Below are positions 1-64,000 of a stretch of DNA of 64,000 nucleotides, piece after piece. Source of the DNA: Candidatus Polarisedimenticolia bacterium (GTDB lineage: Bacteria; Acidobacteriota; Polarisedimenticolia; Gp22-AA2; AA152); the NCBI GenBank assembly GCA_036004685.1, contig DASYRE010000026.1, positions 45,772 through 109,771 on the forward strand. The letters run 5' to 3'. The notes under the pieces were generated by a model. That model saw only the letters and a program-made list of their open reading frames with translations. It had not been told where the DNA came from and ran no database searches. How positions within the stretch are numbered: position 1 is the first letter of the stretch; the number at the start of each line of letters is the position of its first letter. The translations under genes and the position numbers were made by a program.

Positions 1-71
1 CCTAGAATGGCGCTGTAAGTGACAAAAATCATTCGAGTTGACCTCCGTTTCCGCGCCAGATAGAGGACTTG

Positions 72-1022
72 ATGCAGGACCTGCCGCGCCTGGCGATTCC
101 CGTCCGCGAGCTCCTCTCGGAGGAGCTTTCGGAAATCCGTCTCGTCCTCGCCGCGGGCGGCGCCGGACTCGAGCGCTCGCTGACTCATCCGCGGATCCAG
201 AAGGCGGGCCTGGCGCTGACCGGCCCTTTGCACAAGCTCCAGCGGGGGCGGGTGCAGGTCCTGGGATCGTCGGAGATCGATTTCATGGAGCAGCTCGGCG
301 AGACCGAGCGCGCCGCCCTCGTCCGGCGCCTTTTCGACGCCGACCTGACCTGCTTCATCCTGACCCGCGGCCTCGCTTTCTCGCCGCTCTTCCTCAAGCT
401 CTCCGAGGAGCGGGCGATTCCGCTCTTACGCACCGAGCTGCCGACCGCCCCCGTGGTCGAGGCCCTGGGGCACTTCCTGGAGGAGCGCCTGGCGCCGTGC
501 CAGGTCCTGCACGGCGTCCTGATGGACATCTACGGCCTGGGAGTCCTTCTGCTGGGCGACAGCGGCGTCGGCAAGAGCGAGTCGGCCCTCGACCTGGTGG
601 TGCGCGGCCACCGGCTGGTCACCGACGACGTGGTCGAGATCGTCCGGAAAGGCAACGTCCTGACCGGGACGGGCCCGGCGATGACCCGCTTCCACATGGA
701 GCTGCGCGGACTCGGCATCATCAACATCAAGGATCTCTTCGGCGTCGCCGCCGTGCGCGAGAAGAAGGACATCGAGCTGATCGTGCGGCTGGAGCTGCGC
801 GAGACGGGCAAGAGCTACGAGCGGCTCGGCCTGGACGAGCAGGTCTTCTCGATCCTGGGCCTGTCCCTGCCGTACATCGAGATGCCGGTCACGCCGGGGA
901 AGAACCTCTCCGTCCTTCTCGAGGTGGCGGCCCGCAACCAGCTCCTCAAGCGCCGCGGCTACCATCCGGCCAAGGAGCTGGCGCGCCGTCTCGGGGAGGC
1001 AATCCAGAGGAGGCGCCCTTGA
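72..1022 (+). CDS. hprK: HPr kinase/phosphorylase
   Basis: Walker A motif LLLGDSGVGKSE and HprK-like C-terminal domain. ATG at 72, with in-frame TTG at 69 as alternative. Stop TGA at 1020-1022 overlaps the rapZ start. Confidence 0.85.
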   Translation: MQDLPRLAIPVRELLSEELSEIRLVLAAGGAGLERSLTHPRIQKAGLALTGPLHKLQRGRVQVLGSSEIDFMEQLGETERAALVRRLFDADLTCFILTRGLAFSPLFLKLSEERAIPLLRTELPTAPVVEALGHFLEERLAPCQVLHGVLMDIYGLGVLLLGDSGVGKSESALDLVVRGHRLVTDDVVEIVRKGNVLTGTGPAMTRFHMELRGLGIINIKDLFGVAAVREKKDIELIVRLELRETGKSYERLGLDEQVFSILGLSLPYIEMPVTPGKNLSVLLEVAARNQLLKRRGYHPAKELARRLGEAIQRRRP

Positions 1023-1912
1023 CCGCCGAGAGCGCCGGCGGCGGCGCCGGACGCCTCCACGAAATCGTCATCATCAGCGGGATGTCGGGGTCCGGAAAGA
1101 GCGCGGCGACGCGCTGCTTCGAGGACATGGGGTACTTCTGCGTCGACAATCTCCCGCCCCAGCTGATCCCCGTCTTCGCCGAGCTCTGCGTGAAGACCGA
1201 CACGATCCAGCGAGCGGCGCTCGTCGTGGACGCCCGCGAAGGAGCTTTTCTCCAGCATTTCCCCGAGGTGCTGCAGCGCCTCCGGAAGGAGGAGCACCCC
1301 GTCACGCTGCTCTTCCTCGAAGCTTCCGACGACGTCCTGATCCGCCGGTTCTCCGAGAGCCGGCGGCCGCACCCGCTCGCGGTGAACGAGCCGCTGGAGA
1401 CCGGGATCCACCGCGAGCGCGAAGTCCTCTCGGGGCTGCGCGCGCTGGCCGACATCCTGGTCGACACCAGCCGCTACAACGCCCACGATCTCCGCAAGTA
1501 CCTCCACAATAACTTCCAGGAGAGGCGGCCCGGCGAGCCGATGGTGATCACGCTGGTGAGCTTCGGCTACAAGTACGGCATCCCCGGGGAATCGGACCTC
1601 CTGTTCGACACGCGCTTCATCCAGAATCCGTTCTTCGTGGACGGGCTGAAGAACCTCACCGGGCTGGACCAGCCGGTGCAGGATTTCCTGCACGCCCAGG
1701 AGGAGTACGTGGCGTTCCTGAACAAGCTCGACGAGATGCTCCTGTTCCTGATTCCGCGCTACCATCAGGAAGGGAAGACCTACCTCACCATCTCGGTGGG
1801 GTGCACCGGCGGCCGGCACCGGTCAGTCGCCATGACCCAGGAGCTCAGCGATCGCCTGATCGCGCAGGGGTATTCGATCAAAACGAAGCATCGGGATCTG
1901 GAGAAGGAATGA
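1019..1912 (+). CDS. rapZ: RNase adapter protein RapZ (YvcJ/UPF0042 P-loop protein)
   Basis: C-terminal 298 aa of track ORF 38..1912: IVIISGMSGSGKSAATRCFEDMGYFCVDNLPP and the conserved C-terminal GCTGGRHRSV motif. The only plausible start is TTG at 1019, overlapping the hprK stop. The 5' extension back to 38 is the hprK frame artefact. Confidence 0.8.
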   Translation: MTAESAGGGAGRLHEIVIISGMSGSGKSAATRCFEDMGYFCVDNLPPQLIPVFAELCVKTDTIQRAALVVDAREGAFLQHFPEVLQRLRKEEHPVTLLFLEASDDVLIRRFSESRRPHPLAVNEPLETGIHREREVLSGLRALADILVDTSRYNAHDLRKYLHNNFQERRPGEPMVITLVSFGYKYGIPGESDLLFDTRFIQNPFFVDGLKNLTGLDQPVQDFLHAQEEYVAFLNKLDEMLLFLIPRYHQEGKTYLTISVGCTGGRHRSVAMTQELSDRLIAQGYSIKTKHRDLEKE

Positions 1913-2376
1913 CCTCGCAGCCGGAAGATGGCGGGAAGAACGCCGCGCGCTTCGGCGTCCTGGTGGTGGCGCATGGCGACCTCCCCGGAACCCTGGTCAA
2001 GGTCGTCGAGAAGATCCTCGGAGCGAAACTGGACGTCGAGGCGGTCAGCGTCGGATGGGACGACGACATGGCCGATTCGCGCCTCAAGATCCAGGAAGCG
2101 CTCAAGCGCGCCGGCCAAGGGCGCGGCGTGCTGATCCTCACCGACATGTTCGGCGGGACGCCCACGAACGTGACCCTGCCGTTTTTGAAGGCGGAGGACG
2201 TGGAGATCGTCACCGGCGTGAACCTGCCGATGATGGTCAAGGTGCCGAACATCCAGCAGGGGAGCGGCACGCTCGCCGAGGCCGCCGACCGTCTGAGGGA
2301 CCTCGGTCAGGCGGCCATCCAGCTCGCGACCCATTACCTCAAGAAGCCGCCGGGCGGCGCCTCGCCGGCGGCGTGA
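1909..2376 (+). CDS. PTS EIIA component, mannose/fructose family (stand-alone, no permease)
   Basis: FGVLVVAHGDLPGTLVKVVEKILG active-site His region typical of the EIIA-Man fold. ATG 1909 is preceded by GAGAAGGA and overlaps the rapZ stop as ATGA. Confidence 0.75.
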   Translation: MTSQPEDGGKNAARFGVLVVAHGDLPGTLVKVVEKILGAKLDVEAVSVGWDDDMADSRLKIQEALKRAGQGRGVLILTDMFGGTPTNVTLPFLKAEDVEIVTGVNLPMMVKVPNIQQGSGTLAEAADRLRDLGQAAIQLATHYLKKPPGGASPAA

Positions 2377-2642
2377 TCGAGCGCGAGGTGACGCTGATCA
2401 ACGCGCTGGGGCTGCACGCGCGCGCCGCGGCCCGGCTCGTCCAGGTGGCTTCGCGTTTTCGCGCCCGGATCACGCTGACCAAAGAGGGACGGACCGTCGA
2501 CGCCAAGTCGATCCTCGGCGTCCTGATGCTCTCCGGGGCGCTCGGCGACCGGCTCCTCCTCGCGGCGCACGGCGAAGACGAGGACGAGGCCCTGGCGGCG
2601 GTGGAGGCGCTTTTCCTGTCCCGATTCGGGGAGGCCGGCTAG
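2373..2642 (+). CDS. ptsH: phosphocarrier protein HPr
   Basis: 89 aa. GLHARAAA active-site His15 region, and a regulatory Ser region (KSILGV). GTG 2373 overlaps the EIIA stop. Confidence 0.8.
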   Translation: MIEREVTLINALGLHARAAARLVQVASRFRARITLTKEGRTVDAKSILGVLMLSGALGDRLLLAAHGEDEDEALAAVEALFLSRFGEAG

Positions 2643-4421
2643 ATGCCCGATCACGATCCGCGGACGCTGCGAGGCATCGGCGTCTCGCCCGGCATCGCCG
2701 TCGGGACGGTGCTGCTCCTGGAGAACCCCAGCACCTCCGTCTTCCGCGTCCCCGTCGCCCCCGACCGGGTGGCCCGCGAGATCACCCGCCTGAGGCGCGC
2801 CCTGGCCCGCTGCAAGCGGCAGATCCTGATGGCGCGGGAGCGCGCCCTGCGCGAGGCGGGCGAAGGCTACGCCCGCGTCTTCGACGCGCAGATGCTGATC
2901 CTCGAGGATCCTTCCCTCATCCGCGAGACGATGGAGATCATCCGCCGCGATCAGGTGAACGCCGAGTGGGCGGTGCGGGGAATCGTGGCGCGCTACCTCA
3001 AGGTGATCGCGGGGCTGGAGGATCCTTACCTCCGGGAGCGGGGGAGCGACGTCGAGGACGTGCACGCCCGGATTCAGCAGGCGCTCGCCGGCCGCCAGCA
3101 GCACGATCTCTCGGAGCTGCGCGAGGACGTCATCGTCGTCTCCAGCGTCCTGTCGCCCTCCGATCTCGTCCTGCTGGATCGCGATCACGTCATGGGCCTG
3201 GCGATCGAGCAGGGAGGCCAGACGTCCCACACCGCCATCATCGCCAACGCGCTGGGGGTTCCCGCGGTGGTCGGGGTCAAGGGGATCGCCGCGCTCCTCA
3301 AGTCGGGGGATCCGATCATCCTGGACGGCGCCACCGGCACCGTCCGCCTTCATCCCGACGCGCAGCTCCTCGAGGAATACCGGGAGGCCGCGCGCCGCGC
3401 CAAGGAAGCCGACGCGCGCCTGCTCACGGAGCGGGACCTCCCCACCGTCACGACCGACGGCGCGGGAATCCGCCTGCAGGCGAACCTGGAGATTCCCGAG
3501 GAAGTCGACTCGGCGATCCGCCTCGGCGCCGAGGGGATCGGGCTCTACCGGTCGGAGTTCCTGTTCCTGCGCCACGCTCCCGATCTGCCCACCGAGGAGG
3601 ACCACCGGAGCGCCTACCGCATGCTGGCCGATCGGATGGCGCCTCATCCGGTCGTCATCCGCACGCTCGACATCGGCGGCGAGAAATATTTCCACCGCAC
3701 GCTCGAGCGCGAGGAGGTGAACCCGGTCATGGGGCTCCGGGCGATCCGCTTCTGCCTCAAGCGCAAGGACATCTTCCGGGCCCAGCTCCGCGGCTTCCTG
3801 CGGGCCGCCACCGGCGGAGGCCTCGCCCTGATGTTCCCGATGATCTGCGACCTCGACGAGCTGCGCCAGGCGAAGGAGATGCTGGAGAGCGCGCGCCAAG
3901 AGCTGATCGCGGAAGGGGTCCCGGTGCCGGACCGCTTCCCCCTGGGGACGATGATCGAGACCCCGGCGGCGGCCATGATCGCCGACCTGCTGGCGCGCGA
4001 AGTCGATTTCTTCAGCATCGGTACCAACGACCTGATCCAGTACACCCTGGCGATCGATCGCGGCAATTTCTCGGTCGCCTATCTGTACCGGCCTCTCCAC
4101 CCCGCCATGCTGCGGCTCATCAAGGGCGTCGTCGACGTGGCGCAGAGCGCCGGCCGGGGGGTGAGCCTGTGCGGCGAGGTGGCGTCGAACCCGCTGTGCG
4201 CGGCGCTCCTGCTGGGGATGGGGATCAACGAGATCAGCATGCGCCCCTCGGCGATCCCGGCGGTGAAGCACCTGCTGCGCGCCGTGTCGCTGGACGAGGT
4301 GCGGCGCATGGCCCGCCAGGCGCTGGATCTTCCCGGCGCCCGGGAAATCGAGGACCTGATTCAGAAGCAGCTCGGAGACCGTCTGCCCCACGGCATGACG
4401 TGCCTCGTCCCTTCCCGTTGA
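2643..4421 (+). CDS. ptsI: phosphoenolpyruvate-protein phosphotransferase (Enzyme I)
   Basis: 592 aa full-length EI: N-terminal HPr-binding domain, PEP-utilizer His domain (GGQTSHTAIIAN) and PEP-binding TIM barrel. ATG follows the HPr stop directly. Confidence 0.9.
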   Translation: MPDHDPRTLRGIGVSPGIAVGTVLLLENPSTSVFRVPVAPDRVAREITRLRRALARCKRQILMARERALREAGEGYARVFDAQMLILEDPSLIRETMEIIRRDQVNAEWAVRGIVARYLKVIAGLEDPYLRERGSDVEDVHARIQQALAGRQQHDLSELREDVIVVSSVLSPSDLVLLDRDHVMGLAIEQGGQTSHTAIIANALGVPAVVGVKGIAALLKSGDPIILDGATGTVRLHPDAQLLEEYREAARRAKEADARLLTERDLPTVTTDGAGIRLQANLEIPEEVDSAIRLGAEGIGLYRSEFLFLRHAPDLPTEEDHRSAYRMLADRMAPHPVVIRTLDIGGEKYFHRTLEREEVNPVMGLRAIRFCLKRKDIFRAQLRGFLRAATGGGLALMFPMICDLDELRQAKEMLESARQELIAEGVPVPDRFPLGTMIETPAAAMIADLLAREVDFFSIGTNDLIQYTLAIDRGNFSVAYLYRPLHPAMLRLIKGVVDVAQSAGRGVSLCGEVASNPLCAALLLGMGINEISMRPSAIPAVKHLLRAVSLDEVRRMARQALDLPGAREIEDLIQKQLGDRLPHGMTCLVPSR

Positions 4422-4437
4422 AAGGAGGAGTCGTTCG

Positions 4438-4794
4438 ATGAGGCGCGTCCCGAAGCCCTGGGGGGAGGAGATCATCTTCGCCGAGACCGACCGCTACGCC
4501 GGGAAGATCCTCGTCGTCCGGCGGGACGAGATCCTGAGCCTGCAGTACCACGAGCGCAAGGACGAGACGCTCTACCTTTATAAAGGCAGGGTGCGGCTCT
4601 GGATCGAGGAGGACGGCAAGCTCGCGGAGAGGATCCTCGCTCCCGGGGAAGCGCTGCGGATCCCCCCGGGCCTCCGCCACCGACTGCAGGCCCTGGAGGA
4701 CAGCGAGGTCTTCGAGGTGAGCACCCCGGAGCTGGACGACGTCGTGCGGCTGGAAGATCGTTACGGACGCCTGGCGGGGCGGAAACAGGATTGA
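4438..4794 (+). CDS. cupin domain protein
   Basis: 118 aa. Small beta-barrel cupin pattern PWGEE...YHERKDETLYLYKG..LRIPPGLRHR. Codon third positions strongly GC-biased (GC3-rich). Confidence 0.6.
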   Translation: MRRVPKPWGEEIIFAETDRYAGKILVVRRDEILSLQYHERKDETLYLYKGRVRLWIEEDGKLAERILAPGEALRIPPGLRHRLQALEDSEVFEVSTPELDDVVRLEDRYGRLAGRKQD

Positions 4795-4850
4795 CAGGCG
4801 GCGAGCGCTTTGCCTATCATCCGACGGCGCCGTTCCCGCCTTGGAGCCGC

Positions 4851-5171
4851 ATGACGAAAGCCGATCTGGCCCACGCCATCTACCAACGACACGGGGCGCT
4901 GTCTCGGCGGGAAGCGACGGCTCTGGTCGAGACGGTGCTGGAGCGGATTCGCCAGGGGCTCTCGACGGGCCGGGCGGTGAAGATCTCGGGCTTCGGTTCC
5001 TTCACCGTCGTCCACCGGAAGCCCCGTCCCGGAAGGAATCCGCGCACGGGGGAGAGCGTGATCATCCCCGGAAGGGTCCGTCCCGTGTTCCGCCCCTCGC
5101 GGCAGGTGCTGCTCCAGCTCAACCGCGACGGCCGGCCGGGGCGAGTTCGAGGAGTGATCGATGGCCACTGA
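4851..5171 (+). CDS. integration host factor / HU family DNA-binding protein (IHF-alpha-like)
   Basis: [45 protein letters not shown] is an IHF/HU fold. ATG 4851 was chosen inside the longer track ORF 4791..5171. Confidence 0.7.
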
Positions 5172-5553
5172 GGTTCCGAAGAAGCTCTTCTACAAGATCG
5201 GCGAGGTCTGCTCGCTGACCGATACGCAGCCCTACGTCCTGAGGTTTTGGGAGTCGGAGTTTCCGCAGCTTGCGCCGAAGAAGACCCGGACGGGCCAGCG
5301 CGTCTACCGTCCCCGGGACATCGAGATGGTCCTGGAGATCAAGAAGCTGCTCTATGACGAGGGGTTCACGATTGCCGGCGCGCGCAAAAAGCTGGGGATG
5401 GGCGACGGCGCGGCTCCTCTCCCCGAGCCCACCGAGGAGCCGGCCCCGGACACCATGGCGCTGCTGGAGCTGCAGGAGGACTTCCGCTCCTCCCTCGGCG
5501 AGATCCTCTCGATCATGGACGACACCGATCGGCGCCTGAAGAAGAAGAGCTGA
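5161..5553 (+). CDS. MerR family transcriptional regulator
   Basis: N-terminal MerR HTH ([24 protein letters not shown]). The conserved position downstream of ihfA is a common arrangement. Confidence 0.7.
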
Positions 5554-5575
5554 TCGTCCCGCGCGCCCGGCCGCC

Positions 5576-5598
5576 TTGACACTCTTCCGACCGCGCCG

Positions 5599-5605
<7 letters not shown>
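5576..5605 (+). promoter_or_regulatory. sigma70-type promoter for tRNA-Pro(GGG): TTGACA-N18-TAGAAT
   Basis: -35 TTGACA at 5576-5581, 18-nt spacer, -10 TAGAAT at 5600-5605, about 18 nt upstream of the tRNA 5' end. Confidence 0.55.
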
Positions 5606-6045
<440 letters not shown>

Positions 6046-6196
6046 CCCTCAGCTCCTTCCACCCCTCCTGGGTTTTCCAGATCGGCACGGGCCGCGCCTG
6101 GGGCCGGATAGCGCCAGATTCGTGGATCGCCTCCGGTCTGATGTATGCATCCCAAGGACTCCGAAAGTCGCGGGATCGAAAAGGGGTTCCCGCCCG

Positions 6197-6397
6197 TCAC
6201 CGGGAGCGGTAACGCCCCCCGACGCTCCACCCTCCCTTCTCCTCATCCTCTTCTTCGCCGCCTCCGTCGTCCTCGTCGTCGTCTTCCTCTTCGTCCTCCT
6301 CGTCGTCCTCTTCCTCTTCCTCTTCGTCGTCGATATCTTCTTCCTCGTCAACATCGTCTACATTCGCCAGGCGCAGCTGCTGTGCCAACGTGTTCAT
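6197..6397 (-). CDS. hypothetical small highly acidic protein (Asp/Glu-rich)
   Basis: 66 aa from ATG 6397 (RBS-like GGAGGG upstream): MNTLAQQLRLANVDDVDEEEDIDDEEEEEEDD... GAG/GAC codons match host bias. Low complexity, so could be spurious. Confidence 0.35.
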   Translation of the reverse strand: MNTLAQQLRLANVDDVDEEEDIDDEEEEEEDDEEDEEEDDDEDDGGGEEEDEEKGGWSVGGRYRSR

Positions 6398-6509
6398 CTC
6401 TGGGTCACCCTCCGGTGATTGCCTGCGAACTCCTCGCAAGCGACGCGATTATACCTCGGCGTTCCGGGGCCGGCGACGATGGGGCCTATGCTATACTCCC
6501 GCTTCAACG

Positions 6510-7280
6510 ATGGCTCCTCATCCGCCCTTCATCCTGGTCACCAACGACGATGGCATCGGCGCCGAAGGGCTGCAGGCGCTGTCCCGCGAGCTCGCCTCGG
6601 TCGGCCGGGTCGCCGTCATCGCGCCGGATCGGGAGCAGAGCGCCTCCAGCCACGCCTTGACGCTGCACCGCCCCCTGCGCGTGAAGCACCACGCGCCGGA
6701 CGTCTACAGCGTCGACGGGACGCCCACCGACTGCGTCAACCTGGGAATCCTGAACCTCCTCCCCGAGCGCCCCGCTCTGGTGGTCTCGGGAATCAACCGG
6801 GGGATGAACCTCGGCGACGACATCACCTATTCGGGGACGGTCGCGGCGGCGTTCGAGGGGACGCTCTTGGGCATTCCTTCCTTCGCCGTGTCGCAGCAGA
6901 CTTCCAGGGAGAAACCGGTCGATTTCGCCGCCGCGGCCCGCTTCGCCGCGACGCTGGCGCGCCGCGTGCTGGATCACCCCATTCCGCCGGGGACGCTCTT
7001 GAATGTGAACGTGCCGGCGGCCCCGCCTCGGGGGGTGCGCCCGACGCGACAGGGGAAGCGGACCTACCATCAGGGGGTGGTGGAGCGGACCGATCCGGCG
7101 GGACGCCGCTACTACTGGCTGGGCGGCATCCCGCCCCAATGGGACGACGACCCCCACAGCGATTTCGCCGCCATCAAGGACGGTTACATCTCGCTTACCG
7201 CCCTGCATCTCGATCTCACGCACTACCCGCTGCTGAAAGAGCTGGAAGGTTGGCACCTGGAGGCGTTCTCGGAGAGGTGA
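6510..7280 (+). CDS. surE: 5'/3'-nucleotidase SurE
   Basis: FILVTNDDGIGAEGL...GINRGMNLG hallmark SurE motifs. ATG 6510 chosen within track ORF 6390..7280. Confidence 0.85.
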   Translation: MAPHPPFILVTNDDGIGAEGLQALSRELASVGRVAVIAPDREQSASSHALTLHRPLRVKHHAPDVYSVDGTPTDCVNLGILNLLPERPALVVSGINRGMNLGDDITYSGTVAAAFEGTLLGIPSFAVSQQTSREKPVDFAAAARFAATLARRVLDHPIPPGTLLNVNVPAAPPRGVRPTRQGKRTYHQGVVERTDPAGRRYYWLGGIPPQWDDDPHSDFAAIKDGYISLTALHLDLTHYPLLKELEGWHLEAFSER

Positions 7281-7284
7281 CTTC

Positions 7285-7941
7285 GTGGACTTCAGGCTCA
7301 GGCGCCAGAAGATGGTGGCCCGCCTCGAAAAGGCGGGGATCGTAGACCCGCGGATCCTCCAGGCCTTCCTCGACGTGCCGCGGCACCTCTTCGTCGAGGA
7401 GGCGCTCCAGGAGAAGGCCTACGGCACCCACGCCCTGCCGATCGGGCACCAGCAGACGATCTCGCAGCCCGAGATCGCCGCCCGGATGACGGAGATGCTG
7501 CAGATCCGCTCGGAAGACCGGGTCCTCGAAGTGGGGACCGGCTCGGGCTACCAGGCGGCGATCCTGGCGCGCCTGGCTTCGGAGGTCCTCACGGTGGAGC
7601 GCATCCCGGCGCTCGCCCGGCGCGCCGAGGCTCTGCTGATGGCGTTGAAGCTGGGAAACGTGCGCGTCAAAGTGTGCGACGGCTCGCTTGGCCTCGGCGA
7701 GGGGCAGTCCTTCGACGTTATCCTGGTGGCCGCGGCCGCCCCGGAGATCCCGCGCCCGCTGCTGGAGCACCTGGCCCCGGGAGGGCGCATGGTGATTCCG
7801 GTGGGCTCCGGGTCAAAGCAGAATCTCTTCCGGGTCGTGCGCCAGGGGGACGAGTTCCTGGCCGAGGACCGCGGCCCCTGCACCTTCGTCAAGCTGGTCG
7901 GCCGCTCGCGCTGGGCGAACCTTCCCGATCACCCTTCCTGA
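7285..7941 (+). CDS. pcm: protein-L-isoaspartate O-methyltransferase
   Basis: SAM-MTase motif VLEVGTGSGYQAAILA. Classic surE-pcm pairing. GTG 7285 follows RBS GGAGAGG; an alternative ATG at 7312 aligns with the E. coli N-terminus. Confidence 0.85.
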   Translation: MDFRLRRQKMVARLEKAGIVDPRILQAFLDVPRHLFVEEALQEKAYGTHALPIGHQQTISQPEIAARMTEMLQIRSEDRVLEVGTGSGYQAAILARLASEVLTVERIPALARRAEALLMALKLGNVRVKVCDGSLGLGEGQSFDVILVAAAAPEIPRPLLEHLAPGGRMVIPVGSGSKQNLFRVVRQGDEFLAEDRGPCTFVKLVGRSRWANLPDHPS

Positions 7942-7948
7942 GGTCGGC

Positions 7949-9076
7949 ATGGAGAGCGATTTTCTGGCGCAGGAGATGCAGCGTTTCGACCCCGAGGCGT
8001 CGCTGGAAGCCGCGCGCACGCCTCCCGCCTCCTGGTACACCGATCCCCGCTTCCTGGAGCTCGAGCGGACCACGGTGTTCCGACGCTCCTGGCAGGCGGT
8101 CGGACGCATCGACCAGCTGCCGCGCGCCGGCAGCTACTTCACCGGCGAGCTGCTCGGAGAGCCGTTCGTGGTGGTCCGCGGCTCCGACGGGGCGCTTCGG
8201 GCGTTCCTCAACGTCTGCCGCCACCATGCCGCCCAGGTGTGCCCGGGGGAGGAAGGCTGCCTGACGGAGCTGACCTGCCCATATCACGGCTGGACGTACG
8301 GGCTGGACGGGCGGCTCCTGCGCGCCCCGAAGCTGGGACGGAGCGAAGTCTTCGATCGGGACGGCTTCGGGCTCGTGCCGATCGCCGTGGAGAGCTGGGG
8401 GCCGCTGGTCTTCGTGCACCTCGGGCAGAAGCCCGCCTCCCTGCGCCAGGAGCTCGCCGAGCTGGAGCGGCGCCTCGAAGCCTCGGCCTTTCGGGAGCTG
8501 CGCTTCGCGCAGCGCAAGTCGTACGACTTGCAGTGCAACTGGAAGGTCTACGTCGACAACTACCTCGACGGCGGCTATCACGTGGCGCACCTCCACCGGG
8601 GCCTCGCCGGGCAGCTCGACCTCAAGAGCTACCGGACGGAGATCTTCCCGCGCCTGTCGATCCAGTCCTGCGCGGCGCCGGCGGAGGCGGCGGCGGGGCC
8701 CGAGGGCGACTTCCCCGAGAGGATCGGCCAAGGGGCGCTGTACGCCTGGATCCATCCCAACTTCATGATCAACCGCTACGGCTCCATCATGGACACCAAC
8801 TACGTCCTGCCGCTCTCCCACGACCGCTGTCGCGTCGTCTTCGATTTCTTCTTCGACGAGACGGAAGGCGCGGAAGCGCAGGACTTCATCGCCAAGAGCG
8901 TCGCCGCCAGCCACGTCGTCCAGGAAGAGGACGTGGGGATCAGCGAGTCGGTCCAGCGAGGGCTCGGCTCGTCGGCTTACGATCGCGGCATCTACGCCCC
9001 CGCGTTCGAGGCCCCGATGCTCCACTTCCACCGGCTTCTCGCGCGCGACCTCCGCGGCGCCGGCCGCCCCTCCTGA
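7949..9076 (+). CDS. Rieske [2Fe-2S] non-heme iron oxygenase alpha subunit (ring-hydroxylating/demethylase-like)
   Basis: Rieske motif CRHH...17 aa...CPYHGW, and a mononuclear Fe motif region DGGYHVAHLH. 375 aa. No reductase partner in the window. Confidence 0.75.
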   Translation: MESDFLAQEMQRFDPEASLEAARTPPASWYTDPRFLELERTTVFRRSWQAVGRIDQLPRAGSYFTGELLGEPFVVVRGSDGALRAFLNVCRHHAAQVCPGEEGCLTELTCPYHGWTYGLDGRLLRAPKLGRSEVFDRDGFGLVPIAVESWGPLVFVHLGQKPASLRQELAELERRLEASAFRELRFAQRKSYDLQCNWKVYVDNYLDGGYHVAHLHRGLAGQLDLKSYRTEIFPRLSIQSCAAPAEAAAGPEGDFPERIGQGALYAWIHPNFMINRYGSIMDTNYVLPLSHDRCRVVFDFFFDETEGAEAQDFIAKSVAASHVVQEEDVGISESVQRGLGSSAYDRGIYAPAFEAPMLHFHRLLARDLRGAGRPS

Positions 9077-9083
9077 GACGGCG

Positions 9084-10901
9084 ATGACGCCTCGCGGGCG
9101 CCGGGCGCGGCTGATCGCGGCCCTCGGCTGCCTGGTTGCCGTCGCCGCGCTGCCGCCGGCCGCCGTCGCGGCCGAACTCTCCGTCGATCTCGCCTCGGCC
9201 CGCCGATTGTTCCAGAAGAACCTCGACGCGATCCGGCACCGGGATCGGAGCGCCTATCTCGCCTGCTATCTCAACGGCAAGACGCTGGCCCGGACGGGGC
9301 CCGACGGGATCCAGCTCGGGTTCGCAGAGCTGGCGCGCGAGGCGGGGAAAGGATGGCCCGATCGTTTCGAGGGACTCGATCTGCAGCTCGTGCCGATCCG
9401 CCCGGGCCTGGTCTACGGCACCTACCGCTACCGGGTCCGTTACGGCGCGCGCGAGGAGTCGGGCCTCTCGGAGCGCCTGTTCGTGGAAACGGAGAAGGGA
9501 TGGAAGATCGCCGTGACGACGGCGTTCCCCGCGGCCGCCGGCACGCCGCCCCCGCCGCGGGCCCTCGTCGGCGCGACCTTGGTCGATGGCACGGGCGGGA
9601 GCCCGGTGGCCGATGCGACCGTGATCCTGCGCGGCGGCAAGATCGATTGCGCCGGGAGCAGGGCCCGATGCCTCGTTCCGGACGGCCTCGAGACGCTCGA
9701 CGTTTCGGGCAAGTGGATCACGCCCGGCCTGATCGACGCTCACGTCCACTTCGCCCAGACCGGCTGGGTCGACGGGCGCCCCGACGCGATCGACGTCCGC
9801 AAGGATTATCCGTACGAGGAGGTCGAGGCCGGGCTAGAGGCCCATCCGGAGCGCTTCTTCCGGGCGTTCCTGTGCTCGGGCGTCACCGCGGTCTTCGACG
9901 TCGGCGGCTATCCCTGGAGCTGGGATCTGCGCGGCCGGGCCGCGGCCGATCCACTGGCGCCACGCGTCGCGGCTGCCGGGCCGCTGCTCTCCACCTGGGA
10001 CTTCTGGCTGAACCTCCCGGGAGAGCGGCAGTTCCTCTACCTGGGCGGGGAGGAAGACGCGCGGCAAGACGTCCGCTACCTCAAAGCGCGCGACACCGAC
10101 GCCGTCAAGGTCTGGTTCATTCCGGTCGAGAGCCGGAAGTTCGAGGAGATGGAGAAGGTGGTGCAGGCCGCCGGGGAGGAGGCGCGCCGGCTGCGGGTTC
10201 CTCTCATCGTCCACGCCACGGGGCTGCGCGAGGCGAAAGCGGCGCTGCGCGCCGGGGCCAGCCTTCTCGTCCACAGCGTCGGCGACCTCCCGGTCGACGA
10301 GGAATTCCTGGCGCTGGCCCGCAAGAATAAGGTGGTCTACTGCCCGACGCTGGTGGTGGTCGACGGTTACCGGCGGCTGCAGGAGGCGGCCGCGGCGCAC
10401 CGGCGGCCCGACGTCGACGATCCGAACGGCTGCGTCGATCCCGGGATCGTGGCGCGTCTCGCCAAGACGGCCGATCTGAAAGCCCCGGCACCCGATCCGG
10501 CCGTCGCGGAACGCCGGCGGGCCCGGTTCCAGACCTTCGCCGAGCAGGCGCCGCGCAACCTCCTCAAGGTGCACGACGCGGGGATCGCCATCGCCATGGG
10601 GACCGACGCCGGCAACCCCCTGACGCTCCACGGCCCTTCGGTATACGCCGAGATGGAAGCGATGCAGGCGGCCGGCCTGGCGCCGATGGACGTGATCGTC
10701 GCCTCCACCCGAGGCGGGGCGCGGGCGATGGGACGGTCGGCGGAGATCGGAACGCTCGAGAAGGGAAAGAGCGCCGACCTGCTCGTCCTGGACGCCGACC
10801 CGACGCAGGATGTTATGGCCTTTCGGCGGCTGCGCTACGTGGTCCGGGGCGGCGTCGTCCGGACTCCCGAGGAATTGAGGCCCGCCAAGCCCGCCCGCTG
10901 A
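9084..10901 (+). CDS. secreted amidohydrolase family protein with N-terminal SnoaL/NTF2-like domain
   Basis: Signal peptide (LIAALGCLVAVAALPPAAVAA). Metal-dependent hydrolase motif GLIDAHVHF and a C-terminal amidohydrolase region. Confidence 0.7.
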   Translation: MTPRGRRARLIAALGCLVAVAALPPAAVAAELSVDLASARRLFQKNLDAIRHRDRSAYLACYLNGKTLARTGPDGIQLGFAELAREAGKGWPDRFEGLDLQLVPIRPGLVYGTYRYRVRYGAREESGLSERLFVETEKGWKIAVTTAFPAAAGTPPPPRALVGATLVDGTGGSPVADATVILRGGKIDCAGSRARCLVPDGLETLDVSGKWITPGLIDAHVHFAQTGWVDGRPDAIDVRKDYPYEEVEAGLEAHPERFFRAFLCSGVTAVFDVGGYPWSWDLRGRAAADPLAPRVAAAGPLLSTWDFWLNLPGERQFLYLGGEEDARQDVRYLKARDTDAVKVWFIPVESRKFEEMEKVVQAAGEEARRLRVPLIVHATGLREAKAALRAGASLLVHSVGDLPVDEEFLALARKNKVVYCPTLVVVDGYRRLQEAAAAHRRPDVDDPNGCVDPGIVARLAKTADLKAPAPDPAVAERRRARFQTFAEQAPRNLLKVHDAGIAIAMGTDAGNPLTLHGPSVYAEMEAMQAAGLAPMDVIVASTRGGARAMGRSAEIGTLEKGKSADLLVLDADPTQDVMAFRRLRYVVRGGVVRTPEELRPAKPAR

Positions 10902-11002
10902 GCTCTCCCCCGAGCTCGTCTCCGATTCCAAGAGAGCGGCGTCGAGTTAGACCGCTTCTCCGAACCTTCGTCGGCCCAATGTCGGGACACAAATCAATTT
11001 GA

Positions 11003-11218
11003 CATCGAGATCGGCGAGACGCCCGGATGGCAAGGCGCCCGAACGCATACCCAGGACCCTACGCCGGCGAGGCGCAGGCAGCAGTGTCGCGTCTCCCAAA
11101 GGACGTTGGCATCGAGGCCGTCGAGGCGCCCGGATGGCAAGACGCGCCGAAGCGCCGCGTACTCAGGGCGGTCCGCAAGCGAGGCGCAATGCGGCGAGCC
11201 GGGATGGATCGACGGCCT
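11003..11218. repeat. imperfect ~45-nt direct repeats (2.5 copies, ~107-bp period) in a convergent intergenic region
   Basis: CATCGAGATCGGCGAGACGCCCGGATGGCAAGGCGCCCGAACGC at 11003-11046 recurs as CATCGAGGCCGTCGAGGCGCCCGGATGGCAAGACGCGCCGAAGCGC at 11110-11155. A partial third copy GCGAGCCGGGATGGATCGACGG lies at ~11192. Confidence 0.45.
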
Positions 11219-12765
11219 CAGCGGTGGCTTGCGAGGATGGCCGCGGCGGCGAGCGAGCCCGGACCGCCGGTGATCCCGCCGCCGGGATGGGTGCCGCTGC
11301 CGCACAGGATGAGGCCCGGCAACGGGGTCAGGTGACGCGAGCAGGAGGCGGCGGGCCGCAGGGAGAACATCTGGTCGAGGCCATGCTCGCCGTGGTGGAT
11401 GTGTCCCTCCGTCAGGCCGTAGCGGGACTCGAGATCGGCCGGGGAGAGGACTTCGCCACTGAGGATGCGCTCCGGAAGCGTCGGGGCGTAGACCGCCAGG
11501 GTTTGCACGACGTGGTCGGCGAGCGCTTTCTTCCGATCTTCGGTCCATCCCCCTCGAACGTGGTACGGCACGAAGTGCGCCAAGATCGAGACGACGTGGT
11601 TCCCGGAGGGGGCGAGCGACGGCTCGGAGAGCGACGGGACGCGGACGTCGAGGATGGGCCGCGCCGGATATTCCCCGTACTTCACCGGATCGAAGGCGCG
11701 CTCCAGATCGTCCAGCTCCTCCCCGGTCCGGATCGCCTCGAACACTCCGCCCGGCCGGCCGGCGAAATCGAGAGGACCGCTCAGGGCGAGGTTCACCTTG
11801 GCGGTCGTTCCGCGGCAGCGCCAGTGGCGGATCGCTTCCTCGATCTCCGCCGGAAGGTCGCGCGGCGCGATCATCTCGAAGAAGGTCCTCTTGGGATCGC
11901 ACGAGGAGAGGACGCCCAGCGCGTCGATCCGCTCTCCGCCCTCCAGCTCGACGCCGCGGACTTTTCCCCCTTCCACCAGAATCCGGCGGACCGGGGAGGA
12001 GGTCCGGATCTCCGCCCCGTGGGCGCGGCACGACTCCTCCAGAGCGCGGGTCAGGACCGCCGCCCCGCCGCGGATCTCGCGTCCCGTGAGCGCTTCGTGC
12101 AGGAGCAGATTGGCGGCGCTGCCGGCCGACCAGGGACCCAGCCAGGTGCCGGCGACCGACTCTCCGGCGAGGCCCGCCCTCAGGAGCTTGGTCTCGAACC
12201 ACTCGCCCACGTAGTCGCCCACGCACATCGGCAGGACGCGCAGGACGTCGAGCATCTCGTCTTCCGAGAGGCGGCGCAGCGCCAGCCCGCGGCGCGCCAG
12301 GTCCCAGAGATCTCCCAGCCCCTGCGCTCCGAGCTTGGGAGCGGGCTCGTCCTGCAGGCGGGCCAGGAAGTTCCGGATGCGCCCGAGGAAACCGCGCCAG
12401 GCCCGGTACCGGTCGGCGTCCCGCCGCGAGAACGCCGCGATCTCCGGCTCGGCCCGCGCCGGATCGCGGTAGAGGAGCAGGCCCCGCCCGGCGGCCTGCG
12501 GAAAGTAGACCGGCACCTCGTCGTCGCGCCAGACGAGGCCGTGGCGCTCGAGCTGCAGCAGCTCGGCCACCTGGGGACGGAAGGAGGCGGTGTCGTGGAG
12601 CAGGCCGGGGGTGCGGAAGCCGGGCCGGAATTCCTCCAGGGCGCCGAGGCCGCCGAGGACGTCGCGGCGCTCGACGACCAGGAGCTTGCGCCCGTTCTTG
12701 GCGAGCAGCGCCGCCGCCACCAGTCCGTTGTGGCCCCCGCCGATGACGATGAAGTCGTAGCCCAT
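11218..12765 (-). CDS. FAD-dependent oxidoreductase, phytoene desaturase (CrtI) family
   Basis: N-terminal Rossmann motif MGYDFIVIGGGHNGLVAAALLA with ERRDVLGG, CrtI-like length (515 aa). ATG 12765 with RBS GAAGGAAAG. The upstream part of track ORF 11218..14115 is the neighbouring gene read out of frame. Confidence 0.75.
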   Translation of the reverse strand: MGYDFIVIGGGHNGLVAAALLAKNGRKLLVVERRDVLGGLGALEEFRPGFRTPGLLHDTASFRPQVAELLQLERHGLVWRDDEVPVYFPQAAGRGLLLYRDPARAEPEIAAFSRRDADRYRAWRGFLGRIRNFLARLQDEPAPKLGAQGLGDLWDLARRGLALRRLSEDEMLDVLRVLPMCVGDYVGEWFETKLLRAGLAGESVAGTWLGPWSAGSAANLLLHEALTGREIRGGAAVLTRALEESCRAHGAEIRTSSPVRRILVEGGKVRGVELEGGERIDALGVLSSCDPKRTFFEMIAPRDLPAEIEEAIRHWRCRGTTAKVNLALSGPLDFAGRPGGVFEAIRTGEELDDLERAFDPVKYGEYPARPILDVRVPSLSEPSLAPSGNHVVSILAHFVPYHVRGGWTEDRKKALADHVVQTLAVYAPTLPERILSGEVLSPADLESRYGLTEGHIHHGEHGLDQMFSLRPAASCSRHLTPLPGLILCGSGTHPGGGITGGPGSLAAAAILASHR

Positions 12766-12779
12766 GGCTTGGCTTTCCT

Positions 12780-14369
12780 TCAGACGGACCGCGAGCTGAG
12801 GATGTCGCGCGCCGCGTTGGCGCCCGGCGCCCCCATGATCCCGCCGCCCGGATGCACCGCGGAGCCGCACATCCAGAGCTTCGGCACCGGCGTCCGGTAA
12901 CGCGCCCATTTCGGTGCGGGGCGCAGGAAGAAGAGCTGCTCGAGACTCAGCTCTCCCTGGAAGATGTTCCCTTCGCTCAGCCCGGTCTGCTGCTCGATGT
13001 CCCAGGGAGTCAGGACCTGCCGGTGAAGGATCGCCTCCTTCAGGCCCGGGCAGTATTCGGCGAGCGTGTCGATGACCGTGTCGCCCCAGGCCTCGCGCTT
13101 GCCGGGCCAGGCGGCGGCCCCCTCCTTGAGGTGATACGGGGCGTACTGGACGAAGATCGACATGACGTGCTTGCCGGGAGGGGCGACCGAGGGATCGACG
13201 AGCGACGGGATCACTACGTTGAGGTAGGGGCGCTTCGAGTACTCGCCATATTTCGCCTCGTCGTAGGCGCGCTCCAGGTACTCGATGCTGGGCGAGATGG
13301 CGATGTCGCCCCGCAGGTGCGGCCCGATCCCGGGGCGCGACACGAACTCGGGAAGGCGATCGAGCGCCAGATTCACTTTCCCGGAGCTGCCGCGCAGCTT
13401 GTAGCGGCGAATCGACTCCACGAACTGCGGGTCGAGCCCCTCGGCGCCCACCAGCTTCAGGAAGGTGCGGCGCGGATCCATGCTGGAGATGACGATCTTC
13501 GAGCGGATCTCCTCGCCCCCCTCGAGGACGACGCCGGCGGCAGAGCCGCCGTTCATGAGGACCCGCTCCACCGGCGCCTCCGTCCGGATCTCGGCGCCGA
13601 GGTGCCGCGCGGCGTCGCCGATGGCGGCGCTCAGCGCGCCGGTGCCCCCCTTGCAGAACCCCCACGATCGGAAGGCGCCGTCGATCTCCCCCATGTAATG
13701 ATGCAGCAGGACGTAGGCCGTCCCCGGGGAGCGGACCCCCAGGAACGTGCCGATGATGCCGCTCACCGACATGGTCGCCTTCAGGACGTCGGATTCGAAC
13801 CATTGATCCAGGAAGTCGACGGCGCTCATCGTGAACATCTTGATCTTGCGGACCCGCTCCTCCTCGCTCAGGGCGCCGAAGCGCCTTCCGAGCTTCAGCA
13901 GCTCCCACAGCTCGCGCGGGTTCTTCGAGGTCGGATCGGGCGGCGTCATCGCCAGGATCGGCTTCACGAAGCGCCCCATCTGCATCATCGCCTGCCCGTA
14001 GGAGGGATAGATCTCGGCGTCCCGCCGGCTGAAGCGCTCGATCTCGCGGCGCGTCTGCTCGGGATCGGACCAGCGGCACAGGGAGTTCCCGTCGGGGAGG
14101 GGAGTGAAGGCGCACTCCAGCGGGATGATCTGCAATCCGAAGCGCGGCAGATCGAGGTCGCGGATGATCTCGGGGCGCAGCAGGCTCACGACGTAAGAGA
14201 AGACCGAGAAGCGGAATCCCGGGTGGATCTCCTCGCTCACCGCCGCGCCGCCGAGGACGTGGCGCCGCTCGACGACCAGGACCTTCCTCCCGGCGCGCGC
14301 CAGATAGGCGGCGCAGACGAGCCCGTTGTGGCCGCCTCCCACCACGATCGCGTCGTAGACCTTCGCCAT
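12780..14369 (-). CDS. FAD-dependent oxidoreductase, phytoene desaturase (CrtI) family (paralog)
   Basis: MAKVYDAIVVGGGHNGLVCAAYLA dinucleotide-binding motif. Collinear similarity to the downstream paralog throughout. ATG 14369 shares an A with the TGA stop of the GcvT-like gene (TGATG). Confidence 0.75.
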   Translation of the reverse strand: MAKVYDAIVVGGGHNGLVCAAYLARAGRKVLVVERRHVLGGAAVSEEIHPGFRFSVFSYVVSLLRPEIIRDLDLPRFGLQIIPLECAFTPLPDGNSLCRWSDPEQTRREIERFSRRDAEIYPSYGQAMMQMGRFVKPILAMTPPDPTSKNPRELWELLKLGRRFGALSEEERVRKIKMFTMSAVDFLDQWFESDVLKATMSVSGIIGTFLGVRSPGTAYVLLHHYMGEIDGAFRSWGFCKGGTGALSAAIGDAARHLGAEIRTEAPVERVLMNGGSAAGVVLEGGEEIRSKIVISSMDPRRTFLKLVGAEGLDPQFVESIRRYKLRGSSGKVNLALDRLPEFVSRPGIGPHLRGDIAISPSIEYLERAYDEAKYGEYSKRPYLNVVIPSLVDPSVAPPGKHVMSIFVQYAPYHLKEGAAAWPGKREAWGDTVIDTLAEYCPGLKEAILHRQVLTPWDIEQQTGLSEGNIFQGELSLEQLFFLRPAPKWARYRTPVPKLWMCGSAVHPGGGIMGAPGANAARDILSSRSV

Positions 14370-15559
14370 CAGGCCCGCTTCCTTTCGGGGTCGAAGAACG
14401 GGCGCTTCACGACCGTCGCGGTCACGGTGCGCCGCTCGTATTCGGCGGTGTGCTCGATCTGGAAGCGCGTGCCGGGCTCGGCGTAGCGCGCCTCGACCGT
14501 GGCGAGCGCCAGGTTCTTCTTGAGCATCGGCGACCAGGTGCCGCTCGTGGCGCGCCCGATCTGGCGCCGGCCGTCGTAGACCGGGACAGCGGTCCTCCAG
14601 GCGGTGGCGGGAAGGTGCGGAGGCAGCGCATGCTCCTCGTAGAGCCGCTCCAGCTCCTCCCACGAGATCTCCAGCCCGACCATCGCCCACTTCGAGCCGC
14701 GCTCCTTCTCGGCCTTCAGCGCCTGCTGTCCCACGAACGGCTCGCGGTCCAGGTCCACCGTCCATCCGAGCCCCACTTCGAAGGCCGAGGACTTCCGCGA
14801 CTCAATCGGGCAGCGCGTGGCGCTGTGATAATCGACCCCCTGGAGAATGAATCCCGCCTCGACGCGCGTCACGTCGAGGGCGTCGAGCGCCGCCGGCACC
14901 AGGCCGTAGGGAGCCCCGGCTTCGAGCAGGGAGTCCCACACCGCCACGGCGTCTTCGGCTCTCATCCAGACCTCGTATCCCAGATCGCCGGTGTAGCCGG
15001 TCCGGGAAATCTCGACCGGAATCGCGCCGATGCGGGCGGCCGCGACGCGGAAAAAGCGCAGCGCTCCGACGCCGTCGCCGCCGCAGGCCGCCTTGAGGAC
15101 GTCGCGCGAGGTGGGCCCCTGGACGGCGAGCGCCGCGGTCGTCTCGGAATGATCCTCGATCGCCACCCGGAAGCCGCGCGAGTGCTCCTGCAGCCAGCGC
15201 AGGCTCGGGCTGGCGGAGGTGACGCGGTACGTCCGGTCCGCCAGGCGCGCCGCGGTGCCGTCGTCGATCACCTTCCCCTGGCCATCGCACAGGCAGAAGT
15301 AGGAGACTTGTCCCACTTTGATCTTGCGGAGATCGCGCGACGCCACGTGGGCCAGGAAGTCGGCGGCGTCCTCGCCCGTGACGACGTACTTGAACAGCGG
15401 CGACACGTCGAGCATCCCGGCGGCGTGCCGGAAGGCGAAGTACTCGCGATCGTGGTTCGTGTCGTAGGAGCAGACGGCGCAATAGCCGGCCCAGTCCTTC
15501 CAGCGGTGACTCACGCACAAGGGAGCAGTGCGCGGGTGGAACGGAGTCGGGACGGGCAT
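14369..15559 (-). CDS. aminomethyltransferase (glycine-cleavage T protein, GcvT) family folate-binding protein
   Basis: 396 aa, two-domain GcvT-like architecture (GYTGDLGYEVW motif). Translationally coupled to the downstream flavoprotein. Confidence 0.75.
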   Translation of the reverse strand: MPVPTPFHPRTAPLCVSHRWKDWAGYCAVCSYDTNHDREYFAFRHAAGMLDVSPLFKYVVTGEDAADFLAHVASRDLRKIKVGQVSYFCLCDGQGKVIDDGTAARLADRTYRVTSASPSLRWLQEHSRGFRVAIEDHSETTAALAVQGPTSRDVLKAACGGDGVGALRFFRVAAARIGAIPVEISRTGYTGDLGYEVWMRAEDAVAVWDSLLEAGAPYGLVPAALDALDVTRVEAGFILQGVDYHSATRCPIESRKSSAFEVGLGWTVDLDREPFVGQQALKAEKERGSKWAMVGLEISWEELERLYEEHALPPHLPATAWRTAVPVYDGRRQIGRATSGTWSPMLKKNLALATVEARYAEPGTRFQIEHTAEYERRTVTATVVKRPFFDPERKRA

Positions 15560-15629
15560 GACGAGACAGCTCTCCGAAGCGCCGTGACGCGATGATGGCC
15601 TGAATTCGATGGGGCTCAGAGGCGCGTCA

Positions 15630-17661
15630 TTATACTGCAGGCGCGCGCGGGCCGGGGCCGCCGTCCAGCTCGACCTGCACCCGGGCGTCGTTGAAGCAGG
15701 CTCCGCCTCCCAGATCGGTCAGGGTGTCGGGGGCCAGGGCGTTGGCGGTCGCGCCGTTGAGGGTGTGGCGGCTCCAGAGCCCCTTGGGAAGAAAGACGAC
15801 CCCCTCGCGAAGGCCGGCGTTGATGCGGGCGTGGCAGCGAACTTCTCCCAGGGCGTTGAACACCCGCACCCTGCCGCCGTCGGAAATCCCGCGGAACCGG
15901 GCGTCGGCCGGGCTGATCTCGAGCGGCACGGGGTGCCGGTGCAGCTGCCCGAGGGTCGAGCTGATCGTCCGCGACGTGGCGGGGGAGATCAGGGCGAGCG
16001 GGTAATCCCGGGTGGCCGGATCCTCCCGGTAGGCGTAAAGCCCGCCGGGCGCCTCGCGGTCCAGCTCCGCCGGGAAGAGATGCGCCTTGCGGTCCGCGGT
16101 GAGCGGGAAGGAATCCTTGAACTGGATCGGCTCCGGCCCCGCCTCGGGCTGCGCCACGCCCTCCCGATCCAGCTCGCGGCGGAAGCGATCTCCCTGAGGA
16201 TGCGCCGCGAGGATGGCGCGGCTGATCGCCTCGTCCGTCTCCGGATCCCCGGGGCGGCTCACGCCCGTCAGGCGGCAGAGCTCGGCGAACACCTCGTGGT
16301 TCGAGCGCGACTCTCCCACCGGCGAGATCACCGCTCCGGCTTCCTGGAGGACCATCGCCCCATAACCGCGGCTCAGCTCCCGGCGCTCCAGGAACGTGGT
16401 GGCCGGCAGGATCACATCGGCGTAGCGCGCCGTGTCGGTCATCACCTGATCGAACACGACGGTGAAGAGATCTTCGCGGCGCAGCCCGGCGCGGACTTTC
16501 TCCTGGCAGGGGAGGGTGGCGAGAGGGTTCGCGTTGTAGACGAACAGGAGATCGACACTCGGGTCGGCGCCCAGCAGGACCTCGCCGACCCGGTTCATAT
16601 TGATCGTCCGGGTGGCCGGCGGCGTGGCAGCGGCCGCCGCAAGGGAATCGAGCTTCCAGATCCCGGAGTTGCTCAGGGTGTAGCCGCCGCCCCGCACAGC
16701 GAATTTTCCCGCCACCGCGGGCAGAGCCAGGATGGCGGCGATCGCCGAGCCGCCGTTGCGGCTGCGCTCCGGGCCCCAGCCGCAACGAATCACCGCGGGG
16801 CTCGACTCGGCGTAGAGGCGCGCCACCGCCTCGAGGTCCTCCGGTCCGATCCCCGCCACCCCGGCCGCCTTGGCGATCGTCCAGGGCGCGGCGCGCCGGC
16901 GCAGCTCCTCGACGCCGGTGGCATGCGCCGCGAGAAAAGCCTGATCGGCGCGATCGTTCTCGAACAGCCAGCGGATCAGGGCGAGGGCGACGGCGAGATC
17001 GGTCCCAGGCCGCAGCGCGAGATGCCGGTCGGCCCCCGCGGCGAGGGGAATCCTGCGGGGATCGACGACGATCAGCTTGGCGCCCCGCCGGCGCGCCTCG
17101 TGGACGAACGGGACGAGATGAATTCCCGACGCCGAGGGGTTCGCCCCCCAAATCACGATCAGCCGCGCGTGGACGTAGTCGTGCAGCGCCACGCCTGCCA
17201 TCCGGCCGTAGAGCCCCTCTGCCGCGGCGCGCGACGGGGCGGCGCAGACGGTGCGCGCCAGGTGCGACGCCCCCAGTCGGAAGAAGAGCCGCGCGTCGGT
17301 GGTGTCCTGCGACAGGAGCCCGTTCGAGCCGCCGTAGGAGAGGGGGAGAATCGACTCGCCGCATTTCTTCCGGGCCTCGCTCATCCGGCCGGCGATCCGC
17401 GCCAGCGCCTCGTCCCAGGAAACCCTCCGGAACCGCGCCTCGCCTTTGGGACCTTCCCGAAAGGCCGGGTGGAGGATCCGCTCCGGCCCATAAAGATGAT
17501 CGGCGAAGCCGCGCACCTTGCCGCAGATGAACGACCGGGTCAGAGGATGGGTCGCTCCGGCATCGATCTCGACCACGCGCCCGCCCTCGACCTTGACCTC
17601 CAGCGCGCAGGCATCGGGGCAATCGAGGGGGCAGATGCTCTTCATCGAGGGGTTTCCCATC
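15630..17661 (-). CDS. molybdopterin (bis-MGD) oxidoreductase family catalytic subunit, cytoplasmic type
   Basis: N-terminal 4Fe-4S Cys cluster MKSICPLDCPDAC, MGD-binding domains, C-terminal MopB domain. The 5' part of track ORF up to 17882 is tRNA-Pro antisense. Start ATG 17661 (alternative 17646). Confidence 0.75.
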
Positions 17662-17785
17662 CCGTTTCCGGGTTCGTCGCCGTTCACCGCGGGAAAAAGC
17701 GAACCGTGAGAGCGAAAGCGTAGCGGTTCCGGCGCGCCCCCGTCAAGACCTCCCGGGCCCCGGGGACGGCGCCGCGCCGCCGTTC

Positions 17786-17815
17786 TTGACGGCGTTCGAC
17801 CGATGGTGCTAAGGT
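17786..17815 (+). promoter_or_regulatory. sigma70-type promoter for tRNA-Pro(CGG): TTGACG-N17/18-(C)TAAGGT
   Basis: -35 TTGACG at 17786-17791. -10 CTAAGG/TAAGGT at 17809-17815. About 25 nt upstream of the tRNA. Confidence 0.45.
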
Positions 17816-17836
17816 TTCCCTTCTTTGAGGATTTCC

Positions 17837-17916
<80 letters not shown>

Positions 17917-17934
17917 TTGTTTTCCTTCCCGCCG

Positions 17935-18204
17935 ATGGCCGTTAAACGCTTCCTGATCCAGGGAATCGTCCAGGGTGTGGGCTTCCGTTATTTTGCCCTG
18001 AGGTCGGCGCGAGGGCTGAGTCTCGCCGGGTACGTGCGGAACCTTCCCGACGGTTCCGTGGAGGCCGTGGCGCGCGGCGAAGCCAAGGGGCTCGCGGCCC
18101 TGGAGGCGGCGTTGCGCCGCGGGCCTCCGGGATCGCGCGTCGACGCGATCGACGTCCAGGACGACGATCGGAACGTTCCCGGCGATGACTTCGTGATTCG
18201 GTGA
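17935..18204 (+). CDS. acyP: acylphosphatase
   Basis: 89 aa. VQGVGFRYF and [12 protein letters not shown] motifs. ATG 17935 chosen within track ORF 17890..18204. Confidence 0.75.
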
Positions 18205-18227
18205 GCGCCGTGGAGAAGGGGACGACC

Positions 18228-18746
18228 ATGGAGGAGCGGCTCAAGCAATCGATCCGGAGCGTTCCCGACTTTCCCAAGCCGGGAATTCTCTTCCGCGACA
18301 TCACGCCGGTGCTCTCCGACCCGGCGCTCTTCCGCGACACCATCGAGGAGCTGGCGGCTCCTTTCCGGAACGATCGGATCGCCAAAGTCCTCGGCATCGA
18401 GTCGCGCGGCTTCATCTTCGGCCCGCCGCTGGCGATCCAGCTGGGCGCGGGATTCGTTCCGGCGCGCAAGCGCGGCAAGCTGCCGCGCGAGACGATTCGT
18501 GAGACCTACGCGCTGGAGTACGGCACCGATTCGCTGGAGATCCACCGCGACGCGTTCGCGCCCGGCGAGAGGGTGCTGATCGTGGACGATCTGCTGGCCA
18601 CGGGGGGGACCGCGAGCGGCGCCGCGCGCCTGGCCGAGAAAGTCGGGGCGGAAGTGGTGGGCGCCGCGTTCGTCGTCGAGCTGAAGTTCCTGGACGGCCG
18701 CGCCAAGCTCCCGGGCCGCCGCGTCCACGTCCTGGTCCGCTATTAG
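18228..18746 (+). CDS. apt: adenine phosphoribosyltransferase
   Basis: PRPP-binding motif VLIVDDLLATGGTA. RBS GAGAAGGGGA before ATG 18228. Confidence 0.85.
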   Translation: MEERLKQSIRSVPDFPKPGILFRDITPVLSDPALFRDTIEELAAPFRNDRIAKVLGIESRGFIFGPPLAIQLGAGFVPARKRGKLPRETIRETYALEYGTDSLEIHRDAFAPGERVLIVDDLLATGGTASGAARLAEKVGAEVVGAAFVVELKFLDGRAKLPGRRVHVLVRY

Positions 18747-18752
18747 GTCATT

Positions 18753-18829
18753 CGGGCCTGTAGCTCAGATGGATAGAGCAGGGGATTCCTAATCCCCGCG
18801 TCGGGAGTTCAACTCTCTCCAGGCCCACC
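18753..18829 (+). tRNA. tRNA-Arg (anticodon CCU)
   Basis: GGGCCTGTAGCTCAGATGGATAGAGC... Anticodon stem GGGGA/UCCCC with loop UUCCUAA gives anticodon CCU. T-arm GGTTCAACTCT, CCA encoded. 6 nt after the apt stop. Confidence 0.85.
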
Positions 18830-18854
18830 AGTCCTCGAAGGAGACGACATCGCC

Positions 18855-19580
18855 ATGGCCGCGCGACGGATCACCCGGAAGGAGATGAAGCGGGACGAGT
18901 TCATCACCGCGATCGGGCGCTTCACCCTATGGATGGAGGATCACGCCCGGGAGGCGCTCATCGTGGGCGGAGTCCTGGTCGCGGCGGCGCTCGGCTCGGT
19001 GTTCTTCTTCCAGTATCTCGGCGAGCGGGAGGTCAAGGCCTCGGCGCTGCTGGCGCGCGGGGTGGAGATGCTGCACGCCACGGTGCGCGGCGCCGGCGAT
19101 CCGGCCGCGCCCGCCGGAGGCCTGGTCTACGGATCGACCGACGAGAAATACCGCTCGGTGATCGATCAGATGGACGCCCTCATCCAGACCTACCCGCGCT
19201 CCCAGTCGGGGCGGCTGGCGCTCTATTACAAGGGGCTGGCGCTCACCGGCCTCCGGAAGCCCCAGGAGGCGGTGAAGACCCTGGAGGAATTCCTGGCGGC
19301 CTCCCCCGACAGCTTCGCCGCCCCGATGGCGCGGGCGGCGCTGGCGCGGGCGCTCGACGACGCCGGCGAGCCGCAGAAGGCGGTCGACCTGTACGAGCAG
19401 CTCGCCCAGGACGCCAAGGGAGTCTATCCGCCGCAGGAAGCGCTCTGGGAAATGGGGCTTTGCCTGGAAAGGATGGGCAAGAAGGACGAGGCGAAGAAGG
19501 TCTACGAGCGGCTCACGCGCGACTTTCCCGACTCGGACTATTCCCAGGAAGCCCAGGGACGGCTGAAGAGCCTTTCCTAG
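18855..19580 (+). CDS. membrane-anchored tetratricopeptide-repeat protein (YfgM/YbgF-like)
   Basis: Basic N-terminus then a TM segment ([19 protein letters not shown]), followed by TPR-like helical repeats. Confidence 0.6.
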
Positions 19581-20002
19581 AAGGGGACTTCGTCGTCGTT
19601 CATCTCGGGCGCGCCGAGGTCGGCGGCGGTCTCCGGCCCGGGCGCCTCGGTCTCGCCGCGCGCGCCGCCTTCCGCCCGGCCCATCATCAGGACGCGGACG
19701 GCCCGCACCTCGGTCGTGTAGCGCTTGTTCCCGTCGCGATCATCCCACGAGCGGGTCTGCAGCGAGCCTTCGACGTAGATCTGTTTCCCTTTCGAAAGAT
19801 GCTCGCCGAGAACCTGGGCCTGCTTTCCCCAGACGACGACCCGGTGCCATTCGGTGCGCTCCTGCTTCTGACCCGCCTTGTCGGTCCACACTTCGTTGGT
19901 CGCCACGCTCAAATTGGCGACCGCCGTGCCGGTCTGAGTGTATTTGACCTCCGGGTCCCTTCCCAGATTGCCGATCAGGATCACCTTGTTCACGCTCGCC
20001 AT
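19577..20002 (-). CDS. ssb: single-stranded DNA-binding protein
   Basis: [24 protein letters not shown]-fold and an acidic C-terminal tail ending DDEVPF. ATG at 20002. Confidence 0.85.
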
Positions 20003-20087
20003 CACGCCACCTCGCCACGGAGGGCCCGCCATCGCTCGAAACGGCGTCAGGTTACCACAGCCCCGGGAGAGAGCGCCAGCCTGGGAT

Positions 20088-20612
20088 TCAGGGGACTTCC
20101 GGCGCGTCCTCGATGGCCTCCACCAGAATCCCCCCATGACCTTCGACCTGCCAGTGGCCATGGATCTCCACCGCTTGGCCGGGACGTTGCGCGAGCGCGC
20201 GTTCCAGCTCGTCGGCGGGTCCGGCCACGGAGCACGTCAGCGCCCTCGGTTCCTTCATCCGGTCGAGCACCAGGACAACGTGGCCGTTGCGCTTTTCGAG
20301 CTTGCCGGTCACGGTCAGGCGGACATCCGCGGGCACCGGCGTGAACCCGGCGTCGTGCACCGCCCGCATCAGCTTGGCAGGATCGACCCAGGCACCTGGC
20401 TTGAGGATGACCCTGAGGTACGGGGGATCGAGGAACAGTTTCGCGTCGTCAACGCCAGCCTGGCGTTTGAGCCCTTTGATGAGGCTGAACCCTCACGTCG
20501 CTCACGTGGCGCCTTTCACTCCGAGACGAACGTCCCTGACGTCGGCGCCCGCCGGCGCGGTCAAGAGCGCCGCAAGAGCCAGTGCCGATATGACGCTTCG
20601 AAAGCCGAGCAT
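20088..20612 (-). CDS. putative periplasmic selenoprotein: signal peptide + heavy-metal-associated (HMA) domain with U-x-x-U in place of C-x-x-C + C-terminal OB-fold (BOF/YgiW-like) domain; requires readthrough of two in-frame TGA
   Basis: ATG 20612 with RBS GGAGGAC. Signal peptide [23 protein letters not shown]. Frame then reads [65 protein letters not shown], a full HMA fold pattern (GMTCxxC...GV...V..DP......L..A..DAGY). TGA codons at 20504..20502 and 20495..20493 are in the same frame as track ORF 20369..20088. Confidence 0.6.
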
Positions 20613-20637
20613 CTTGTCCTCCAGTCGACTGGAATCT

Positions 20638-21573
20638 CTAAAAGAACATTTCCCAGCCGGCGCGAACCTCGTAATTGAAGTTGGTTTCCCTCTCGTCGCC
20701 GCTGTCGAGGAGCGGCACGAAGACGCCGACCCGGTATTGATTGCGGCCCTTGGTGATGATCGGAGTCACCTGCAGGCCCGCCGTCCGATGGGCGTTGCCG
20801 GCCGGTACGCCGCCTTCCAGACGATCGTCGCCGACCGCCTCGGCGTGCACTCCCGCCGGCAGGTTGACGCCCAGGTCTTCCGCGACATTGGGGCGTACGA
20901 CCCAGCGACCGTACGCCGCATCGAATTCGATAGTGTCGCCCCGGCGGAAGCCCCTTCCAAATTCGTGCCGGTAGAAGGCGCTCGTCCAGGCGGAATCGAC
21001 GAGCCGCTCGCGGTCGACCGCGTAGCCGATCTCGACGCCGTGCCGTCCGCTGCCCGGCTGCTCGGAGGGCAGAAGGCGTTCGCCTCCGGGACCGCCGCGG
21101 TCGTCATCGCCGGTCGGAACCTTCCACCCGACGACCAGCGCCTGGCCCGACTGAAAGCTCGTCTCCTGACGCAGGCGGAAGCGGACCTTGGCCGAAAGAA
21201 GCGCATCTCCGATGCCCGCCACGCGGGTCTTCTGACTCGTTCCCGCGACGTTCTCCTCGAAGTCGGTCTGCACGACAGGCAGCTGGACGCGCACGTTCAC
21301 GAAGCGGTTGATGCCGTACTGCAGGCCGTACTCCTGCCCGAACTCCCGGGAACCTTCGCCGCCTGGCTCGGAGGCGCCACCATGGCGCATCAATCCAATC
21401 CGGATTTCGGGATGAAACACACCCGGGCCGAAGATGGTCGGCGTCTCGCCCCAGAGCGGCTCGTGCGCGACCGCCGCCCCCAGCGATCCGACAAGGCTCG
21501 CCAGGGCCGCCGTGAGACGGAGGCAAACCCGGACCGCCTTGGCACCGGCGCGCTCGCGTGGCGGCCCCCTCAC
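20638..21573 (-). CDS. outer-membrane beta-barrel protein (MetA-pathway/transporter-like OMP family)
   Basis: Signal peptide (..CLRLTAALASLVGSLGAAVA-HEP). Alternating amphipathic beta-strand pattern. C-terminal aromatic terminus ...RAGWEMFF typical of OMPs. ATG 21573 overlaps the tlpA-like stop (ATGA). Confidence 0.6.
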   Translation of the reverse strand: MRGPPRERAGAKAVRVCLRLTAALASLVGSLGAAVAHEPLWGETPTIFGPGVFHPEIRIGLMRHGGASEPGGEGSREFGQEYGLQYGINRFVNVRVQLPVVQTDFEENVAGTSQKTRVAGIGDALLSAKVRFRLRQETSFQSGQALVVGWKVPTGDDDRGGPGGERLLPSEQPGSGRHGVEIGYAVDRERLVDSAWTSAFYRHEFGRGFRRGDTIEFDAAYGRWVVRPNVAEDLGVNLPAGVHAEAVGDDRLEGGVPAGNAHRTAGLQVTPIITKGRNQYRVGVFVPLLDSGDERETNFNYEVRAGWEMFF

Positions 21574-22148
21574 GGCTTGCCACCGTGAGAGGCGCCGGAG
21601 CGCTCGACTCCCGCGAGCGCTTTGCGAATCGCGCGCTCAATCCCCCTCTCCTCCCCCCGGAGATAACCGGCGTTCACGAATCGCACGAGACCTCGGACAT
21701 CGATCACGACGGATGTCGGGTGCGCCTCGATACCGTAAAGCGCTCCGATGCGAGCGTCCGGATCGAGAAGCACCGGATAGGTCACCCCGATCTCCGCGAC
21801 CGCCCTGGCTACCTCGTCGCGCTCAGGGTTCATCTCCGTGACGCCAAGGACCTGCAGCCCGCGGCCGGAATAGCGGCGATGGATCTTCTCGAGCTCCGGC
21901 ATTTCGATCCGGCACGGGGGGCACCCCACGGCCCAGAAGTTCAGCAGCACGACGCGTCCGCGAAGCGACTCGAGCGTGACCGTGCCGCCATCGAGTCGCG
22001 CGGTTGAGAACGGTGGCGCCGGCATCCCCGGGGCCAGTGCCTCGGGCGCCGAGGCGAGGGCGCTCGCACCGAGGAGCAGGCTCAAGATGAAAGCGAAGAC
22101 GCGCTTGTTCCAATACGCAGACGGTCCTGATGTTGGTGCAATGGTCAA
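21570..22148 (-). CDS. TlpA/ResA-like periplasmic thiol:disulfide oxidoreductase (thioredoxin fold)
   Basis: WAVGCPPCRIEMPELEKI CxxC active site. Signal peptide RVFAFILSLLLGASALASAPEA. Probable TTG start at 22148 with RBS GGGAGAGAA; the longer track ORF extends to 22253 without a convincing start. Confidence 0.7.
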   Translation of the reverse strand: MTIAPTSGPSAYWNKRVFAFILSLLLGASALASAPEALAPGMPAPPFSTARLDGGTVTLESLRGRVVLLNFWAVGCPPCRIEMPELEKIHRRYSGRGLQVLGVTEMNPERDEVARAVAEIGVTYPVLLDPDARIGALYGIEAHPTSVVIDVRGLVRFVNAGYLRGEERGIERAIRKALAGVERSGASHGGKP

Positions 22149-22903
22149 GGATTCTCTCCCATGACGCGCAGCAAGCCCGATCCCCGACGGCCGTGGGGTT
22201 CGTCCAGTGAGTGTGGTTTCGAGTCTAGGAGAGAGGAGGCGCGCGGGAGGCACGCGCTGGCGGTGAAGGATCCGGCTGTGGGTCGGCCGCCAGCGCCGGC
22301 GGGCGGCCCTCGCAGGTCAGGCTCACTTCGATTCGGGGCGAACTCGGCAAAGTTGCGGATTCATGCGAGTCGGAACGAGGCACAAGCCACTCGCTTGCGG
22401 CCGACCTTTCGTTCCGGACAATCGGCTTGCAGCAATCCGGGATGGATGAGCCGAGCTCCGCTTGTGGCGCGCCCTGAGAAGGCAATCCGACGGAGCAGCA
22501 CGGAGCGTCTCGGACGCAGCAGAACGGCATGCTCGGCCAGCCGATCGTTAGCACCACGATCGCAACGGCCGCGGCTCTTCCCACACGCCTGTTCAACCGC
22601 CTACGCGACCCGACTGTGGACGACATGCCTGAAGATTAGCATGACGATCATGATGGGGACAACCATGGGACTTCCTCATCTCGCACGCCCCAAGGGCCAA
22701 GGCAAGACAATCTGCTTATTCCTGGCGCCGGTGTACTCCTCCACGGTTCTCATGAATGGTGCGCTCCAGCAGATCGAGGAGCGCGGGCGGATGGCGGCGC
22801 GGTTTGATGCTCCGGATCGATTCTGACAGAATACGCGCTCCCGGCGGCCGGCTCCTCCGGGATCGATCGTCATCGTGGACCGGGATCGGCGACGGCGGAG
22901 GTC

Positions 22904-24475
22904 ATGGGCAGGCACCAGGGGATGATGCGCAGCGCCGGCGCCATGAGCGTGACCACCATGCTCAGCCGGATCCTCGGGTATTTCCGGGACAACCTGCAGG
23001 CCACGATCCTCGGAGCCGCCAACTCCTCCGACGCCTTCATCATCGCGTTTCGCATCCCGAACCTGCTGCGGCGCCTGGTCGGGGAGGGGGCGCTGACTTC
23101 GGCCTTCGTCCCCACCTTCTCGCGCTACCTGAAGGACGGCGATCCTGGCAGGCTCTGGCGCTTCGCCAACCGGATGTTCTACACGCTGCTCATCATCCTC
23201 ACCGTGCTGACCGTCCTCGGCATCGTCTTCTCTCCCCAGCTGGTGAAGGTCCTGGCGTACGGCTTCCGCGTCACGCCCGACAAGTGGGATTTGACGATCC
23301 AGCTCAACCGGCTGATGTTCCCTTACATCTTCTTCATCTCGCTCGCCGCGCTCGCCAGCGGCATCCTGAACAGCCTCGATTCCTTCGCGCTCCCCGCGTT
23401 CACGCCGGTGCTCCTGAACCTGGCGATCATCGTCGCGGCCCTGCTCCTTTCTCGGAGGTTCTCGAACCCGGCCTACGCCTTCGCGTGGGGCGTGCTCGTC
23501 GGCGGGCTGCTGCAGTTCCTCGTGCAGGTGCCGTTCCTGATCCGCAAGGGGATGAGCTTCCAGCCCGAAGTCTCCTTCACCGATCCCGGAATCCGGCAGG
23601 TGGGACGCCTGATGCTGCCGCGGATCTTCGGGGCGGGGATCACGCAGATCAACCTGATCGTCGACTCCCAGTTCGCCTCCTCGCTGGCGGTGGGGAGCGT
23701 CTCCCACCTTTATTACGCCGGCCGCGTGACGGAGCTGACGCTCGGGATCTTCGCCATTTCCCTGTCGACGGTGATCCTGCCGGCGCTGTCGCGCCTGGCG
23801 GCGGAAGGGAAGGCGGAGGAGGTGCGGCAGACGCTGCGCGGCGCCCTCCAGCTCATCTTCTTCATCTGCCTGCCGGCGGCCGTCGGGCTCATCCTGCTGA
23901 GGGTCCCGATCACCAGCATCCTCTTCGAGCGCGGCCGGTTCGACGCCGAGGCGACCCGCTTCACCGCCCAGGTGCTCGGGTACTATTCCGTCGGGCTGCT
24001 GCCGTTCGCGGCGGTGAACATCCTGGCGGCGGCGTTCTACGCGCACCACGACACCCGCACGCCGGTGAAGGTCGGAGCGCTGACCTTCTTCGTCCATCTC
24101 GGCCTCAACTTCTGGCTTCGCGGGCCCCTCCTGGCGGGGGGCATCGCTCTCTCCACCTCGATCTCCGCCATCCTCGACATGGTCCTCCTCTTCTACCTCT
24201 TCTCCCGGGCGCACGGGCAGCTCTGGGATTCCGGCGTCGCGAAGAGCCTCCGGGACACCTGCGTCGCCGGCGGCGTGATGGGGATCGCCGCGTTCTTCGG
24301 CGCCCGCCTCGCCTGGCTCGCCTCCGATCACTCCATCCTCGTGCGCGCCGCCGCACTGAGCGCGGTCATCCTGGCTTGCGGGGCGATCTTCCTGGGCGCG
24401 GCGCTGGCTTTAGGAAGCCGGGAGGTGGGGGAAGTGATCGCCCTGCTGCCGCGCCGCGGGCGGAAGTCGCCGTGA
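22904..24475 (+). CDS. murJ: lipid II flippase MurJ (MviN)
   Basis: About 14-TM MOP-superfamily protein, conserved N-terminus LGYFRDNLQATILGAANSSDAFIIAFRIPNLLRRL. 523 aa. Confidence 0.85.
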   Translation: MGRHQGMMRSAGAMSVTTMLSRILGYFRDNLQATILGAANSSDAFIIAFRIPNLLRRLVGEGALTSAFVPTFSRYLKDGDPGRLWRFANRMFYTLLIILTVLTVLGIVFSPQLVKVLAYGFRVTPDKWDLTIQLNRLMFPYIFFISLAALASGILNSLDSFALPAFTPVLLNLAIIVAALLLSRRFSNPAYAFAWGVLVGGLLQFLVQVPFLIRKGMSFQPEVSFTDPGIRQVGRLMLPRIFGAGITQINLIVDSQFASSLAVGSVSHLYYAGRVTELTLGIFAISLSTVILPALSRLAAEGKAEEVRQTLRGALQLIFFICLPAAVGLILLRVPITSILFERGRFDAEATRFTAQVLGYYSVGLLPFAAVNILAAAFYAHHDTRTPVKVGALTFFVHLGLNFWLRGPLLAGGIALSTSISAILDMVLLFYLFSRAHGQLWDSGVAKSLRDTCVAGGVMGIAAFFGARLAWLASDHSILVRAAALSAVILACGAIFLGAALALGSREVGEVIALLPRRGRKSP

Positions 24476-24918
24476 AAATCGTCCTCCAGCGCGTGTCGCG
24501 CGCCGCGGTGCGCGTCGAGGGGCGGACGGTCGGAGAGATCGGCCGCGGGCTTCTCCTGCTGGTGGCCATCGAGCGGGGCGACACCGAAAGCATTCTTGAC
24601 TCGCTCGCGGACAAGGTCGTAAACTTGCGTATCTTTCCAGACGAGGCTGGCCGGATGAACCGTTCCTCTCTCGACGACCGCGCGGAGCTGCTCGTGGTTT
24701 CCCAGTTCACGCTCGCCGGCAGCCTGGAGAGGGGCCGCCGCCCGAGCTTCGAGAACGCGGCGGCGCCGGAAATCGCCCAGGAGCTTCTCGAGCGCTTCCT
24801 GGAAAAGCTCCGGAAGACCCCCCTGCGGGTCGAAACGGGCCGCTTCCGGGCGGCGATGGAAGTCGAACTGGTCAACGACGGTCCCGTCACGTTCGTCTTG
24901 GAGGGAGGGAAAGCGTGA
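24472..24918 (+). CDS. dtd: D-aminoacyl-tRNA deacylase
   Basis: VKIVLQRVSRAAV...SQFTL..motif, ~148 aa. GTG 24472 overlaps the murJ stop. Confidence 0.85.
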   Translation: MKIVLQRVSRAAVRVEGRTVGEIGRGLLLLVAIERGDTESILDSLADKVVNLRIFPDEAGRMNRSSLDDRAELLVVSQFTLAGSLERGRRPSFENAAAPEIAQELLERFLEKLRKTPLRVETGRFRAAMEVELVNDGPVTFVLEGGKA

Positions 24919-25805
24919 GCGGGGACCGGCTCCTGCCTTCGTTTCTTCATTACCTGACGGTCGAGCGCGGCCTCGCGGCCAACACGCTGCAGGCCTACGG
25001 GCGTGACCTCAAGCGCCTCCAGGAATCGCTGCAGGGTAGAAAAATCTCGCTGCGCGCCGCGCGCCGGCAGGATCTCCTGGGCCACGTCCGGGCGCTGCGC
25101 CAGGCCGGGCTGTCGCCGAAGTCGGTGGCGCGCGCCATCAACGCCTTGAGGATGTTCTATCGCTTCCTCGTGGCGGAAGGGGAGCTGCGCGCCGATCCGA
25201 CGGCCGATCTGGACGTTCCGCGCACCTGGAAGAGCCTGCCCCGATTCCTGAACTTCCAGGAAGTCGATCGCCTGCTCGCCGCCCCCGACGTCTCCCGGCC
25301 GCTCGGCATGCGGGACCTCGCCATGGTCGAAGTGCTGTACGCCACCGGCATCCGCGTCTCGGAGCTGATCTCCCTGCGCGTGGAGGATTTGAACCTCGAC
25401 GCGGGCTACCTCACCTGCAAAGGGAAAGGCTCGAAGGAGCGCATCGTGCCCCTCGGGAGGAAGGCGATCGAGCGGCTGCAGCCCTACCTCCGCGACGTGC
25501 GGCCGCACCTCATCCGGCGCGGCGAGTCGGGCAACCTGTTCACGAACCGCAGCGGCGCGCGGATGTCCCGGCAGGGGTTCTGGAAGATCCTGAAGGGATA
25601 CGGCGCGGCGGCGGGGCTCAAGCGGCGCCTGAGCCCCCACGTGCTGAGGCATTCCTTCGCCACGCACCTCCTGGAGCACGGCGCGGATCTGCGCTCGGTG
25701 CAGATGATGCTGGGCCACGCGGACATCTCGACCACGCAGATCTACACCCACGTGAACCGCGAGCGGCTCCGGCGGATCTATCACGATTTCCACCCGCGCG
25801 CCTGA
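24915..25805 (+). CDS. xerD: tyrosine site-specific recombinase XerD/XerC
   Basis: R..HxxR..Y catalytic box (LRHSFATHLLEHGADLRSVQMMLGHADISTTQIYTHV). GTG 24915 overlaps the dtd stop. Confidence 0.8.
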   Translation: MSGDRLLPSFLHYLTVERGLAANTLQAYGRDLKRLQESLQGRKISLRAARRQDLLGHVRALRQAGLSPKSVARAINALRMFYRFLVAEGELRADPTADLDVPRTWKSLPRFLNFQEVDRLLAAPDVSRPLGMRDLAMVEVLYATGIRVSELISLRVEDLNLDAGYLTCKGKGSKERIVPLGRKAIERLQPYLRDVRPHLIRRGESGNLFTNRSGARMSRQGFWKILKGYGAAAGLKRRLSPHVLRHSFATHLLEHGADLRSVQMMLGHADISTTQIYTHVNRERLRRIYHDFHPRA

Positions 25806-25850
25806 GCCCGTCCGGCGCGGTGCCGCGGCGACCTCTCTCCCCGCGCTTTC

Positions 25851-25880
25851 TTGACACCCTCCCGAACCGGGTGTTAGATT
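25851..25880 (+). promoter_or_regulatory. sigma70-type promoter upstream of accA: TTGACA-N17-TTAGAT(T)
   Basis: -35 TTGACA at 25851-25856. -10 TTAGAT/TAGATT at 25874-25880. Confidence 0.45.
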
Positions 25881-25913
25881 CGAGCACCTTGCGAGGCTCG
25901 CCCGGGAGACCCC

Positions 25914-26876
25914 TTGAGCCGTCAGGAAGAATCCCTCGAACAGCCCATCCTGGAGATCGAGAAGCGGATCGACGAGCTGACCGGAGTTCCCGGCGGCGAG
26001 GACCGCACGCCGGAGATCGAGCGCCTCAAGCGGCAGCTCCAGGATCTGCGCGGCGAAATCTACTCGCACCTCACCGCCTGGCAAAAGGCCCTTGTGGCGC
26101 GGCATCCGAAGCGCCCCTACACCCTGGACTACATCCAGATGCTGTTCAACGGGCTCGTCGAGATCCACGGCGACCGCAAGTTCGCGGACGATCCCGCCAT
26201 CGTCGGAGGCTTCGCGACGTATCAGGGAATGCCGGTGGCGGTGGTCGGTCACCAGAAGGGCCGGGACATCCGGGAGAAAATCCGCCGGAACTTCGGGATG
26301 CCGAGCCCGGACGGCTACCGGAAGGCGCTGCGCATCATGAAGCTGGCCGAAAAGTTCCGGCGCCCCGTGTTCTGCTTCATCGACACTCCCGGGGCCTATC
26401 CGGGAAAGGGGGCCGAGGAGCGCGGCCAGGCGGAAGCGATCGCCGTCAACCTGCGCGAGATGTCGCGCCTGCGCGTGCCGGTCCTGGTCACCGTCACCGG
26501 GGAGGGAGGCAGCGGAGGAGCGCTCGCCATCGGCGTCGGCGACCGCGTCAACATGCTCGAGCACTCGATCTATTCGGTCATCAGTCCGGAGGGATGCGCG
26601 GCCATCCTCTGGAGCGACGCCGGCAAGGCGCAAGAGGCGGCGAAGGCGATGCGCATCACGGCGACCGATCTGAAGGAGCTCGGAATCGTCGATCAAGTCG
26701 TTCCCGAGCCGGTCGGCGGAGCCCACGCCGATCCGAAACGCTCGGCGGAGCTTCTCGACGCGGTGCTGTCGGCGCAGCTGGAGGAGCTGGTGCGGATGGA
26801 TCCGGCGAGGCGTCTCGAGTCGCGTTACGAGAAATTCCGCAAGCTGGGACGGTTCGGCCAGTCCAAGTTCCTCTAA
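25914..26876 (+). CDS. accA: acetyl-CoA carboxylase carboxyltransferase subunit alpha
   Basis: Collinear with AccA ([27 protein letters not shown]...GAYPG). TTG start at 25914. Confidence 0.9.
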
Positions 26877-27102
26877 AACTTGCCCAGACGCTTCAGATTC
26901 AAGACCCATCCAGATAGCTTTCCTGCTGAGCCTTGAGACGTCCCGGCCCGCGAGGCGATAATCGAGAGCCTCCTCCCCCGCGTCCCTCGACCCCAAACAA
27001 TACCCCCGTCATGCTAGCGGTTGACGTATAGTTCTGGGCAGGATTCCACCATGCCCGCCGTTGCGCTTGCTGAGGCGCCGTCCGTCCTGAGGGGGGAAAA
27101 CC

Positions 27103-30100
27103 ATGCGCACAGCTACCGGGCTCTGCCTGACCATCCTGACTCTGCTTCCGTTCGCTTTCACACCCGCGCCGGCACGCGACCTTACGTTCGAGCAGCGCGT
27201 GAAGGCTCAGAAAGCCATCGAAAGGATCTACTACTCGCACCAAATCGGGGCGACCGCGGCCTTCGAGAAGGCCGTCCCACGAGAGGTTCTCGAGAAAAAA
27301 GTCCGAACCTACATGAAGCAATCCGTGGCGCTGGAGCGGATCTGGAAGACGCCGGTGACCGCCGAGGCGCTTCGGCGCGAAGCGGAACGGATCGCGAAGA
27401 GCACCCGGTTTCCAGAACGCCTGCGTGAGGTTTATACCGCCCTCGGCAACGATGGTTTCTTGATCGAGGAGTGCTTTGCCCGACCGGCGCTGGTGGACCG
27501 GCTCTCCCGCCGCTTTTTCGCCTCCGACGAGCGGCTTCGCAAGGCACCAGCAGGCTCGCAGGCCACCACTTCCTGGGACGCGTGGTGGGCCGCAAACCAG
27601 GCGATGTTCTCCGCGTCGGCGGTTCACGCGGTGGCGAGTGAAAGGAAGCCCCCTCCTGAACCTTCGGCAGGATCTTCGAGTCCCTGGAGCGCTGACCCGA
27701 ATCTCTTCACGACTTCGGGTCCCGCGATTGATCTCTTTTCGACCGGGGACATCTGGGATAACGGAATCCTGGACGATCTTCCGACCTTCAGAAGCGCCGC
27801 CATAGCGGTCTGGACCGGCAGCGTCATGATCGTCTGGGGCGGCGGTTTCCCGGTCGTCAACACCGGAGGCCGATACGATCCGCTGACCGACACCTGGCTC
27901 TCGACCTCGACTCTCAATGCCCCGGCGCCCCGGCAAGGCCATACGGCCGTCTGGACCGGTAGTGTGATGGTCGTTTGGGGAGGCACTGGAAGATCCGGTG
28001 GGGGAACGGAGATGAACTCCGGCGGCCGGTACGATCCAGTATCGGACAGCTGGTCTCCCACCTCGATGCTCAATGCACCCGACGCGCGCTCCGCCCATAC
28101 GGCGATCTGGACCGGAACCAAGATGGTGATCTGGGGCGGTGGCTTCAACGGCGCCGGAAGTCCCGATTTGCTCTTAGGCTCCGGCGGCCAGTACGACCCT
28201 GTCGCGGACAGTTGGCAGGCAACGGCCACGCTCAATGCTCCAACGCCACGGCAAGGGCATACGGCCGTCTGGACCGGCAGCCACATGGTCATCTGGAGCG
28301 GCAGCAACGGCTCGGGTTACGAAAGCACGGGAGGCCGCTACGACCCGGAGGCCGACACGTGGCTTCCCACCTCCACGGTCAACGCGCCCGAAGCGCGGGT
28401 CCTCCACACCATGGTCTGGGCGGCCGGCCGCGTCGTGGTCTGGGGCGGATTCAATCAAACGGTCGATATCAACACCGGCGGTCGCTACGATCCAGCGAGT
28501 GATCAGTGGGAATCGATATCGGCGCTTGGCACCCCCGAGGCGCGTGAGGGCTTCACGGGCGTATCCACCGGCAGCGAGCTGATCGTATGGGGAGGGGTGC
28601 GTACCAACGACCGAAGCTTCACGGCCCTCGATTCGGGGGGACGATACGATCCGTCGACCGATTCGTGGGTGTCGACCTCTCTGGTCAATGCGCCCAGCGG
28701 GCGAAGCGGTCACGTCGCGGTCTGGACCGGCTCCCAGATGATCGCATGGGGAGGACAGACGCAGGGATCCACTTCTTCTTCCGGAGGCCGGTACGACCCT
28801 GCGACCGACACCTGGACGCCGACCGGCGAGACCGGAGCGCCGCCCCTGATGGTGACCGCTTCCAGCGTCTGGACCGGAAACGTGATGATCGTCATGGGAG
28901 GTCCCCCGAACGCCTCAGCCCGGGGCGCGCGCTACGATCCATTGCTCGATTCCTGGACGCCCGTCTCCACCGTGGGCGCCTACGCTCGCGGCCGTCACAC
29001 GGCGGTCTGGACCGGATCGCTCATGGTCGTCTGGGGTGGCATCTCGTCCTCTCCATTCCCCCCAGCAGGAGCCGGTGCTCGCTACGATCCGATCTCCGAT
29101 ATCTGGAGCCCGGTGACGAACGTCAATGCTCCAAGGCACCGCTACGACCATACCGCCGTCTGGACGGGCACCCGGATGATTGTGTGGGGAGGGCTCGACG
29201 AGACGACGGCGTTCGCCACCGGCGGCGAGTACGACCCCGTGGCGGACGTCTGGACCCTCTTCTCCGCTTCTCCTGCCGTGCCGGCGCGCCTCAATCACAG
29301 CGCCGTCTGGACCGGTTCGAAGATGCTCATCTGGGGCGGCTATCAAAGAAACTTCGACGGCTCGCTGATTCCCTTGAACACCGGCGGCTCCTACAATCCC
29401 TCGACGCATACGGCGGCTCCTCTGTCGACCTTGGGAGCGCCCTCCCCGCGCGCCTTTCACACGGCCGTGTGGACTGGCTCCCGGATGCTCATCTGGGGCG
29501 GCTACGATGGGACTGAGTTCCCTCCACGCGATGGGACGCATGTGGTGGGCACCGGGGCGAAATACGATCCAGCCACGGACGGATGGACACCCATGAGCGA
29601 TGCCGGCGCGCCCTCTCCGAGCCTGCAGGTCCCTCCCATCTGGACGGGAAGCGAGATGCTGGTATGGCTCGAGCCATCCATCATGGGAGGACGGTACAAT
29701 CCGGATCTCGACGCCTGGGTGCCCGTCACGAACCTGAACGCTCCCAGGGTTCCCCCCATCACCCTCATTGCCGAGATCAGTAATCCTCTCATACCCCGTT
29801 TGGACTCGCTTGCCGCCTGGACGGGATGCAGGATGATAGTTTGGAATGCCTTTTGGCGCACGGGAGGCCGTTACGGGACCGACAGCGCCGTCGACGAGGA
29901 CGGGGACGGCTTCACGCTCTGTGATGGGGACTGCGACGAGGGCAACACGTCGGTCCATCCCGGCGCCGCGGAGCTCTGCAACGGGATCGACGATGATTGT
30001 GACGGCGCGATCGATGAAGTCGACTCCGATGGAGATCATTTCACCTGCGCGATCGACTGTGATGACGCGAATCCGGACGTGCACCCCGGCGTCGCCGAAC

Positions 30101-30696
30101 TCTGCAACGGAGTGGATGATGATTGTGACGGTTCGGTGGACGAAACGGGAGCCGCCTTATGCGACCAGTCCAACCCTTGCATCGCAGCGGCTTGCGGCGG
30201 GACCTCGGGCTGCCAGTACACCGTGCTTCCCGATGGGACGAGCTGCCGCGAGTTCCCGTGCGGCGCGGGGACCTGTCGGGCGGGAGACTGTGCCCCGACC
30301 ATCTCCGTGCTGCTCACGCCGAACGTTCTCTCGCTGGTGAACCATAAGATGGTCGCGGTTCATGCCAGCGTGAGCGCCACCTCCTCGACCTGCGGGCCAC
30401 CGACGGTCGTCCTGACGTCTATCGTCAGCAACGAGCCAGATGACGTTCCCGGCCCCTCGGACGGCCATACTCTGAACGACATTCAGGGAGCTGCTGTCGG
30501 AACGGCCGACTTTGACTTCGAGCTTCGCGCCGAACGGGATCGCAACGGCTCGGGGAGGACCTACACCGTGACCTACAACGCCACCGACTCGGACGGACGT
30601 AGCACGCCGGGATCTGGGCTTGTCGTAGTCCGTGCCCCGGCGCGGTCGCAGGCGTCGGGCATGACGCCGGGCAGGACCAAGAGAGAGCGTCGCTGA
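27103..30696 (+). CDS. secreted giant repeat protein: N-terminal unknown domain, ~17 Kelch/galactose-oxidase-like beta-propeller blades, three MopE-type Cys-rich putative metal-binding repeats, Cys-rich C-terminal region
   Basis: Signal peptide MRTATGLCLTILTLLPFAFTPAPA. ~49-aa repeat [RYDP..D.W...S..NAP..R..HTAVWTGS.M.VWGG] about 17 times. CDGDCDEGNTSVHPGAAELCNGIDDDCDG repeated three times. RBS GAGGGGGGAAAACC before ATG. Confidence 0.7.
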   Translation: MRTATGLCLTILTLLPFAFTPAPARDLTFEQRVKAQKAIERIYYSHQIGATAAFEKAVPREVLEKKVRTYMKQSVALERIWKTPVTAEALRREAERIAKSTRFPERLREVYTALGNDGFLIEECFARPALVDRLSRRFFASDERLRKAPAGSQATTSWDAWWAANQAMFSASAVHAVASERKPPPEPSAGSSSPWSADPNLFTTSGPAIDLFSTGDIWDNGILDDLPTFRSAAIAVWTGSVMIVWGGGFPVVNTGGRYDPLTDTWLSTSTLNAPAPRQGHTAVWTGSVMVVWGGTGRSGGGTEMNSGGRYDPVSDSWSPTSMLNAPDARSAHTAIWTGTKMVIWGGGFNGAGSPDLLLGSGGQYDPVADSWQATATLNAPTPRQGHTAVWTGSHMVIWSGSNGSGYESTGGRYDPEADTWLPTSTVNAPEARVLHTMVWAAGRVVVWGGFNQTVDINTGGRYDPASDQWESISALGTPEAREGFTGVSTGSELIVWGGVRTNDRSFTALDSGGRYDPSTDSWVSTSLVNAPSGRSGHVAVWTGSQMIAWGGQTQGSTSSSGGRYDPATDTWTPTGETGAPPLMVTASSVWTGNVMIVMGGPPNASARGARYDPLLDSWTPVSTVGAYARGRHTAVWTGSLMVVWGGISSSPFPPAGAGARYDPISDIWSPVTNVNAPRHRYDHTAVWTGTRMIVWGGLDETTAFATGGEYDPVADVWTLFSASPAVPARLNHSAVWTGSKMLIWGGYQRNFDGSLIPLNTGGSYNPSTHTAAPLSTLGAPSPRAFHTAVWTGSRMLIWGGYDGTEFPPRDGTHVVGTGAKYDPATDGWTPMSDAGAPSPSLQVPPIWTGSEMLVWLEPSIMGGRYNPDLDAWVPVTNLNAPRVPPITLIAEISNPLIPRLDSLAAWTGCRMIVWNAFWRTGGRYGTDSAVDEDGDGFTLCDGDCDEGNTSVHPGAAELCNGIDDDCDGAIDEVDSDGDHFTCAIDCDDANPDVHPGVAELCNGVDDDCDGSVDETGAALCDQSNPCIAAACGGTSGCQYTVLPDGTSCREFPCGAGTCRAGDCAPTISVLLTPNVLSLVNHKMVAVHASVSATSSTCGPPTVVLTSIVSNEPDDVPGPSDGHTLNDIQGAAVGTADFDFELRAERDRNGSGRTYTVTYNATDSDGRSTPGSGLVVVRAPARSQASGMTPGRTKRERR
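27750..29850 (+). repeat. intragenic tandem repeats (~147-bp period) encoding the Kelch-like blades
   Basis: Recurring GTCTGGACCGG...TGGGG(C/A)GG and CGCTACGATCC nucleotide motifs throughout, coding rather than selfish DNA. Confidence 0.6.
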
Positions 30697-30809
30697 GGAA
30701 GGCTCGCTCCAAAACGACCCTTAGCGCGCGGGAGGAATTTGCTCCCGGAGAGCGACTTGGGGTGTGATGACGGAATTCTTTGCCCTGTCGCGGTCCTCTT
30801 CTTGATGAT

Positions 30810-31589
30810 CTAATCTCCGCGGCGCTTGGCCTCCTGCCAGAGCTCCTCGAGCCGCGCCGCGCCGGCTTCCTTCAGATCCTTTCCCTCGCCTTCCAACGCC
30901 CGCTCCAGATGGCCGAAGCGCCGGGCGAAGCGATCGTTGGCTCCCTGGAGCGCCGCCTCCGGATCGAGGCCGAGGTGGCGCGCGACGTTCACCAGGCTGA
31001 AGAGCAGATCCCCCAGCTCGCGCGCGGCGCGATCCGGATTAGCCGAGGCGACCTCGGCCTCCCATTCGCCGATCTCCTCGCGCACCTTGTCGAACACCTG
31101 GGCGGTTCGGTCCCAGTCGAAGCCGCTGCGGGCGGCGCGCTCGGAAAGGCGAAGGGCGCGCAGCAGCGCCGGCAGGCCGGGCGGAACGCTCGCCAGCCGT
31201 GAGCCGCCCGCCCTCCTCCGGCGCTCCTCCTCCTTCAGCTCCTCCCACTGCCGGGCCACCTCCCCGGCGGTGCTCAACGGCGATCCTCCGAACAGGTGCG
31301 GGTGGCGGCGGATCAGCTTCTCGGCGATCCCCCGGGCGACGTCCTCGATGCCGAACCATCCCTTCTCCTGGGCGATGCGGCTCTGGAAGATCACCTGCAA
31401 CAGCAGATCTCCGAGCTCCTCGCGCAACGCCTCGGGATCGCCCGAGTCGATCGCCTGCCGGACCTCGAAGCTTTCCTCGAGGAGGTAGACCTTCAGGGTC
31501 TCGAGCGTTTGCTCGCGGTCCCAGGGGCAGCCGTTCTCGCCCCTCAGGCGCGCCATGATCTCCACGAGCCGGTGCAGGGAAGACTCCAT
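30810..31589 (-). CDS. mazG: nucleoside triphosphate pyrophosphohydrolase MazG
   Basis: Tandem MazG EExxE motifs (LLEESFEVRQAI... and ELGDLLFSLVNVARHLG). Confidence 0.85.
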   Translation of the reverse strand: MESSLHRLVEIMARLRGENGCPWDREQTLETLKVYLLEESFEVRQAIDSGDPEALREELGDLLLQVIFQSRIAQEKGWFGIEDVARGIAEKLIRRHPHLFGGSPLSTAGEVARQWEELKEEERRRRAGGSRLASVPPGLPALLRALRLSERAARSGFDWDRTAQVFDKVREEIGEWEAEVASANPDRAARELGDLLFSLVNVARHLGLDPEAALQGANDRFARRFGHLERALEGEGKDLKEAGAARLEELWQEAKRRGD

Positions 31590-31761
31590 GCTCTCCTCGT
31601 CGTGTTCCTCGCCGCCACGAGCCGCGCGGAGTTTATCGGACCGCCGCCGGATCGGGCAAGAAGACGCCTTGAATTGGGGCGCGCCCCGATGCTAACATCC
31701 GGCGTTCCGCGGGGACGAGGCTTTTTTCCGTCTCCTTTTTCGATGGGTTGCCTCGACGGCC

Positions 31762-32190
31762 ATGACGGACGAGACCAAGAAGACCTCCTCGGAAGTGAAG
31801 GTGAGCGACCGGCGGTCGTTCACCCAGACGGGTGAAAAGCGCACTCCGGACCAGCCGAAGGCGGAGCCCGTCCGAACCGCCGTTCCTCCTCAGGCGGGCG
31901 GCGGCGCCCCGCGGGCCGAAAAGGGCGAGGACGCCGCCGGCATCGACTTCGACAGCTTCGTGCGTTACCTGGCGCAGGTTGCACTGCATCAGATGACCGG
32001 CGCCCGGGATCCCGCGACGGGGGAGGTGATCGTCAGTCTGGAAGAGGCCCGCCAGACCATAGAGATCCTGGGAATGCTCAAGCAGAAGACGAAAGGCAAT
32101 CTCTCGCCCCAGGAAACGAAGTCCCTGGACGATCTTCTGTACCATCTCAAGCTCGAATTTTCGCGCCGGGCCGCCACCGCAAGACGCTGA
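31762..32190 (+). CDS. DUF1844-like hypothetical protein
   Basis: Conserved C-terminal block IDFDSFVRYLAQVALHQMTG...EEARQTIEILGML characteristic of the DUF1844 family. Confidence 0.6.
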   Translation: MTDETKKTSSEVKVSDRRSFTQTGEKRTPDQPKAEPVRTAVPPQAGGGAPRAEKGEDAAGIDFDSFVRYLAQVALHQMTGARDPATGEVIVSLEEARQTIEILGMLKQKTKGNLSPQETKSLDDLLYHLKLEFSRRAATARR

Positions 32191-32203
32191 CCGTCGTGCG
32201 CCT

Positions 32204-34189
32204 GTGGAAAGGAGCCGAATTCTGGCCAGACCTCGCCCGCCGGGCTGGACCCGTCCGGTGGAGCGCCGCCTCCTCGCCCTCCTGCTTCTGAGCCTCTTCG
32301 AGATCGGAAGCCTTCCGGCCCGCGCCCAGGAGCCGGAGATCATCCACCTTCCCCAACAACCCGTTCAGGCGCCCGCGCCGCCGCGCGCGCCGGCGACCCG
32401 CCGGACGCCGGTGAACGTGCCGGAAGTGCTGGGCGAGCTCTGGTTCCGGCGCAAGAGTCTCCTGGACAAAGGGGATACCGCCGCCGCCGAACGGCAGGTC
32501 GCCCTGATGCGCGACATCGTTCGCCGGGAAGGGATCTTCAGCGCCGACGATCTTTCGGGCGCGTTCCTGGCGGACGGGAATCGCGCTCTGGAGCGGGGAA
32601 GCGTCTCCCGGGCTCTCCAGAGCTTCCACCTGGCCAAGGAATTCGCTCCCGATCGTCCCGGCGCCAGCTTCGCGGTGGCCCGCGCGCTGTGGAGCGGGGA
32701 GCGGGATTTCGGAGGCAGCCTGTCGTACGTTTTCGAAGGCCTCCGTATCGTCTTCAAGAATCCCGCCACGCGCGTAGGCACGCTCGGAAACTCCCTGGCG
32801 ATCCTGCTCGCGGGCAGCCTGCTGGCGGCCGTCCTCTGGTGCATTACGGCCGCGCTGCGCACCGCCCGGCTCGCCCAGCACGATCTCTACGAGGGGCGAA
32901 AGCGATCCCTGTCGAACAATGCCGCCCAGGTGATCGCCTGGGCCATCTGGCTTCTCCCGGCCCTGCTGTGGCTGATCGGCCCGTGGGCCCTGGTCTACTG
33001 GCTCGCCTTCGCGTTCGTCTATATGAAGCGCTCCGAGCGGATCGTGAGCGTCCTGGCCTGCGTCGTGTTCCTCCTGAGCGTGCCGTTGCTGGGATGGATC
33101 ACCCGGGAAAGCAAGGTCACGACCGACCCCGCCGTCCGGCTCCTCCTGGAATCGGCCCGCGGCGGAATCGATCCGGAGCGCGTGGCGGCGCTCGAGCAGA
33201 TGGCCGGCTCCCACCCCGGCGAGCCGGTCTACCGCTTTCTCCTGGCCCAGGGCTATCACGCCAACGGCTCGATCGAAGCCGCCCTCCAGGAATACCGGCA
33301 GGTGCAGGACGAGGACAGGACCAACGCGGCCGCCTGGATCAACTCGGGCAACATCTTCTTCGCGACGGGACAATACGCGCAGGCGGCGGAGGAGTATCGG
33401 CGGGCGATTCAAGCCGACCCTAAATCGGCGCTGGCCTACTACAACCTCCACCTCGCCCTGCAGGGAGCCCTGCACCTCGAAGAGGCGGACGCCGCCTTCC
33501 GGCAGGCGCGCAGCCTCGACAACGACCTGATCACTTCCATCCTGTCGGCGGGCGGGGGAGAGGACGCTAAGGACCCGGTCGATGCCCACTACAGCGGCAA
33601 AGACCTTCTCAAGGTCGTCCAGCGCCGCGATGGCTCCGTGGCTTCCGGCATGAGAGCCGGCGATTGGCTTCACCCGCTCCCCCTCGCGGGCGCGCTCGGC
33701 TTGATCGCGTGCGCCGTGCTGGCTTGGGGAGCCGATGGGTGGGGGCTGGGAAGGGCGCAGCGGTGCGCCAAATGCGGCCGTCCGTTCTGCCGGCGGTGCC
33801 AGGTCGGAATGCGGCGGGAGGAAGGGTATTGCACCGCCTGCCGGCACTATTACCTCCTGAGGGATCCCGTTCCTCCGCGGGCCCGCGAGGAGCGCGAGCG
33901 TCTCGCGGCCTCGCATTCGCGATGGCAATGGATCGCCCGGCGGCTCGTCTCCCTCATCCTGCCGGGCTCCGGGCAGATTCAAGGAGGCCGCTCGTTTTTC
34001 GGCGCGGCTCTTCTCTGGGCGACGTGCGTCTCCGTGGCCATGCTCATGCTCTCCGGCAAGCTCCTCGCCGCCCCGCAGATCGCGCTCCTTCACTCGCCTC
34101 TGCTGACGCGCGGCGCTCCGGTCGTCGTCATCGCCCTGTCATGGCTGATCGGCAACACCGCCGCGTTCGAGACGGCCGAGAGGAGATAG
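32204..34189 (+). CDS. TPR-repeat membrane protein with C-terminal zinc-ribbon
   Basis: Signal/TM N-terminus, multiple TPR-like repeats, several TM helices, and CAKCGRPFCRRCQ...YCTACRHYY zinc ribbon. GTG start at 32204. Confidence 0.6.
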   Translation: MERSRILARPRPPGWTRPVERRLLALLLLSLFEIGSLPARAQEPEIIHLPQQPVQAPAPPRAPATRRTPVNVPEVLGELWFRRKSLLDKGDTAAAERQVALMRDIVRREGIFSADDLSGAFLADGNRALERGSVSRALQSFHLAKEFAPDRPGASFAVARALWSGERDFGGSLSYVFEGLRIVFKNPATRVGTLGNSLAILLAGSLLAAVLWCITAALRTARLAQHDLYEGRKRSLSNNAAQVIAWAIWLLPALLWLIGPWALVYWLAFAFVYMKRSERIVSVLACVVFLLSVPLLGWITRESKVTTDPAVRLLLESARGGIDPERVAALEQMAGSHPGEPVYRFLLAQGYHANGSIEAALQEYRQVQDEDRTNAAAWINSGNIFFATGQYAQAAEEYRRAIQADPKSALAYYNLHLALQGALHLEEADAAFRQARSLDNDLITSILSAGGGEDAKDPVDAHYSGKDLLKVVQRRDGSVASGMRAGDWLHPLPLAGALGLIACAVLAWGADGWGLGRAQRCAKCGRPFCRRCQVGMRREEGYCTACRHYYLLRDPVPPRAREERERLAASHSRWQWIARRLVSLILPGSGQIQGGRSFFGAALLWATCVSVAMLMLSGKLLAAPQIALLHSPLLTRGAPVVVIALSWLIGNTAAFETAERR

Positions 34190-34191
34190 CG

Positions 34192-35376
34192 ATGGCCCTC
34201 AAGGGAACTCTCCGCGACTTCAGCCTGGCCGACATCTTTCAGCTCATCGGCCTGCAGAAGAAGACCGGCGTGCTGACGCTGAAGAGCGGGCAAGAGGTCG
34301 TGACCGTCTCGTTCCTCGACGGAAACGTCGTGGCCGCCGACTCTCTGCACCGCCGCCTCGAGGATCGGCTCGGGACGGTGCTCGTGAAGACGAAGCAGAT
34401 CACTCCCGCCCAGCTGCAGGAGGCGCTGAAGGTCCAGAAGCAGACCCTGAAGAGGCTGGGCAACGTTCTCGTGGAGCAGAAGCTGGTCAGCCAGGAAGCG
34501 CTCCGGGAAGCGCTGCGGATTCAAGTGACCCAGATGATCTACCGCCTCTTCCGCTGGAGGGACGGCGATTACGAGTTCAGCCAGGAGGAGAAGCTCGACT
34601 TCGACCGGCAGAACGTCATTCCGCTGTCGGCCGAGAGCGTGCTGATGGAAGGAGCCCGGATTCTCGACGAATGGCCGATGATCGAGAAGCGTATCGGCCC
34701 CCTCACCGGGATTTACGCGCGCACGGAAAGCGCCAACCGGGCGCTCAAGGGCGGCTCAGGACAGGCCTCTCCCGTTCTCAGCGCCGAGGAAAAAGCCGTC
34801 CTGCAGCTGCTCGGCGAGAACAAGACGATCCAGGACGTGATCGAAAGCAACACCGCCAGCGAGTTCGACACCTGCCGGGTCTTGTACGAGCTGATCGGCC
34901 GGCAGCTCGCCGAAAAGGTGGCGGTCGGGGAAGTCAGCGCCCCGAGCAAGCCGGCCCCGAAGGTTCGACCTCCCGTGGAGCCGGTGGTTCGGGAAAGATC
35001 CTCGCCTTGGGGCCGCTTGATGGTCGGTCTGGTCGTCGGGCTCTCCCTCCTCACGGCCCCCTTGAATCCGCTCAACGGCCTGTCGCTGCCGGGAACCGGC
35101 GGCGCCACGCTCGGCGAGTTTCGACATCAGGTCAGCCGCACGCGGCTGGAGCGCCTGCACTACGCCATCCAGGTTTTCTTCATCCTGAATCGGGGCTATC
35201 CGCAGGACTTGAACTACCTCGTCGTCGGAGGACTGCTCCGCCCGGAAGATCTCCGGGACCCCTGGGGAAGGGAGTACCTCTATCGAACCGTGAACTGGGG
35301 CTATGAGCTTCAAGGCTTCGGTCCGGAAGGAAAAGCCGATCCGGCGTTGCTGGTGCGCTCGGTCAATCCGCGCTGA
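34192..35376 (+). CDS. DUF4388 (PATAN-like) domain protein with pseudopilin-like C-terminal region
   Basis: N-terminal GTLRDFSLADIFQLIGLQKKTGVLTL is the DUF4388 signature. C-terminal hydrophobic segment plus a DPWGREY motif reminiscent of GspG-type pseudopilins. ATG 34192 with RBS AGAGGAGA. Confidence 0.6.
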   Translation: MALKGTLRDFSLADIFQLIGLQKKTGVLTLKSGQEVVTVSFLDGNVVAADSLHRRLEDRLGTVLVKTKQITPAQLQEALKVQKQTLKRLGNVLVEQKLVSQEALREALRIQVTQMIYRLFRWRDGDYEFSQEEKLDFDRQNVIPLSAESVLMEGARILDEWPMIEKRIGPLTGIYARTESANRALKGGSGQASPVLSAEEKAVLQLLGENKTIQDVIESNTASEFDTCRVLYELIGRQLAEKVAVGEVSAPSKPAPKVRPPVEPVVRERSSPWGRLMVGLVVGLSLLTAPLNPLNGLSLPGTGGATLGEFRHQVSRTRLERLHYAIQVFFILNRGYPQDLNYLVVGGLLRPEDLRDPWGREYLYRTVNWGYELQGFGPEGKADPALLVRSVNPR

Positions 35377-35456
35377 CGGCGATCGGCCCCCGCACGATTG
35401 TTCATGATATGTCGTAAACCATTAAGTTATAAGGCAATTGTCAGATTGCTTCGATA

Positions 35457-35486
35457 CTTGACAATGGAGCACTCAATGTCTATAAT
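35457..35486 (+). promoter_or_regulatory. consensus sigma70 promoter of dnaK operon (TTGACA-N17-TATAAT) overlapping a HAIR-like HspR operator
   Basis: -35 TTGACA at 35458-35463, exactly 17-nt spacer, -10 TATAAT at 35481-35486. Inverted repeat CTTGACA-N7-ACTCAAT at 35457-35477 resembles HAIR (CTTGAGT-N7-ACTCAAG). A second inverted repeat ATTGTCA-N15-TGACAAT lies at 35437-35465. Confidence 0.7.
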
Positions 35487-35549
35487 GCCTTCACACTAAG
35501 CTCCATTGCGACGCTGTTTTGGAGCCGACATTAAGGAGGCAGGTTCCCA

Positions 35550-37469
35550 ATGAGCAAGATTATCGGCATCGACCTAGGCACCACCAACTCGGTGGTGGCC
35601 GTCATTGAAGGAGGGAAACCGGTCGTCATCTCCAACTCCGAGGGCAGCCGGACGACTCCCTCGGTGGTCGCCTTCACCGACAAAGGAGAGCGGTTGGTGG
35701 GCCAGGTGGCCAAGCGACAGGCGGTCACCAACCCGGAGAACACGATCTTCTCGATCAAGCGCTTCATGGGGCGCCGGTTTGACGAGGTGACCGAGGAGAT
35801 GAAGATGGTGCCCTACAAGGTCATCCGCGGCCAGAACGGGGATGCCCGGGTCCAGGTCCGGGACAAGAACTCCTCGCCCCCCGAGATCTCCGCCGCCATC
35901 CTCCAAAAGATGAAGCAGTCCGCCGAAGACTACCTCGGCGAAAAAGTCACCCGGGCGGTGATCACGGTCCCCGCCTACTTCAACGACGCCCAGCGACAGG
36001 CCACCAAGGATGCCGGACAGATCGCCGGTCTCACCGTGGAGCGGATCGTCAACGAGCCGACCGCGGCGGCGCTGGCCTACGGACTCGACAAGAAGAAGAA
36101 CGAAACGATCGCCGTGTACGACTTCGGCGGCGGAACGTTCGACATCTCGATTCTGGAGGTGGGCGAGGGGGTCGTGGAGGTGAAGTCCACCAACGGGGAC
36201 ACGCACCTCGGCGGCGACAACATCGACCATCGGATCATCGACTGGATCGTGGCGGAGTTCAAGAAGGAGCAGGGCATCGATCTCTCGAAGGATCGGATGG
36301 CTCTTCAGCGGCTCAAGGAGGCCGCGGAAAAAGCGAAGATGGAGCTCTCCACGGTGGGGGAGACCGAGATCAACCTCCCGTTCATCACCGCCGACGCTTC
36401 GGGTCCCAAGCACCTGTTGATGAAGCTGACGCGGGCCCGTTTCGAGCAGCTGGCGATGGATCTCTTCGAGCGCTCCTTGCCGCCGTGCAAGCGCGCCCTG
36501 GAGGACGCGGGCCTGAAGCCCGAGAACATCGACGAAGTGGTCCTGGTCGGCGGATCGACCCGGATTCCGAAGATTCAGGAGATCGTGAAGGCCTTCTTCC
36601 GCAAGGAGGAGCTCAACAAGGAGGTCAATCCCGACGAGGTCGTCGCGATCGGCGCCGCCATCCAGGCGGGCGTCCTCGGCGGCGACGTGAAGGACCTGCT
36701 CCTCCTGGACGTCACGCCGCTCTCCCTGGGGATCGAGACTCTGGGAGGAGTCTTCACGCGGCTGATCGAGCGCAACAGCACGATCCCTACGCGTAAGAGC
36801 GAGACCTTCTCGACCGCGGCCGACAATCAGACGAGCGTGGAGGTCCACGTGCTGCAAGGGGAGCGGGAGATGGCGCGCGACAACCGCACCCTCGGCCGCT
36901 TCCATCTCGTCGGAATCCCCTCGGCTCCCCGGGGCGTCCCGCAGATCGAGGTCACGTTCGACATCGACGCCAACGGTATCGTGAACGTCTCCGCCAAGGA
37001 TCTCGGGACGGGACGCGAGCAGAAGATCACGATCACGCACAGCAGCGGCTTGAACAAGGAGGACATCGACAAGATGGTGCGCGAGGCCTCCTCCCACGCC
37101 GACGAGGACAAGAAGAAAAAGGAGGAGGTGGAGGCTAAGAACAAGGCCGACAATCTCGTCTACAGCACCGAGAAGCTCCTGGAGGAGAACAAGGACAAGA
37201 TTCCGCCCGAGGAGGCTTCCCAGGTCCAGGCGGCGGTCGACGATCTCAAGAAGGCGGTGACCGAAGGCGGAGCGGAGGGGATTCAGCGGGCGACCGACGT
37301 CCTCCTGAAGGCCTCGCACAAGATCGCCGATCGGATGTACCAGCAGGCCGCTCCCGGCGCCCGGGAAGGACAGGAGCCGCCGCCCGCCGAGGGCTCCGCG
37401 GAGCCCGAGCGGAAAGAGGGGGACGTGATCGACGCCGAGTACGTGGACGTGGACGAAGGGAAAAAGTAG
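35550..37469 (+). CDS. dnaK: molecular chaperone DnaK (Hsp70)
   Basis: [28 protein letters not shown] signatures. RBS AAGGAGG 10 nt upstream. Confidence 0.95.
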
Positions 37470-37482
37470 CGGCCGCCGCCGC

Positions 37483-37941
37483 ATGGGGGAATCGATGACC
37501 GTCGTGCAGTGGGACCCTCTCCGCGAGCTCCTGGCTCTCAAGGACCGGATGAACAAGATCATCGAGAACGCGATGTCCCGGAGCCAGTACGGGGGCTCCG
37601 GGGACGCCGGCACCTGGTCTCCGGCCGTGGACATCTATGAAACTCCGGAGAAATTCGTCGTGACGGCCGAGCTCCCGGGATTCACCCCCGGGGAGATCGA
37701 CGTCCGGATCTCGGCGAACACCCTCACCCTCCGGGGGGAGCGCAAGCTCGAGAAGGGAATCCAGCAGGAGAATTACCATCGCATCGAGCGCTCCTACGGG
37801 ACATTTCTGAGGAGCTTTCCCCTGCCGGCCGGCGTCAAGGCCTCCGAGGCCCGCGCCGAATACAAGCTGGGCATCCTGCAGATCGAGATGCCCAAGGCGC
37901 GGGAGTCGGGTCCGGAGCAGGTGCGCGTGCCGGTCTCCTGA
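37483..37941 (+). CDS. Hsp20/alpha-crystallin family small heat shock protein
   Basis: Alpha-crystallin domain (WSPAVDIYET...AELPGF...GILQIEMPK). An alternative ATG lies at 37495. Confidence 0.85.
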   Translation: MGESMTVVQWDPLRELLALKDRMNKIIENAMSRSQYGGSGDAGTWSPAVDIYETPEKFVVTAELPGFTPGEIDVRISANTLTLRGERKLEKGIQQENYHRIERSYGTFLRSFPLPAGVKASEARAEYKLGILQIEMPKARESGPEQVRVPVS

Positions 37942-37962
37942 CGACGGCGGGAGGAAAGCTCG

Positions 37963-39072
37963 ATGCCCGCGGTGGACTATTACGAAGTGCTCGGGGTCGG
38001 CCGCAAGGCGCGCCCGGCCGAGATCAAAAAAGCCTACAAGCGCCTCGCGAGAAAGTGCCATCCCGATCTGAATCCGGGCAACCGCACCGCCGAAGAGCAA
38101 TTCAAGCGCATCACCGAGGCTTATGCCGTCCTCTCGGATCCCGAGAAGCGCCGCCGGTACGATCAGGGAGGGCTGGGGGCCGAGGGTTCTCCCTTCCAGG
38201 GCGCCGGGGGAGCCGGCCCTGGAGTCCCCCCCGATTTCGGGGCGGCGGGATTCGGAGGCGGGTTCTCCGACATCTTCGCGGAGATATTCGGCGAGGGGCC
38301 CGCGCCGCGCGAGCGCGAGCCGCGCACCGGAGGGGACCGCGTCTATCCGATGCGGATCGGCTTCTTCGACGCGCTGCGCGGCCTGACGACGACCATCCAG
38401 ATCGAAGGAGAGGAAGCCTGCCCCGTCTGCGCCGGCCTCGGCGTCGTGGCCTCCTCGCGCGCCCGCGTCTGTCCCGACTGTCACGGCACTGGAAAAGTGG
38501 AGCGTTTCGGGGGAAGGATCCGCTTCACTCCCACCTGCCGCCGGTGCGGGGGCAGCGGCCGGCTGATGGAGGAGACGTGCAGCCGCTGCTCGGGGTCGGG
38601 GAAGATCAGCCGCGTCCAGAAGCTGCAGGTGCAGATTCCCCCGGGAGTCGACACCGGGTCCCGGGTTCGCATCGCCGGCAAAGGGGGCGCCGGCGTCCTG
38701 GGCGGCCCGCCCGGCGATCTCTACATCCTGATCCAGGTCGACTCGCATCCTTTCTTCTCCCGCGCCGGAGACCAGATCCTGTGCACCGTCCCCGTGACGT
38801 TCAGCGAGGCGGCGCTCGGATCGAAGGTCGAGGTCCCGACCGTGGACGGGCCGGCCACCATCCGGATCCCCCCCGGAACGCAAAGCGGGCAGAAGCTCCG
38901 CCTGCGGGGCCGCGGCGCGCCGTCCCTGCGAGGCGGAGCGCGGGGCGATCAGATCGTCGAGGTCAAGGTCGTGACGCCCGACGTGCGCGACGAAAAGGCG
39001 AAGACCCTCCTGCGGCAGCTGGCGGAGCTCGATCGAACCGATCTGAGGAGCCATCTCGGGACACGTTCGTAG
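37963..39072 (+). CDS. dnaJ: molecular chaperone DnaJ
   Basis: J-domain with HPD (YYEVLGV...KCHPDLNP), G/F-rich region, and four CxxCxGxG zinc-finger repeats. Confidence 0.85.
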
Positions 39073-39120
39073 TAACATACGGCCCACCGGGCGGCGCCGG
39101 TAGGCGCCGGAAAGGTCGTC

Positions 39121-39504
39121 GTGAAGCGGGACAAGGCCTATTACATGATCAGCGTCGTTTCGAAGCGCTTCGATGTACATCCTCAGACGCTGAGGCTCTA
39201 CGAGCGCGAAGGTCTCCTGAAGCCGAGCCGCACGGAAGGAAACACGCGCCTCTATTCCGATGAGGATTTGAACCGCCTCTCCCGGATCCTGCGCCTCACC
39301 CGCGATCTCGGCGTGAATCTCGCGGGCGTGGAGGTCGTCCTGAACATGCAGGAGGTCATGGACCGGATGGAGCACGAGTTCAACGATCTCCTGGAGTCGC
39401 TGCGCGAGGAGCTGCGCAAGCGGGAAAAAGAAACCCGGACACGGCCCTCTCAGGCCCTCGTCCACGCCCGTCCCGGGCGTGTGATCCCTATCAAGAAGGG
39501 GTGA
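39121..39504 (+). CDS. hspR: MerR-family heat shock repressor HspR
   Basis: YMISVVSKRFDVHPQTLRLYEREGLL matches the HspR HTH. Terminal position in a dnaK-hsp20-dnaJ-hspR operon. Confidence 0.8.
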   Translation: MKRDKAYYMISVVSKRFDVHPQTLRLYEREGLLKPSRTEGNTRLYSDEDLNRLSRILRLTRDLGVNLAGVEVVLNMQEVMDRMEHEFNDLLESLREELRKREKETRTRPSQALVHARPGRVIPIKKG

Positions 39505-39505
39505 G

Positions 39506-40363
39506 ATGGACGAAGAAAACGTAATTCGGAAGCGCGTTTCCTCCGAGACGCTCAAGAAGTACCTTCAGGAGATTTCCCGCCTGGAGCGGATCACGCCCGA
39601 CGAGGAGAAGGTCCTCGGCGATCTCATCCAAGGGGGAGATCGGCAGGCGCTCCAGCGCCTGGTGGAAGCCAATCTCCGGTTCGTCGTGAGCTTCGCCAAG
39701 AAGTACCGCGGCTGCGGCCTGTCGTTCCTCGACCTGATCAACGAGGGGAACATCGGCCTGATCGAGGCCGCCAAGCGCTTCAATCCGAAGAAGAACGTCA
39801 AGTTCATCACCTACGCCGTCTGGTGGGTGCGCCAGGCCATCATCCACGCCCTGTCCGACCACAGCGGGGCGTTCCGGCTTCCCCAGAAGCAGGCCAACCT
39901 GCTGTATCGAATCGGCAAGACGATCTCCCAGCTCACCCTCGAGCTGGAGCGCCATCCGAGTCCCGACGAGATCGCGCGCAAGCTCGACATCCAGGTGGAG
40001 GAGGTGACCAACCTTCTCCAAGTGGCGGACGAAAACGTCTCGCTGTCCACTGTCATCGACGAGGAGCACGACTTCCACCTCTCCGACAAGCTGGAGCAGG
40101 AGCAGATCCCTTCGGCCGACGACACGCTGCTTCGCGATTCGCTGAGGACCCATCTCTCCGCCTGTCTGGACGAGCTGGATCCCAAGGAGGAGAAGGTCCT
40201 GCGCCTGCGCTTCGGGCTGGACGAGGAAGAACCGAAGACCCTGAAGGAAATCGGCGAGATGATGGGCCTGTCGCGCGAGAGAATCCGCCAGATCGAGGCC
40301 CAGGCGCTGGAGAAGCTGAACCGATCCCAGAAGTGCCAGCAGCTCCGCGGCTATCTGAACTAG
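39506..40363 (+). CDS. RNA polymerase sigma factor, sigma-70 family (group-2/3-like, lacks region 1.1)
   Basis: Regions 2.1-2.4 (FITYAVWWVRQAI), 3 and 4.2 (LKEIGEMMGLSRERIRQIEAQALEKL). No RpoH box. 285 aa. Starts 1 nt after the hspR stop. Confidence 0.8.
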   Translation: MDEENVIRKRVSSETLKKYLQEISRLERITPDEEKVLGDLIQGGDRQALQRLVEANLRFVVSFAKKYRGCGLSFLDLINEGNIGLIEAAKRFNPKKNVKFITYAVWWVRQAIIHALSDHSGAFRLPQKQANLLYRIGKTISQLTLELERHPSPDEIARKLDIQVEEVTNLLQVADENVSLSTVIDEEHDFHLSDKLEQEQIPSADDTLLRDSLRTHLSACLDELDPKEEKVLRLRFGLDEEEPKTLKEIGEMMGLSRERIRQIEAQALEKLNRSQKCQQLRGYLN

Positions 40364-40372
40364 GAGGGAGCC

Positions 40373-41104
40373 GTGCCGGCCGCCGCCGCTGACTGTCCCG
40401 AATGCCACGGCGCGGGGTACCGCGTGCTCGAGTCCCCGGACGGCCGGAGCAGCGCCGTCCCGTGCGCCTGCCGCCAGGGGGAGCGCGAGGGAAGCCTGAT
40501 GGACCAGGCGCGCATCCCCCGGCGCTACCACCGCTGCGATTTCGAGAACTTCGACGGCATTTCCCCCTCGCACCGCTCGGCCAAGCAGAAAATCGAGAAG
40601 TACGCCCGCGAATACCCGGCCATGGAGTCGGGGCTGCTGCTCATGGGCCCGCCCGGGGTGGGGAAGACGCACCTCATGGTGGCGCTCATCCGCCACCTGA
40701 TCCATCAAAAAGGGGTCGCCTGCCTGTTCTACGACTTCCAGGATCTCCTCAGGGAGATCCAGAATTCCTACAACCCCGACTCGAAGACTTCGGAGCTGGG
40801 GATTCTCCAGCCGCTGTTCGCCGCCGAGGTCCTGGCGCTGGACGATCTCGGAGCCCGCAAGCCGACGATCTGGGTCGAGGAGACGCTCACCCACATCATC
40901 AGCACCCGCTACAACGACATGAAGACGACGCTGTTTACCACCAACTACCTCGATTCACCGCTGCGCAACGACGATTCGACGCTCACCGATCGTATCGGCG
41001 AAAGAGTGCGATCCCGGCTTCACGAGATGTGCCGGGTCGTCGAGATCTCGGGCAAGGACTACCGCGAGCACGTGAGAAAAGCCGACATCCGCCTGCGTCC
41101 CTGA
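40373..41104 (+). CDS. DnaC/DnaI/IstB-family AAA+ ATPase with N-terminal zinc ribbon (putative helicase loader)
   Basis: CPECHG...CACRQG zinc ribbon. Walker A GPPGVGKTH, Walker B LALDDLG. GTG 40373 with RBS GGAGG. Confidence 0.65.
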   Translation: MPAAAADCPECHGAGYRVLESPDGRSSAVPCACRQGEREGSLMDQARIPRRYHRCDFENFDGISPSHRSAKQKIEKYAREYPAMESGLLLMGPPGVGKTHLMVALIRHLIHQKGVACLFYDFQDLLREIQNSYNPDSKTSELGILQPLFAAEVLALDDLGARKPTIWVEETLTHIISTRYNDMKTTLFTTNYLDSPLRNDDSTLTDRIGERVRSRLHEMCRVVEISGKDYREHVRKADIRLRP

Positions 41105-41166
41105 CCTCCTTCGGCGGCGAACTTTCGCCCCCTTCGGCGCTTCCCGGCTCATCATTGGCCCCGGGC

Positions 41167-41195
41167 TTGCATTAGCCGGATCCCTCTGTTAAGAT
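41167..41195 (+). promoter_or_regulatory. sigma70-type promoter upstream of thiolase operon: TTGCAT-N17-TAAGAT
   Basis: -35 TTGCAT at 41167-41172. -10 TAAGAT at 41190-41195. Confidence 0.45.
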
Positions 41196-41237
41196 GCGAT
41201 AGTAGTGAGGCTTAGCGTCATCCCCTGGGGAGCGCTC

Positions 41238-42431
41238 GTGGAAAAGTCATCGAAAGTGGTATGGATTTTGGGAGGGGCCCGAACTCCCATGGCCGAGTAC
41301 AACGGCCGCTTCCGCGACATCCCGGAAACGGAGCTCGGCGCCCTGGCCGCGCGGGAAGCCCTGATTCGCGCGGCGATCCCGGCCCACGCCGTCCAGCACG
41401 CCGTTTTCGGCAACGCCCTGCAGACCAGCGGCAACGCCATGTACGGGGCCCGCCACGCGGCCCTGAAGGCCGGCCTTCCCATCGAGGTTCCCGCGTTCAC
41501 CGTCAACCGGCTTTGCGGCTCGGGAATCCAGTCGATTCTCTCCGCGGTCCACCTGATCCGGAACGACGAGGCCGACACCGTCCTGGCGGGCGGCATGGAG
41601 AACCTGAGCCAGGCGCCGCACGTGATTCGCGGCGCCCGCGTCGGATTCCGCCTCGGCGAGGGGAAGCTTGAAGACTCGTTGATGGTCGCCCTGATGGACA
41701 GCCACTGCGGCCTCTACATGGCCCAGACAGCGGAGAAGATCGCCAAGGAGCGCGGGATCAGCCGGGAGGAGCAGGACGCCTTCGCGCTCCGGAGCCAGCG
41801 CCTGGCGGAGGAAGCCTACCGCGCGGGCAGGATGCAGGAGGAGATCGTCCCGGTCAAAGTGCGGGAAGGGCGCTCCGAGATCCTCTTCGCCGAGGATGAT
41901 CACCGGCGGGCCGACACGACCCTCGAGAAGCTCTCCAGGCTCCCGGCGGCGTTCAGCAAGGAAGGAACGGTGACGGCCGGCAACGCCTCGGGAATCGTCG
42001 ACGGGGCGGCGGCGGTAGTCGTCTCTTCGAACCCGCACGCGGGCGACCGCAAGCCCCTGGGGAAGATCGTCGCCTGGGGAATCGCGGGCGTCGAGCCCAG
42101 CATCATGGGAATCGGTCCGGTGCCCGCCACGCGCCAGGCGCTCGAGCGCGCCGGCCTCCGACTTTCGGAAATCGACTTGATCGAGGTGAACGAGGCTTTC
42201 GCGGCGCAATACCTGGCGGTCGAGAAGGACCTGGGTCTGGACCGCGACCGCGTCAACGTGAACGGGGGCGCCATCGCCCTGGGCCATCCACTCGGGGCCA
42301 CCGGCACGCGTCTCGTGCTGACGCTCCTCCTGGAGCTGCGGCGGCGGAACGCGCGCTTCGGCCTCGCGACCGCCTGCATCGGCGGAGGCCAGGGAATCGC
42401 GATCATCGTGGAATCGGCCGGCCGGGGCTGA
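41238..42431 (+). CDS. acetyl-CoA C-acetyltransferase (thiolase II)
   Basis: ARTPMAE.. N-terminus, catalytic Cys region VNRLCGSG, C-terminal GLATACIGGGQGIA. GTG 41238 with RBS GGGGAG chosen within the longer track ORF. Confidence 0.85.
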   Translation: MEKSSKVVWILGGARTPMAEYNGRFRDIPETELGALAAREALIRAAIPAHAVQHAVFGNALQTSGNAMYGARHAALKAGLPIEVPAFTVNRLCGSGIQSILSAVHLIRNDEADTVLAGGMENLSQAPHVIRGARVGFRLGEGKLEDSLMVALMDSHCGLYMAQTAEKIAKERGISREEQDAFALRSQRLAEEAYRAGRMQEEIVPVKVREGRSEILFAEDDHRRADTTLEKLSRLPAAFSKEGTVTAGNASGIVDGAAAVVVSSNPHAGDRKPLGKIVAWGIAGVEPSIMGIGPVPATRQALERAGLRLSEIDLIEVNEAFAAQYLAVEKDLGLDRDRVNVNGGAIALGHPLGATGTRLVLTLLLELRRRNARFGLATACIGGGQGIAIIVESAGRG

Positions 42432-42484
42432 CCCCTCAAACTCATCATCAGGCGGCCCCCGGGACCGGGCTGCGGGGAGAGGCG

Positions 42485-43372
42485 ATGACAATCCGCACCG
42501 TGGGAGTCCTGGGCGCCGGTCTGATGGGATCGGGAATCGCCCAGGTTTCGGCGCAGGCCGGATACCCGACGACGGTCCTGGAGATTTCCCAGGATCTGGT
42601 GGACCGAGGGCTCAAGCGGATCGAGGGGTTCCTCCGGAGCGGCGTCGAAAAGGGGAAGATCGCCCCCGAGGTCCAGGCGAAGACGCTGGCGCTTTTGAAG
42701 GGCGCCACGCGGATGGAGGATCTCGCCGACTGCGATTTGATCGTCGAGGCCGTCAGCGAGAACCTGGAGGTCAAGCGCCAGACTTTTTCCCGCCTGGACA
42801 AAATCTGCAAGCCCAAGGCGATCTTCGCGAGCAACACCTCCTCCCTTTCGATCACCGAAATGATGGGCGCCACCTCGAGGCCGGACCGTTTCATGGGCCT
42901 CCATTTCTTCAATCCGGTCCCCTTGATGAAGCTGGTCGAGGTAGTGCGCACCGTGGTGACCGGCGAGGAGGTCGAAGCCACCGCGCTCGCCTTCGTGCGG
43001 TCGCTCGGCAAGACCCCTATCCGGACGTCGGACCGAACCGGCTTCGTCGTCAACCGCCTGCTCGTGCCTTTCCTGCTGGACGCGATCCGGGCGCTCGAAT
43101 CGGGAGTCGGGACGATCGAGGAGATCGACGCCGGGATGAAGCTGGGGTGCGGCCATCCGATGGGACCCTTCACGCTGCTCGACTTCGTCGGGTTGGACAC
43201 CACTTACTCGATCGCGGGAATCATGTTCGACGAGTTCAAGGAGAGCCGCTTCGCCGCGCCGCCGCTGCTCAAGCGCATGGTCCTGGCCGGCATGCACGGA
43301 AGAAAATCCGGAAAGGGTTTCTACGACTACGCCAAGGAGCCGCCCGTCCCCCAGAACCATCTGGCGTCGTGA
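42485..43372 (+). CDS. 3-hydroxybutyryl-CoA / 3-hydroxyacyl-CoA dehydrogenase
   Basis: NAD-binding VGVLGAGLMGSGIAQV and the Hbd C-terminal domain. Confidence 0.85.
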   Translation: MTIRTVGVLGAGLMGSGIAQVSAQAGYPTTVLEISQDLVDRGLKRIEGFLRSGVEKGKIAPEVQAKTLALLKGATRMEDLADCDLIVEAVSENLEVKRQTFSRLDKICKPKAIFASNTSSLSITEMMGATSRPDRFMGLHFFNPVPLMKLVEVVRTVVTGEEVEATALAFVRSLGKTPIRTSDRTGFVVNRLLVPFLLDAIRALESGVGTIEEIDAGMKLGCGHPMGPFTLLDFVGLDTTYSIAGIMFDEFKESRFAAPPLLKRMVLAGMHGRKSGKGFYDYAKEPPVPQNHLAS

Positions 43373-43400
43373 GCGCCCCGCCCGCGAATCAGGGAGAGCC

Positions 43401-44183
43401 ATGAGCTACCAAAACCTTGTGGTGCAAGTTCAGGATCGGATCGGCCGGATCACGGTGAACCGTCCCGAGAAGCTCAACGCGCTGAACCGGGCCACGCTCG
43501 AGGAGATCGACGCCGCGTTCGCGGCCATGGGCTCGGATCCGGCGGTTGGGGCGATCCTTCTGACCGGAGCGGGGGCGAAAGCCTTCATCGCCGGCGCCGA
43601 CATCAACGAGCTGGCCCGGCAAACCCCCGTGGAGGGGCGCGAGTACACGCTGTTCGGACAGGGCGTCCTGAACCGCATCGAGTCGCTCGGCAAGCCGGTC
43701 CTGGCGGCGGTGAACGGGTACGCGCTGGGAGGCGGCTGCGAAATCGCCTTGGCCTGCACGCTCCGTTTCGCGTCAAGCGCCGCCCGCTTCGGCCAGCCCG
43801 AGGTGAATCTCGGGATCATCCCCGGGTACGGCGGAACCCAGCGTCTGGCCCGGCTGATCGGCCGGGGCAGGGCGCAGGAGATGATCCTGACCGGAGAGAT
43901 GATCGATGCCGCGGAAGCGCACCGGATCGGGCTCGTCAACGCGGTCGTGGCGCCGGAGGAACTGATCCCGCGGACCGAGTCGGTCGCCCGGACGATCCTG
44001 TCGAAAGGGCCTCTCGCGGTCCGCTACGCGCTCGACGCCGTGCACCGGGGGCTCGACATGCCGGCGCGCGAAGGGCTGGCCTACGAGGCGGCCCTTTTCA
44101 GCGTGCTCTGCGCCTCGGAAGACATGAAGGAGGGGACGAAAGCGTTCCTGGAGAAGCGCAAAGCGGAGTTTCGGGGACGCTGA
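43401..44183 (+). CDS. enoyl-CoA hydratase (crotonase)
   Basis: Crotonase fold (AAVNGYALGGGCEIALACTLRFAS). Confidence 0.85.
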   Translation: MSYQNLVVQVQDRIGRITVNRPEKLNALNRATLEEIDAAFAAMGSDPAVGAILLTGAGAKAFIAGADINELARQTPVEGREYTLFGQGVLNRIESLGKPVLAAVNGYALGGGCEIALACTLRFASSAARFGQPEVNLGIIPGYGGTQRLARLIGRGRAQEMILTGEMIDAAEAHRIGLVNAVVAPEELIPRTESVARTILSKGPLAVRYALDAVHRGLDMPAREGLAYEAALFSVLCASEDMKEGTKAFLEKRKAEFRGR

Positions 44184-44225
44184 GCGCCGCGCCGGGAAAC
44201 GGGAGGCTCTTGGACCGGAAGTCGT

Positions 44226-44253
44226 TGACATCGAAGGCCTCAACCCTATATTT
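44226..44253 (+). promoter_or_regulatory. sigma70-type promoter upstream of lptC/A-lptB-rpoN-hpf: TTGACA-N16-TATATT
   Basis: -35 TTGACA at 44226-44231. -10 TATATT at 44248-44253. Confidence 0.5.
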
Positions 44254-44280
44254 GATGCGAGCGACACGGGAGAATCGAAA

Positions 44281-46104
44281 GTGTCCGAACTGGCGCCGGA
44301 ACGAGTCAATCTCCGCCCGCTGAGGCTGCTTACGGCCCTGCGCGTCGTGGTCGCGGCGCTGCTCGTGGCGTTCGCGATCGTCATCTTCCTGAGCTTCGGC
44401 AAGAAAGAGGAGGATCCGGTCCGGATCCAGATCTCGCAGCCCGCCGGAAGCTCCGACGAGAAAGTGGTCGACCTGTCCGACAAGTTCTACATCACCGGCA
44501 CCAAGGGGGGATCGGAATCTTTCAAGATGCGCGCCGACCAGGTGACAGGGTTCGTGGGCGACAAGAAGACGCTGAAGGGGGTTCACCTCGAGGTGGTCGG
44601 GGAGAACGGAGAACGGCTGAACCTCGCGGGGAACGAGGGCCAGTTCGACATGGCCGACAAGAGGGCCCACCTCTCCGGCGACGTTCAGGTGGCCGGAAAG
44701 AACGGCTTCAAGCTCACCACCTCCAGTCTGTACTTCGACGGCCAGCGCGACGTCATCTTCACCTCCGACGAGGTCTTCTTCGAGAATGCGGGGCTGGAGG
44801 GGCGCGGCCGGGGGCTCAACTACCTGACCCGGGAGCAGACGCTGAAGATTTCCGCCGAAGTGCACGTCACGCTCCGGCCCGAGACCGCCGACGCCTCCCC
44901 GGTCGAGATCACCAGCGGCGACATGGCGCTCGGCCTGCGGGAGAACGACGTCGTCTTCAACGACTCGGTCGTGATGACCCGCGGCCCCGACGTCTTTTCC
45001 GGGAACTATCTCAAGGCGACGCTCGATTCCTCCCGCCACCGCATCCTCTCGGTGAAAGGCTACGGGCAGGTCTCGGCGAATTTCCTGTCGGGAAAGGGGA
45101 ATGCCCGGGCGAGCGTCGACGCCGACACGCTGGAGGCGAGCTTGACGCCCGACGGCAAGACGGTGGAGAAAGTCACCGCCCGGGGGAACTGCCGGCTCCG
45201 CCGGGAAGGGATGACCGCCACCAGCGACTCGCTGCTCGCCGAGGCGGCCGCCGACAAGATCTCCTTGCGGGGGGAGCCGGTCCTGCTCGACGCGCGCAGC
45301 CGCATCGCGGCGGAAGAGATCGATCTGCATCCCGGCGAGCGGGGATTCGAGGCGCGCGGCGACGTGAAGACGTCGTTTCAGCCCTCCTCGCCGGGCTCGC
45401 CCGCTTCGAGCCCGTCCTTCTTCAGCCCCAAGGAGTCGGTCTATTTCCAATCGGCCCGCCTGACGGTGGAGGACGGAGGCAACCTGGCGCGGTATTCCGG
45501 AAGCGCCCGCGGCTGGCAGGGGGATGATTCCCTGCAGGCCGAGGAGATCTTCCTGCACTTCGCCGACCGCCGGATGAGCGCGTATCGCAACGTCCTGTGC
45601 CGCTTCGCGTCGAGCCCGGGAGCGTCCCCGGCCGCCGAAAAGGCTCCGCCTTCCTCGCCCACGATCATCGTCGCTTCCTCCATGGACTACGCCGAATCGG
45701 AGGGGACCGTTCATTTCCGGGACGCGGTGAAGATGACGGGCCGTGACACGGTCGTCCTGGCGGAGCGGATGCACGTCAGCCTCACCCCGGCGGGGGAAGG
45801 GCGGCGAAAGGTCGCGCGGGTCCTGGCGGACAGCATGGTGCGCTTCACGCACCTGACGAATTCCGGGACCTCGGACCACCTCGTCTACACGCCCGACGAC
45901 GAAATGGTGGAGATGCGTCAGGACGCCGGCCTCGCGGAAGTCGTGGATCACACCAACGGCCGGATCCTGCGCGGCAAGACGCTGACCTTCGACACGAAGG
46001 GGAACCGCGTTCTCACCGAAACCACCGAGGGCGGTCGCACCTGGATCACCCTCAATCCCAAGGACAAGGACACGCGCGCCCTTGAATCGAAGATTGGACA
46101 TTGA
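44281..46104 (+). CDS. LptC/LptA-like (OstA family) lipopolysaccharide transport protein, long form
   Basis: N-terminal TM anchor (LLTALRVVVAALLVAFAIVIFL) then repeated OstA-like beta-jellyroll segments. Position immediately upstream of lptB-rpoN-hpf. Confidence 0.6.
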   Translation: MSELAPERVNLRPLRLLTALRVVVAALLVAFAIVIFLSFGKKEEDPVRIQISQPAGSSDEKVVDLSDKFYITGTKGGSESFKMRADQVTGFVGDKKTLKGVHLEVVGENGERLNLAGNEGQFDMADKRAHLSGDVQVAGKNGFKLTTSSLYFDGQRDVIFTSDEVFFENAGLEGRGRGLNYLTREQTLKISAEVHVTLRPETADASPVEITSGDMALGLRENDVVFNDSVVMTRGPDVFSGNYLKATLDSSRHRILSVKGYGQVSANFLSGKGNARASVDADTLEASLTPDGKTVEKVTARGNCRLRREGMTATSDSLLAEAAADKISLRGEPVLLDARSRIAAEEIDLHPGERGFEARGDVKTSFQPSSPGSPASSPSFFSPKESVYFQSARLTVEDGGNLARYSGSARGWQGDDSLQAEEIFLHFADRRMSAYRNVLCRFASSPGASPAAEKAPPSSPTIIVASSMDYAESEGTVHFRDAVKMTGRDTVVLAERMHVSLTPAGEGRRKVARVLADSMVRFTHLTNSGTSDHLVYTPDDEMVEMRQDAGLAEVVDHTNGRILRGKTLTFDTKGNRVLTETTEGGRTWITLNPKDKDTRALESKIGH

Positions 46105-46810
46105 AGGGATCAGCAAAGCCTATCGCGGACGCCCGGTGGTCCGGGCGGTTTCACTCTCCATCCAGAGCGGAGAGGTCGTCGGGCTCCTGGGCCCGAACGG
46201 CGCGGGCAAGACGACCACCTTCTATTGCATCCTCGGGCTGGTCACGCCGGACGAAGGGAAGATCCTCCTCAACGGCCACGACATCACGCGCCTCCCGATG
46301 TACCTCCGCGCCCGCGAGGGGATCAGCTACCTGCCCCAGGAAGCGAGCATCTTTCGGAAGATGACGGTCGAGGAGAACCTGATGGCCATCCTGGAGACGC
46401 TCGATCTCAGCTCCGGAGAGCTCAAGGAGCGGGCCCGGAACATCCTGGAGGAGCTGAAGATCTCGCACCTGGCCCGTTCTCCGGCCTACGCGCTTTCGGG
46501 AGGCGAGAGGCGCCGCGCCGAAATCGCGCGGGCGCTCGTCCTGTCGCCGTCCTTCATCCTGCTCGACGAGCCCTTCTCGGGAATCGATCCCCTCGCCGTG
46601 GCGGACATCCAGCGGATCATCCAGCAGCTCCGGCAGAAGGGGATCGGCATCCTGATCACCGATCACAACGTCATCGAGACGCTGCGCATCACCGATCGCG
46701 CCTACATCATCGCCGCCGGCGAGATCTTCCGGAAGGGCGTGCCCGACGAGCTCGCCGCCGACGCCCGCGTGCGGGAGATCTACCTGGGCGACAACTTCCG
46801 GCTGAACTGA
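46082..46810 (+). CDS. lptB: LPS export ABC transporter ATP-binding protein LptB
   Basis: Nearly collinear with E. coli LptB (GLLGPNGAGKTTTFY, LSGGERRR, ILLDEPF). TTG starts possible at 46082 or 46094. Confidence 0.85.
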   Translation: MNRRLDIEGISKAYRGRPVVRAVSLSIQSGEVVGLLGPNGAGKTTTFYCILGLVTPDEGKILLNGHDITRLPMYLRAREGISYLPQEASIFRKMTVEENLMAILETLDLSSGELKERARNILEELKISHLARSPAYALSGGERRRAEIARALVLSPSFILLDEPFSGIDPLAVADIQRIIQQLRQKGIGILITDHNVIETLRITDRAYIIAAGEIFRKGVPDELAADARVREIYLGDNFRLN

Positions 46811-46818
46811 GGAGCGCG

Positions 46819-48264
46819 ATGGCCCTCGAACAGAAGCTCAACATGCGGCTGGCGACGAAGCTGGTGATGACGCCGTCGCTGCAGCAGGCCATCAAACTGC
46901 TCCAGATGTCGAAGCTGGAGCTGGTGGAGGAGATCAATCAGGAGCTCACGCTCAACCCGGTGCTCGAGGAGGCGGGCGAGACCCGCGAGGAGCAGGCCCC
47001 CGAGCCGGAGGTCCGCACCGACGATCCCGGCCCGGCCCCCGAGCCCGCCCCGGACGGCGTGAAGGACTCCTTTCAGGAGATCGACTACCAGTCCTACTTC
47101 CAGGACTACATGGACGCCGGTTATTCGCCACGCGCCCCGACCGAGGAGATCGAGGCGCCGCCGCTGGAGAACATCCTCACCCGCCCGCAGAGCCTGTCCG
47201 ACCACCTGCTCTGGCAGCTGTCGATGAACGTGCCGGACGGGCTCGAGCAGGAGATCGGGCGGGCGATCATCGGGAATCTGGACGAGAACGGCTACCTCAA
47301 AGCCTCCCTGGAGGAAATCGAGTCCATGGGGAGCTTTCCTCCCGAGAAGGTGGCCGAAGTGCTCGCGAAGATCCAGGAATTCGATCCCACCGGGGTGGCC
47401 GCGCGGGATCTCCAGGAATGCCTTCTGATCCAGATTCGCGCCTTCGACATGGAGGAGACGCCCCAGGAGACGATCATCCGCGATCACATGGATCTTCTCC
47501 AGGGCCGCAAGTTCCGGGAGCTCGCCCAGGCGCTCAAGTGCTCTCCCGAGGAGGTCCAGGAGTACCTGGAGATCATCCGCGCCCTCGACCCGCGTCCTGG
47601 GAAGCGTTACGATTCCGATCGTTCCACGTACGTGATCCCCGACGTGTTCGTGTACAAGGTGGACAAGGGTTACACCATCGTCCTGAACGAAGAAGGGCTG
47701 CCGCGGCTCCGGGTGAGCTCGTTCTACCGCCGGATGGTCGACAAGGGGAACACGGACGTCACGCGCGAAGCCCGCGACTACGTGCGGGAGAAGCTCAGCT
47801 CCGCGCTGCGGCTGATCAAGAGCCTGGAGGAGCGGCAGCGAACGATCTACAAGGTCGCCCGCAGCATCGTGAGCTTCCAGCGGAAGTTCCTGGACTACGG
47901 GTTCGAATACCTGCGGCCGCTGATTCTCAAGGACGTGGCCGAAGACATCCAGATGCATGAATCCACCGTGAGTCGGGTCGTGAACAACAAGTACATGCAC
48001 ACCCCGCGCGGCGTCTTCGAGATGAGGTTCTTCTTCCACTCCGGCATCGCCTCCGCCCAGGGCGAGGACGTCTCCTCGCTGACGGTGAAGGAGAGGATCA
48101 AGAAGCTGGTGTCGGAGGAGAACGCCGGCCGCCCTCTTTCCGATTCGGCGCTGGCGAAGCTGCTCGGCGACGAAGGACTGCAGATCGCGCGCCGGACTGT
48201 GGCGAAGTACCGTGAAGAGCTGCGGATCCCATCCTCGAACGACCGCCGTCAGGGCTTTCGTTGA
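46819..48264 (+). CDS. rpoN: RNA polymerase sigma-54 factor
   Basis: Region I (MALEQKLNMRLATKLVMTPSLQQAIKLLQMS), acidic region II, and RpoN box ARRTVAKYRE at the C-terminus. Confidence 0.9.
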   Translation: MALEQKLNMRLATKLVMTPSLQQAIKLLQMSKLELVEEINQELTLNPVLEEAGETREEQAPEPEVRTDDPGPAPEPAPDGVKDSFQEIDYQSYFQDYMDAGYSPRAPTEEIEAPPLENILTRPQSLSDHLLWQLSMNVPDGLEQEIGRAIIGNLDENGYLKASLEEIESMGSFPPEKVAEVLAKIQEFDPTGVAARDLQECLLIQIRAFDMEETPQETIIRDHMDLLQGRKFRELAQALKCSPEEVQEYLEIIRALDPRPGKRYDSDRSTYVIPDVFVYKVDKGYTIVLNEEGLPRLRVSSFYRRMVDKGNTDVTREARDYVREKLSSALRLIKSLEERQRTIYKVARSIVSFQRKFLDYGFEYLRPLILKDVAEDIQMHESTVSRVVNNKYMHTPRGVFEMRFFFHSGIASAQGEDVSSLTVKERIKKLVSEENAGRPLSDSALAKLLGDEGLQIARRTVAKYREELRIPSSNDRRQGFR

Positions 48265-48278
48265 AGCGTGGAGAAGCC

Positions 48279-48812
48279 ATGAGAATCCACATGACGGGAA
48301 GGCAGATCGAAGTGACTCAGGCGCTCAAGCAGGCGGCCGAGGCGCGGCTGTCCCGCCTCGAGAAGTATCTGGACGGCGGCAGCGAAGCGCACGTGATCCT
48401 GACGGTCGAAAAGCGCCGTCACCGCGTCGAGATCGTGGTCCACGACCGGCATGCGACGCTCTCCGCGGTCGGGGAGACCAAGGACATGTACACGTCGCTG
48501 AGCCTGGTCGGGGATCGCCTCGAACGCCAGGCGAAGAAGCACCGCGAGAAAATCAAGGGCGAGAGGAAGCGGGACGGTAAGCGGACCTCGCCGCGCCGCC
48601 TCCAGACGCCGGCGCCGGAGAGCGCCGACGGCCCGCAGGTGATCCGGGTCAGCGTCCGGCCGGTGAAGCCGATGTCGATCGAGGAGGCGCTCCTCCAGGT
48701 GCGCGGCACGGAGAAGGAGTTCCTGGTCTTCCGCAACGCCTCGTCCCGCCAGATCTCGGTCCTCTACCGGAGGAAGGACGGGAATTACGGGCTGATCGAG
48801 CCGGAGGCCTGA
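48279..48812 (+). CDS. hpf: ribosome hibernation promoting factor (long form)
   Basis: MRIHMTGRQIEVTQALK... YfiA/HPF N-domain plus a C-terminal dimerisation domain. RBS GGAGAAG. Confidence 0.85.
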   Translation: MRIHMTGRQIEVTQALKQAAEARLSRLEKYLDGGSEAHVILTVEKRRHRVEIVVHDRHATLSAVGETKDMYTSLSLVGDRLERQAKKHREKIKGERKRDGKRTSPRRLQTPAPESADGPQVIRVSVRPVKPMSIEEALLQVRGTEKEFLVFRNASSRQISVLYRRKDGNYGLIEPEA

Positions 48813-48847
48813 GCCGCGCGCCGGCCGGACTCCTTCCCGAGCCCCGG

Positions 48848-48877
48848 TTGACACTGATTCCGGGCCGTTGCTATGCT
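48848..48877 (+). promoter_or_regulatory. sigma70-type promoter upstream of acyl-CoA dehydrogenase/mutase cluster: TTGACA-N17/18-(C)TATGCT
   Basis: -35 TTGACA at 48848-48853. -10 CTATGC/TATGCT at 48871-48877. Followed by a ~130-nt GC-rich leader before ATG 49010. Confidence 0.45.
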
Positions 48878-49009
48878 CCCCGCCTCCGCCTGAAAGGCAT
48901 CGAGTTCCCCGCGGCTTCGGTCGGGCCGCCCGGAGAAGGCGCTCTCATCGCGGCCAAGCCGCCCGGCGACCGGACCGCCGCGACGTAACCGCCGCTGAGG
49001 AAGAAGAAA

Positions 49010-50152
<1,143 letters not shown>

Positions 50153-50160
50153 GCCTCCGA

Positions 50161-51309
50161 ATGGACTTCTCGCTCACCGAGGAGCAGGCCCTCATCCGGG
50201 ACACCGTCCGGGATTTCGTCGCGTCGGAGGTCCTGCCGGCGGCCGGCGAGATGGATCGCGAGTGCCGGTTCCCCTCGGAAGCGATCGCCAGGATGTCGGA
50301 GCTCGGGCTGCTCGGCATGGCCATCCCGGAGGCCTACGGCGGCTCGGGCCTGAACAGCCTCTCCATGGCGGTGGCGGTGGAGGAGCTGGCGAGGGGCTCG
50401 GCGTCCCTGGCCGTGACGGTGAGCGTGAGCAATTCCGTCTGCGCCGGGCCGATCGCGCGCTACGGGACCGAAGCGCAGCGACGCCTCTATCTCCCGCGGC
50501 TCGCCAGCGGGGAGATCCTGGGGGGCTTTTCCCTCACCGAGCCCGATTCCGGATCCGACGCCGCCCATCTGCGGACCCGGGCCGAGCGGGACGGAGACTT
50601 CTACCTCCTGACGGGCGACAAGGCGTGGGTCACGAACGTCCAGGTCGGCCGCCTGTTCGTGGTCCTGGCGGCGACCGACCCGGCGCAGGGCTCCCGCGGC
50701 ATCACGGCGTTCCTGGTCGAGCGGGATTTCCCGGGCTTCTCCTTCGGCAAGGTGGAGGACAAGATGGGACTGCGCTCCTCCCTGACCGGGGGGATTGAGC
50801 TGCAGGAATGCCGCGTGCCGGCGGCGAACCGGCTCGGGGAGGAGGGGCAGGGCTTCAAGATCGCCATGACGACGCTCGACGGCGCGCGCATCGGCATCGG
50901 CGCCCAGGCGGTGGGGATCGCCCGCGGCTGCCTGGAGGACTCGATCGCCTTCGCGCGGCAGCGCCGGGCTTTCGGAAAGTCGATCGCCGAGTTCCAGGCC
51001 ATCCAGTTCATGCTCGCCGACATGCGCACCGCCATCGACTCCGCCCGCCTTCTGGTCCATCGGGCGGCATGGCTGAAGGATCACCAGCGCGAGCCCTTCA
51101 GCCGGGAAGCGTCGATGGCCAAGCTCTTCGCCACGGAGATGGTGAACCGCGTCGCCTACGACGCGGTCCAGATCCACGGAGCCTACGGCTATTCGCGGGA
51201 ATATCCGGTCGAGCGCTATTTCCGCGACGCCCGCGTGACCACCATCTATGAAGGCACTTCGGAGATCCAGCGGCTGGTAATCGCGCGCAAGCTGCTGGAA
51301 GCGGTATGA
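50161..51309 (+). CDS. acyl-CoA dehydrogenase
   Basis: 382 aa ACAD paralog ([18 protein letters not shown]). ATG 50161 chosen in the long track ORF. Confidence 0.85.
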
Positions 51310-51322
51310 CCCGGGAGGGACC

Positions 51323-53005
51323 ATGAAGCGAGACTCCGGCGTCCTGACGCCCCGCCGCACCCGCCGGGAATGGGAGACCGAGACGCTCCGCGACTCCCTG
51401 AAGAGATCCCCGGAGAGGAAGCCGGCGTTCACGACGATTTCCGGCGTGCCGATCGAGCGCCTGTACACCGCCGAGGACCTGGAGCATTGGGATCCGGAGG
51501 AGAAGCTCGGACAGCCCGGCGTTTTTCCCTTCACGCGCGGGCCCTACCCGACGATGTACCGCGGCAGGCTCTGGACTATGCGGCAGTTCTCCGGCTTCGG
51601 GACCCCCCAGGACACGAACCGGCGCTACCGCTACCTGCTCTCGCACGGACAGACCGGACTCTCGGTCGCTTTCGACATGCCGACCCTGATGGGCCTGGAC
51701 TCGGACGATCCCCGCTCCCTCGGCGAGGTGGGACGGGAGGGGGTGGCGATCGACACCCTCTCCGACATGGAGGCGCTGTTCGCGGCCATTCCGCTGGCGC
51801 GCGTCTCCACCTCGATGACCATCAACGCGCCCGCCGCGGTCCTGCTGGCGATGTACCTGGCGGTCGCCAAGAAGCAGGGAGCCGACTGGGGAGCGCTCCA
51901 AGGGACCGTCCAGAACGACATCCTGAAGGAATACATCGCCCAGAAGGAGTGGATTTTTCCCCCGCGCCCGTCGATCCGGATCATCGTGGACATGATCGCC
52001 TTCTGCACCGAACGGGTGCCCAAATGGAACACGATCTCGATCAGCGGGTACCACATCCGGGAGGCCGGCTCCACCGCGGCCCAGGAGCTGGCCTTCACCC
52101 TGGCCGACGGAATCGGATACGTCCAGGCCTGCCGCGAGGCGGGACTCGCCGTCGACTCGTTCGCGCCGCGCCTGTCATTCTTCTGGAACGCCCACTCCGA
52201 CTTCTTCGAGGAGATCGCCAAGTACCGCGCCGCGCGCCGCATCTGGGCGAACGTGATGCGGGACCGCTTCGGCGCGAAGGATCCACGCTCCTGGACGCTC
52301 AGGACCCACGCGCAGACGGCGGGGTGCTCGCTCACCGCCCAGCAGCCGCAGAACAACATCGTGCGGGTGGCGCTCCAGGCGCTCTCGGCAGTCCTCGGAG
52401 GCACGCAGTCGCTGCACACCAACTCCATGGACGAGACGCTGGGGCTGCCCACCGAGCAGGCCGTGACGATCGCCTTGAGGACGCAGCAGATCCTCGCCGA
52501 GGAGACGGGCGTGGCGAACACCATCGATCCTCTCGCCGGGTCCTACTTCATGGAGTCCCTCACCGATCGGATCGAGCGGGAGGCGCTGGATCTGATCGCC
52601 ACGATCGACGGCATGGGAGGAATCGTCGCGGCGATCGAGCAGGGATTTCCACAGCGCGAGATCGCCGAGGCTTCCTTCCGCTATCAGCGCGAGCTGGAGC
52701 GGGGCGAGAAGGTCATGGTGGGAGTGAACCGGTACACCGAGGGCGCCGCCTCCGACATCGAAATCCTGAAGATCCCGCCCTCCGTGGAGCCCCGCCAGAT
52801 TCGCGCTCTCCAAAGCGTCCGCAAGAGGCGCGACGGGCGCCCGCATCGCCGGGCGCTCGCGGCCCTGGTGGAGGCTGCCCGGGGCGGCACGAACCTGCTC
52901 CCTCCGATCCTGGACGCCGTCGAGGCCTATGCGTCGGTCGGCGAGATCTGTGCCGCGCTCAAGGGCGTCTTCGGGGCGTATCGCGAGGAAAAAACCTACT
53001 TCTGA
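51323..53005 (+). CDS. acyl-CoA mutase large (substrate-binding) subunit, split type; signature residues suggest isobutyryl-CoA mutase IcmA
   Basis: MCM-family TIM-barrel domain ([10 protein letters not shown]...LSVAFDMPT...). Phe in RQFSGF and Gln in [11 protein letters not shown] sit at the positions that are Tyr/Arg in methylmalonyl-CoA mutases and Phe/Gln in ICM (residue identities recalled from memory). Confidence 0.8.
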
Positions 53006-53016
53006 AGGACTCGGAC

Positions 53017-53526
53017 ATGACCGAAAGCGCGCCGCGGCCGGGCAAGCTGCGGCTCCTGGTCGGCAAGGTGGGCCTGGATGGACACGATCGAGGGGTGAAG
53101 ATCATCGCCCGCGCCTTGCGCGACGCGGGACATGAAGTGATCTACACGGGCCTGCACCAGACGCCGGAAATGGTGGTGGCGACGGCCGTCCAGGAGGACG
53201 TGGACGCCGTTTCCCTGAGCATTCTCAGCGGCGCCCACAAGACGCTCTTTCCGCGCGTGATCGATCTCCTGAGGAAGGCCCGGTTCCCGGTTCCCGTCTT
53301 CGGCGGCGGAATCATCCCGGAGGAGGATTTCGCGTTTCTGAAACGGCGCGGCGTCAAGGCGATCTTCACGCCCGGGGCCTCGACTCAGGAGGTGCTCGAC
53401 TGGGTTGCCCGTAACATCCAGCCGCGCGCTTCCACGCCCGCCCCCGGCGCGCCGCCCCGCGCGCCGCGCAAAAAAAGAGGGAAAGGCCCGGCGCGGGCGG
53501 GATCACCCAAGCGCGGCCGGCCCTGA
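53017..53526 (+). CDS. acyl-CoA mutase small cobalamin-binding subunit
   Basis: B12-binding Rossmann domain with DxHxxG ([13 protein letters not shown]). Basic low-complexity C-terminal tail. ATG 53017 chosen within the track ORF. Confidence 0.8.
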
Positions 53527-53552
53527 GGCCCGCCACGGCGCCCCTCCGCGCC

Positions 53553-53582
53553 TTGACACCATCGAAACTCATCTGCTAAGTT
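53553..53582 (+). promoter_or_regulatory. sigma70-type promoter upstream of receiver gene: TTGACA-N17-CTAAGT(T)
   Basis: -35 TTGACA at 53553-53558. -10 CTAAGT/TAAGTT at 53576-53582. Palindrome GAGCCGGCTC at 53583-53592 sits at the predicted transcription start. Confidence 0.45.
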
Positions 53583-53663
53583 GAGCCGGCTCAAGACGAA
53601 GGCCGCCGGCTGCCTCGTCTCGCCAGCCGCACGGCGCCGCGGAACCTACGCCCGGGAGAACCC

Positions 53664-54806
53664 ATGCCAAAGAAGATCCTCCTCGCGGACGACAGCATCA
53701 CCATCCAAAAGGTCGTGGAGCTGACCTTCTCGGAAGGGGATTATCAGGTTTTCAGCGTCGGAAACGGCAGCCAGGCGCTGCGCAAGATCCACGAGGTCCG
53801 GCCCGACATCGCCCTTCTCGACGTGATCATGCCGGAGGCCAACGGCTACGAAGTCTGTGAAAAGGTGAAGCGGAACCCGGAGACCTCCTGGATCCCCGTG
53901 CTTCTCCTCACCGGAACGTTCGAGCCCTTCGATCGGAAGCGCGCCGACGCCGCGGGGGCGAACGGGCACCTGACGAAGCCTTTCGAGTCCCAGATGCTGA
54001 TCTCGAAAGTGGAGGAGCTGATCGCCAGCTCCCGCCATCCCATCATCGAGCCGCAGAGACTGGGCCGGATGGAGATCGTCGCCGGAGGAATCACGCGCCT
54101 GGAGGGGGAGGATCCATCGATGGCCGAGGAACGGCAGCGCGAGGCCGATCCCCGCGAAGTTCCTGCCCGCGAAGCCGATCCTACCCGCGAAGCCCATGAT
54201 CCCCGCCAAGTCGAGGCTGCCCGCGAACTCGAGGCTGAAAGTGCCCGCGAAGTCGAGGATGACGAAGAGGTCGAGCTGACCCGCCAGAGCATCGTGCCGG
54301 ACCGCTTCGACATTGGGAGCGACGAGACGAGCCCCGCAGCCGAGGGTCCCCGGACGGTGCGCATCTCCTCGCCATGGAGAGGGGCCGCCCCGGAGGCCGC
54401 TCCCCCGCAGGATCCCGTCGCGGAAAGCGCCCCGGAAGGCACGCCCGAGACCTGGGACGAGCTGGCGAGCGATCTCGCCACGGCCTCCGTCTCGGAGTTC
54501 CCGCGCGAATCCTCGCGGCCGGAAGCCGTCACACCTCTCGTCCCTCTCTCCGGAAGCGCGGTCCCCGTGCCTTCCTCCGAGGCGCCTGCCCGCGGGGAAT
54601 CCGCGGCTCCCGGGGAGCCGGCCGAGCGCGTCGCTCCGCTTCCTTTGACGAGCGACGAGATGGATCGCCTCGCGGCGAGAATCTTGCAGCAGATGTCGGA
54701 CAAGGTGATTCGCGAGATCGCCTGGGAGATCATTCCCGAGCTGGCCGAGAGCCTGATCAAGCAGCGCATTCGCGAGCTCGAGGAGAAGATCGCCCGGGAG
54801 AACTGA
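53664..54806 (+). CDS. CheY-like response regulator receiver domain protein with long acidic/Pro-rich disordered C-terminal extension
   Basis: Receiver motifs (LLADDS, phospho-acceptor D in LLDVIMP, ...LTKPF). The 250-aa tail has EADPREVPAREADPTREAHDPRQVEAARELEAE repeats. Confidence 0.75.
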   Translation: MPKKILLADDSITIQKVVELTFSEGDYQVFSVGNGSQALRKIHEVRPDIALLDVIMPEANGYEVCEKVKRNPETSWIPVLLLTGTFEPFDRKRADAAGANGHLTKPFESQMLISKVEELIASSRHPIIEPQRLGRMEIVAGGITRLEGEDPSMAEERQREADPREVPAREADPTREAHDPRQVEAARELEAESAREVEDDEEVELTRQSIVPDRFDIGSDETSPAAEGPRTVRISSPWRGAAPEAAPPQDPVAESAPEGTPETWDELASDLATASVSEFPRESSRPEAVTPLVPLSGSAVPVPSSEAPARGESAAPGEPAERVAPLPLTSDEMDRLAARILQQMSDKVIREIAWEIIPELAESLIKQRIRELEEKIAREN

Positions 54807-54837
54807 GCGATCCTTCGGTCCCGCCGGCGCCGACGGA

Positions 54838-54866
54838 AGTAGGCCGAGGCCTACTTTCTTTTTTTT
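54838..54866 (+). terminator. rho-independent terminator
   Basis: Stem AGTAGGC / GCCTACT with loop CGAG (54838-54855) followed by TTTCTTTTTTTT. Confidence 0.7.
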
Positions 54867-54932
54867 ACGCCGGGGAAAGACCCGGCTCTCCGATGCCCCC
54901 TCGCCGGCGCGCCCGGGGGAGGGGGAATCCCG

Positions 54933-57610
<2,678 letters not shown>

Positions 57611-57614
<4 letters not shown>

Positions 57615-58483
57615 GCCTCGTGGGCTCCAGACGCCCGAGGCTCCGGCAGGCCGATTGCCTGAGGGAAGTGCGCCGGGCGCTCGCTGAGGACATCCGATCC
57701 GGAGATCGGACCACTCGACGCGTCGTCCCCCCGGCCACCCGGGGCCGCGCCGTCCTCCGGGCCAAGGAGGGGATGGTGCTGGCCGGGCTGCCGTGCGCGC
57801 GGCTCGCTTTCCGGCTGGTCGACCCGGCGCTCCGGTTCACCGCCCTGCGTCCGGAGGGCGCCCGGCTCGCGCGGGGCGATGCGATCGCCCGCGTCGCGGG
57901 AAGGGCCCGTTCGATTCTCACCGCCGAAAGGACCGCGCTCAACTTCCTCCAGCACCTGTCGGGAATTGCGACTTACACGGCCGATTGCGTGGCCCGCGCG
58001 GCCGGACGCTGCTCGATCCGGGACACCCGGAAAACGACGCCGGGACTCCGCCTCCTGGAGAAGTACGCGGTCCGGGTCGGAGGGGGAGAGAACCATCGCC
58101 TGGGCCTGGACGACGGGATCCTGATCAAGCACAACCATTGGCGGGTCGCCGGCGGGGTTCGGGCGGCCGTGCGGCGGGCACGCCGGAAGAGCGGCGCGGG
58201 CCGAGGTCTTCCCGTGCAGGTCGAGGTGTCGACGCTTTCGGATCTCCGCGAGGCCATCGCGGCGGGCGCCGATTCCGTGCTTCTGGACAACCTCGCTCCG
58301 GCCCGACTTCGCCGCGCTCTGAAGGTCGCCTCGGGAAGAACCTTCATCGAGATCTCGGGAGGCATTCGCCGCGACAACCTGGAGCGCGTCGCGCGGCTTC
58401 GTCCCGGCGCGGTTTCGCTCGGGGCGCTCACGCATTCCTCGCGCTGGGTCGATCTTTCCCTGTCGCTGGAGCCGTTGCCTTGA
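57611..58483 (+). CDS. nadC: nicotinate-nucleotide pyrophosphorylase [carboxylating]
   Basis: QAPRTase fold (ERTALNFLQHLSGIATYTA..., TRKTTPGLR). GTG 57611 overlaps the valS stop. Confidence 0.8.
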
Positions 58484-59280
58484 GGCACGCCCCCTTTGAC
58501 GTGGAGTCGCTGGCCGGGCTGCTCCGCCGGCGGCGGCTCGGGAATCGCGTCGCCTATTTCGAAAGACTCGAATCGACCAACGATCGAGCCCTGGAAATGG
58601 GAGACGCGGGCCATCCCGAGGGGCTCCTCGTCCTCTCGGAGGAGCAGGTCCGAGGGCGCGGGAGGCGGGGGCGCGCCTGGTCCTCGCCGCCGCGGCGCGG
58701 CATCTACGCGAGCCTGCTTCTCCGCCCCCGTCTGGAAGCGCCCCGGCTGCCCCGCGTCGGCTTCGCGGCCGCGGTCGGGATCGCCCGGTCGCTGACGGGC
58801 GCGACGGGGCGGCGCGTCGAGATCAAGTGGCCGAATGATCTCGTGCTGAGCGGCAGGAAGCTGGGAGGCATCCTCTCGGAGAGCCGCGGCAGCGAGCCGT
58901 TTCTGGTCGTCGGGCTCGGCGTCAACGTCAACCAGGACCGCCAGGACTTTCCGCCGGAGATCCGGCGGGAAGCGACGTCCCTTCGTCTCGACGCGGGCCG
59001 GTTCTGGGATCGGACCGCCCTGCTGGCGCAGATCCTCGAAGGATTCGAAGCCGAGTACCTGCACCTTCTCGAGCTCGCCGGAGACTACCCTCTGGCGCGC
59101 TGGGAGGAGTATTCTTCGCTGCAGGACGGCACGGCGGTCACCGTGAGTCTAGACGGAGAGAGCCTCCGCGGAGTCTATCGCGGCGTCACGGGTGACGGGG
59201 AGATGCGCCTGGAAACGGAGTCCCACGCCGTCCGCCGGATCGCCTATGGCGACGTGCGCCAGGTTCGGAGCGAAGCATGA
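58480..59280 (+). CDS. birA: biotin--[acetyl-CoA-carboxylase] ligase, class I (no HTH)
   Basis: BPL catalytic core GRGRRGRAWSSP and KWPNDL motifs. TTG 58480 overlaps the nadC stop. Confidence 0.8.
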   Translation: MRHAPFDVESLAGLLRRRRLGNRVAYFERLESTNDRALEMGDAGHPEGLLVLSEEQVRGRGRRGRAWSSPPRRGIYASLLLRPRLEAPRLPRVGFAAAVGIARSLTGATGRRVEIKWPNDLVLSGRKLGGILSESRGSEPFLVVGLGVNVNQDRQDFPPEIRREATSLRLDAGRFWDRTALLAQILEGFEAEYLHLLELAGDYPLARWEEYSSLQDGTAVTVSLDGESLRGVYRGVTGDGEMRLETESHAVRRIAYGDVRQVRSEA

Positions 59281-60050
59281 GGATCCTGCTGGCCGTGGAC
59301 GTCGGCAACACGAACACCGACCTGGGCGCGTTCGACGGGGAAAAGCTGCTGGGACGCTGGTCGCTCTCCACCGATCGGGCGAGAACGGTGGACGAATACG
59401 GGATCGCGCTGCGCAGCCTGCTCGCGGCGCACCGGCTCGACCCCGCGGCGGTGCGCGACATGATCGTGGCCTCCGTCGTCCCACCGATGGAATCGATCCT
59501 CGAGACGGTGGCGGGCCGATACCTCGGCCTCACCCCGCTTTTCGTGGCCCCCGGGATCAAGACGGGGATGGCGATCCTGGTCGACAATCCGCTGGAGGTC
59601 GGGGCCGACCGGATCGTCAACGGAGTCGCCGCCTACAGCCGTTTCCACGAGGCGGTCATCGTCGTCGACTTCGGCACGGCGACCACGTTCGATGCCATCA
59701 GCGCCCGGGGCGATTACCTCGGCGGGGCGATCGCCCCGGGGCTCGGCATCTCGTCGCAGGCGTTGTTCGAAGCCACCGCCAAGCTCCCGCGCATCGACCT
59801 CCGCCGTCCCGCGAAGGCGATCGGCAAGACGACGGTGAGCAGCATGCAATCGGGGATCTTCTTCGGCTATCTCGGGCTGGTGCGCGAAATCCTCGGGCAG
59901 ATCCGCGCCGAGATGGGCGGCGCCCCGCGCGTCATCGCGACGGGCGGCTTGAGCCCGCTTCTCGAGCCGGAGCTCTCCTCGTGGGTGGACGAAGTGGATC
60001 CCAATCTGACCCTCACCGGGCTGCGCATCCTCCACGAGAGGAATCGTTGA
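59277..60050 (+). CDS. coaX: type III pantothenate kinase
   Basis: MRILLAVDVGNTNTDLG, GTATTFD, and the ATGGL motif near the C-terminus. ATG overlaps the birA stop (ATGA). Confidence 0.85.
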   Translation: MRILLAVDVGNTNTDLGAFDGEKLLGRWSLSTDRARTVDEYGIALRSLLAAHRLDPAAVRDMIVASVVPPMESILETVAGRYLGLTPLFVAPGIKTGMAILVDNPLEVGADRIVNGVAAYSRFHEAVIVVDFGTATTFDAISARGDYLGGAIAPGLGISSQALFEATAKLPRIDLRRPAKAIGKTTVSSMQSGIFFGYLGLVREILGQIRAEMGGAPRVIATGGLSPLLEPELSSWVDEVDPNLTLTGLRILHERNR

Positions 60051-60781
60051 GCGACGCCGACATTTCCGAATCACCCGTCTCGGAGGAGGAGGCGGATTAT
60101 TTCCGGAGCATCGAGGAGCGCTTCTGCGCGCTGCGAGGAGCTCCGATGCTCCTGTCGCCGCGCGACTGGAACCTCATCGCGGGATGGTGGGCCGAGGGGG
60201 TCCCGCTGGCGCTCGTGCTGGAATCGCTCGAAGAGGTCTTCACCGCCCGTCGGCGGCGGGACGGCGAGGCGGGACGCGTCAATTCCATCGCCTACGCGAA
60301 GCCGGAGATCCTGAGGCGCTTCCACCTGCGACGGGAGATGATCGCGCCCCGGCGCGGAGAGCAGGAGGAGATGAACCGGCTTCGCCGGGAAGTGCGCCGG
60401 CACCTGGGCCGCAGCGCGCGCCTCCTCAAGGAAGCCGCCCTGGCCCAGCGCGAGCGCGGCCGCGAGGCGCTGGCCTGCACGCTTCTCATCGCGGCCGCCG
60501 AGGCGCGGAGGCTCCGGAAGGAGAGCGGCTCCGAGGCGTGGGATCCGAGCGAATCGGAGCAAGCGCTCGAGAGGCTCGACGCCGAGGTGCTGGCTGCGGC
60601 CGAGGGCTCGATGGACGAGGCTGAGCGCTGCCGGATCGCCCGGGAGGCCGAGCAGGCGCTGGGCGCCCATCGCAGGACGATGCGACCCGAAGCCTTCCGG
60701 GAGAGCCTGGAGGCGATGCGCGGAAGGCTGATGCGGCGCGGCTTCGAGATCCCGCGACTCTCCCTGCTCGGCGAAGGGTGA
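60047..60781 (+). CDS. hypothetical protein (Arg/Glu-rich helical)
   Basis: TTG 60047 overlaps the coaX stop; an alternative ATG at ~60146 (MLLSPRDWNLIAGWW). Consistent GC3 bias. No recognisable domain. Confidence 0.45.
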   Translation: MSDADISESPVSEEEADYFRSIEERFCALRGAPMLLSPRDWNLIAGWWAEGVPLALVLESLEEVFTARRRRDGEAGRVNSIAYAKPEILRRFHLRREMIAPRRGEQEEMNRLRREVRRHLGRSARLLKEAALAQRERGREALACTLLIAAAEARRLRKESGSEAWDPSESEQALERLDAEVLAAAEGSMDEAERCRIAREAEQALGAHRRTMRPEAFRESLEAMRGRLMRRGFEIPRLSLLGEG

Positions 60782-61035
60782 CCTGCCGTCCGCTTGCCAC
60801 GATCCCCGCCCCATGCTAGCTTCTGGCGCGAGAGCCGATCCCGGAGGCGTTCCCCCTGGCCTCTCCTCGCCCGCTTCCGGCAAGCGTCCCGCTGGGCTCG
60901 GCCGCCGGATTCGCCACCGGCATCGGCGCCGGAAGAGCCTTCTCGCCTCCTCCGCCGGCGCTGTTCGCCGCCACCCTCGCCGCTGGCGCGTGCTGGATTC
61001 TGCTCTCCCGCAGGCGCCCGGCCTTTCCGGCTCTG

Positions 61036-63258
61036 ATGCGAGCCGGAGCCCTGGCCCTTTTCTGGCTCGGAGCCGGAGCCTGCCTCGAACGAAACGCTCA
61101 TTCCCGATTCCTCTCCTCGCCGCTGATCGCGTCTTCCGAAATCGCCGCGCGCCTCGAGCGGCGGCTCCCCGTACCGGTGCGCGGCTGGATCGCGGACGAT
61201 CCCGCGAGGCTCAGGGATCGGATCATCTTTCCGCTCCGGGTCGAGCAAGCATGGTGGGGCGGGCGATGGCGCGGCGCCCCCGGAACGATCCGGGTCGCCC
61301 TGCGCCTGCCGGGGGCCGGCTCGCCGTCCGCCCTGGGCTTCGGAGATCGCGTCGAGCTTCCCCTTCGCCTCAGGCCCGTCCGGAACTTCAGAAACCCGGG
61401 CTCCTTCGACTACGAGCGTTACCTGGAGGGGGAGGGAATCCATCGACTCGGGACGCTCAAGAGCCTCCGGCTGGTCGAGCGCCTGCCCGGGTCGGGCGGC
61501 CGATGGGTCTCGCCGATTCACCGGCTCCGAGCGCGCCTGCTGCGGCGTCTCGGGCAAGCATTTCCAGACGAGGGCCATGAAGAATCCCGCCTGTTTCTCG
61601 AAGCCATTCTTCTCGGCCAGCGGCGCGGCAGCGAGGGAGAGTTCGAGTCCCTCTTTCGCCAGACCGGCGTCTATCACATCCTTTCCATCTCCGGATTGCA
61701 TTTCGCGCTTCTGATGGGAGGGCTCGGCTGGGCGATCCGCCGGCTGCCGGGAGGCCGGTGCATCTCGCCCGCCGTCCTGGTGGGCGCGGGCGCGCTCTAC
61801 GTGGCGCTTTCGGGCGGGGAGGACCCAATCCTCCGGTCCTCTCTCGCGATACTGTTCGCGTCGTGGGGAAAGCGATGCGGCCGGCGCGTCGGAGCCGTGG
61901 ACGCTCAGTCCCACGCCGGCATCGTCCTGCTCGCCCTCCACCCGCTGCATCTGTTCGATCCGGGCTTCCAGCTCTCGTTCGTCGCGACGCTCGGCGTTCT
62001 GGCGGGCGGCCGCTTCGCGCCTCCTTGGCGGGAGAGAATCTCGAGGATTCGCGCCGCCGTGGCGGCCTCGACCGCCGCCTGGATCGCCTCCGCGCCCATC
62101 GTGGCCGCCGCGTTTTTCCAGGTCTCGCCCATCGCCTTGGCGCTCAACCTCGCCGCCGCGCCCTTCCTTTCCGGGTCGCTGTTCCTGGGAGCGGGTCTCC
62201 TGGTCCTTCCCCGGCAGGTGCTGGCCGCTCCGTGCGAAATGCTTCTCGACACCTTCTCGGCGCTCTGCCGGATGAGCCTCGCGATTCCCGGCGCGTTCCG
62301 GCGAGTTCCCGCTCCCAGCCCGCTTCTCTTGATCCTCTTCGCGGGCTCCGCGATCGCGGCTCTTCTCCCCGCTGGCGCGGCGGGCCGGATCCGCGACCGC
62401 CCCGCGGCGTTTGTCGCGGCGCTCCTCCTGGCTGCGATGCTGTTCCCTCCGGGACCCGCGATCGCGCACCGCCCTCTCGAATGCGTCGCGCTGGACGTGG
62501 GACAGGGGGACGCGCTCCTGGTGCGGCTGCCGCAAGGGAAGGACATTTTGGTGGACGCCGGCGGCTTCACCGGCACCGATTTCGACGTGGGCGACAAGAT
62601 CGTGGTGCCGGCGCTGCTGACCCTGGGAGTCAGGAGTCTCGATCTCCTGATTCTGACCCACGCCCATCAGGACCACGGCGGGGGGATCCCCGCGGTGATC
62701 GCGGCCTTCTCTCCCCGCGAGATCTGGATCGGGCGCCGGCCGCCGCATTCCCGGTTGCTGGACAGGATCGCCGATGACGCCGCGGCCAGGCGGATTCCAG
62801 TCCTGTTCCCGACGCGCGGGACGCTGAAGTGTCTGGGGGAGAGCTGCCTCGAAGTCCTTCACCCGCCCCGGGGCTTTCGTCCCGACGCCGAAGTCTCCAA
62901 TGAAGATTCCCTGGTCGTGCGCCTGTTCAACCCCGAAGCGTCGCTGCTGCTCACCGGCGACATCGAGCGGGAAGGGGAGTCGCTGCTCCTCGCCTCCCCG
63001 CCGCCTCTCGCCTCGGATCTTCTCAAGGTGGCGCACCACGGGAGCAATTCTTCGACTTCCGAGGACTTCCTGAACGCCGTCCGCCCCTCGGCGGCGGTCA
63101 TCTCGGCGGGCGAGGGGAATCTCTGGGATCATCCGTCCCCCGAGGTCGTGGCCCGCCTGCGCCGTCACGGCATCCGACTCTTCCGGACCGATCGGGACGG
63201 CGCGATACTCTTTACCTTCGAGGCGGGAGCCTGGAAGGCGTCACGCACCGGGGAATGA
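61036..63258 (+). CDS. comEC: DNA internalization-related competence protein ComEC/Rec2
   Basis: Competence domain with multiple TM helices plus a C-terminal metallo-beta-lactamase domain (LILTHAHQDHGGG, VAHHGS). ATG 61036 is the first canonical start, but the same frame stays open from 60820 and encodes two further TM-like helices. Confidence 0.8.
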   Translation: MRAGALALFWLGAGACLERNAHSRFLSSPLIASSEIAARLERRLPVPVRGWIADDPARLRDRIIFPLRVEQAWWGGRWRGAPGTIRVALRLPGAGSPSALGFGDRVELPLRLRPVRNFRNPGSFDYERYLEGEGIHRLGTLKSLRLVERLPGSGGRWVSPIHRLRARLLRRLGQAFPDEGHEESRLFLEAILLGQRRGSEGEFESLFRQTGVYHILSISGLHFALLMGGLGWAIRRLPGGRCISPAVLVGAGALYVALSGGEDPILRSSLAILFASWGKRCGRRVGAVDAQSHAGIVLLALHPLHLFDPGFQLSFVATLGVLAGGRFAPPWRERISRIRAAVAASTAAWIASAPIVAAAFFQVSPIALALNLAAAPFLSGSLFLGAGLLVLPRQVLAAPCEMLLDTFSALCRMSLAIPGAFRRVPAPSPLLLILFAGSAIAALLPAGAAGRIRDRPAAFVAALLLAAMLFPPGPAIAHRPLECVALDVGQGDALLVRLPQGKDILVDAGGFTGTDFDVGDKIVVPALLTLGVRSLDLLILTHAHQDHGGGIPAVIAAFSPREIWIGRRPPHSRLLDRIADDAAARRIPVLFPTRGTLKCLGESCLEVLHPPRGFRPDAEVSNEDSLVVRLFNPEASLLLTGDIEREGESLLLASPPPLASDLLKVAHHGSNSSTSEDFLNAVRPSAAVISAGEGNLWDHPSPEVVARLRRHGIRLFRTDRDGAILFTFEAGAWKASRTGE

Positions 63259-63264
63259 GCGGAA

Positions 63265-64000
63265 TCAGGAGCCGATCTGGATCGGCACCGGCATGAACGA
63301 AAGCAGAAAAATGAGCAGCGCCACGATCGCCAGAACCTTCCTGCCGCCCGTCAGATTCTCGCGCTCGTCGAGCAGCGGGGGGTGCCGGTCGCCGAGCAGC
63401 AGCAGAATGACCGCCCAGACGACCCAGGCCTGGTGCAGCGCCCCCAGAAGGATGACGCCGATCAGCGTTACGCGGGAGGCGCGGGAGTGGAGACGGCGGG
63501 AGAGAGCGTAGCAAATGTGCCCGCCGTCGAGCTGCCCCGCGGGAAGCAGGTTCAGCGAGGTCGCGAGCATGCCGACCCAGGCCGCCGAGAGATACGGGCT
63601 CAGGCTCAGCACGGAGCCGTCCGGAATCCGGGAAAAGAAGAAGGGCACCGCGAGCTCGAAAAGCGCCGGAAACCCCAGGCTGAGCTCGCCGTTCCCCGAG
63701 GCTGACGCGGCGACGACGTGGGAGCGGCTCATGCCGTATAGGAAAATCGGCAGAGCCACCACGAAGCCGGCCAGAGGGCCCGCCACGCCGATGTCGAACA
63801 AGGCTTTCCGATCGGTGATCCGATCGCGGATTCGAATGAAGGCGCCGAAAGTCCCGAGGATCGGAATTCCGGGAATGAAGTAGGGAAGGCTCGCGTCGAT
63901 GCGGTAGTGGCGACAGGCAAGGTAGTGGCCCATCTCGTGGGCCAGCAGGATCGCCAGAGCCGAGAAGCAGTAGGAGGCCCCGAGTGACAGAAGAGAAGGA
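63265..64000 (-). CDS. site-2 protease family (M50) membrane metalloprotease, 5'-truncated by window end
   Basis: HEMGH zinc motif at the window edge (..LLAHEMGHYLA), polytopic TM pattern, LDGG motif. The reading frame continues past position 64000. Confidence 0.7.
   Translation of the reverse strand, partial: PSLLSLGASYCFSALAILLAHEMGHYLACRHYRIDASLPYFIPGIPILGTFGAFIRIRDRITDRKALFDIGVAGPLAGFVVALPIFLYGMSRSHVVAASASGNGELSLGFPALFELAVPFFFSRIPDGSVLSLSPYLSAAWVGMLATSLNLLPAGQLDGGHICYALSRRLHSRASRVTLIGVILLGALHQAWVVWAVILLLLGDRHPPLLDERENLTGGRKVLAIVALLIFLLSFMPVPIQIGS

Follow-up and report, generated by a model that had tools for sequence, protein, structure and literature searches.

What does the run of minus-strand genes beside tRNA-Pro(CGG) do, in the 64-kb stretch of DNA analysed here (the window)? 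The preliminary description took four of these genes, which encode a molybdenum enzyme, a GcvT-like protein and two CrtI-family flavoproteins (FAD1 and FAD2), as one block belonging to an undescribed oxidative pathway, with a Rieske oxygenase and an amidohydrolase as neighbours (Table 1). We favour, with a probability of about 0.58, a smaller unit: the GcvT-like protein, FAD1 and FAD2, acting with the Rieske oxygenase in the breakdown of N-methylated amines or amino acids, a catabolic system so far uncharacterised. The core chemistry would best be read as FAD-dependent oxidative N-demethylation with capture of the C1 unit by tetrahydrofolate (THF).

Table 1. Features of the locus, with positions in the window.
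Feature	Position	Strand	Length (aa)	Remarks
Rieske non-haem-iron oxygenase, alpha subunit	7949..9076	plus	375	CntA/GbcA/Stc2 (quaternary-amine) type
Amidohydrolase, exported	9084..10901	plus	605	immediately 3' of the Rieske gene
FAD2	11218..12765	minus	515	divergent FAD1 paralog
FAD1	12780..14369	minus	529	PYROXD2-like flavoprotein, CrtI-family fold
GcvT-like protein	14369..15559	minus	396	aminomethyltransferase family, folate-binding
TATAAT hexamer, perfect	15629..15634	minus		overlaps the Mo stop codon; candidate internal promoter
Mo-bisPGD oxidoreductase	15630..17660	minus	676	
tRNA-Pro(CGG)	17840..17916	plus		

The gene structure is as first described, the sole shift being that the ATG of the Mo gene lies at 17660 and not at 17661; the NCBI model of a 100% identical protein has 671 aa and thus begins at 17645, which may be the annotated start. 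The Mo and GcvT-like genes are 70 nt apart, the GcvT-like and FAD1 genes overlap in a TGATG whose A at 14369 is common to both, and the 14 nt between FAD1 and FAD2 contain AAGGAAAG, a ribosome-binding-like site ahead of FAD2. No listed ORF lies wholly between the Mo gene and tRNA-Pro on the minus strand, as had been claimed, and the original family assignments are correct at the superfamily level by Pfam and NCBIfam domain matches.

One genome per species was scanned, giving at least 597 confirmed FAD1 matches; neighbourhood statistics come from the best 80 of these loci, which span at least eight phyla, with 78 informative for the GcvT-like gene. FAD1 homologs of 67-85% identity occur in at least five phyla. 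A second FAD paralog directly follows FAD1 in 78 of the best 80 loci. Of the 78 informative loci, 71 (91%) have a GcvT-like gene no more than 8 kb from FAD1: in 12 it is the next gene on the same strand, in 45 the next gene but divergent, and in 14 it is placed elsewhere in that interval. The other 7 have none at that distance. The triad is also present in a 9-Mb genome and in members of Elusimicrobia and Acidobacteria, and start/stop overlaps are common. Homologous Rieske genes are found in 33 of the 80 loci and in both alphaproteobacterial loci, often directly adjoining the GcvT-like gene. Further recurrent neighbours are an APC amino-acid permease (37/80), a GntG/threonine-aldolase-like PLP enzyme (13/80) and PurU, above its NCBIfam cut-off (9/80). 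The Mo gene is in none of the 80. Hence the proposed conservation of the block holds, far beyond chance and across phyla, for the GcvT-like gene, FAD1 and FAD2 and fails for the Mo gene; with the Rieske gene recurrent, the real unit is these three genes plus the Rieske gene, and not a four-gene operon.

The same set recurs in cultured Alphaproteobacteria, where the module resides on secondary replicons. In Fuscovulum ytuae the order is TetR, class-III aminotransferase, FAD, FAD, aminomethyltransferase, two Rieske genes and a polyamine-type ABC transporter, and Rhizobium sp. SL42 has a similar gene set. The cross-phylum conservation of the triad and its folate- and amine-related neighbours fit an undescribed oxidative N-demethylation system; this much of the original pathway proposal is upheld, while the part given to the Mo enzyme is not.

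The GcvT-like protein (Pfam GCV_T, 1.8e-61; GCV_T_C, 8e-17) is, as had been suspected, no ordinary glycine-cleavage T protein, since it falls under both GcvT cut-offs (179 against 235.85; 232 against 300) and neither gcvH nor gcvP is found among the scanned ORFs of the window. In both NCBIfam (294.6 bits) and the PDB (9q5a, E 1.8e-55, full length) it matches best the formaldehyde-capturing THF domain at the C-terminus of TMAO demethylase (Tdm), and its folate-site motifs, VIDDG and SRTGYTGDLGYE, align with those of Tdm and of T-proteins. The NCBIfam score is nevertheless far under the 1100 required for Tdm, since the window protein, which is partnered by a flavoprotein pair, lacks Tdm's N-terminal catalytic domain. 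It also matches dimethylglycine oxidase (DMGO; 1pj5, E 7e-29) and SoxA (1vrq, E 1e-26). Heterotetrameric sarcosine oxidase (SoxABDG), DMGO and the dimethylglycine and sarcosine dehydrogenases follow the same logic as that proposed here, in which flavoprotein oxidation of an N-methyl group is joined to GcvT-like transfer of the C1 unit into 5,10-methylene-THF; the PurU neighbour in some module loci is a further likeness to sarcosine oxidase systems. Tdm also shares this logic. In contrast to SoxABDG, DMGO and Tdm, the flavoprotein in the window is of the CrtI/PYROXD2 family, and the folate-binding unit is a protein of its own. We propose that the GcvT-like protein is the THF-dependent C1-capture subunit. 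The GcvT family includes direct methyltransferases such as DmdA and LigM, so capture of formaldehyde or an iminium is one of several possible roles.

FAD1 and FAD2 (42% identical to each other) both match Pfam Amino_oxidase/NAD_binding_8, and their top NCBIfam families are CrtO and crtI_fam, with scores far under the cut-offs of 1000 and 238, respectively. FAD1 has a CrtI/CrtD-like fold, and FAD2 retains the GGGHNGL...E and HPGGG motifs. FAD1 is proposed to be the catalytic amine dehydrogenase or oxidase subunit, and gene adjacency suggests FAD2 as the second subunit of a heteromeric flavoprotein. Solved carotenoid desaturases and ketolases of the CrtI, CrtD and CrtO types are only 17-22% identical to these proteins, and the preliminary description was right that crt neighbours are lacking: there are none among the scanned window ORFs or among the recurrent families of the 80 loci, where the conserved partners are instead folate and amine-catabolic genes. 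The flavin-dependent lysine demethylases LSD1/KDM1 are more distant still (11-12% identity); LSD1, whose substrates are histone tails, lacks a GcvT-like partner.

A closer relative is suggested by UniRef, which automatically names a 71%-identical FAD1 homolog PYROXD2. Against a provisional human PYROXD2 sequence, FAD1 has 43% identity (419 bits) and FAD2 34% (263 bits); by the same provisional sequence, FAD1 types score 411-419 bits, single-copy relatives 381-394 and FAD2 types 153-297, making FAD1 the nearest bacterial type among those tested. FAD1 thus probably belongs with human PYROXD2, as a relative rather than an established ortholog, a placement that draws on the automatic name and the provisional sequence. 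Unlike FAD1/FAD2, the human enzyme is a single protein that is not known to have a paired paralog.

Human PYROXD2 is a mitochondrial flavoprotein and an orphan enzyme, whose function papers of 2022 and 2026 call little known; no report of an enzymatic activity for it or for FAD1 was found in the searched literature. Few reported determinants of plasma N6-methyl-lysines are as strong as its locus: a missense SNP accounts for ~50% of the variance of N6-methyllysine and 48% of that of N6,N6-dimethyllysine, and is also associated with N-methylpipecolate and trimethyllysine (PMC8109053). Furthermore, a urinary trimethylamine signal is higher where PYROXD2 expression is lower (PMC3169529). This control over N-methylated lysine levels fits N-demethylation. 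The historical epsilon-alkyllysinase activity has been equated with LSD1 in a review; a link to the PYROXD2 family would be our own suggestion.

The Rieske protein (Pfam Rieske and Ring_hydroxyl_A) is closest to CntA (carnitine), GbcA (glycine betaine) and Stc2 (stachydrine). Carnitine monooxygenase CntA is its top PDB match (6y9c, E 1e-44, full length), followed by stachydrine demethylase Stc2 (3vca/4qup), so the nearest proteins of solved structure are quaternary-amine enzymes; GbcA is its top NCBIfam match. It differs from all three in scoring below every equivalog cut-off, GbcA's included, and in that no CntB/GbcB-type reductase gene adjoins it in the window. Among the scanned ORFs, no transporter or regulator adjoins the module there. 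We propose that the Rieske oxygenase takes the first step, acting on the substrate in its quaternary form as a demethylase or a cleaving enzyme; in the established scheme of proline-betaine catabolism, a Rieske demethylase is followed by a flavin demethylase. Of the two neighbours singled out originally, then, the Rieske gene is a recurrent partner and the amidohydrolase (Pfam Amidohydro_1/3) is not: it has a signal-peptide-like N-terminus, MTPRGRRARLIAALGCLVAVAALPPAAVAAE, homologs beside the module are confined to the window's clade, and it probably stands outside the cytoplasmic module.

In the system that we favour, a quaternary (trimethylammonium) form, which the flavoprotein would be unable to oxidise, would be attacked by the Rieske monooxygenase. 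A FAD1-FAD2 heteromer would then dehydrogenate the N-methyl C-N bonds still left in the tertiary and secondary amine to an iminium, and the translationally coupled GcvT-like protein would use THF to convert the C1 unit into 5,10-methylene-THF with no free formaldehyde. The demethylated primary amine would pass into ordinary catabolism. If a substrate had to be guessed, we would choose omega-N-methylated amino acids or amines, for example N-epsilon-methyl-lysines or betaine demethylation intermediates.

The substrate alone would change if the triad were an alternative dimethylglycine/sarcosine dehydrogenase in glycine-betaine catabolism, with a GbcA-type Rieske enzyme first and glycine as the end product. 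GbcA is indeed the top NCBIfam match for both Rieske types, sarcosine oxidases and dimethylglycine dehydrogenases typically carry GcvT-like domains, and sarcosine oxidase operons contain PurU, which here adjoins the FAD pair. However, all GbcA scores are 157-220 against a cut-off of 670, CntA, the top solved relative, is no betaine enzyme, and the alphaproteobacterial class-III aminotransferase and polyamine-type binding protein fit an omega-amine product and not glycine. The human associations likewise concern methyl-lysines and N-methylpipecolate, not dimethylglycine or sarcosine (PMC8109053). We therefore regard this substrate as unlikely.

Quite unlikely, too, is a single operon and pathway for all four minus-strand genes, with the Mo enzyme as a further redox step or an electron outlet for the flavoproteins. 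That protein (Pfam Molybdop_Fe4S4, Molybdopterin and Molydop_binding; no NCBIfam family above cut-off) is a cytoplasmic Mo/W-bisPGD oxidoreductase that bears an N-terminal 4Fe-4S motif and no twin-arginine leader; in alignment, the metal-ligand position is taken by a Cys (RTVCAAPS), and the His that follows in formate dehydrogenases is absent. Its gene shares the triad's strand, the 70-nt gap holds no terminator-like site, and the whole arrangement, including surE-pcm-Rieske-amidohydrolase, is retained in L005/L006 and L097 (71-73% Mo identity) and probably in L096 (81%). Yet these loci all belong to the window's own clade, the only one in which the Mo gene adjoins the module; besides its absence from the 80 loci of other lineages, Mo orthologs of 65-70% identity stand alone in unrelated contexts in all five genomes checked (L087-L091). 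In L091 the gene lies near MerR and surE with the module absent, which suggests that it is part of the ancestral backbone. In addition, 70 nt ahead of the GcvT-like start codon, the TATAAT that overlaps the Mo stop is conserved together with a following ACGCGCC in L005 and L006 despite differing flanks. It has no -35 match and was not called by a consensus promoter scan; it is suggestive of a promoter for GcvT-like/FAD1/FAD2 that possibly separates the triad from the Mo gene. In this lineage the Mo-bisPGD gene most likely neighbours the triad with no functional tie to it.

Reversal of the direction, such that the flavoproteins and the GcvT-like protein methylate a substrate through methylene-THF and reduced flavin, as in ThyX, TrmFO and MnmEG, is very improbable. 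Folate/FAD-dependent reductive methylation is established chemistry, the N-terminal domain of MnmE has a GcvT-like fold, and the very high cross-phylum conservation of FAD1 (about 70% identity) would suit a housekeeping role. Against this, the neighbours are uptake systems, quaternary-amine-type Rieske oxygenases, TetR/LysR regulators and aminotransferases, PurU disposes of C1 units, and the alphaproteobacterial module is on secondary replicons; in humans, moreover, methylated amine signals are higher with lower PYROXD2 expression (PMC3169529). That FAD1 and FAD2 act on lipids or isoprenoids as desaturases, isomerases or ketolases (CrtI, CrtD or CrtO type), functionally unrelated to the GcvT-like protein, is scarcely credible given their low family scores, the lack of crt genes among the scanned window ORFs and the recurrent families of the 80 loci, and a GcvT-like association, with start/stop overlaps and a re-assorted gene order in Alphaproteobacteria, that chance does not explain.

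The apparent FAD1-FAD2 and GcvT-FAD1 fusions contain frameshift-like junk segments in all those examined. Among single-copy FAD relatives, one in Sphingobium has no GcvT-like gene; like the 7 loci with none within 8 kb and the lack of a Rieske reductase, a transporter and a regulator beside the module in the window, this counts against the favoured reading. In its favour, a divergent one in Shinella sumterensis again adjoins a gcvT gene, in a cluster where PGAP annotates a 3-hydroxyacyl-CoA dehydrogenase NAD-binding protein and a 3-keto-5-aminohexanoate cleavage protein, which we take to be carnitine-dehydrogenase-like and BKACE-like, respectively.

Direct reading of the gene junctions placed all four minus-strand genes of the preliminary description where it had put them, the only change being the ATG of the Mo gene, at 17660 instead of 17661. 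Its family calls were also right at superfamily level, with Mo, GCV_T/GCV_T_C and Amino_oxidase/NAD_binding_8 domains all recovered. The finding is real and exceeds the lineage-specific 'unusual operon' that had been proposed, but the composition of that operon was mis-drawn: the triad of the GcvT-like gene and the flavoprotein genes FAD1 and FAD2 (hereafter the module) is conserved as a block, whereas the Mo gene is joined to it in the window's own clade only.

Coordinates of the module, its neighbours and the two tRNA-Pro genes in the window.
Feature	Position	Strand	Remarks
Mo-bisPGD oxidoreductase (Mo gene)	15630..17660	-	In-frame ATG at 17660 (17645 on the 671-aa NCBI model)
GcvT-like gene	14369..15559	-	70-nt gap after the Mo gene
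FAD1	12780..14369	-	TGATG junction with the GcvT-like gene, the A at 14369 being common to both
FAD2	11218..12765	-	14-nt gap after FAD1, carrying AAGGAAAG
Rieske gene	7949..9076	+	
Amidohydrolase gene	9084..10901	+	
tRNA-Pro(CGG)	17840..17916	+	Strand opposite to the four-gene set
tRNA-Pro(GGG)	5624..5700		

A scan for FAD1 relatives with one genome per species gave at least 597 confirmed matches, and among these the module is found in Acidobacteriota, Planctomycetota, Elusimicrobiota, Chlamydiota, Bacteroidota, Zixibacteria, Krumholzibacteria and Latescibacteria; the Alphaproteobacteria came in through plasmid searches. The 120 best database matches to FAD1 are 67-97% identical to it and come from Acidobacteria, Planctomycetes, Elusimicrobia, Eisenbacteria and Proteobacteria. 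Neighbourhoods were then counted in the best 80 of the 597 or more loci by tblastn and de novo ORF clustering. In 78 of the 80, a second FAD paralog directly follows FAD1. Of the 78 informative loci (two more being truncated), 71 have a GcvT-like gene no farther than 8 kb from FAD1, either adjacent on the same strand (12), divergently adjacent (45) or elsewhere within that distance (14); at the other seven (about 9%) none was found within 8 kb. The GcvT-like and flavoprotein genes, which share one base of start and stop codon in the window, overlap by 4 nt in L002 and L003. When the contexts of three distant homologs were read, a 9-Mb genome and Elusimicrobia both showed the order GcvT-like, FAD1, FAD2, and start/stop overlaps as well. 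The genetic coupling of a folate module to a flavoprotein that is typical of THF-linked N-demethylases is evidently present here. Other genes accompany the module less regularly. Within the same best 80 loci, we found an APC-type amino-acid permease nearby in 37, a homolog of the window's Rieske protein in 33 (as a rule next to the GcvT-like gene), a GntG/threonine-aldolase-like PLP enzyme immediately following the FAD pair in 13, PurU (above its curated cut-off) in 9 and FolP in 6.

The module is also carried by cultured bacteria. A search of plasmid and secondary-replicon proteins found FAD1 homologs of about 51% identity, each with a second paralog, in Shinella, Rhizobium sp. SL42, Ensifer adhaerens, Fuscovulum ytuae and Parasedimentitalea marina. 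In Fuscovulum, a TetR gene is followed by genes for a class-III aminotransferase, two FAD proteins, an aminomethyltransferase-family protein and two Rieske alpha subunits, and then by a four-gene polyamine-type ABC transporter, a cupin and an amidohydrolase. The core is the same in Rhizobium sp. SL42, where ABC transporter, aminotransferase and Rieske genes lie nearby. Identity of the alphaproteobacterial proteins to those of the window is 38% for the GcvT-like protein and 27-37% for the Rieske protein, and homology was confirmed. The re-assortment of the module genes into a different order in so distant a phylum argues for function over inherited synteny. The Fuscovulum locus (L093, NZ_CP124537) further contains, about 8 kb upstream of the module, a molybdopterin protein of the xanthine-dehydrogenase type together with a 2Fe-2S protein (1314..4018), the former of a family different from that of the window's Mo enzyme; the cupin downstream of the ABC transporter is of the DMSP-lyase family, and neither it nor the amidohydrolase there (22650..25101 for the two) has detectable homology to the window's amidohydrolase.

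The GcvT-like protein comprises a folate-binding domain and a C-terminal barrel (PF01571, 1.8e-61; PF08669, 8e-17). Its best full-length match is the C-terminal tetrahydrofolate domain of TMAO demethylase, Tdm (NCBIfam, 294.6 bits; PDB 9q5a, E 1.8e-55), followed by T-proteins and then by the folate domains of DMGO, DMGDH and SoxA, and its folate-site motifs VIDDG and SRTGYTGDLGYE align with those of Tdm and the T-proteins. It misses both curated GcvT cut-offs, scoring 179.4 against 235.85 for TIGR00528 and 231.9 against 300 for PRK00389, and no GcvH or GcvP family member was found among the subset of ORFs scanned with Pfam across the 64-kb window. The view that this is no ordinary glycine-cleavage T protein is thereby upheld.

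FAD1 and FAD2 are paralogs of 42% identity. Both match Amino_oxidase and NAD_binding_8, and their best named models are CrtO and crtI_fam, although neither protein reaches the cut-offs of these (CrtO ketolase, NF045689: 313 and 254.2 against 1000; crtI_fam, TIGR02734: 117.8 and 92.8 against 238.1, for FAD1 and FAD2, respectively). An AF2 model of FAD1 built from a 118-sequence alignment (pLDDT 89, pTM 0.91) has a CrtI-like three-dimensional fold, the closest solved fold being that of a C-C desaturase; an earlier model from 8 sequences (pLDDT 57) was set aside. The label 'CrtI family' therefore holds at the level of the predicted fold, which leaves the chemistry undecided. Carotenoid genes (crtB, crtE, crtY and the like) were found neither among the window ORFs scanned nor among the recurrent families of the best 80 loci.

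Of the two plus-strand neighbours that had been noted just upstream, the Rieske oxygenase proved to be a recurrent partner of the module and the amidohydrolase did not. The Rieske protein has carnitine monooxygenase CntA as its best solved relative (E 1e-44, full length), with stachydrine demethylase Stc2 also among the best, and GbcA as its best NCBIfam model, at a score below the cut-off; all three enzymes act on quaternary ammonium compounds. On its recurrence beside the GcvT-like gene, we assign the Rieske oxygenase to the module. No Rieske reductase, transporter or regulator was found beside the module in the window. The amidohydrolase has a signal-peptide-like N-terminus (MTPRGRRARLIAALGCLVAVAALPPAAVAAE) and is probably exported; its N-terminal extension of about 175 residues gave no family match in the scans. 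Because of the signal peptide and the lack of conservation beside the module, it was dropped as a pathway member. The Rieske gene begins 8 nt (7941..7949) past the stop of pcm, which encodes protein-isoaspartate methyltransferase, and the amidohydrolase gene 8 nt past the Rieske stop (9076..9084). Given these 8-nt spacings, both genes are possibly co-transcribed with the housekeeping surE-pcm pair.

The Mo protein has the Fe4S4, molybdopterin and dinucleotide-binding domains of its superfamily (PF04879, PF00384 and PF01568). A protein from a Candidatus Polarisedimenticolia (Acidobacteriota) MAG matches it at 100% identity. Among characterised subfamilies, which included formate dehydrogenase, Nas/Nap, DmsA, BisC, TorA, Phs and others, the 25 NCBIfam matches listed all lie far below their cut-offs, the best being Fdh-alpha with 216 (cut-off 666). 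In alignment, the metal-ligand position is taken by a Cys, the His that follows it in formate dehydrogenases is missing, and no Tat leader was found. The family itself is well conserved, but not with the module: none of the best 80 loci has a homolog of the Mo enzyme. In each of five genomes examined outside the window's clade (L087-L091), Mo orthologs of 65-70% identity stand alone in unrelated surroundings. The order Mo-GcvT-FAD1-FAD2 / amidohydrolase-Rieske-pcm-surE recurs only in loci of the window's own clade, namely the closely related Acidobacteria contigs L005/L006, L097 and, probably, L096 (cut off by the contig end). Judged by these neighbourhoods, the Mo enzyme is most likely a bystander of the module. 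In L091, a few kb separate the Mo gene from MerR and surE, and the module is absent from that interval, which is consistent with placement of the module beside a pre-existing Mo gene and hints at its insertion. The Mo ortholog of L096, of 81% identity, has a hypABCDEF hydrogenase-maturation set (1231..7159) immediately upstream on the other strand, for which the window shows no counterpart at that place.

The most economical reading of the conserved set is a catabolic N-demethylation system, to which we give a probability of about 0.58. Conservation and family assignments are observed here; the chemistry, heteromer and substrate that we infer would be as follows. The quaternary stage would be handled by the Rieske oxygenase, the remaining N-methyl groups would be oxidised by a FAD1-FAD2 heteromer, and the C1 unit would be captured on tetrahydrofolate by the coupled GcvT-like protein; the variable accessories would serve C1 disposal (PurU), uptake (permeases and ABC transporters) and further catabolism (aminotransferases and aldolases). 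The logic is like that of the sarcosine and dimethylglycine oxidases and of Tdm, but the flavoprotein family differs: the DAO-family FAD catalytic domain of the THF-linked sarcosine oxidase, DMGO and DMGDH is missing from the module's flavoproteins. The module would then represent a variant of the folate-coupled flavoprotein N-demethylases for which no characterisation was found in the searchable literature. If this chemistry holds, it would be a third, evolutionarily independent flavoprotein scaffold for folate-coupled N-demethylation, and would partly fill a gap on the use of methylated nitrogen compounds by abundant soil phyla.

The flavoproteins probably also have a human relative. UniRef100_A0A7Y2E9I7, 71% identical to FAD1, bears the name PYROXD2. 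Against an unauthenticated human PYROXD2 sequence, FAD1 is 43% identical over its full length (419 bits) and FAD2 34% (263 bits); against the same unauthenticated sequence, FAD1-type proteins of three phyla score 411-419 bits and single-copy relatives 381-394, the FAD1 type being top among the bacterial types tested. A more divergent, PYROXD2-like single-copy gene (42% identical) directly precedes gcvT in Shinella sumterensis (L094, NZ_CP132306). The locus (4032..13170) runs from LysR through enoyl-CoA hydratase, acyl-CoA ligase and 3-hydroxyacyl-CoA dehydrogenase NAD-binding protein to FAD, gcvT, class II aldolase and 3-keto-5-aminohexanoate cleavage protein; we take the dehydrogenase to be carnitine-dehydrogenase-like and the cleavage protein to be BKACE-like. 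Here the flavoprotein family is again paired with a folate enzyme, in a second and different setting. A single-copy relative in Sphingobium has no GcvT neighbour.

PYROXD2 is a mitochondrial disease gene (PMC8777681) and among the strongest known metabolite QTLs, one missense SNP accounting for about 50% of the plasma variance of N6-methyllysine and 48% of that of N6,N6-dimethyllysine; the locus is further associated with N-methylpipecolate, trimethyllysine and acetylated methyl-lysines (PMC8109053). Reduced PYROXD2 expression goes with a raised urinary trimethylamine signal, and the same haplotype raises plasma dimethylamine (PMC3169529). Its function was still called little known in papers of 2022 and 2026 (PMC8777681, PMC13352909). 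The bacterial module is widespread and its core protein unusually conserved, yet no description of its function, or of an enzymatic activity of PYROXD2, was found in the searchable literature.

Epsilon-alkyllysinase is N6-methyl-lysine oxidase (EC 1.5.3.4). Under the former name, an oxidative demethylase of free N-epsilon-methyl-lysine is known from rat kidney since 1963-64 (PMC3936616), and we infer a tie between it and the PYROXD2/FAD1 family. It is conceivable, if on balance doubtful, that FAD1-FAD2 with the GcvT-like protein is the bacterial counterpart of the activity still to be assigned to human PYROXD2, namely a folate-coupled demethylase of omega-N-methylated free amino acids. Its substrates would be N-epsilon-mono- and dimethyl-lysine, N-methylpipecolate and the N-methyl-aminobutyrate or -aminovalerate compounds that are intermediates of betaines, with the first methyl group of the trimethyl form taken off by the Rieske oxygenase. 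More speculatively still, electrons from the flavoprotein step might feed the Rieske oxygenase directly, there being no dedicated reductase gene nearby. Were this reading right, both the epsilon-alkyllysinase of the 1960s and the strongest human methyl-lysine mQTL would have their sequence family, and amine N-demethylation would become a demonstrated reaction of a CrtI-fold flavoprotein. It is a concrete, testable hypothesis for an orphan human enzyme, and both genetics and biochemistry are feasible in cultured Shinella zoogloeoides, Ensifer adhaerens, Rhizobium sp. SL42, Fuscovulum ytuae and Parasedimentitalea marina.

Several apparent gene fusions in public MAGs were set aside. A GcvT+FAD1 fusion (L057, 6465..9587) and two FAD1+FAD2 fusions of about 1050 aa (P0252 and P0253) contain Arg-rich out-of-frame stretches and were read as indel or frameshift artefacts of long-read assembly at high GC; in P0093 and P0059, a complete FAD1 continues in frame into the FAD2 N-terminus, after which the sequence degrades too. 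Most likely, all are frameshift artefacts reading into the frame of the next gene. Since, in addition, a concatenated GcvT+FAD1 query gave no protein with both domain sets among its 120 best matches, there is no evidence for fusion in the module.

Finally, we note some local features of the window. A perfect TATAAT (15629..15634, minus strand) overlaps the TAA stop of the Mo gene, 70 nt before the GcvT-like ATG; together with the ACGCGCC that follows, it is kept in L005 and L006, where the flanks differ. It may be a candidate internal promoter for the triad, a reading that is suggestive only, as the site lacks a -35 match and a consensus scan of 10800..18000 called no promoter. Terminator-like sites in the same interval were at chance level in the consensus scan. 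Two ORFs, 20638..21573 (minus strand) and 5819..6418 (plus strand), have a gene-like GC3 bias and no Pfam family at E<=1e-5. Downstream of dnaK-dnaJ, an IstB_IS21-like ATPase ORF (40364..41104, plus strand) directly follows a sigma-70-family gene (39485..40363), and no IstA-like transposase was noticed beside it. The two tRNA-Pro genes (GGG and CGG) flank the stretch surE-pcm-Rieske-amidohydrolase / FAD2-FAD1-GcvT-Mo. GC in the window is high, about 0.64-0.71, and between these two tRNA genes it is 0.70, slightly above most of the window (0.64-0.68).

Follow-up and report, generated by a model that had tools for sequence, protein, structure and literature searches.

Gene content and signature residues of the locus

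The 64,000-nucleotide stretch of DNA analysed here (the window) harbors two genes of a split B12-dependent acyl-CoA mutase, with the open reading frames of 560 and 169 amino acids given in the preliminary description, the smaller one extending over positions 53017..53526 of the forward strand. They lie directly downstream of two acyl-CoA dehydrogenase (ACAD) genes (Table 1).

Table 1. Features of the mutase locus and of its surroundings (positions within the window).
Feature	Position	Strand	Evidence or remark
Acetyl-CoA acetyltransferase (thiolase)	41205..42431	+	Pfam Thiolase_N/C
3-Hydroxybutyryl-CoA dehydrogenase (hbd)	42485..43372	+	Pfam 3HCDH_N/3HCDH
Enoyl-CoA hydratase (crotonase, crt)	43401..44183	+	Pfam ECH_1
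lptC/A-like gene, lptB, rpoN, hpf	44281..48812		Between crt and ACAD1
Sigma-70-like promoter candidate, TTGACA-18 nt-TATGCT with TG extension	48848..48877	+	Consensus match
ACAD1, short-chain/butyryl-CoA-type acyl-CoA dehydrogenase, 380 aa	49010..50152	+	Pfam Acyl-CoA_dh_N/M/1, PDB matches
ACAD2, paralogous SCAD/Bcd-type acyl-CoA dehydrogenase, 382 aa	50161..51309	+	
Mutase large (substrate-binding) subunit, IcmA-like, 560 aa	51323..53005	+	TIGR00641, PDB alignments, signature columns
Mutase small subunit core, IcmB-like B12-binding domain, residues 1-137	53017..53427	+	TIGR00640, 4R3U_C, invariant columns
Small-subunit C-terminal extension, 32 aa and stop codon, Pro/Arg/Lys/Gly/Ala-rich	53428..53526	+	

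The two dehydrogenases are 56% identical to each other. Both had been described as butyryl-CoA-type, in agreement with their best structure matches, which for ACAD1 are the Bcd structure 5OL2 with 439 bits and SCAD from rat and human with 409-415 bits (rat 415), and for ACAD2 5OL2 (390 bits) and rat SCAD (384 bits), against the 280-281 bits obtained by both with ACAD8/IBD. The gaps ACAD1-ACAD2, ACAD2-mutase large subunit and large-small subunit measure 8, 13, and 11 bp, and the promoter candidate, one site where 0.3 would be expected, sits in the 198-bp gap between hpf and ACAD1 and may mark the putative start of an ACAD-ACAD-mutase transcription unit. From these short gaps and the promoter-like site upstream, it can be proposed that the four genes are probably co-transcribed. 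The order ACAD1-large subunit-small subunit is kept in Ca. Polarisedimenticolia-like relatives (Acidobacteriota) at 72-97% identity. ACAD2 is restricted to the closer relatives, while the distant ones have a single ACAD, orthologous to ACAD1 (63-66% identity).

The thiolase, hbd, and crt genes are found approximately 5 kb upstream. The preliminary description had named them together with the dehydrogenases and the mutase; the position of the two ACADs directly before the mutase genes stands, but thiolase, hbd, and crt do not adjoin this operon, the lptC/A-like gene, lptB, rpoN, and hpf lying in between. The thiolase gene is syntenic in relatives. Since both sets of genes are embedded in a conserved housekeeping block, their proximity is maybe historical rather than functional, and thiolase, hbd, and crt would be pathway partners of the mutase encoded in a separate unit. 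Other neighbours of the operon are a response regulator and ValRS. Regarding accessory functions, neither a MeaB-like P-loop nor a tblastn match to a MeaB-type GTPase, an adenosyltransferase, a B12 riboswitch, or a match to mce was found within the 64-kb window, and genes for propionyl-CoA carboxylase or methylmalonyl-CoA decarboxylase are missing near the mutase genes. The mutase would use a MeaB-type chaperone encoded elsewhere in the genome.

In profile searches, the large subunit matches TIGR00641 with 782 bits (cut-off 304) and the small subunit matches TIGR00640 with 148 bits, both being subfamily-domain models; PF01642 is annotated in all close homologues of the large subunit. The B12 motifs of the small subunit, D21-G-H23-D-R-G26 (DxHxxG), S68-x-L70, and G97-G98, are invariant across the alignment. 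The key residues of the large subunit are F89, A116, Q207, and the conserved Y243 and H244. In methylmalonyl-CoA mutase (MCM), Tyr89 and Arg207 hold the carboxylate of methylmalonyl-CoA. In phmmer alignments to the human (2XIJ), M. tuberculosis (6OXC), and P. shermanii (1REQ) MCM structures, F89, carried by the motif RQFSGF, is paired with the Tyr in RQYAGF, and Q207 with the Arg in FMVRNTY, the latter residue being likewise paired with the Arg of ARGTY in split MCMs; index arithmetic on the 5REQ/1REQ alignment identifies the aligned MCM residues as Tyr89 and Arg207. Phe and Gln at the MCM Tyr/Arg positions, as first noticed from the sequence, are therefore borne out residue by residue, both at homologous positions. 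We take this Phe/Gln pair to be a signature of isobutyryl-CoA mutase (ICM), cross-checked by the numbering of HcmA (I90/D117/Q208) and by the Tyr/Arg positions of the MCM structures.

The motifs WTMRQF[AS]GFG and KEYIAQKEW are retained in 120 of the 120 closest database homologues. When positions 89/116/207/244 were surveyed in 150 nearest 50%-identity cluster representatives and eight reference sequences, Tyr/Ala/Arg/His was found in 68 sequences and Phe/Ala/Gln/His in 20. Positions 89 and 207 covary, Tyr occurring almost always with Arg and Phe mostly with Gln, with few mixed cases; many representatives display other, unexplained residue combinations at the marker positions. Both the complete retention among close homologues and the co-occurrence of the two residues place the F89/Q207 signature beyond chance.

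Relationship to known acyl-CoA mutases

Streptomyces IcmA/IcmB consist of separate large and small subunits, like the enzyme described here. The IcmA type was represented by sequences from Streptomyces flavofungini and S. nanshensis and by other actinobacterial Phe-type proteins (L033, L019, L084, L031, and L074), the Streptomyces sequences being presumably orthologous to IcmA from S. cinnamonensis (566 aa, icmB unlinked), an enzyme that has been assayed. They have the same F/A/Q/H at the marker positions, with Q-K-E, L122, R32, and I307 also in common. However, the identity between them and the large subunit (57-58% over 515 columns) is no higher than that with split Tyr/Arg MCMs (58-60%). 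Unlike the large subunit, the actinobacterial proteins contain 'TWTIRQFAGFGNA' along with 14 private substitutions, and no small subunit can be found within their 8-kb loci, whereas that of the present locus is adjacent.

The split MCMs (Ilyobacter polytropus, Brevibacillus laterosporus, and a Streptomyces plasmid; L007, L006, and L003) resemble the present enzyme in their two-subunit layout and in size, with 56-60% identity and identical Y243/H244 and B12 motifs. They differ by Tyr89, Arg207, and 'ARGTY', and adjoin mce, carboxyltransferase/decarboxylase, and MeaB genes instead of ACADs. Because such Tyr/Arg enzymes with mce and carboxyltransferase neighbours, as in Ilyobacter and Brevibacillus, are equally similar (58-60% identity), the split architecture is not diagnostic: the 560- and 169-aa layout noted initially is correct, but its use as evidence for ICM was rejected.

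Among solved structures, the best matches are HcmA/HcmB (PDB 4R3U; M. petroleiphilum plasmid locus L002), with 606 bits for the large subunit and 129 bits (4R3U_C) for the small one. Like the present enzyme, they have a split architecture, with Gln at 207/208 as well as the K-E and GREGV motifs, but M. petroleiphilum HcmA has I90/D117 in place of F89/A116, and hcm clusters include genes for a CoA ligase, for MeaB, and for an adenosyltransferase, all three missing in the present cluster. Xaut_5043/5044 of X. autotrophicus Py2, which we take to be the mutase PCM and which reportedly acts on isovaleryl-/pivalyl-CoA, likewise has a split architecture and an acyl-CoA substrate that bears no charge. 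It is only 37-41% identical, has MeaB adjacent in X. autotrophicus, and shows RQLIGL/IANHQF at the signature sites of Xaut_5043 (Leu at 89, Asn for Gln207), a pattern missing here. IcmF (PDB 4XC6) catalyzes the same reaction as predicted for the present enzyme, but is a single B12-GTPase-barrel polypeptide, in contrast to two ORFs without a G domain; 4XC6 is the eighth-ranked structure match of the large subunit, with 275 bits, and the IcmF model NCBIfam NF045497 matches both subunits partially (347 bits against an equivalog cut-off of 1500). Three proteins considered as IcmF-like (P0174, P0167, and P0203) are actually barrel-then-B12 fusions with human MCM as the best solved match, and no annotated IcmF is present among the plasmid matches listed.

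In neighbor-joining (NJ) trees, all Phe/Gln proteins, including the large subunit and the Streptomyces IcmA type, form a clade together with 2-hydroxyisobutyryl-CoA mutase (HCM), sister to the split Tyr/Arg MCMs; a grouping with bona fide MCMs is not seen in these trees, the bootstrap of the Phe/Gln (Gln207) clade being 24% in a pruned tree in which the Streptomyces sequences stand as presumed IcmA orthologues. Supports were near zero in a first tree that included fragmentary metagenomic representatives. Seven shared derived columns speak for this clade (R32, F89, L122, Q207, K208, E209, and I307), and these together with F/A/Q/H are common to the large subunit and the IcmA-type proteins of Streptomyces, Actinoplanes, and Catenulispora. 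A split-MCM profile scores higher on the large subunit than an actinobacterial IcmA-type profile (861 vs 722 bits), which is partly explained by the 14 private substitutions of the actinobacterial clade; since the two profiles are of unequal breadth and the scores are accounted for by the discriminating columns, this result is not taken as MCM membership.

According to a genome scan, Phe/Gln mutases are widespread and comprise the Streptomyces IcmA type and a broader 'WTMRQF' group. The large subunit falls into the latter, a separate and broadly distributed subgroup ('LWTMRQF') that spans Acidobacteriota, Gemmatimonadota, Deinococcota, Chloroflexota, Solirubrobacterales, haloarchaea, and further lineages. 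Its members often have a small-subunit gene, MeaB, or genes of beta-oxidation as neighbours. In 8-kb windows around 120 Phe-type loci from many phyla, ACAD was found 13 times, thiolase 12, crt 8, and hbd 5, and MeaB adjoins the mutase in 19 of the 120. Examples are the arrangements ACAD-thiolase-hbd-crt-mutase in a Planctomycetaceae MAG and crt-ACAD-hbd-mutase in Natrialba.

Predicted substrate and pathway

The combination of ICM active-site residues with an operon containing butyryl-CoA-type dehydrogenases suggests, with good probability, that the two genes encode a heteromeric AdoCbl-dependent isobutyryl-CoA mutase (butyryl-CoA <-> isobutyryl-CoA, EC 5.4.99.13), most likely interconverting branched and straight C4 acyl-CoAs. 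The 560-aa subunit would form the substrate barrel, in which Phe89/Gln207 in place of the carboxylate-holding Tyr/Arg would leave a pocket suited to a C4 acyl group without charge, while the 169-aa subunit would bind B12 via the DxHxxG histidine. We infer the substrate and the direction of the pathway as follows. The most likely role is the conversion of isobutyryl-CoA, from valine or isobutyrate, to butyryl-CoA as an entry to straight-chain beta-oxidation, where an ACAD would yield crotonyl-CoA, crt 3-hydroxybutyryl-CoA, hbd acetoacetyl-CoA, and the thiolase two acetyl-CoA. The reverse, fermentative direction could also be used. A butyryl-/isobutyryl-CoA route rather than propionate metabolism had been suggested in the preliminary description, and it fits the conserved ACAD-mutase operon and the finding that ACAD, thiolase, hbd, and crt recur beside Phe/Gln mutases in unrelated phyla. 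Syntrophic isobutyrate degraders have been described as relying on a cluster of this kind before beta-oxidation (PMC5017805).

A genuine MCM serving propionate/succinate metabolism is the reading implied by current annotation, all close homologues being named 'methylmalonyl-CoA mutase (family protein / N-terminal domain)', and by the strong matches to TIGR00641 and TIGR00640, which are however subfamily-domain models, along with the identity to split MCMs flanked by mce. It is nevertheless highly improbable: Tyr89 and Arg207 are both replaced, a change fixed in all 120 close homologues, the score with the equivalog model NF006944 (649 bits) falls short of the cut-off of 876, and the propionate genes sought, including mce, are missing nearby. 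Just as little credit can be given to an HCM/RCM-type enzyme acting on 3-hydroxybutyryl-CoA from the nearby hbd and crt. While both subunits have their top solved-structure match in HcmA/HcmB and share Q207-K-E and GREGV (large subunit) with HCM, the identity to HcmA is about 51-53%, its Ile90/Asp117 are Phe/Ala here, and the cluster has neither a 2-HIBA-CoA ligase nor MeaB, unlike the hcm clusters of M. petroleiphilum and X. autotrophicus.

The Phe/Gln pair could also signal merely the absence of a carboxylate, and the enzyme would then act on a different uncharged acyl-CoA, such as isovaleryl-/pivalyl-CoA, another C5 or a hydroxyacyl-CoA (HCM/RCM), or on an undescribed substrate. We know of no assayed member of the 'WTMRQF' subgroup, and the large subunit is as distant from the Streptomyces IcmA type as from split MCMs. 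Other observations point the same way: GREGV (residues 137-141) is common to the large subunit, HCM, and a few other Phe/Gln proteins, most of which have G[KH]CGV; the top-scoring solved structure is HcmA; the family has many other residue combinations at the marker positions; and IcmF is said to turn over isovaleryl-/pivalyl-CoA slowly. This reading is nonetheless unlikely considering that the F/A/Q/H residues are those of the Streptomyces IcmA type, that the Ile90/Asp117 of HCM and the PCM-like Leu/Asn pattern are both missing, and that the neighbours (SCAD/Bcd-like ACADs, hbd, crt, and thiolase) are of C4 type. It is rather more doubtful that the 'LWTMRQF' split mutases are a distinct sister group to the Streptomyces IcmA type whose substrate range or partner needs could differ, for example by a C5/hydroxy-acyl substrate or by chaperone-independent cofactor loading where MeaB is unlinked.

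An isobutyryl-CoA mutase at this locus would be a well-supported but ordinary re-annotation that opens no new class of chemistry, and would correct a systematic under-annotation of stand-alone ICM genes. These are named "methylmalonyl-CoA mutase family protein" since NCBIfam has an IcmF equivalog, but none matched here for stand-alone ICM. If true, an uncultured acidobacterial class of sediment and soil would send valine/isobutyrate carbon via butyryl-CoA to acetyl-CoA, a B12-dependent alternative to the propionyl-CoA route, which would affect metabolic models and the cobamide demand of these organisms. Given its wide spread and repeated linkage to beta-oxidation genes, the Phe/Gln group is a reasonable biochemical target.

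The C-terminal extension of the small subunit

The unusual basic tail pointed out earlier is real in the sequence and covers approximately residues 138-169, rich in Pro/Arg/Lys/Gly/Ala. It is present in five relatives, with small subunits of 165-179 aa, and a group at 72-74% identity lacks it, with small subunits of 137-138 aa. Compared with one relative (L009), DNA identity is 72% in the tail, 94% in the core, and 93% in the downstream intergenic region, and the tail has diverged faster than third codon positions. A reading of the tail as a conserved functional motif was dropped as unsupported on account of this divergence and of the lack of sequence conservation, and the tail is apparently a lineage-specific, fast-evolving, and unconstrained extension. 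Were the 'LWTMRQF' group distinct, the tail could be more than neutral read-through and form an interaction module specific to the lineage.

In addition, an open frame of 30 codons is estimated to arise by chance in about 50% of cases at this GC content.

Specificity residues of the mutase subunits

According to the preliminary description, the large subunit has Phe and Gln where methylmalonyl-CoA mutase (MCM) has its specificity residues Tyr and Arg, and alignment to MCM structures confirms that the positions are homologous. In phmmer residue alignments with the human, M. tuberculosis and P. shermanii MCM structures, Phe89 (within RQFSGF) falls on the RQYAGF Tyr and Gln207 on the FMVRNTY Arg, i.e., Tyr89 and Arg207 counted along the 1REQ/5REQ alignment; Tyr243 and His244 are kept. 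WTMRQF[AS]GFG and KEYIAQKEW are kept in all 120 closest homologues (69-99% identical). The small subunit displays a DxHxxG histidine loop (DGHDRG) together with SxL and GG motifs, all invariant when aligned with HcmB and split-MCM small subunits.

An exhaustive HMMER search covered 1.84 billion cluster representatives, the nearest 150 of which were aligned with 8 reference sequences. Positions 89/116/207/244 of this set read Tyr/Ala/Arg/His in 68 sequences, Phe/Ala/Gln/His in 20 (several fragments being also compatible) and Ile/Asp/Gln/His, the pattern of 2-hydroxyisobutyryl-CoA mutase (HCM), in 4, the remainder carrying other assorted combinations. With very few exceptions, Tyr89 pairs with Arg207 and Phe89 with Gln207.

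The specificity positions of many full-length mutase-family representatives (P0133, P0137, P0138, P0140, P0153, P0168, P0183, P0216, P0252 and others) fit none of the Tyr/Arg, Phe/Gln and Ile/Asp/Gln patterns, reading for instance Val/Val/Gly, Ile/Val/Pro or Gln/Asp/Gly. Some of them also lack His244; they probably represent specificities yet to be characterised, or paralogues without catalytic activity. Three metagenome representatives (P0174, P0167 and P0203) are single-chain Phe/Gln-type mutases in which the barrel precedes the B12 domain and there is no G domain, an order that is MCM-like and the reverse of that in the fused mutase/GTPase IcmF; their best solved match is human MCM, and the fusion looks like a third architecture among isobutyryl-CoA mutase (ICM)-type enzymes.

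Relation to known mutases and substrate assignment

A nucleotide-level scan of species-representative genomes for the motif W-T-x-R-x-F-[AS]-G-[FY]-G gave at least 120 loci; all matches listed are mutase genes and fall into two subtypes. Among them, 'TWTIRQFAGFGNA' occurs in Streptomyces, Actinoplanes, Catenulispora and other actinomycetes, in ORFs of ~566-570 codons whose 8-kb loci contain no small subunit, in agreement with icmA of S. cinnamonensis (566 aa, icmB unlinked). The 'LWTMRQ/MFAGFG' subtype, to which the present protein belongs, is found among the matches listed in Vicinamibacteria, Gemmatimonadota, Thermus/Deinococcus, Chloroflexota, Solirubrobacterales, Rokubacteria, Armatimonadota, Planctomycetota and Myxococcota, and in the haloarchaeon Natrialba.

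Over 515 aligned columns, the large subunit is 57-67% identical to other members of its subtype, 57-58% to the Streptomyces IcmA type, 58-60% to the Brevibacillus and Ilyobacter split Tyr/Arg MCMs, whose genes have those for methylmalonyl-CoA epimerase and a carboxyltransferase or decarboxylase as neighbours, and 52-53% to HcmA. Raw similarity is therefore no arbiter between ICM and MCM. Nor is architecture: the 560- plus 169-residue split, earlier taken as a match to IcmA/IcmB, is real but not diagnostic, since split Tyr/Arg MCMs exist. Neighbour-joining places all Phe/Gln proteins in one clade, with two HcmA nested inside and split Tyr/Arg MCMs as sister, at a weak bootstrap of 24% once fragmentary sequences are removed; grouping with bona fide MCMs was not seen. 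Independent support for this grouping comes from seven column states (R32, F89, L122, Q207, K208, E209 and I307) that the protein's group has in common with the actinobacterial IcmA type, mostly present in HCM too and essentially absent from 21 Tyr/Arg proteins. A broader split-MCM profile scores the protein at 861 bits vs 722 bits for the actinobacterial IcmA-type profile, the lower score being due to 14 private substitutions of the actinobacterial clade. From the tree and the common columns, we conclude that the protein probably belongs to the Phe/Gln (ICM-type) lineage.

Active-site residues and gene context make isobutyryl-CoA the likely substrate, with some other uncharged acyl-CoA as the chief alternative. 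Despite the similarity to split MCMs, a true MCM is unlikely because its defining residues are absent, and the large subunit scores 649 bits against an MCM equivalog cut-off of 876 (neither subunit reaches that of IcmF). HCM offers the best solved match (4R3U large subunit, 606 bits) and is likewise unlikely, its defining residues being absent: HcmA has Ile and Asp at Phe89 and Ala116, and the M. petroleiphilum orthologue has I90, D117 and Q208, in agreement with the published numbering. Xaut_5043, the large subunit of pivalyl-CoA mutase, differs in carrying RQLIGL and IANHQF at the signature sites (37-41% identity). Isobutyryl-CoA mutase is a known kind of enzyme, and the subgroup found here is widespread yet not known to have been sampled biochemically; ICM-type enzymes are known to be misannotated as MCM (PMC7764203).

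Operon and genomic context

The window has a GC content of ~67%, and its best protein matches are Acidobacteriota MAGs, chiefly named Candidatus Polarisedimenticolia. Gaps between the two acyl-CoA dehydrogenase genes (ACAD1, ACAD2) and the mutase genes are 8, 13 and 11 bp. The nearest structures of ACAD1/ACAD2 are butyryl-CoA dehydrogenase/SCAD (5OL2, 439/390 bits; rat SCAD, 415/384 bits), the isobutyryl-CoA dehydrogenase ACAD8 scoring lower (280-281 bits).

Features of the window
Feature	Position	Strand	Description
P-loop motifs	555 and 1079 (region ~42-1912)	+	start of window
tRNA genes	5624-5697, 17840-17913, 18754-18827		three genes
Tyrosine recombinase	24600-25805	+	Phage_integrase and SAM-like N domains; probably XerC/D-type
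Kelch protein	27091-30696	+	1200 aa; multiple Kelch beta-propeller repeats, MopE-type putative metal-binding motifs
Heat-shock cluster and following genes	35535-41104	+	dnaK, hsp20, dnaJ, MerR/HspR-like regulator; then sigma-70 family factor, IstB/DnaC-like AAA ATPase
Thiolase, hbd, crt	41205..44183		5 kb upstream of operon
LptC-LptA ORF	44281-46104	+	607 aa; LptC (residues 27-196), LptA/LptD_N (463-574), long linker between
rpoN-hpf	46819-48812
Sigma-70-like promoter match	48848..48877		TTGACA-18-TATGCT, in 198-bp gap after hpf
ACAD1	49010..50152		acyl-CoA dehydrogenase, upstream of mutase
ACAD2	50161..51309		acyl-CoA dehydrogenase, upstream of mutase; paralogue of ACAD1, 56% identical
Mutase large subunit	51323..53005	+	560 aa; acyl-CoA mutase barrel TIGR00641, 782 bits
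Mutase small subunit	53017..53526	+	169 aa; starts 11 bp after large-subunit gene; B12-binding TIGR00640, 148 bits
Tail DNA	53428-53523		small-subunit residues 138-169
Promoter-like element	53553..53582		TTGACA-18-TAAGTT, conserved, intergenic
Response regulator	53664-54806	+	receiver domain at residues 5-116 only

Thiolase-hbd-crt, previously invoked as part of the route, does lie nearby but is parted from the operon by four genes (lptC/lptA-like, lptB, rpoN and hpf). Relatives with a mutase 72-97% identical keep the order sigma factor, IstB-like ATPase, thiolase, hbd, crt, lptC/A, lptB, rpoN, hpf, ACAD, mutase large and small subunits, response regulator, ValRS, nadC, birA, coaX. More distant relatives have one ACAD, an orthologue of ACAD1, so that ACAD1 and the two mutase genes form the conserved core. 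The fused LptC-LptA gene is present in all relatives examined, and the IstB/DnaC-like ATPase, being syntenic in relatives, does not belong to an IS21 element.

Neighbours were counted in other phyla, in randomly offset 8-kb windows, for 120 Phe-type matches listed (of at least 120 loci): a small subunit in 35, MeaB in 19, ACAD in 13, thiolase in 12, crt in 8 and hbd in 5, complete ACAD-thiolase-hbd-crt-mutase arrays occurring among them. Phe/Gln mutases are thus linked to C4 beta-oxidation genes repeatedly and independently, which supports the butyryl-CoA link; isobutyrate-degrading syntrophs are reported to feed beta-oxidation by way of an ICM cluster (PMC5017805). In four actinomycete loci (L015, L053, L079 and L109), a meaB-thiolase-mce group sits a few kb or less from the IcmA-type gene, with the small subunit elsewhere; at L109 the meaB-mce group has no thiolase match.

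The proposed interconversion of butyryl-CoA and isobutyryl-CoA is thus supported by active-site residues, the conserved ACAD-mutase operon and recurring C4 beta-oxidation neighbours. The mutase would most likely be coupled to short-chain acyl-CoA dehydrogenation and connect valine or isobutyrate with butyryl-CoA and acetyl-CoA. MeaB, adenosyltransferase, mce and a cobalamin riboswitch were not found in the 64-kb window, nor etfAB or branched-chain keto-acid dehydrogenase among the ORFs scanned (all past the first 15 kb of the window).

Small-subunit tail and other observations

The unusual basic tail noticed earlier does extend past the B12 domain. Four relatives with a mutase 79-97% identical have comparable R/K/P/G/S/A-rich tails of ~30 residues, which align poorly with one another; in the group with a mutase 72-74% identical, the small subunit stops at 137-138 aa. 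Compared with L009, the closest relative's locus, tail DNA is 72% identical, without indels and equally across the three codon positions, vs 94% for the core coding region overall, 86% for its third positions and 93% for the downstream intergenic region. The tail's divergence (28%) is ~2x that of adjacent core third positions (14%), which suggests that this GC-rich low-complexity stretch is a local mutation hotspot or is under relaxed or diversifying selection. Neither the tail alignment nor the L009 comparison gives any sign of a specific function; to judge from these sequences, the tail appears to be an extension that is translated and biased in composition, with little or no constraint on its sequence.

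Downstream, the TTGACA-18-TAAGTT element is followed by the response regulator, whose remaining ~260 aa form an acidic, Pro/Glu/Ala-rich low-complexity region with a short conserved helix at the C-terminus; more distant relatives have two CheW genes ahead of the response regulator. The P-loops at the window start, ~45 kb from rpoN-hpf, are, to judge by their motifs, presumably HprK-like (555) and RapZ-like (1079); hprK- and rapZ-type genes cluster with rpoN in many proteobacteria.
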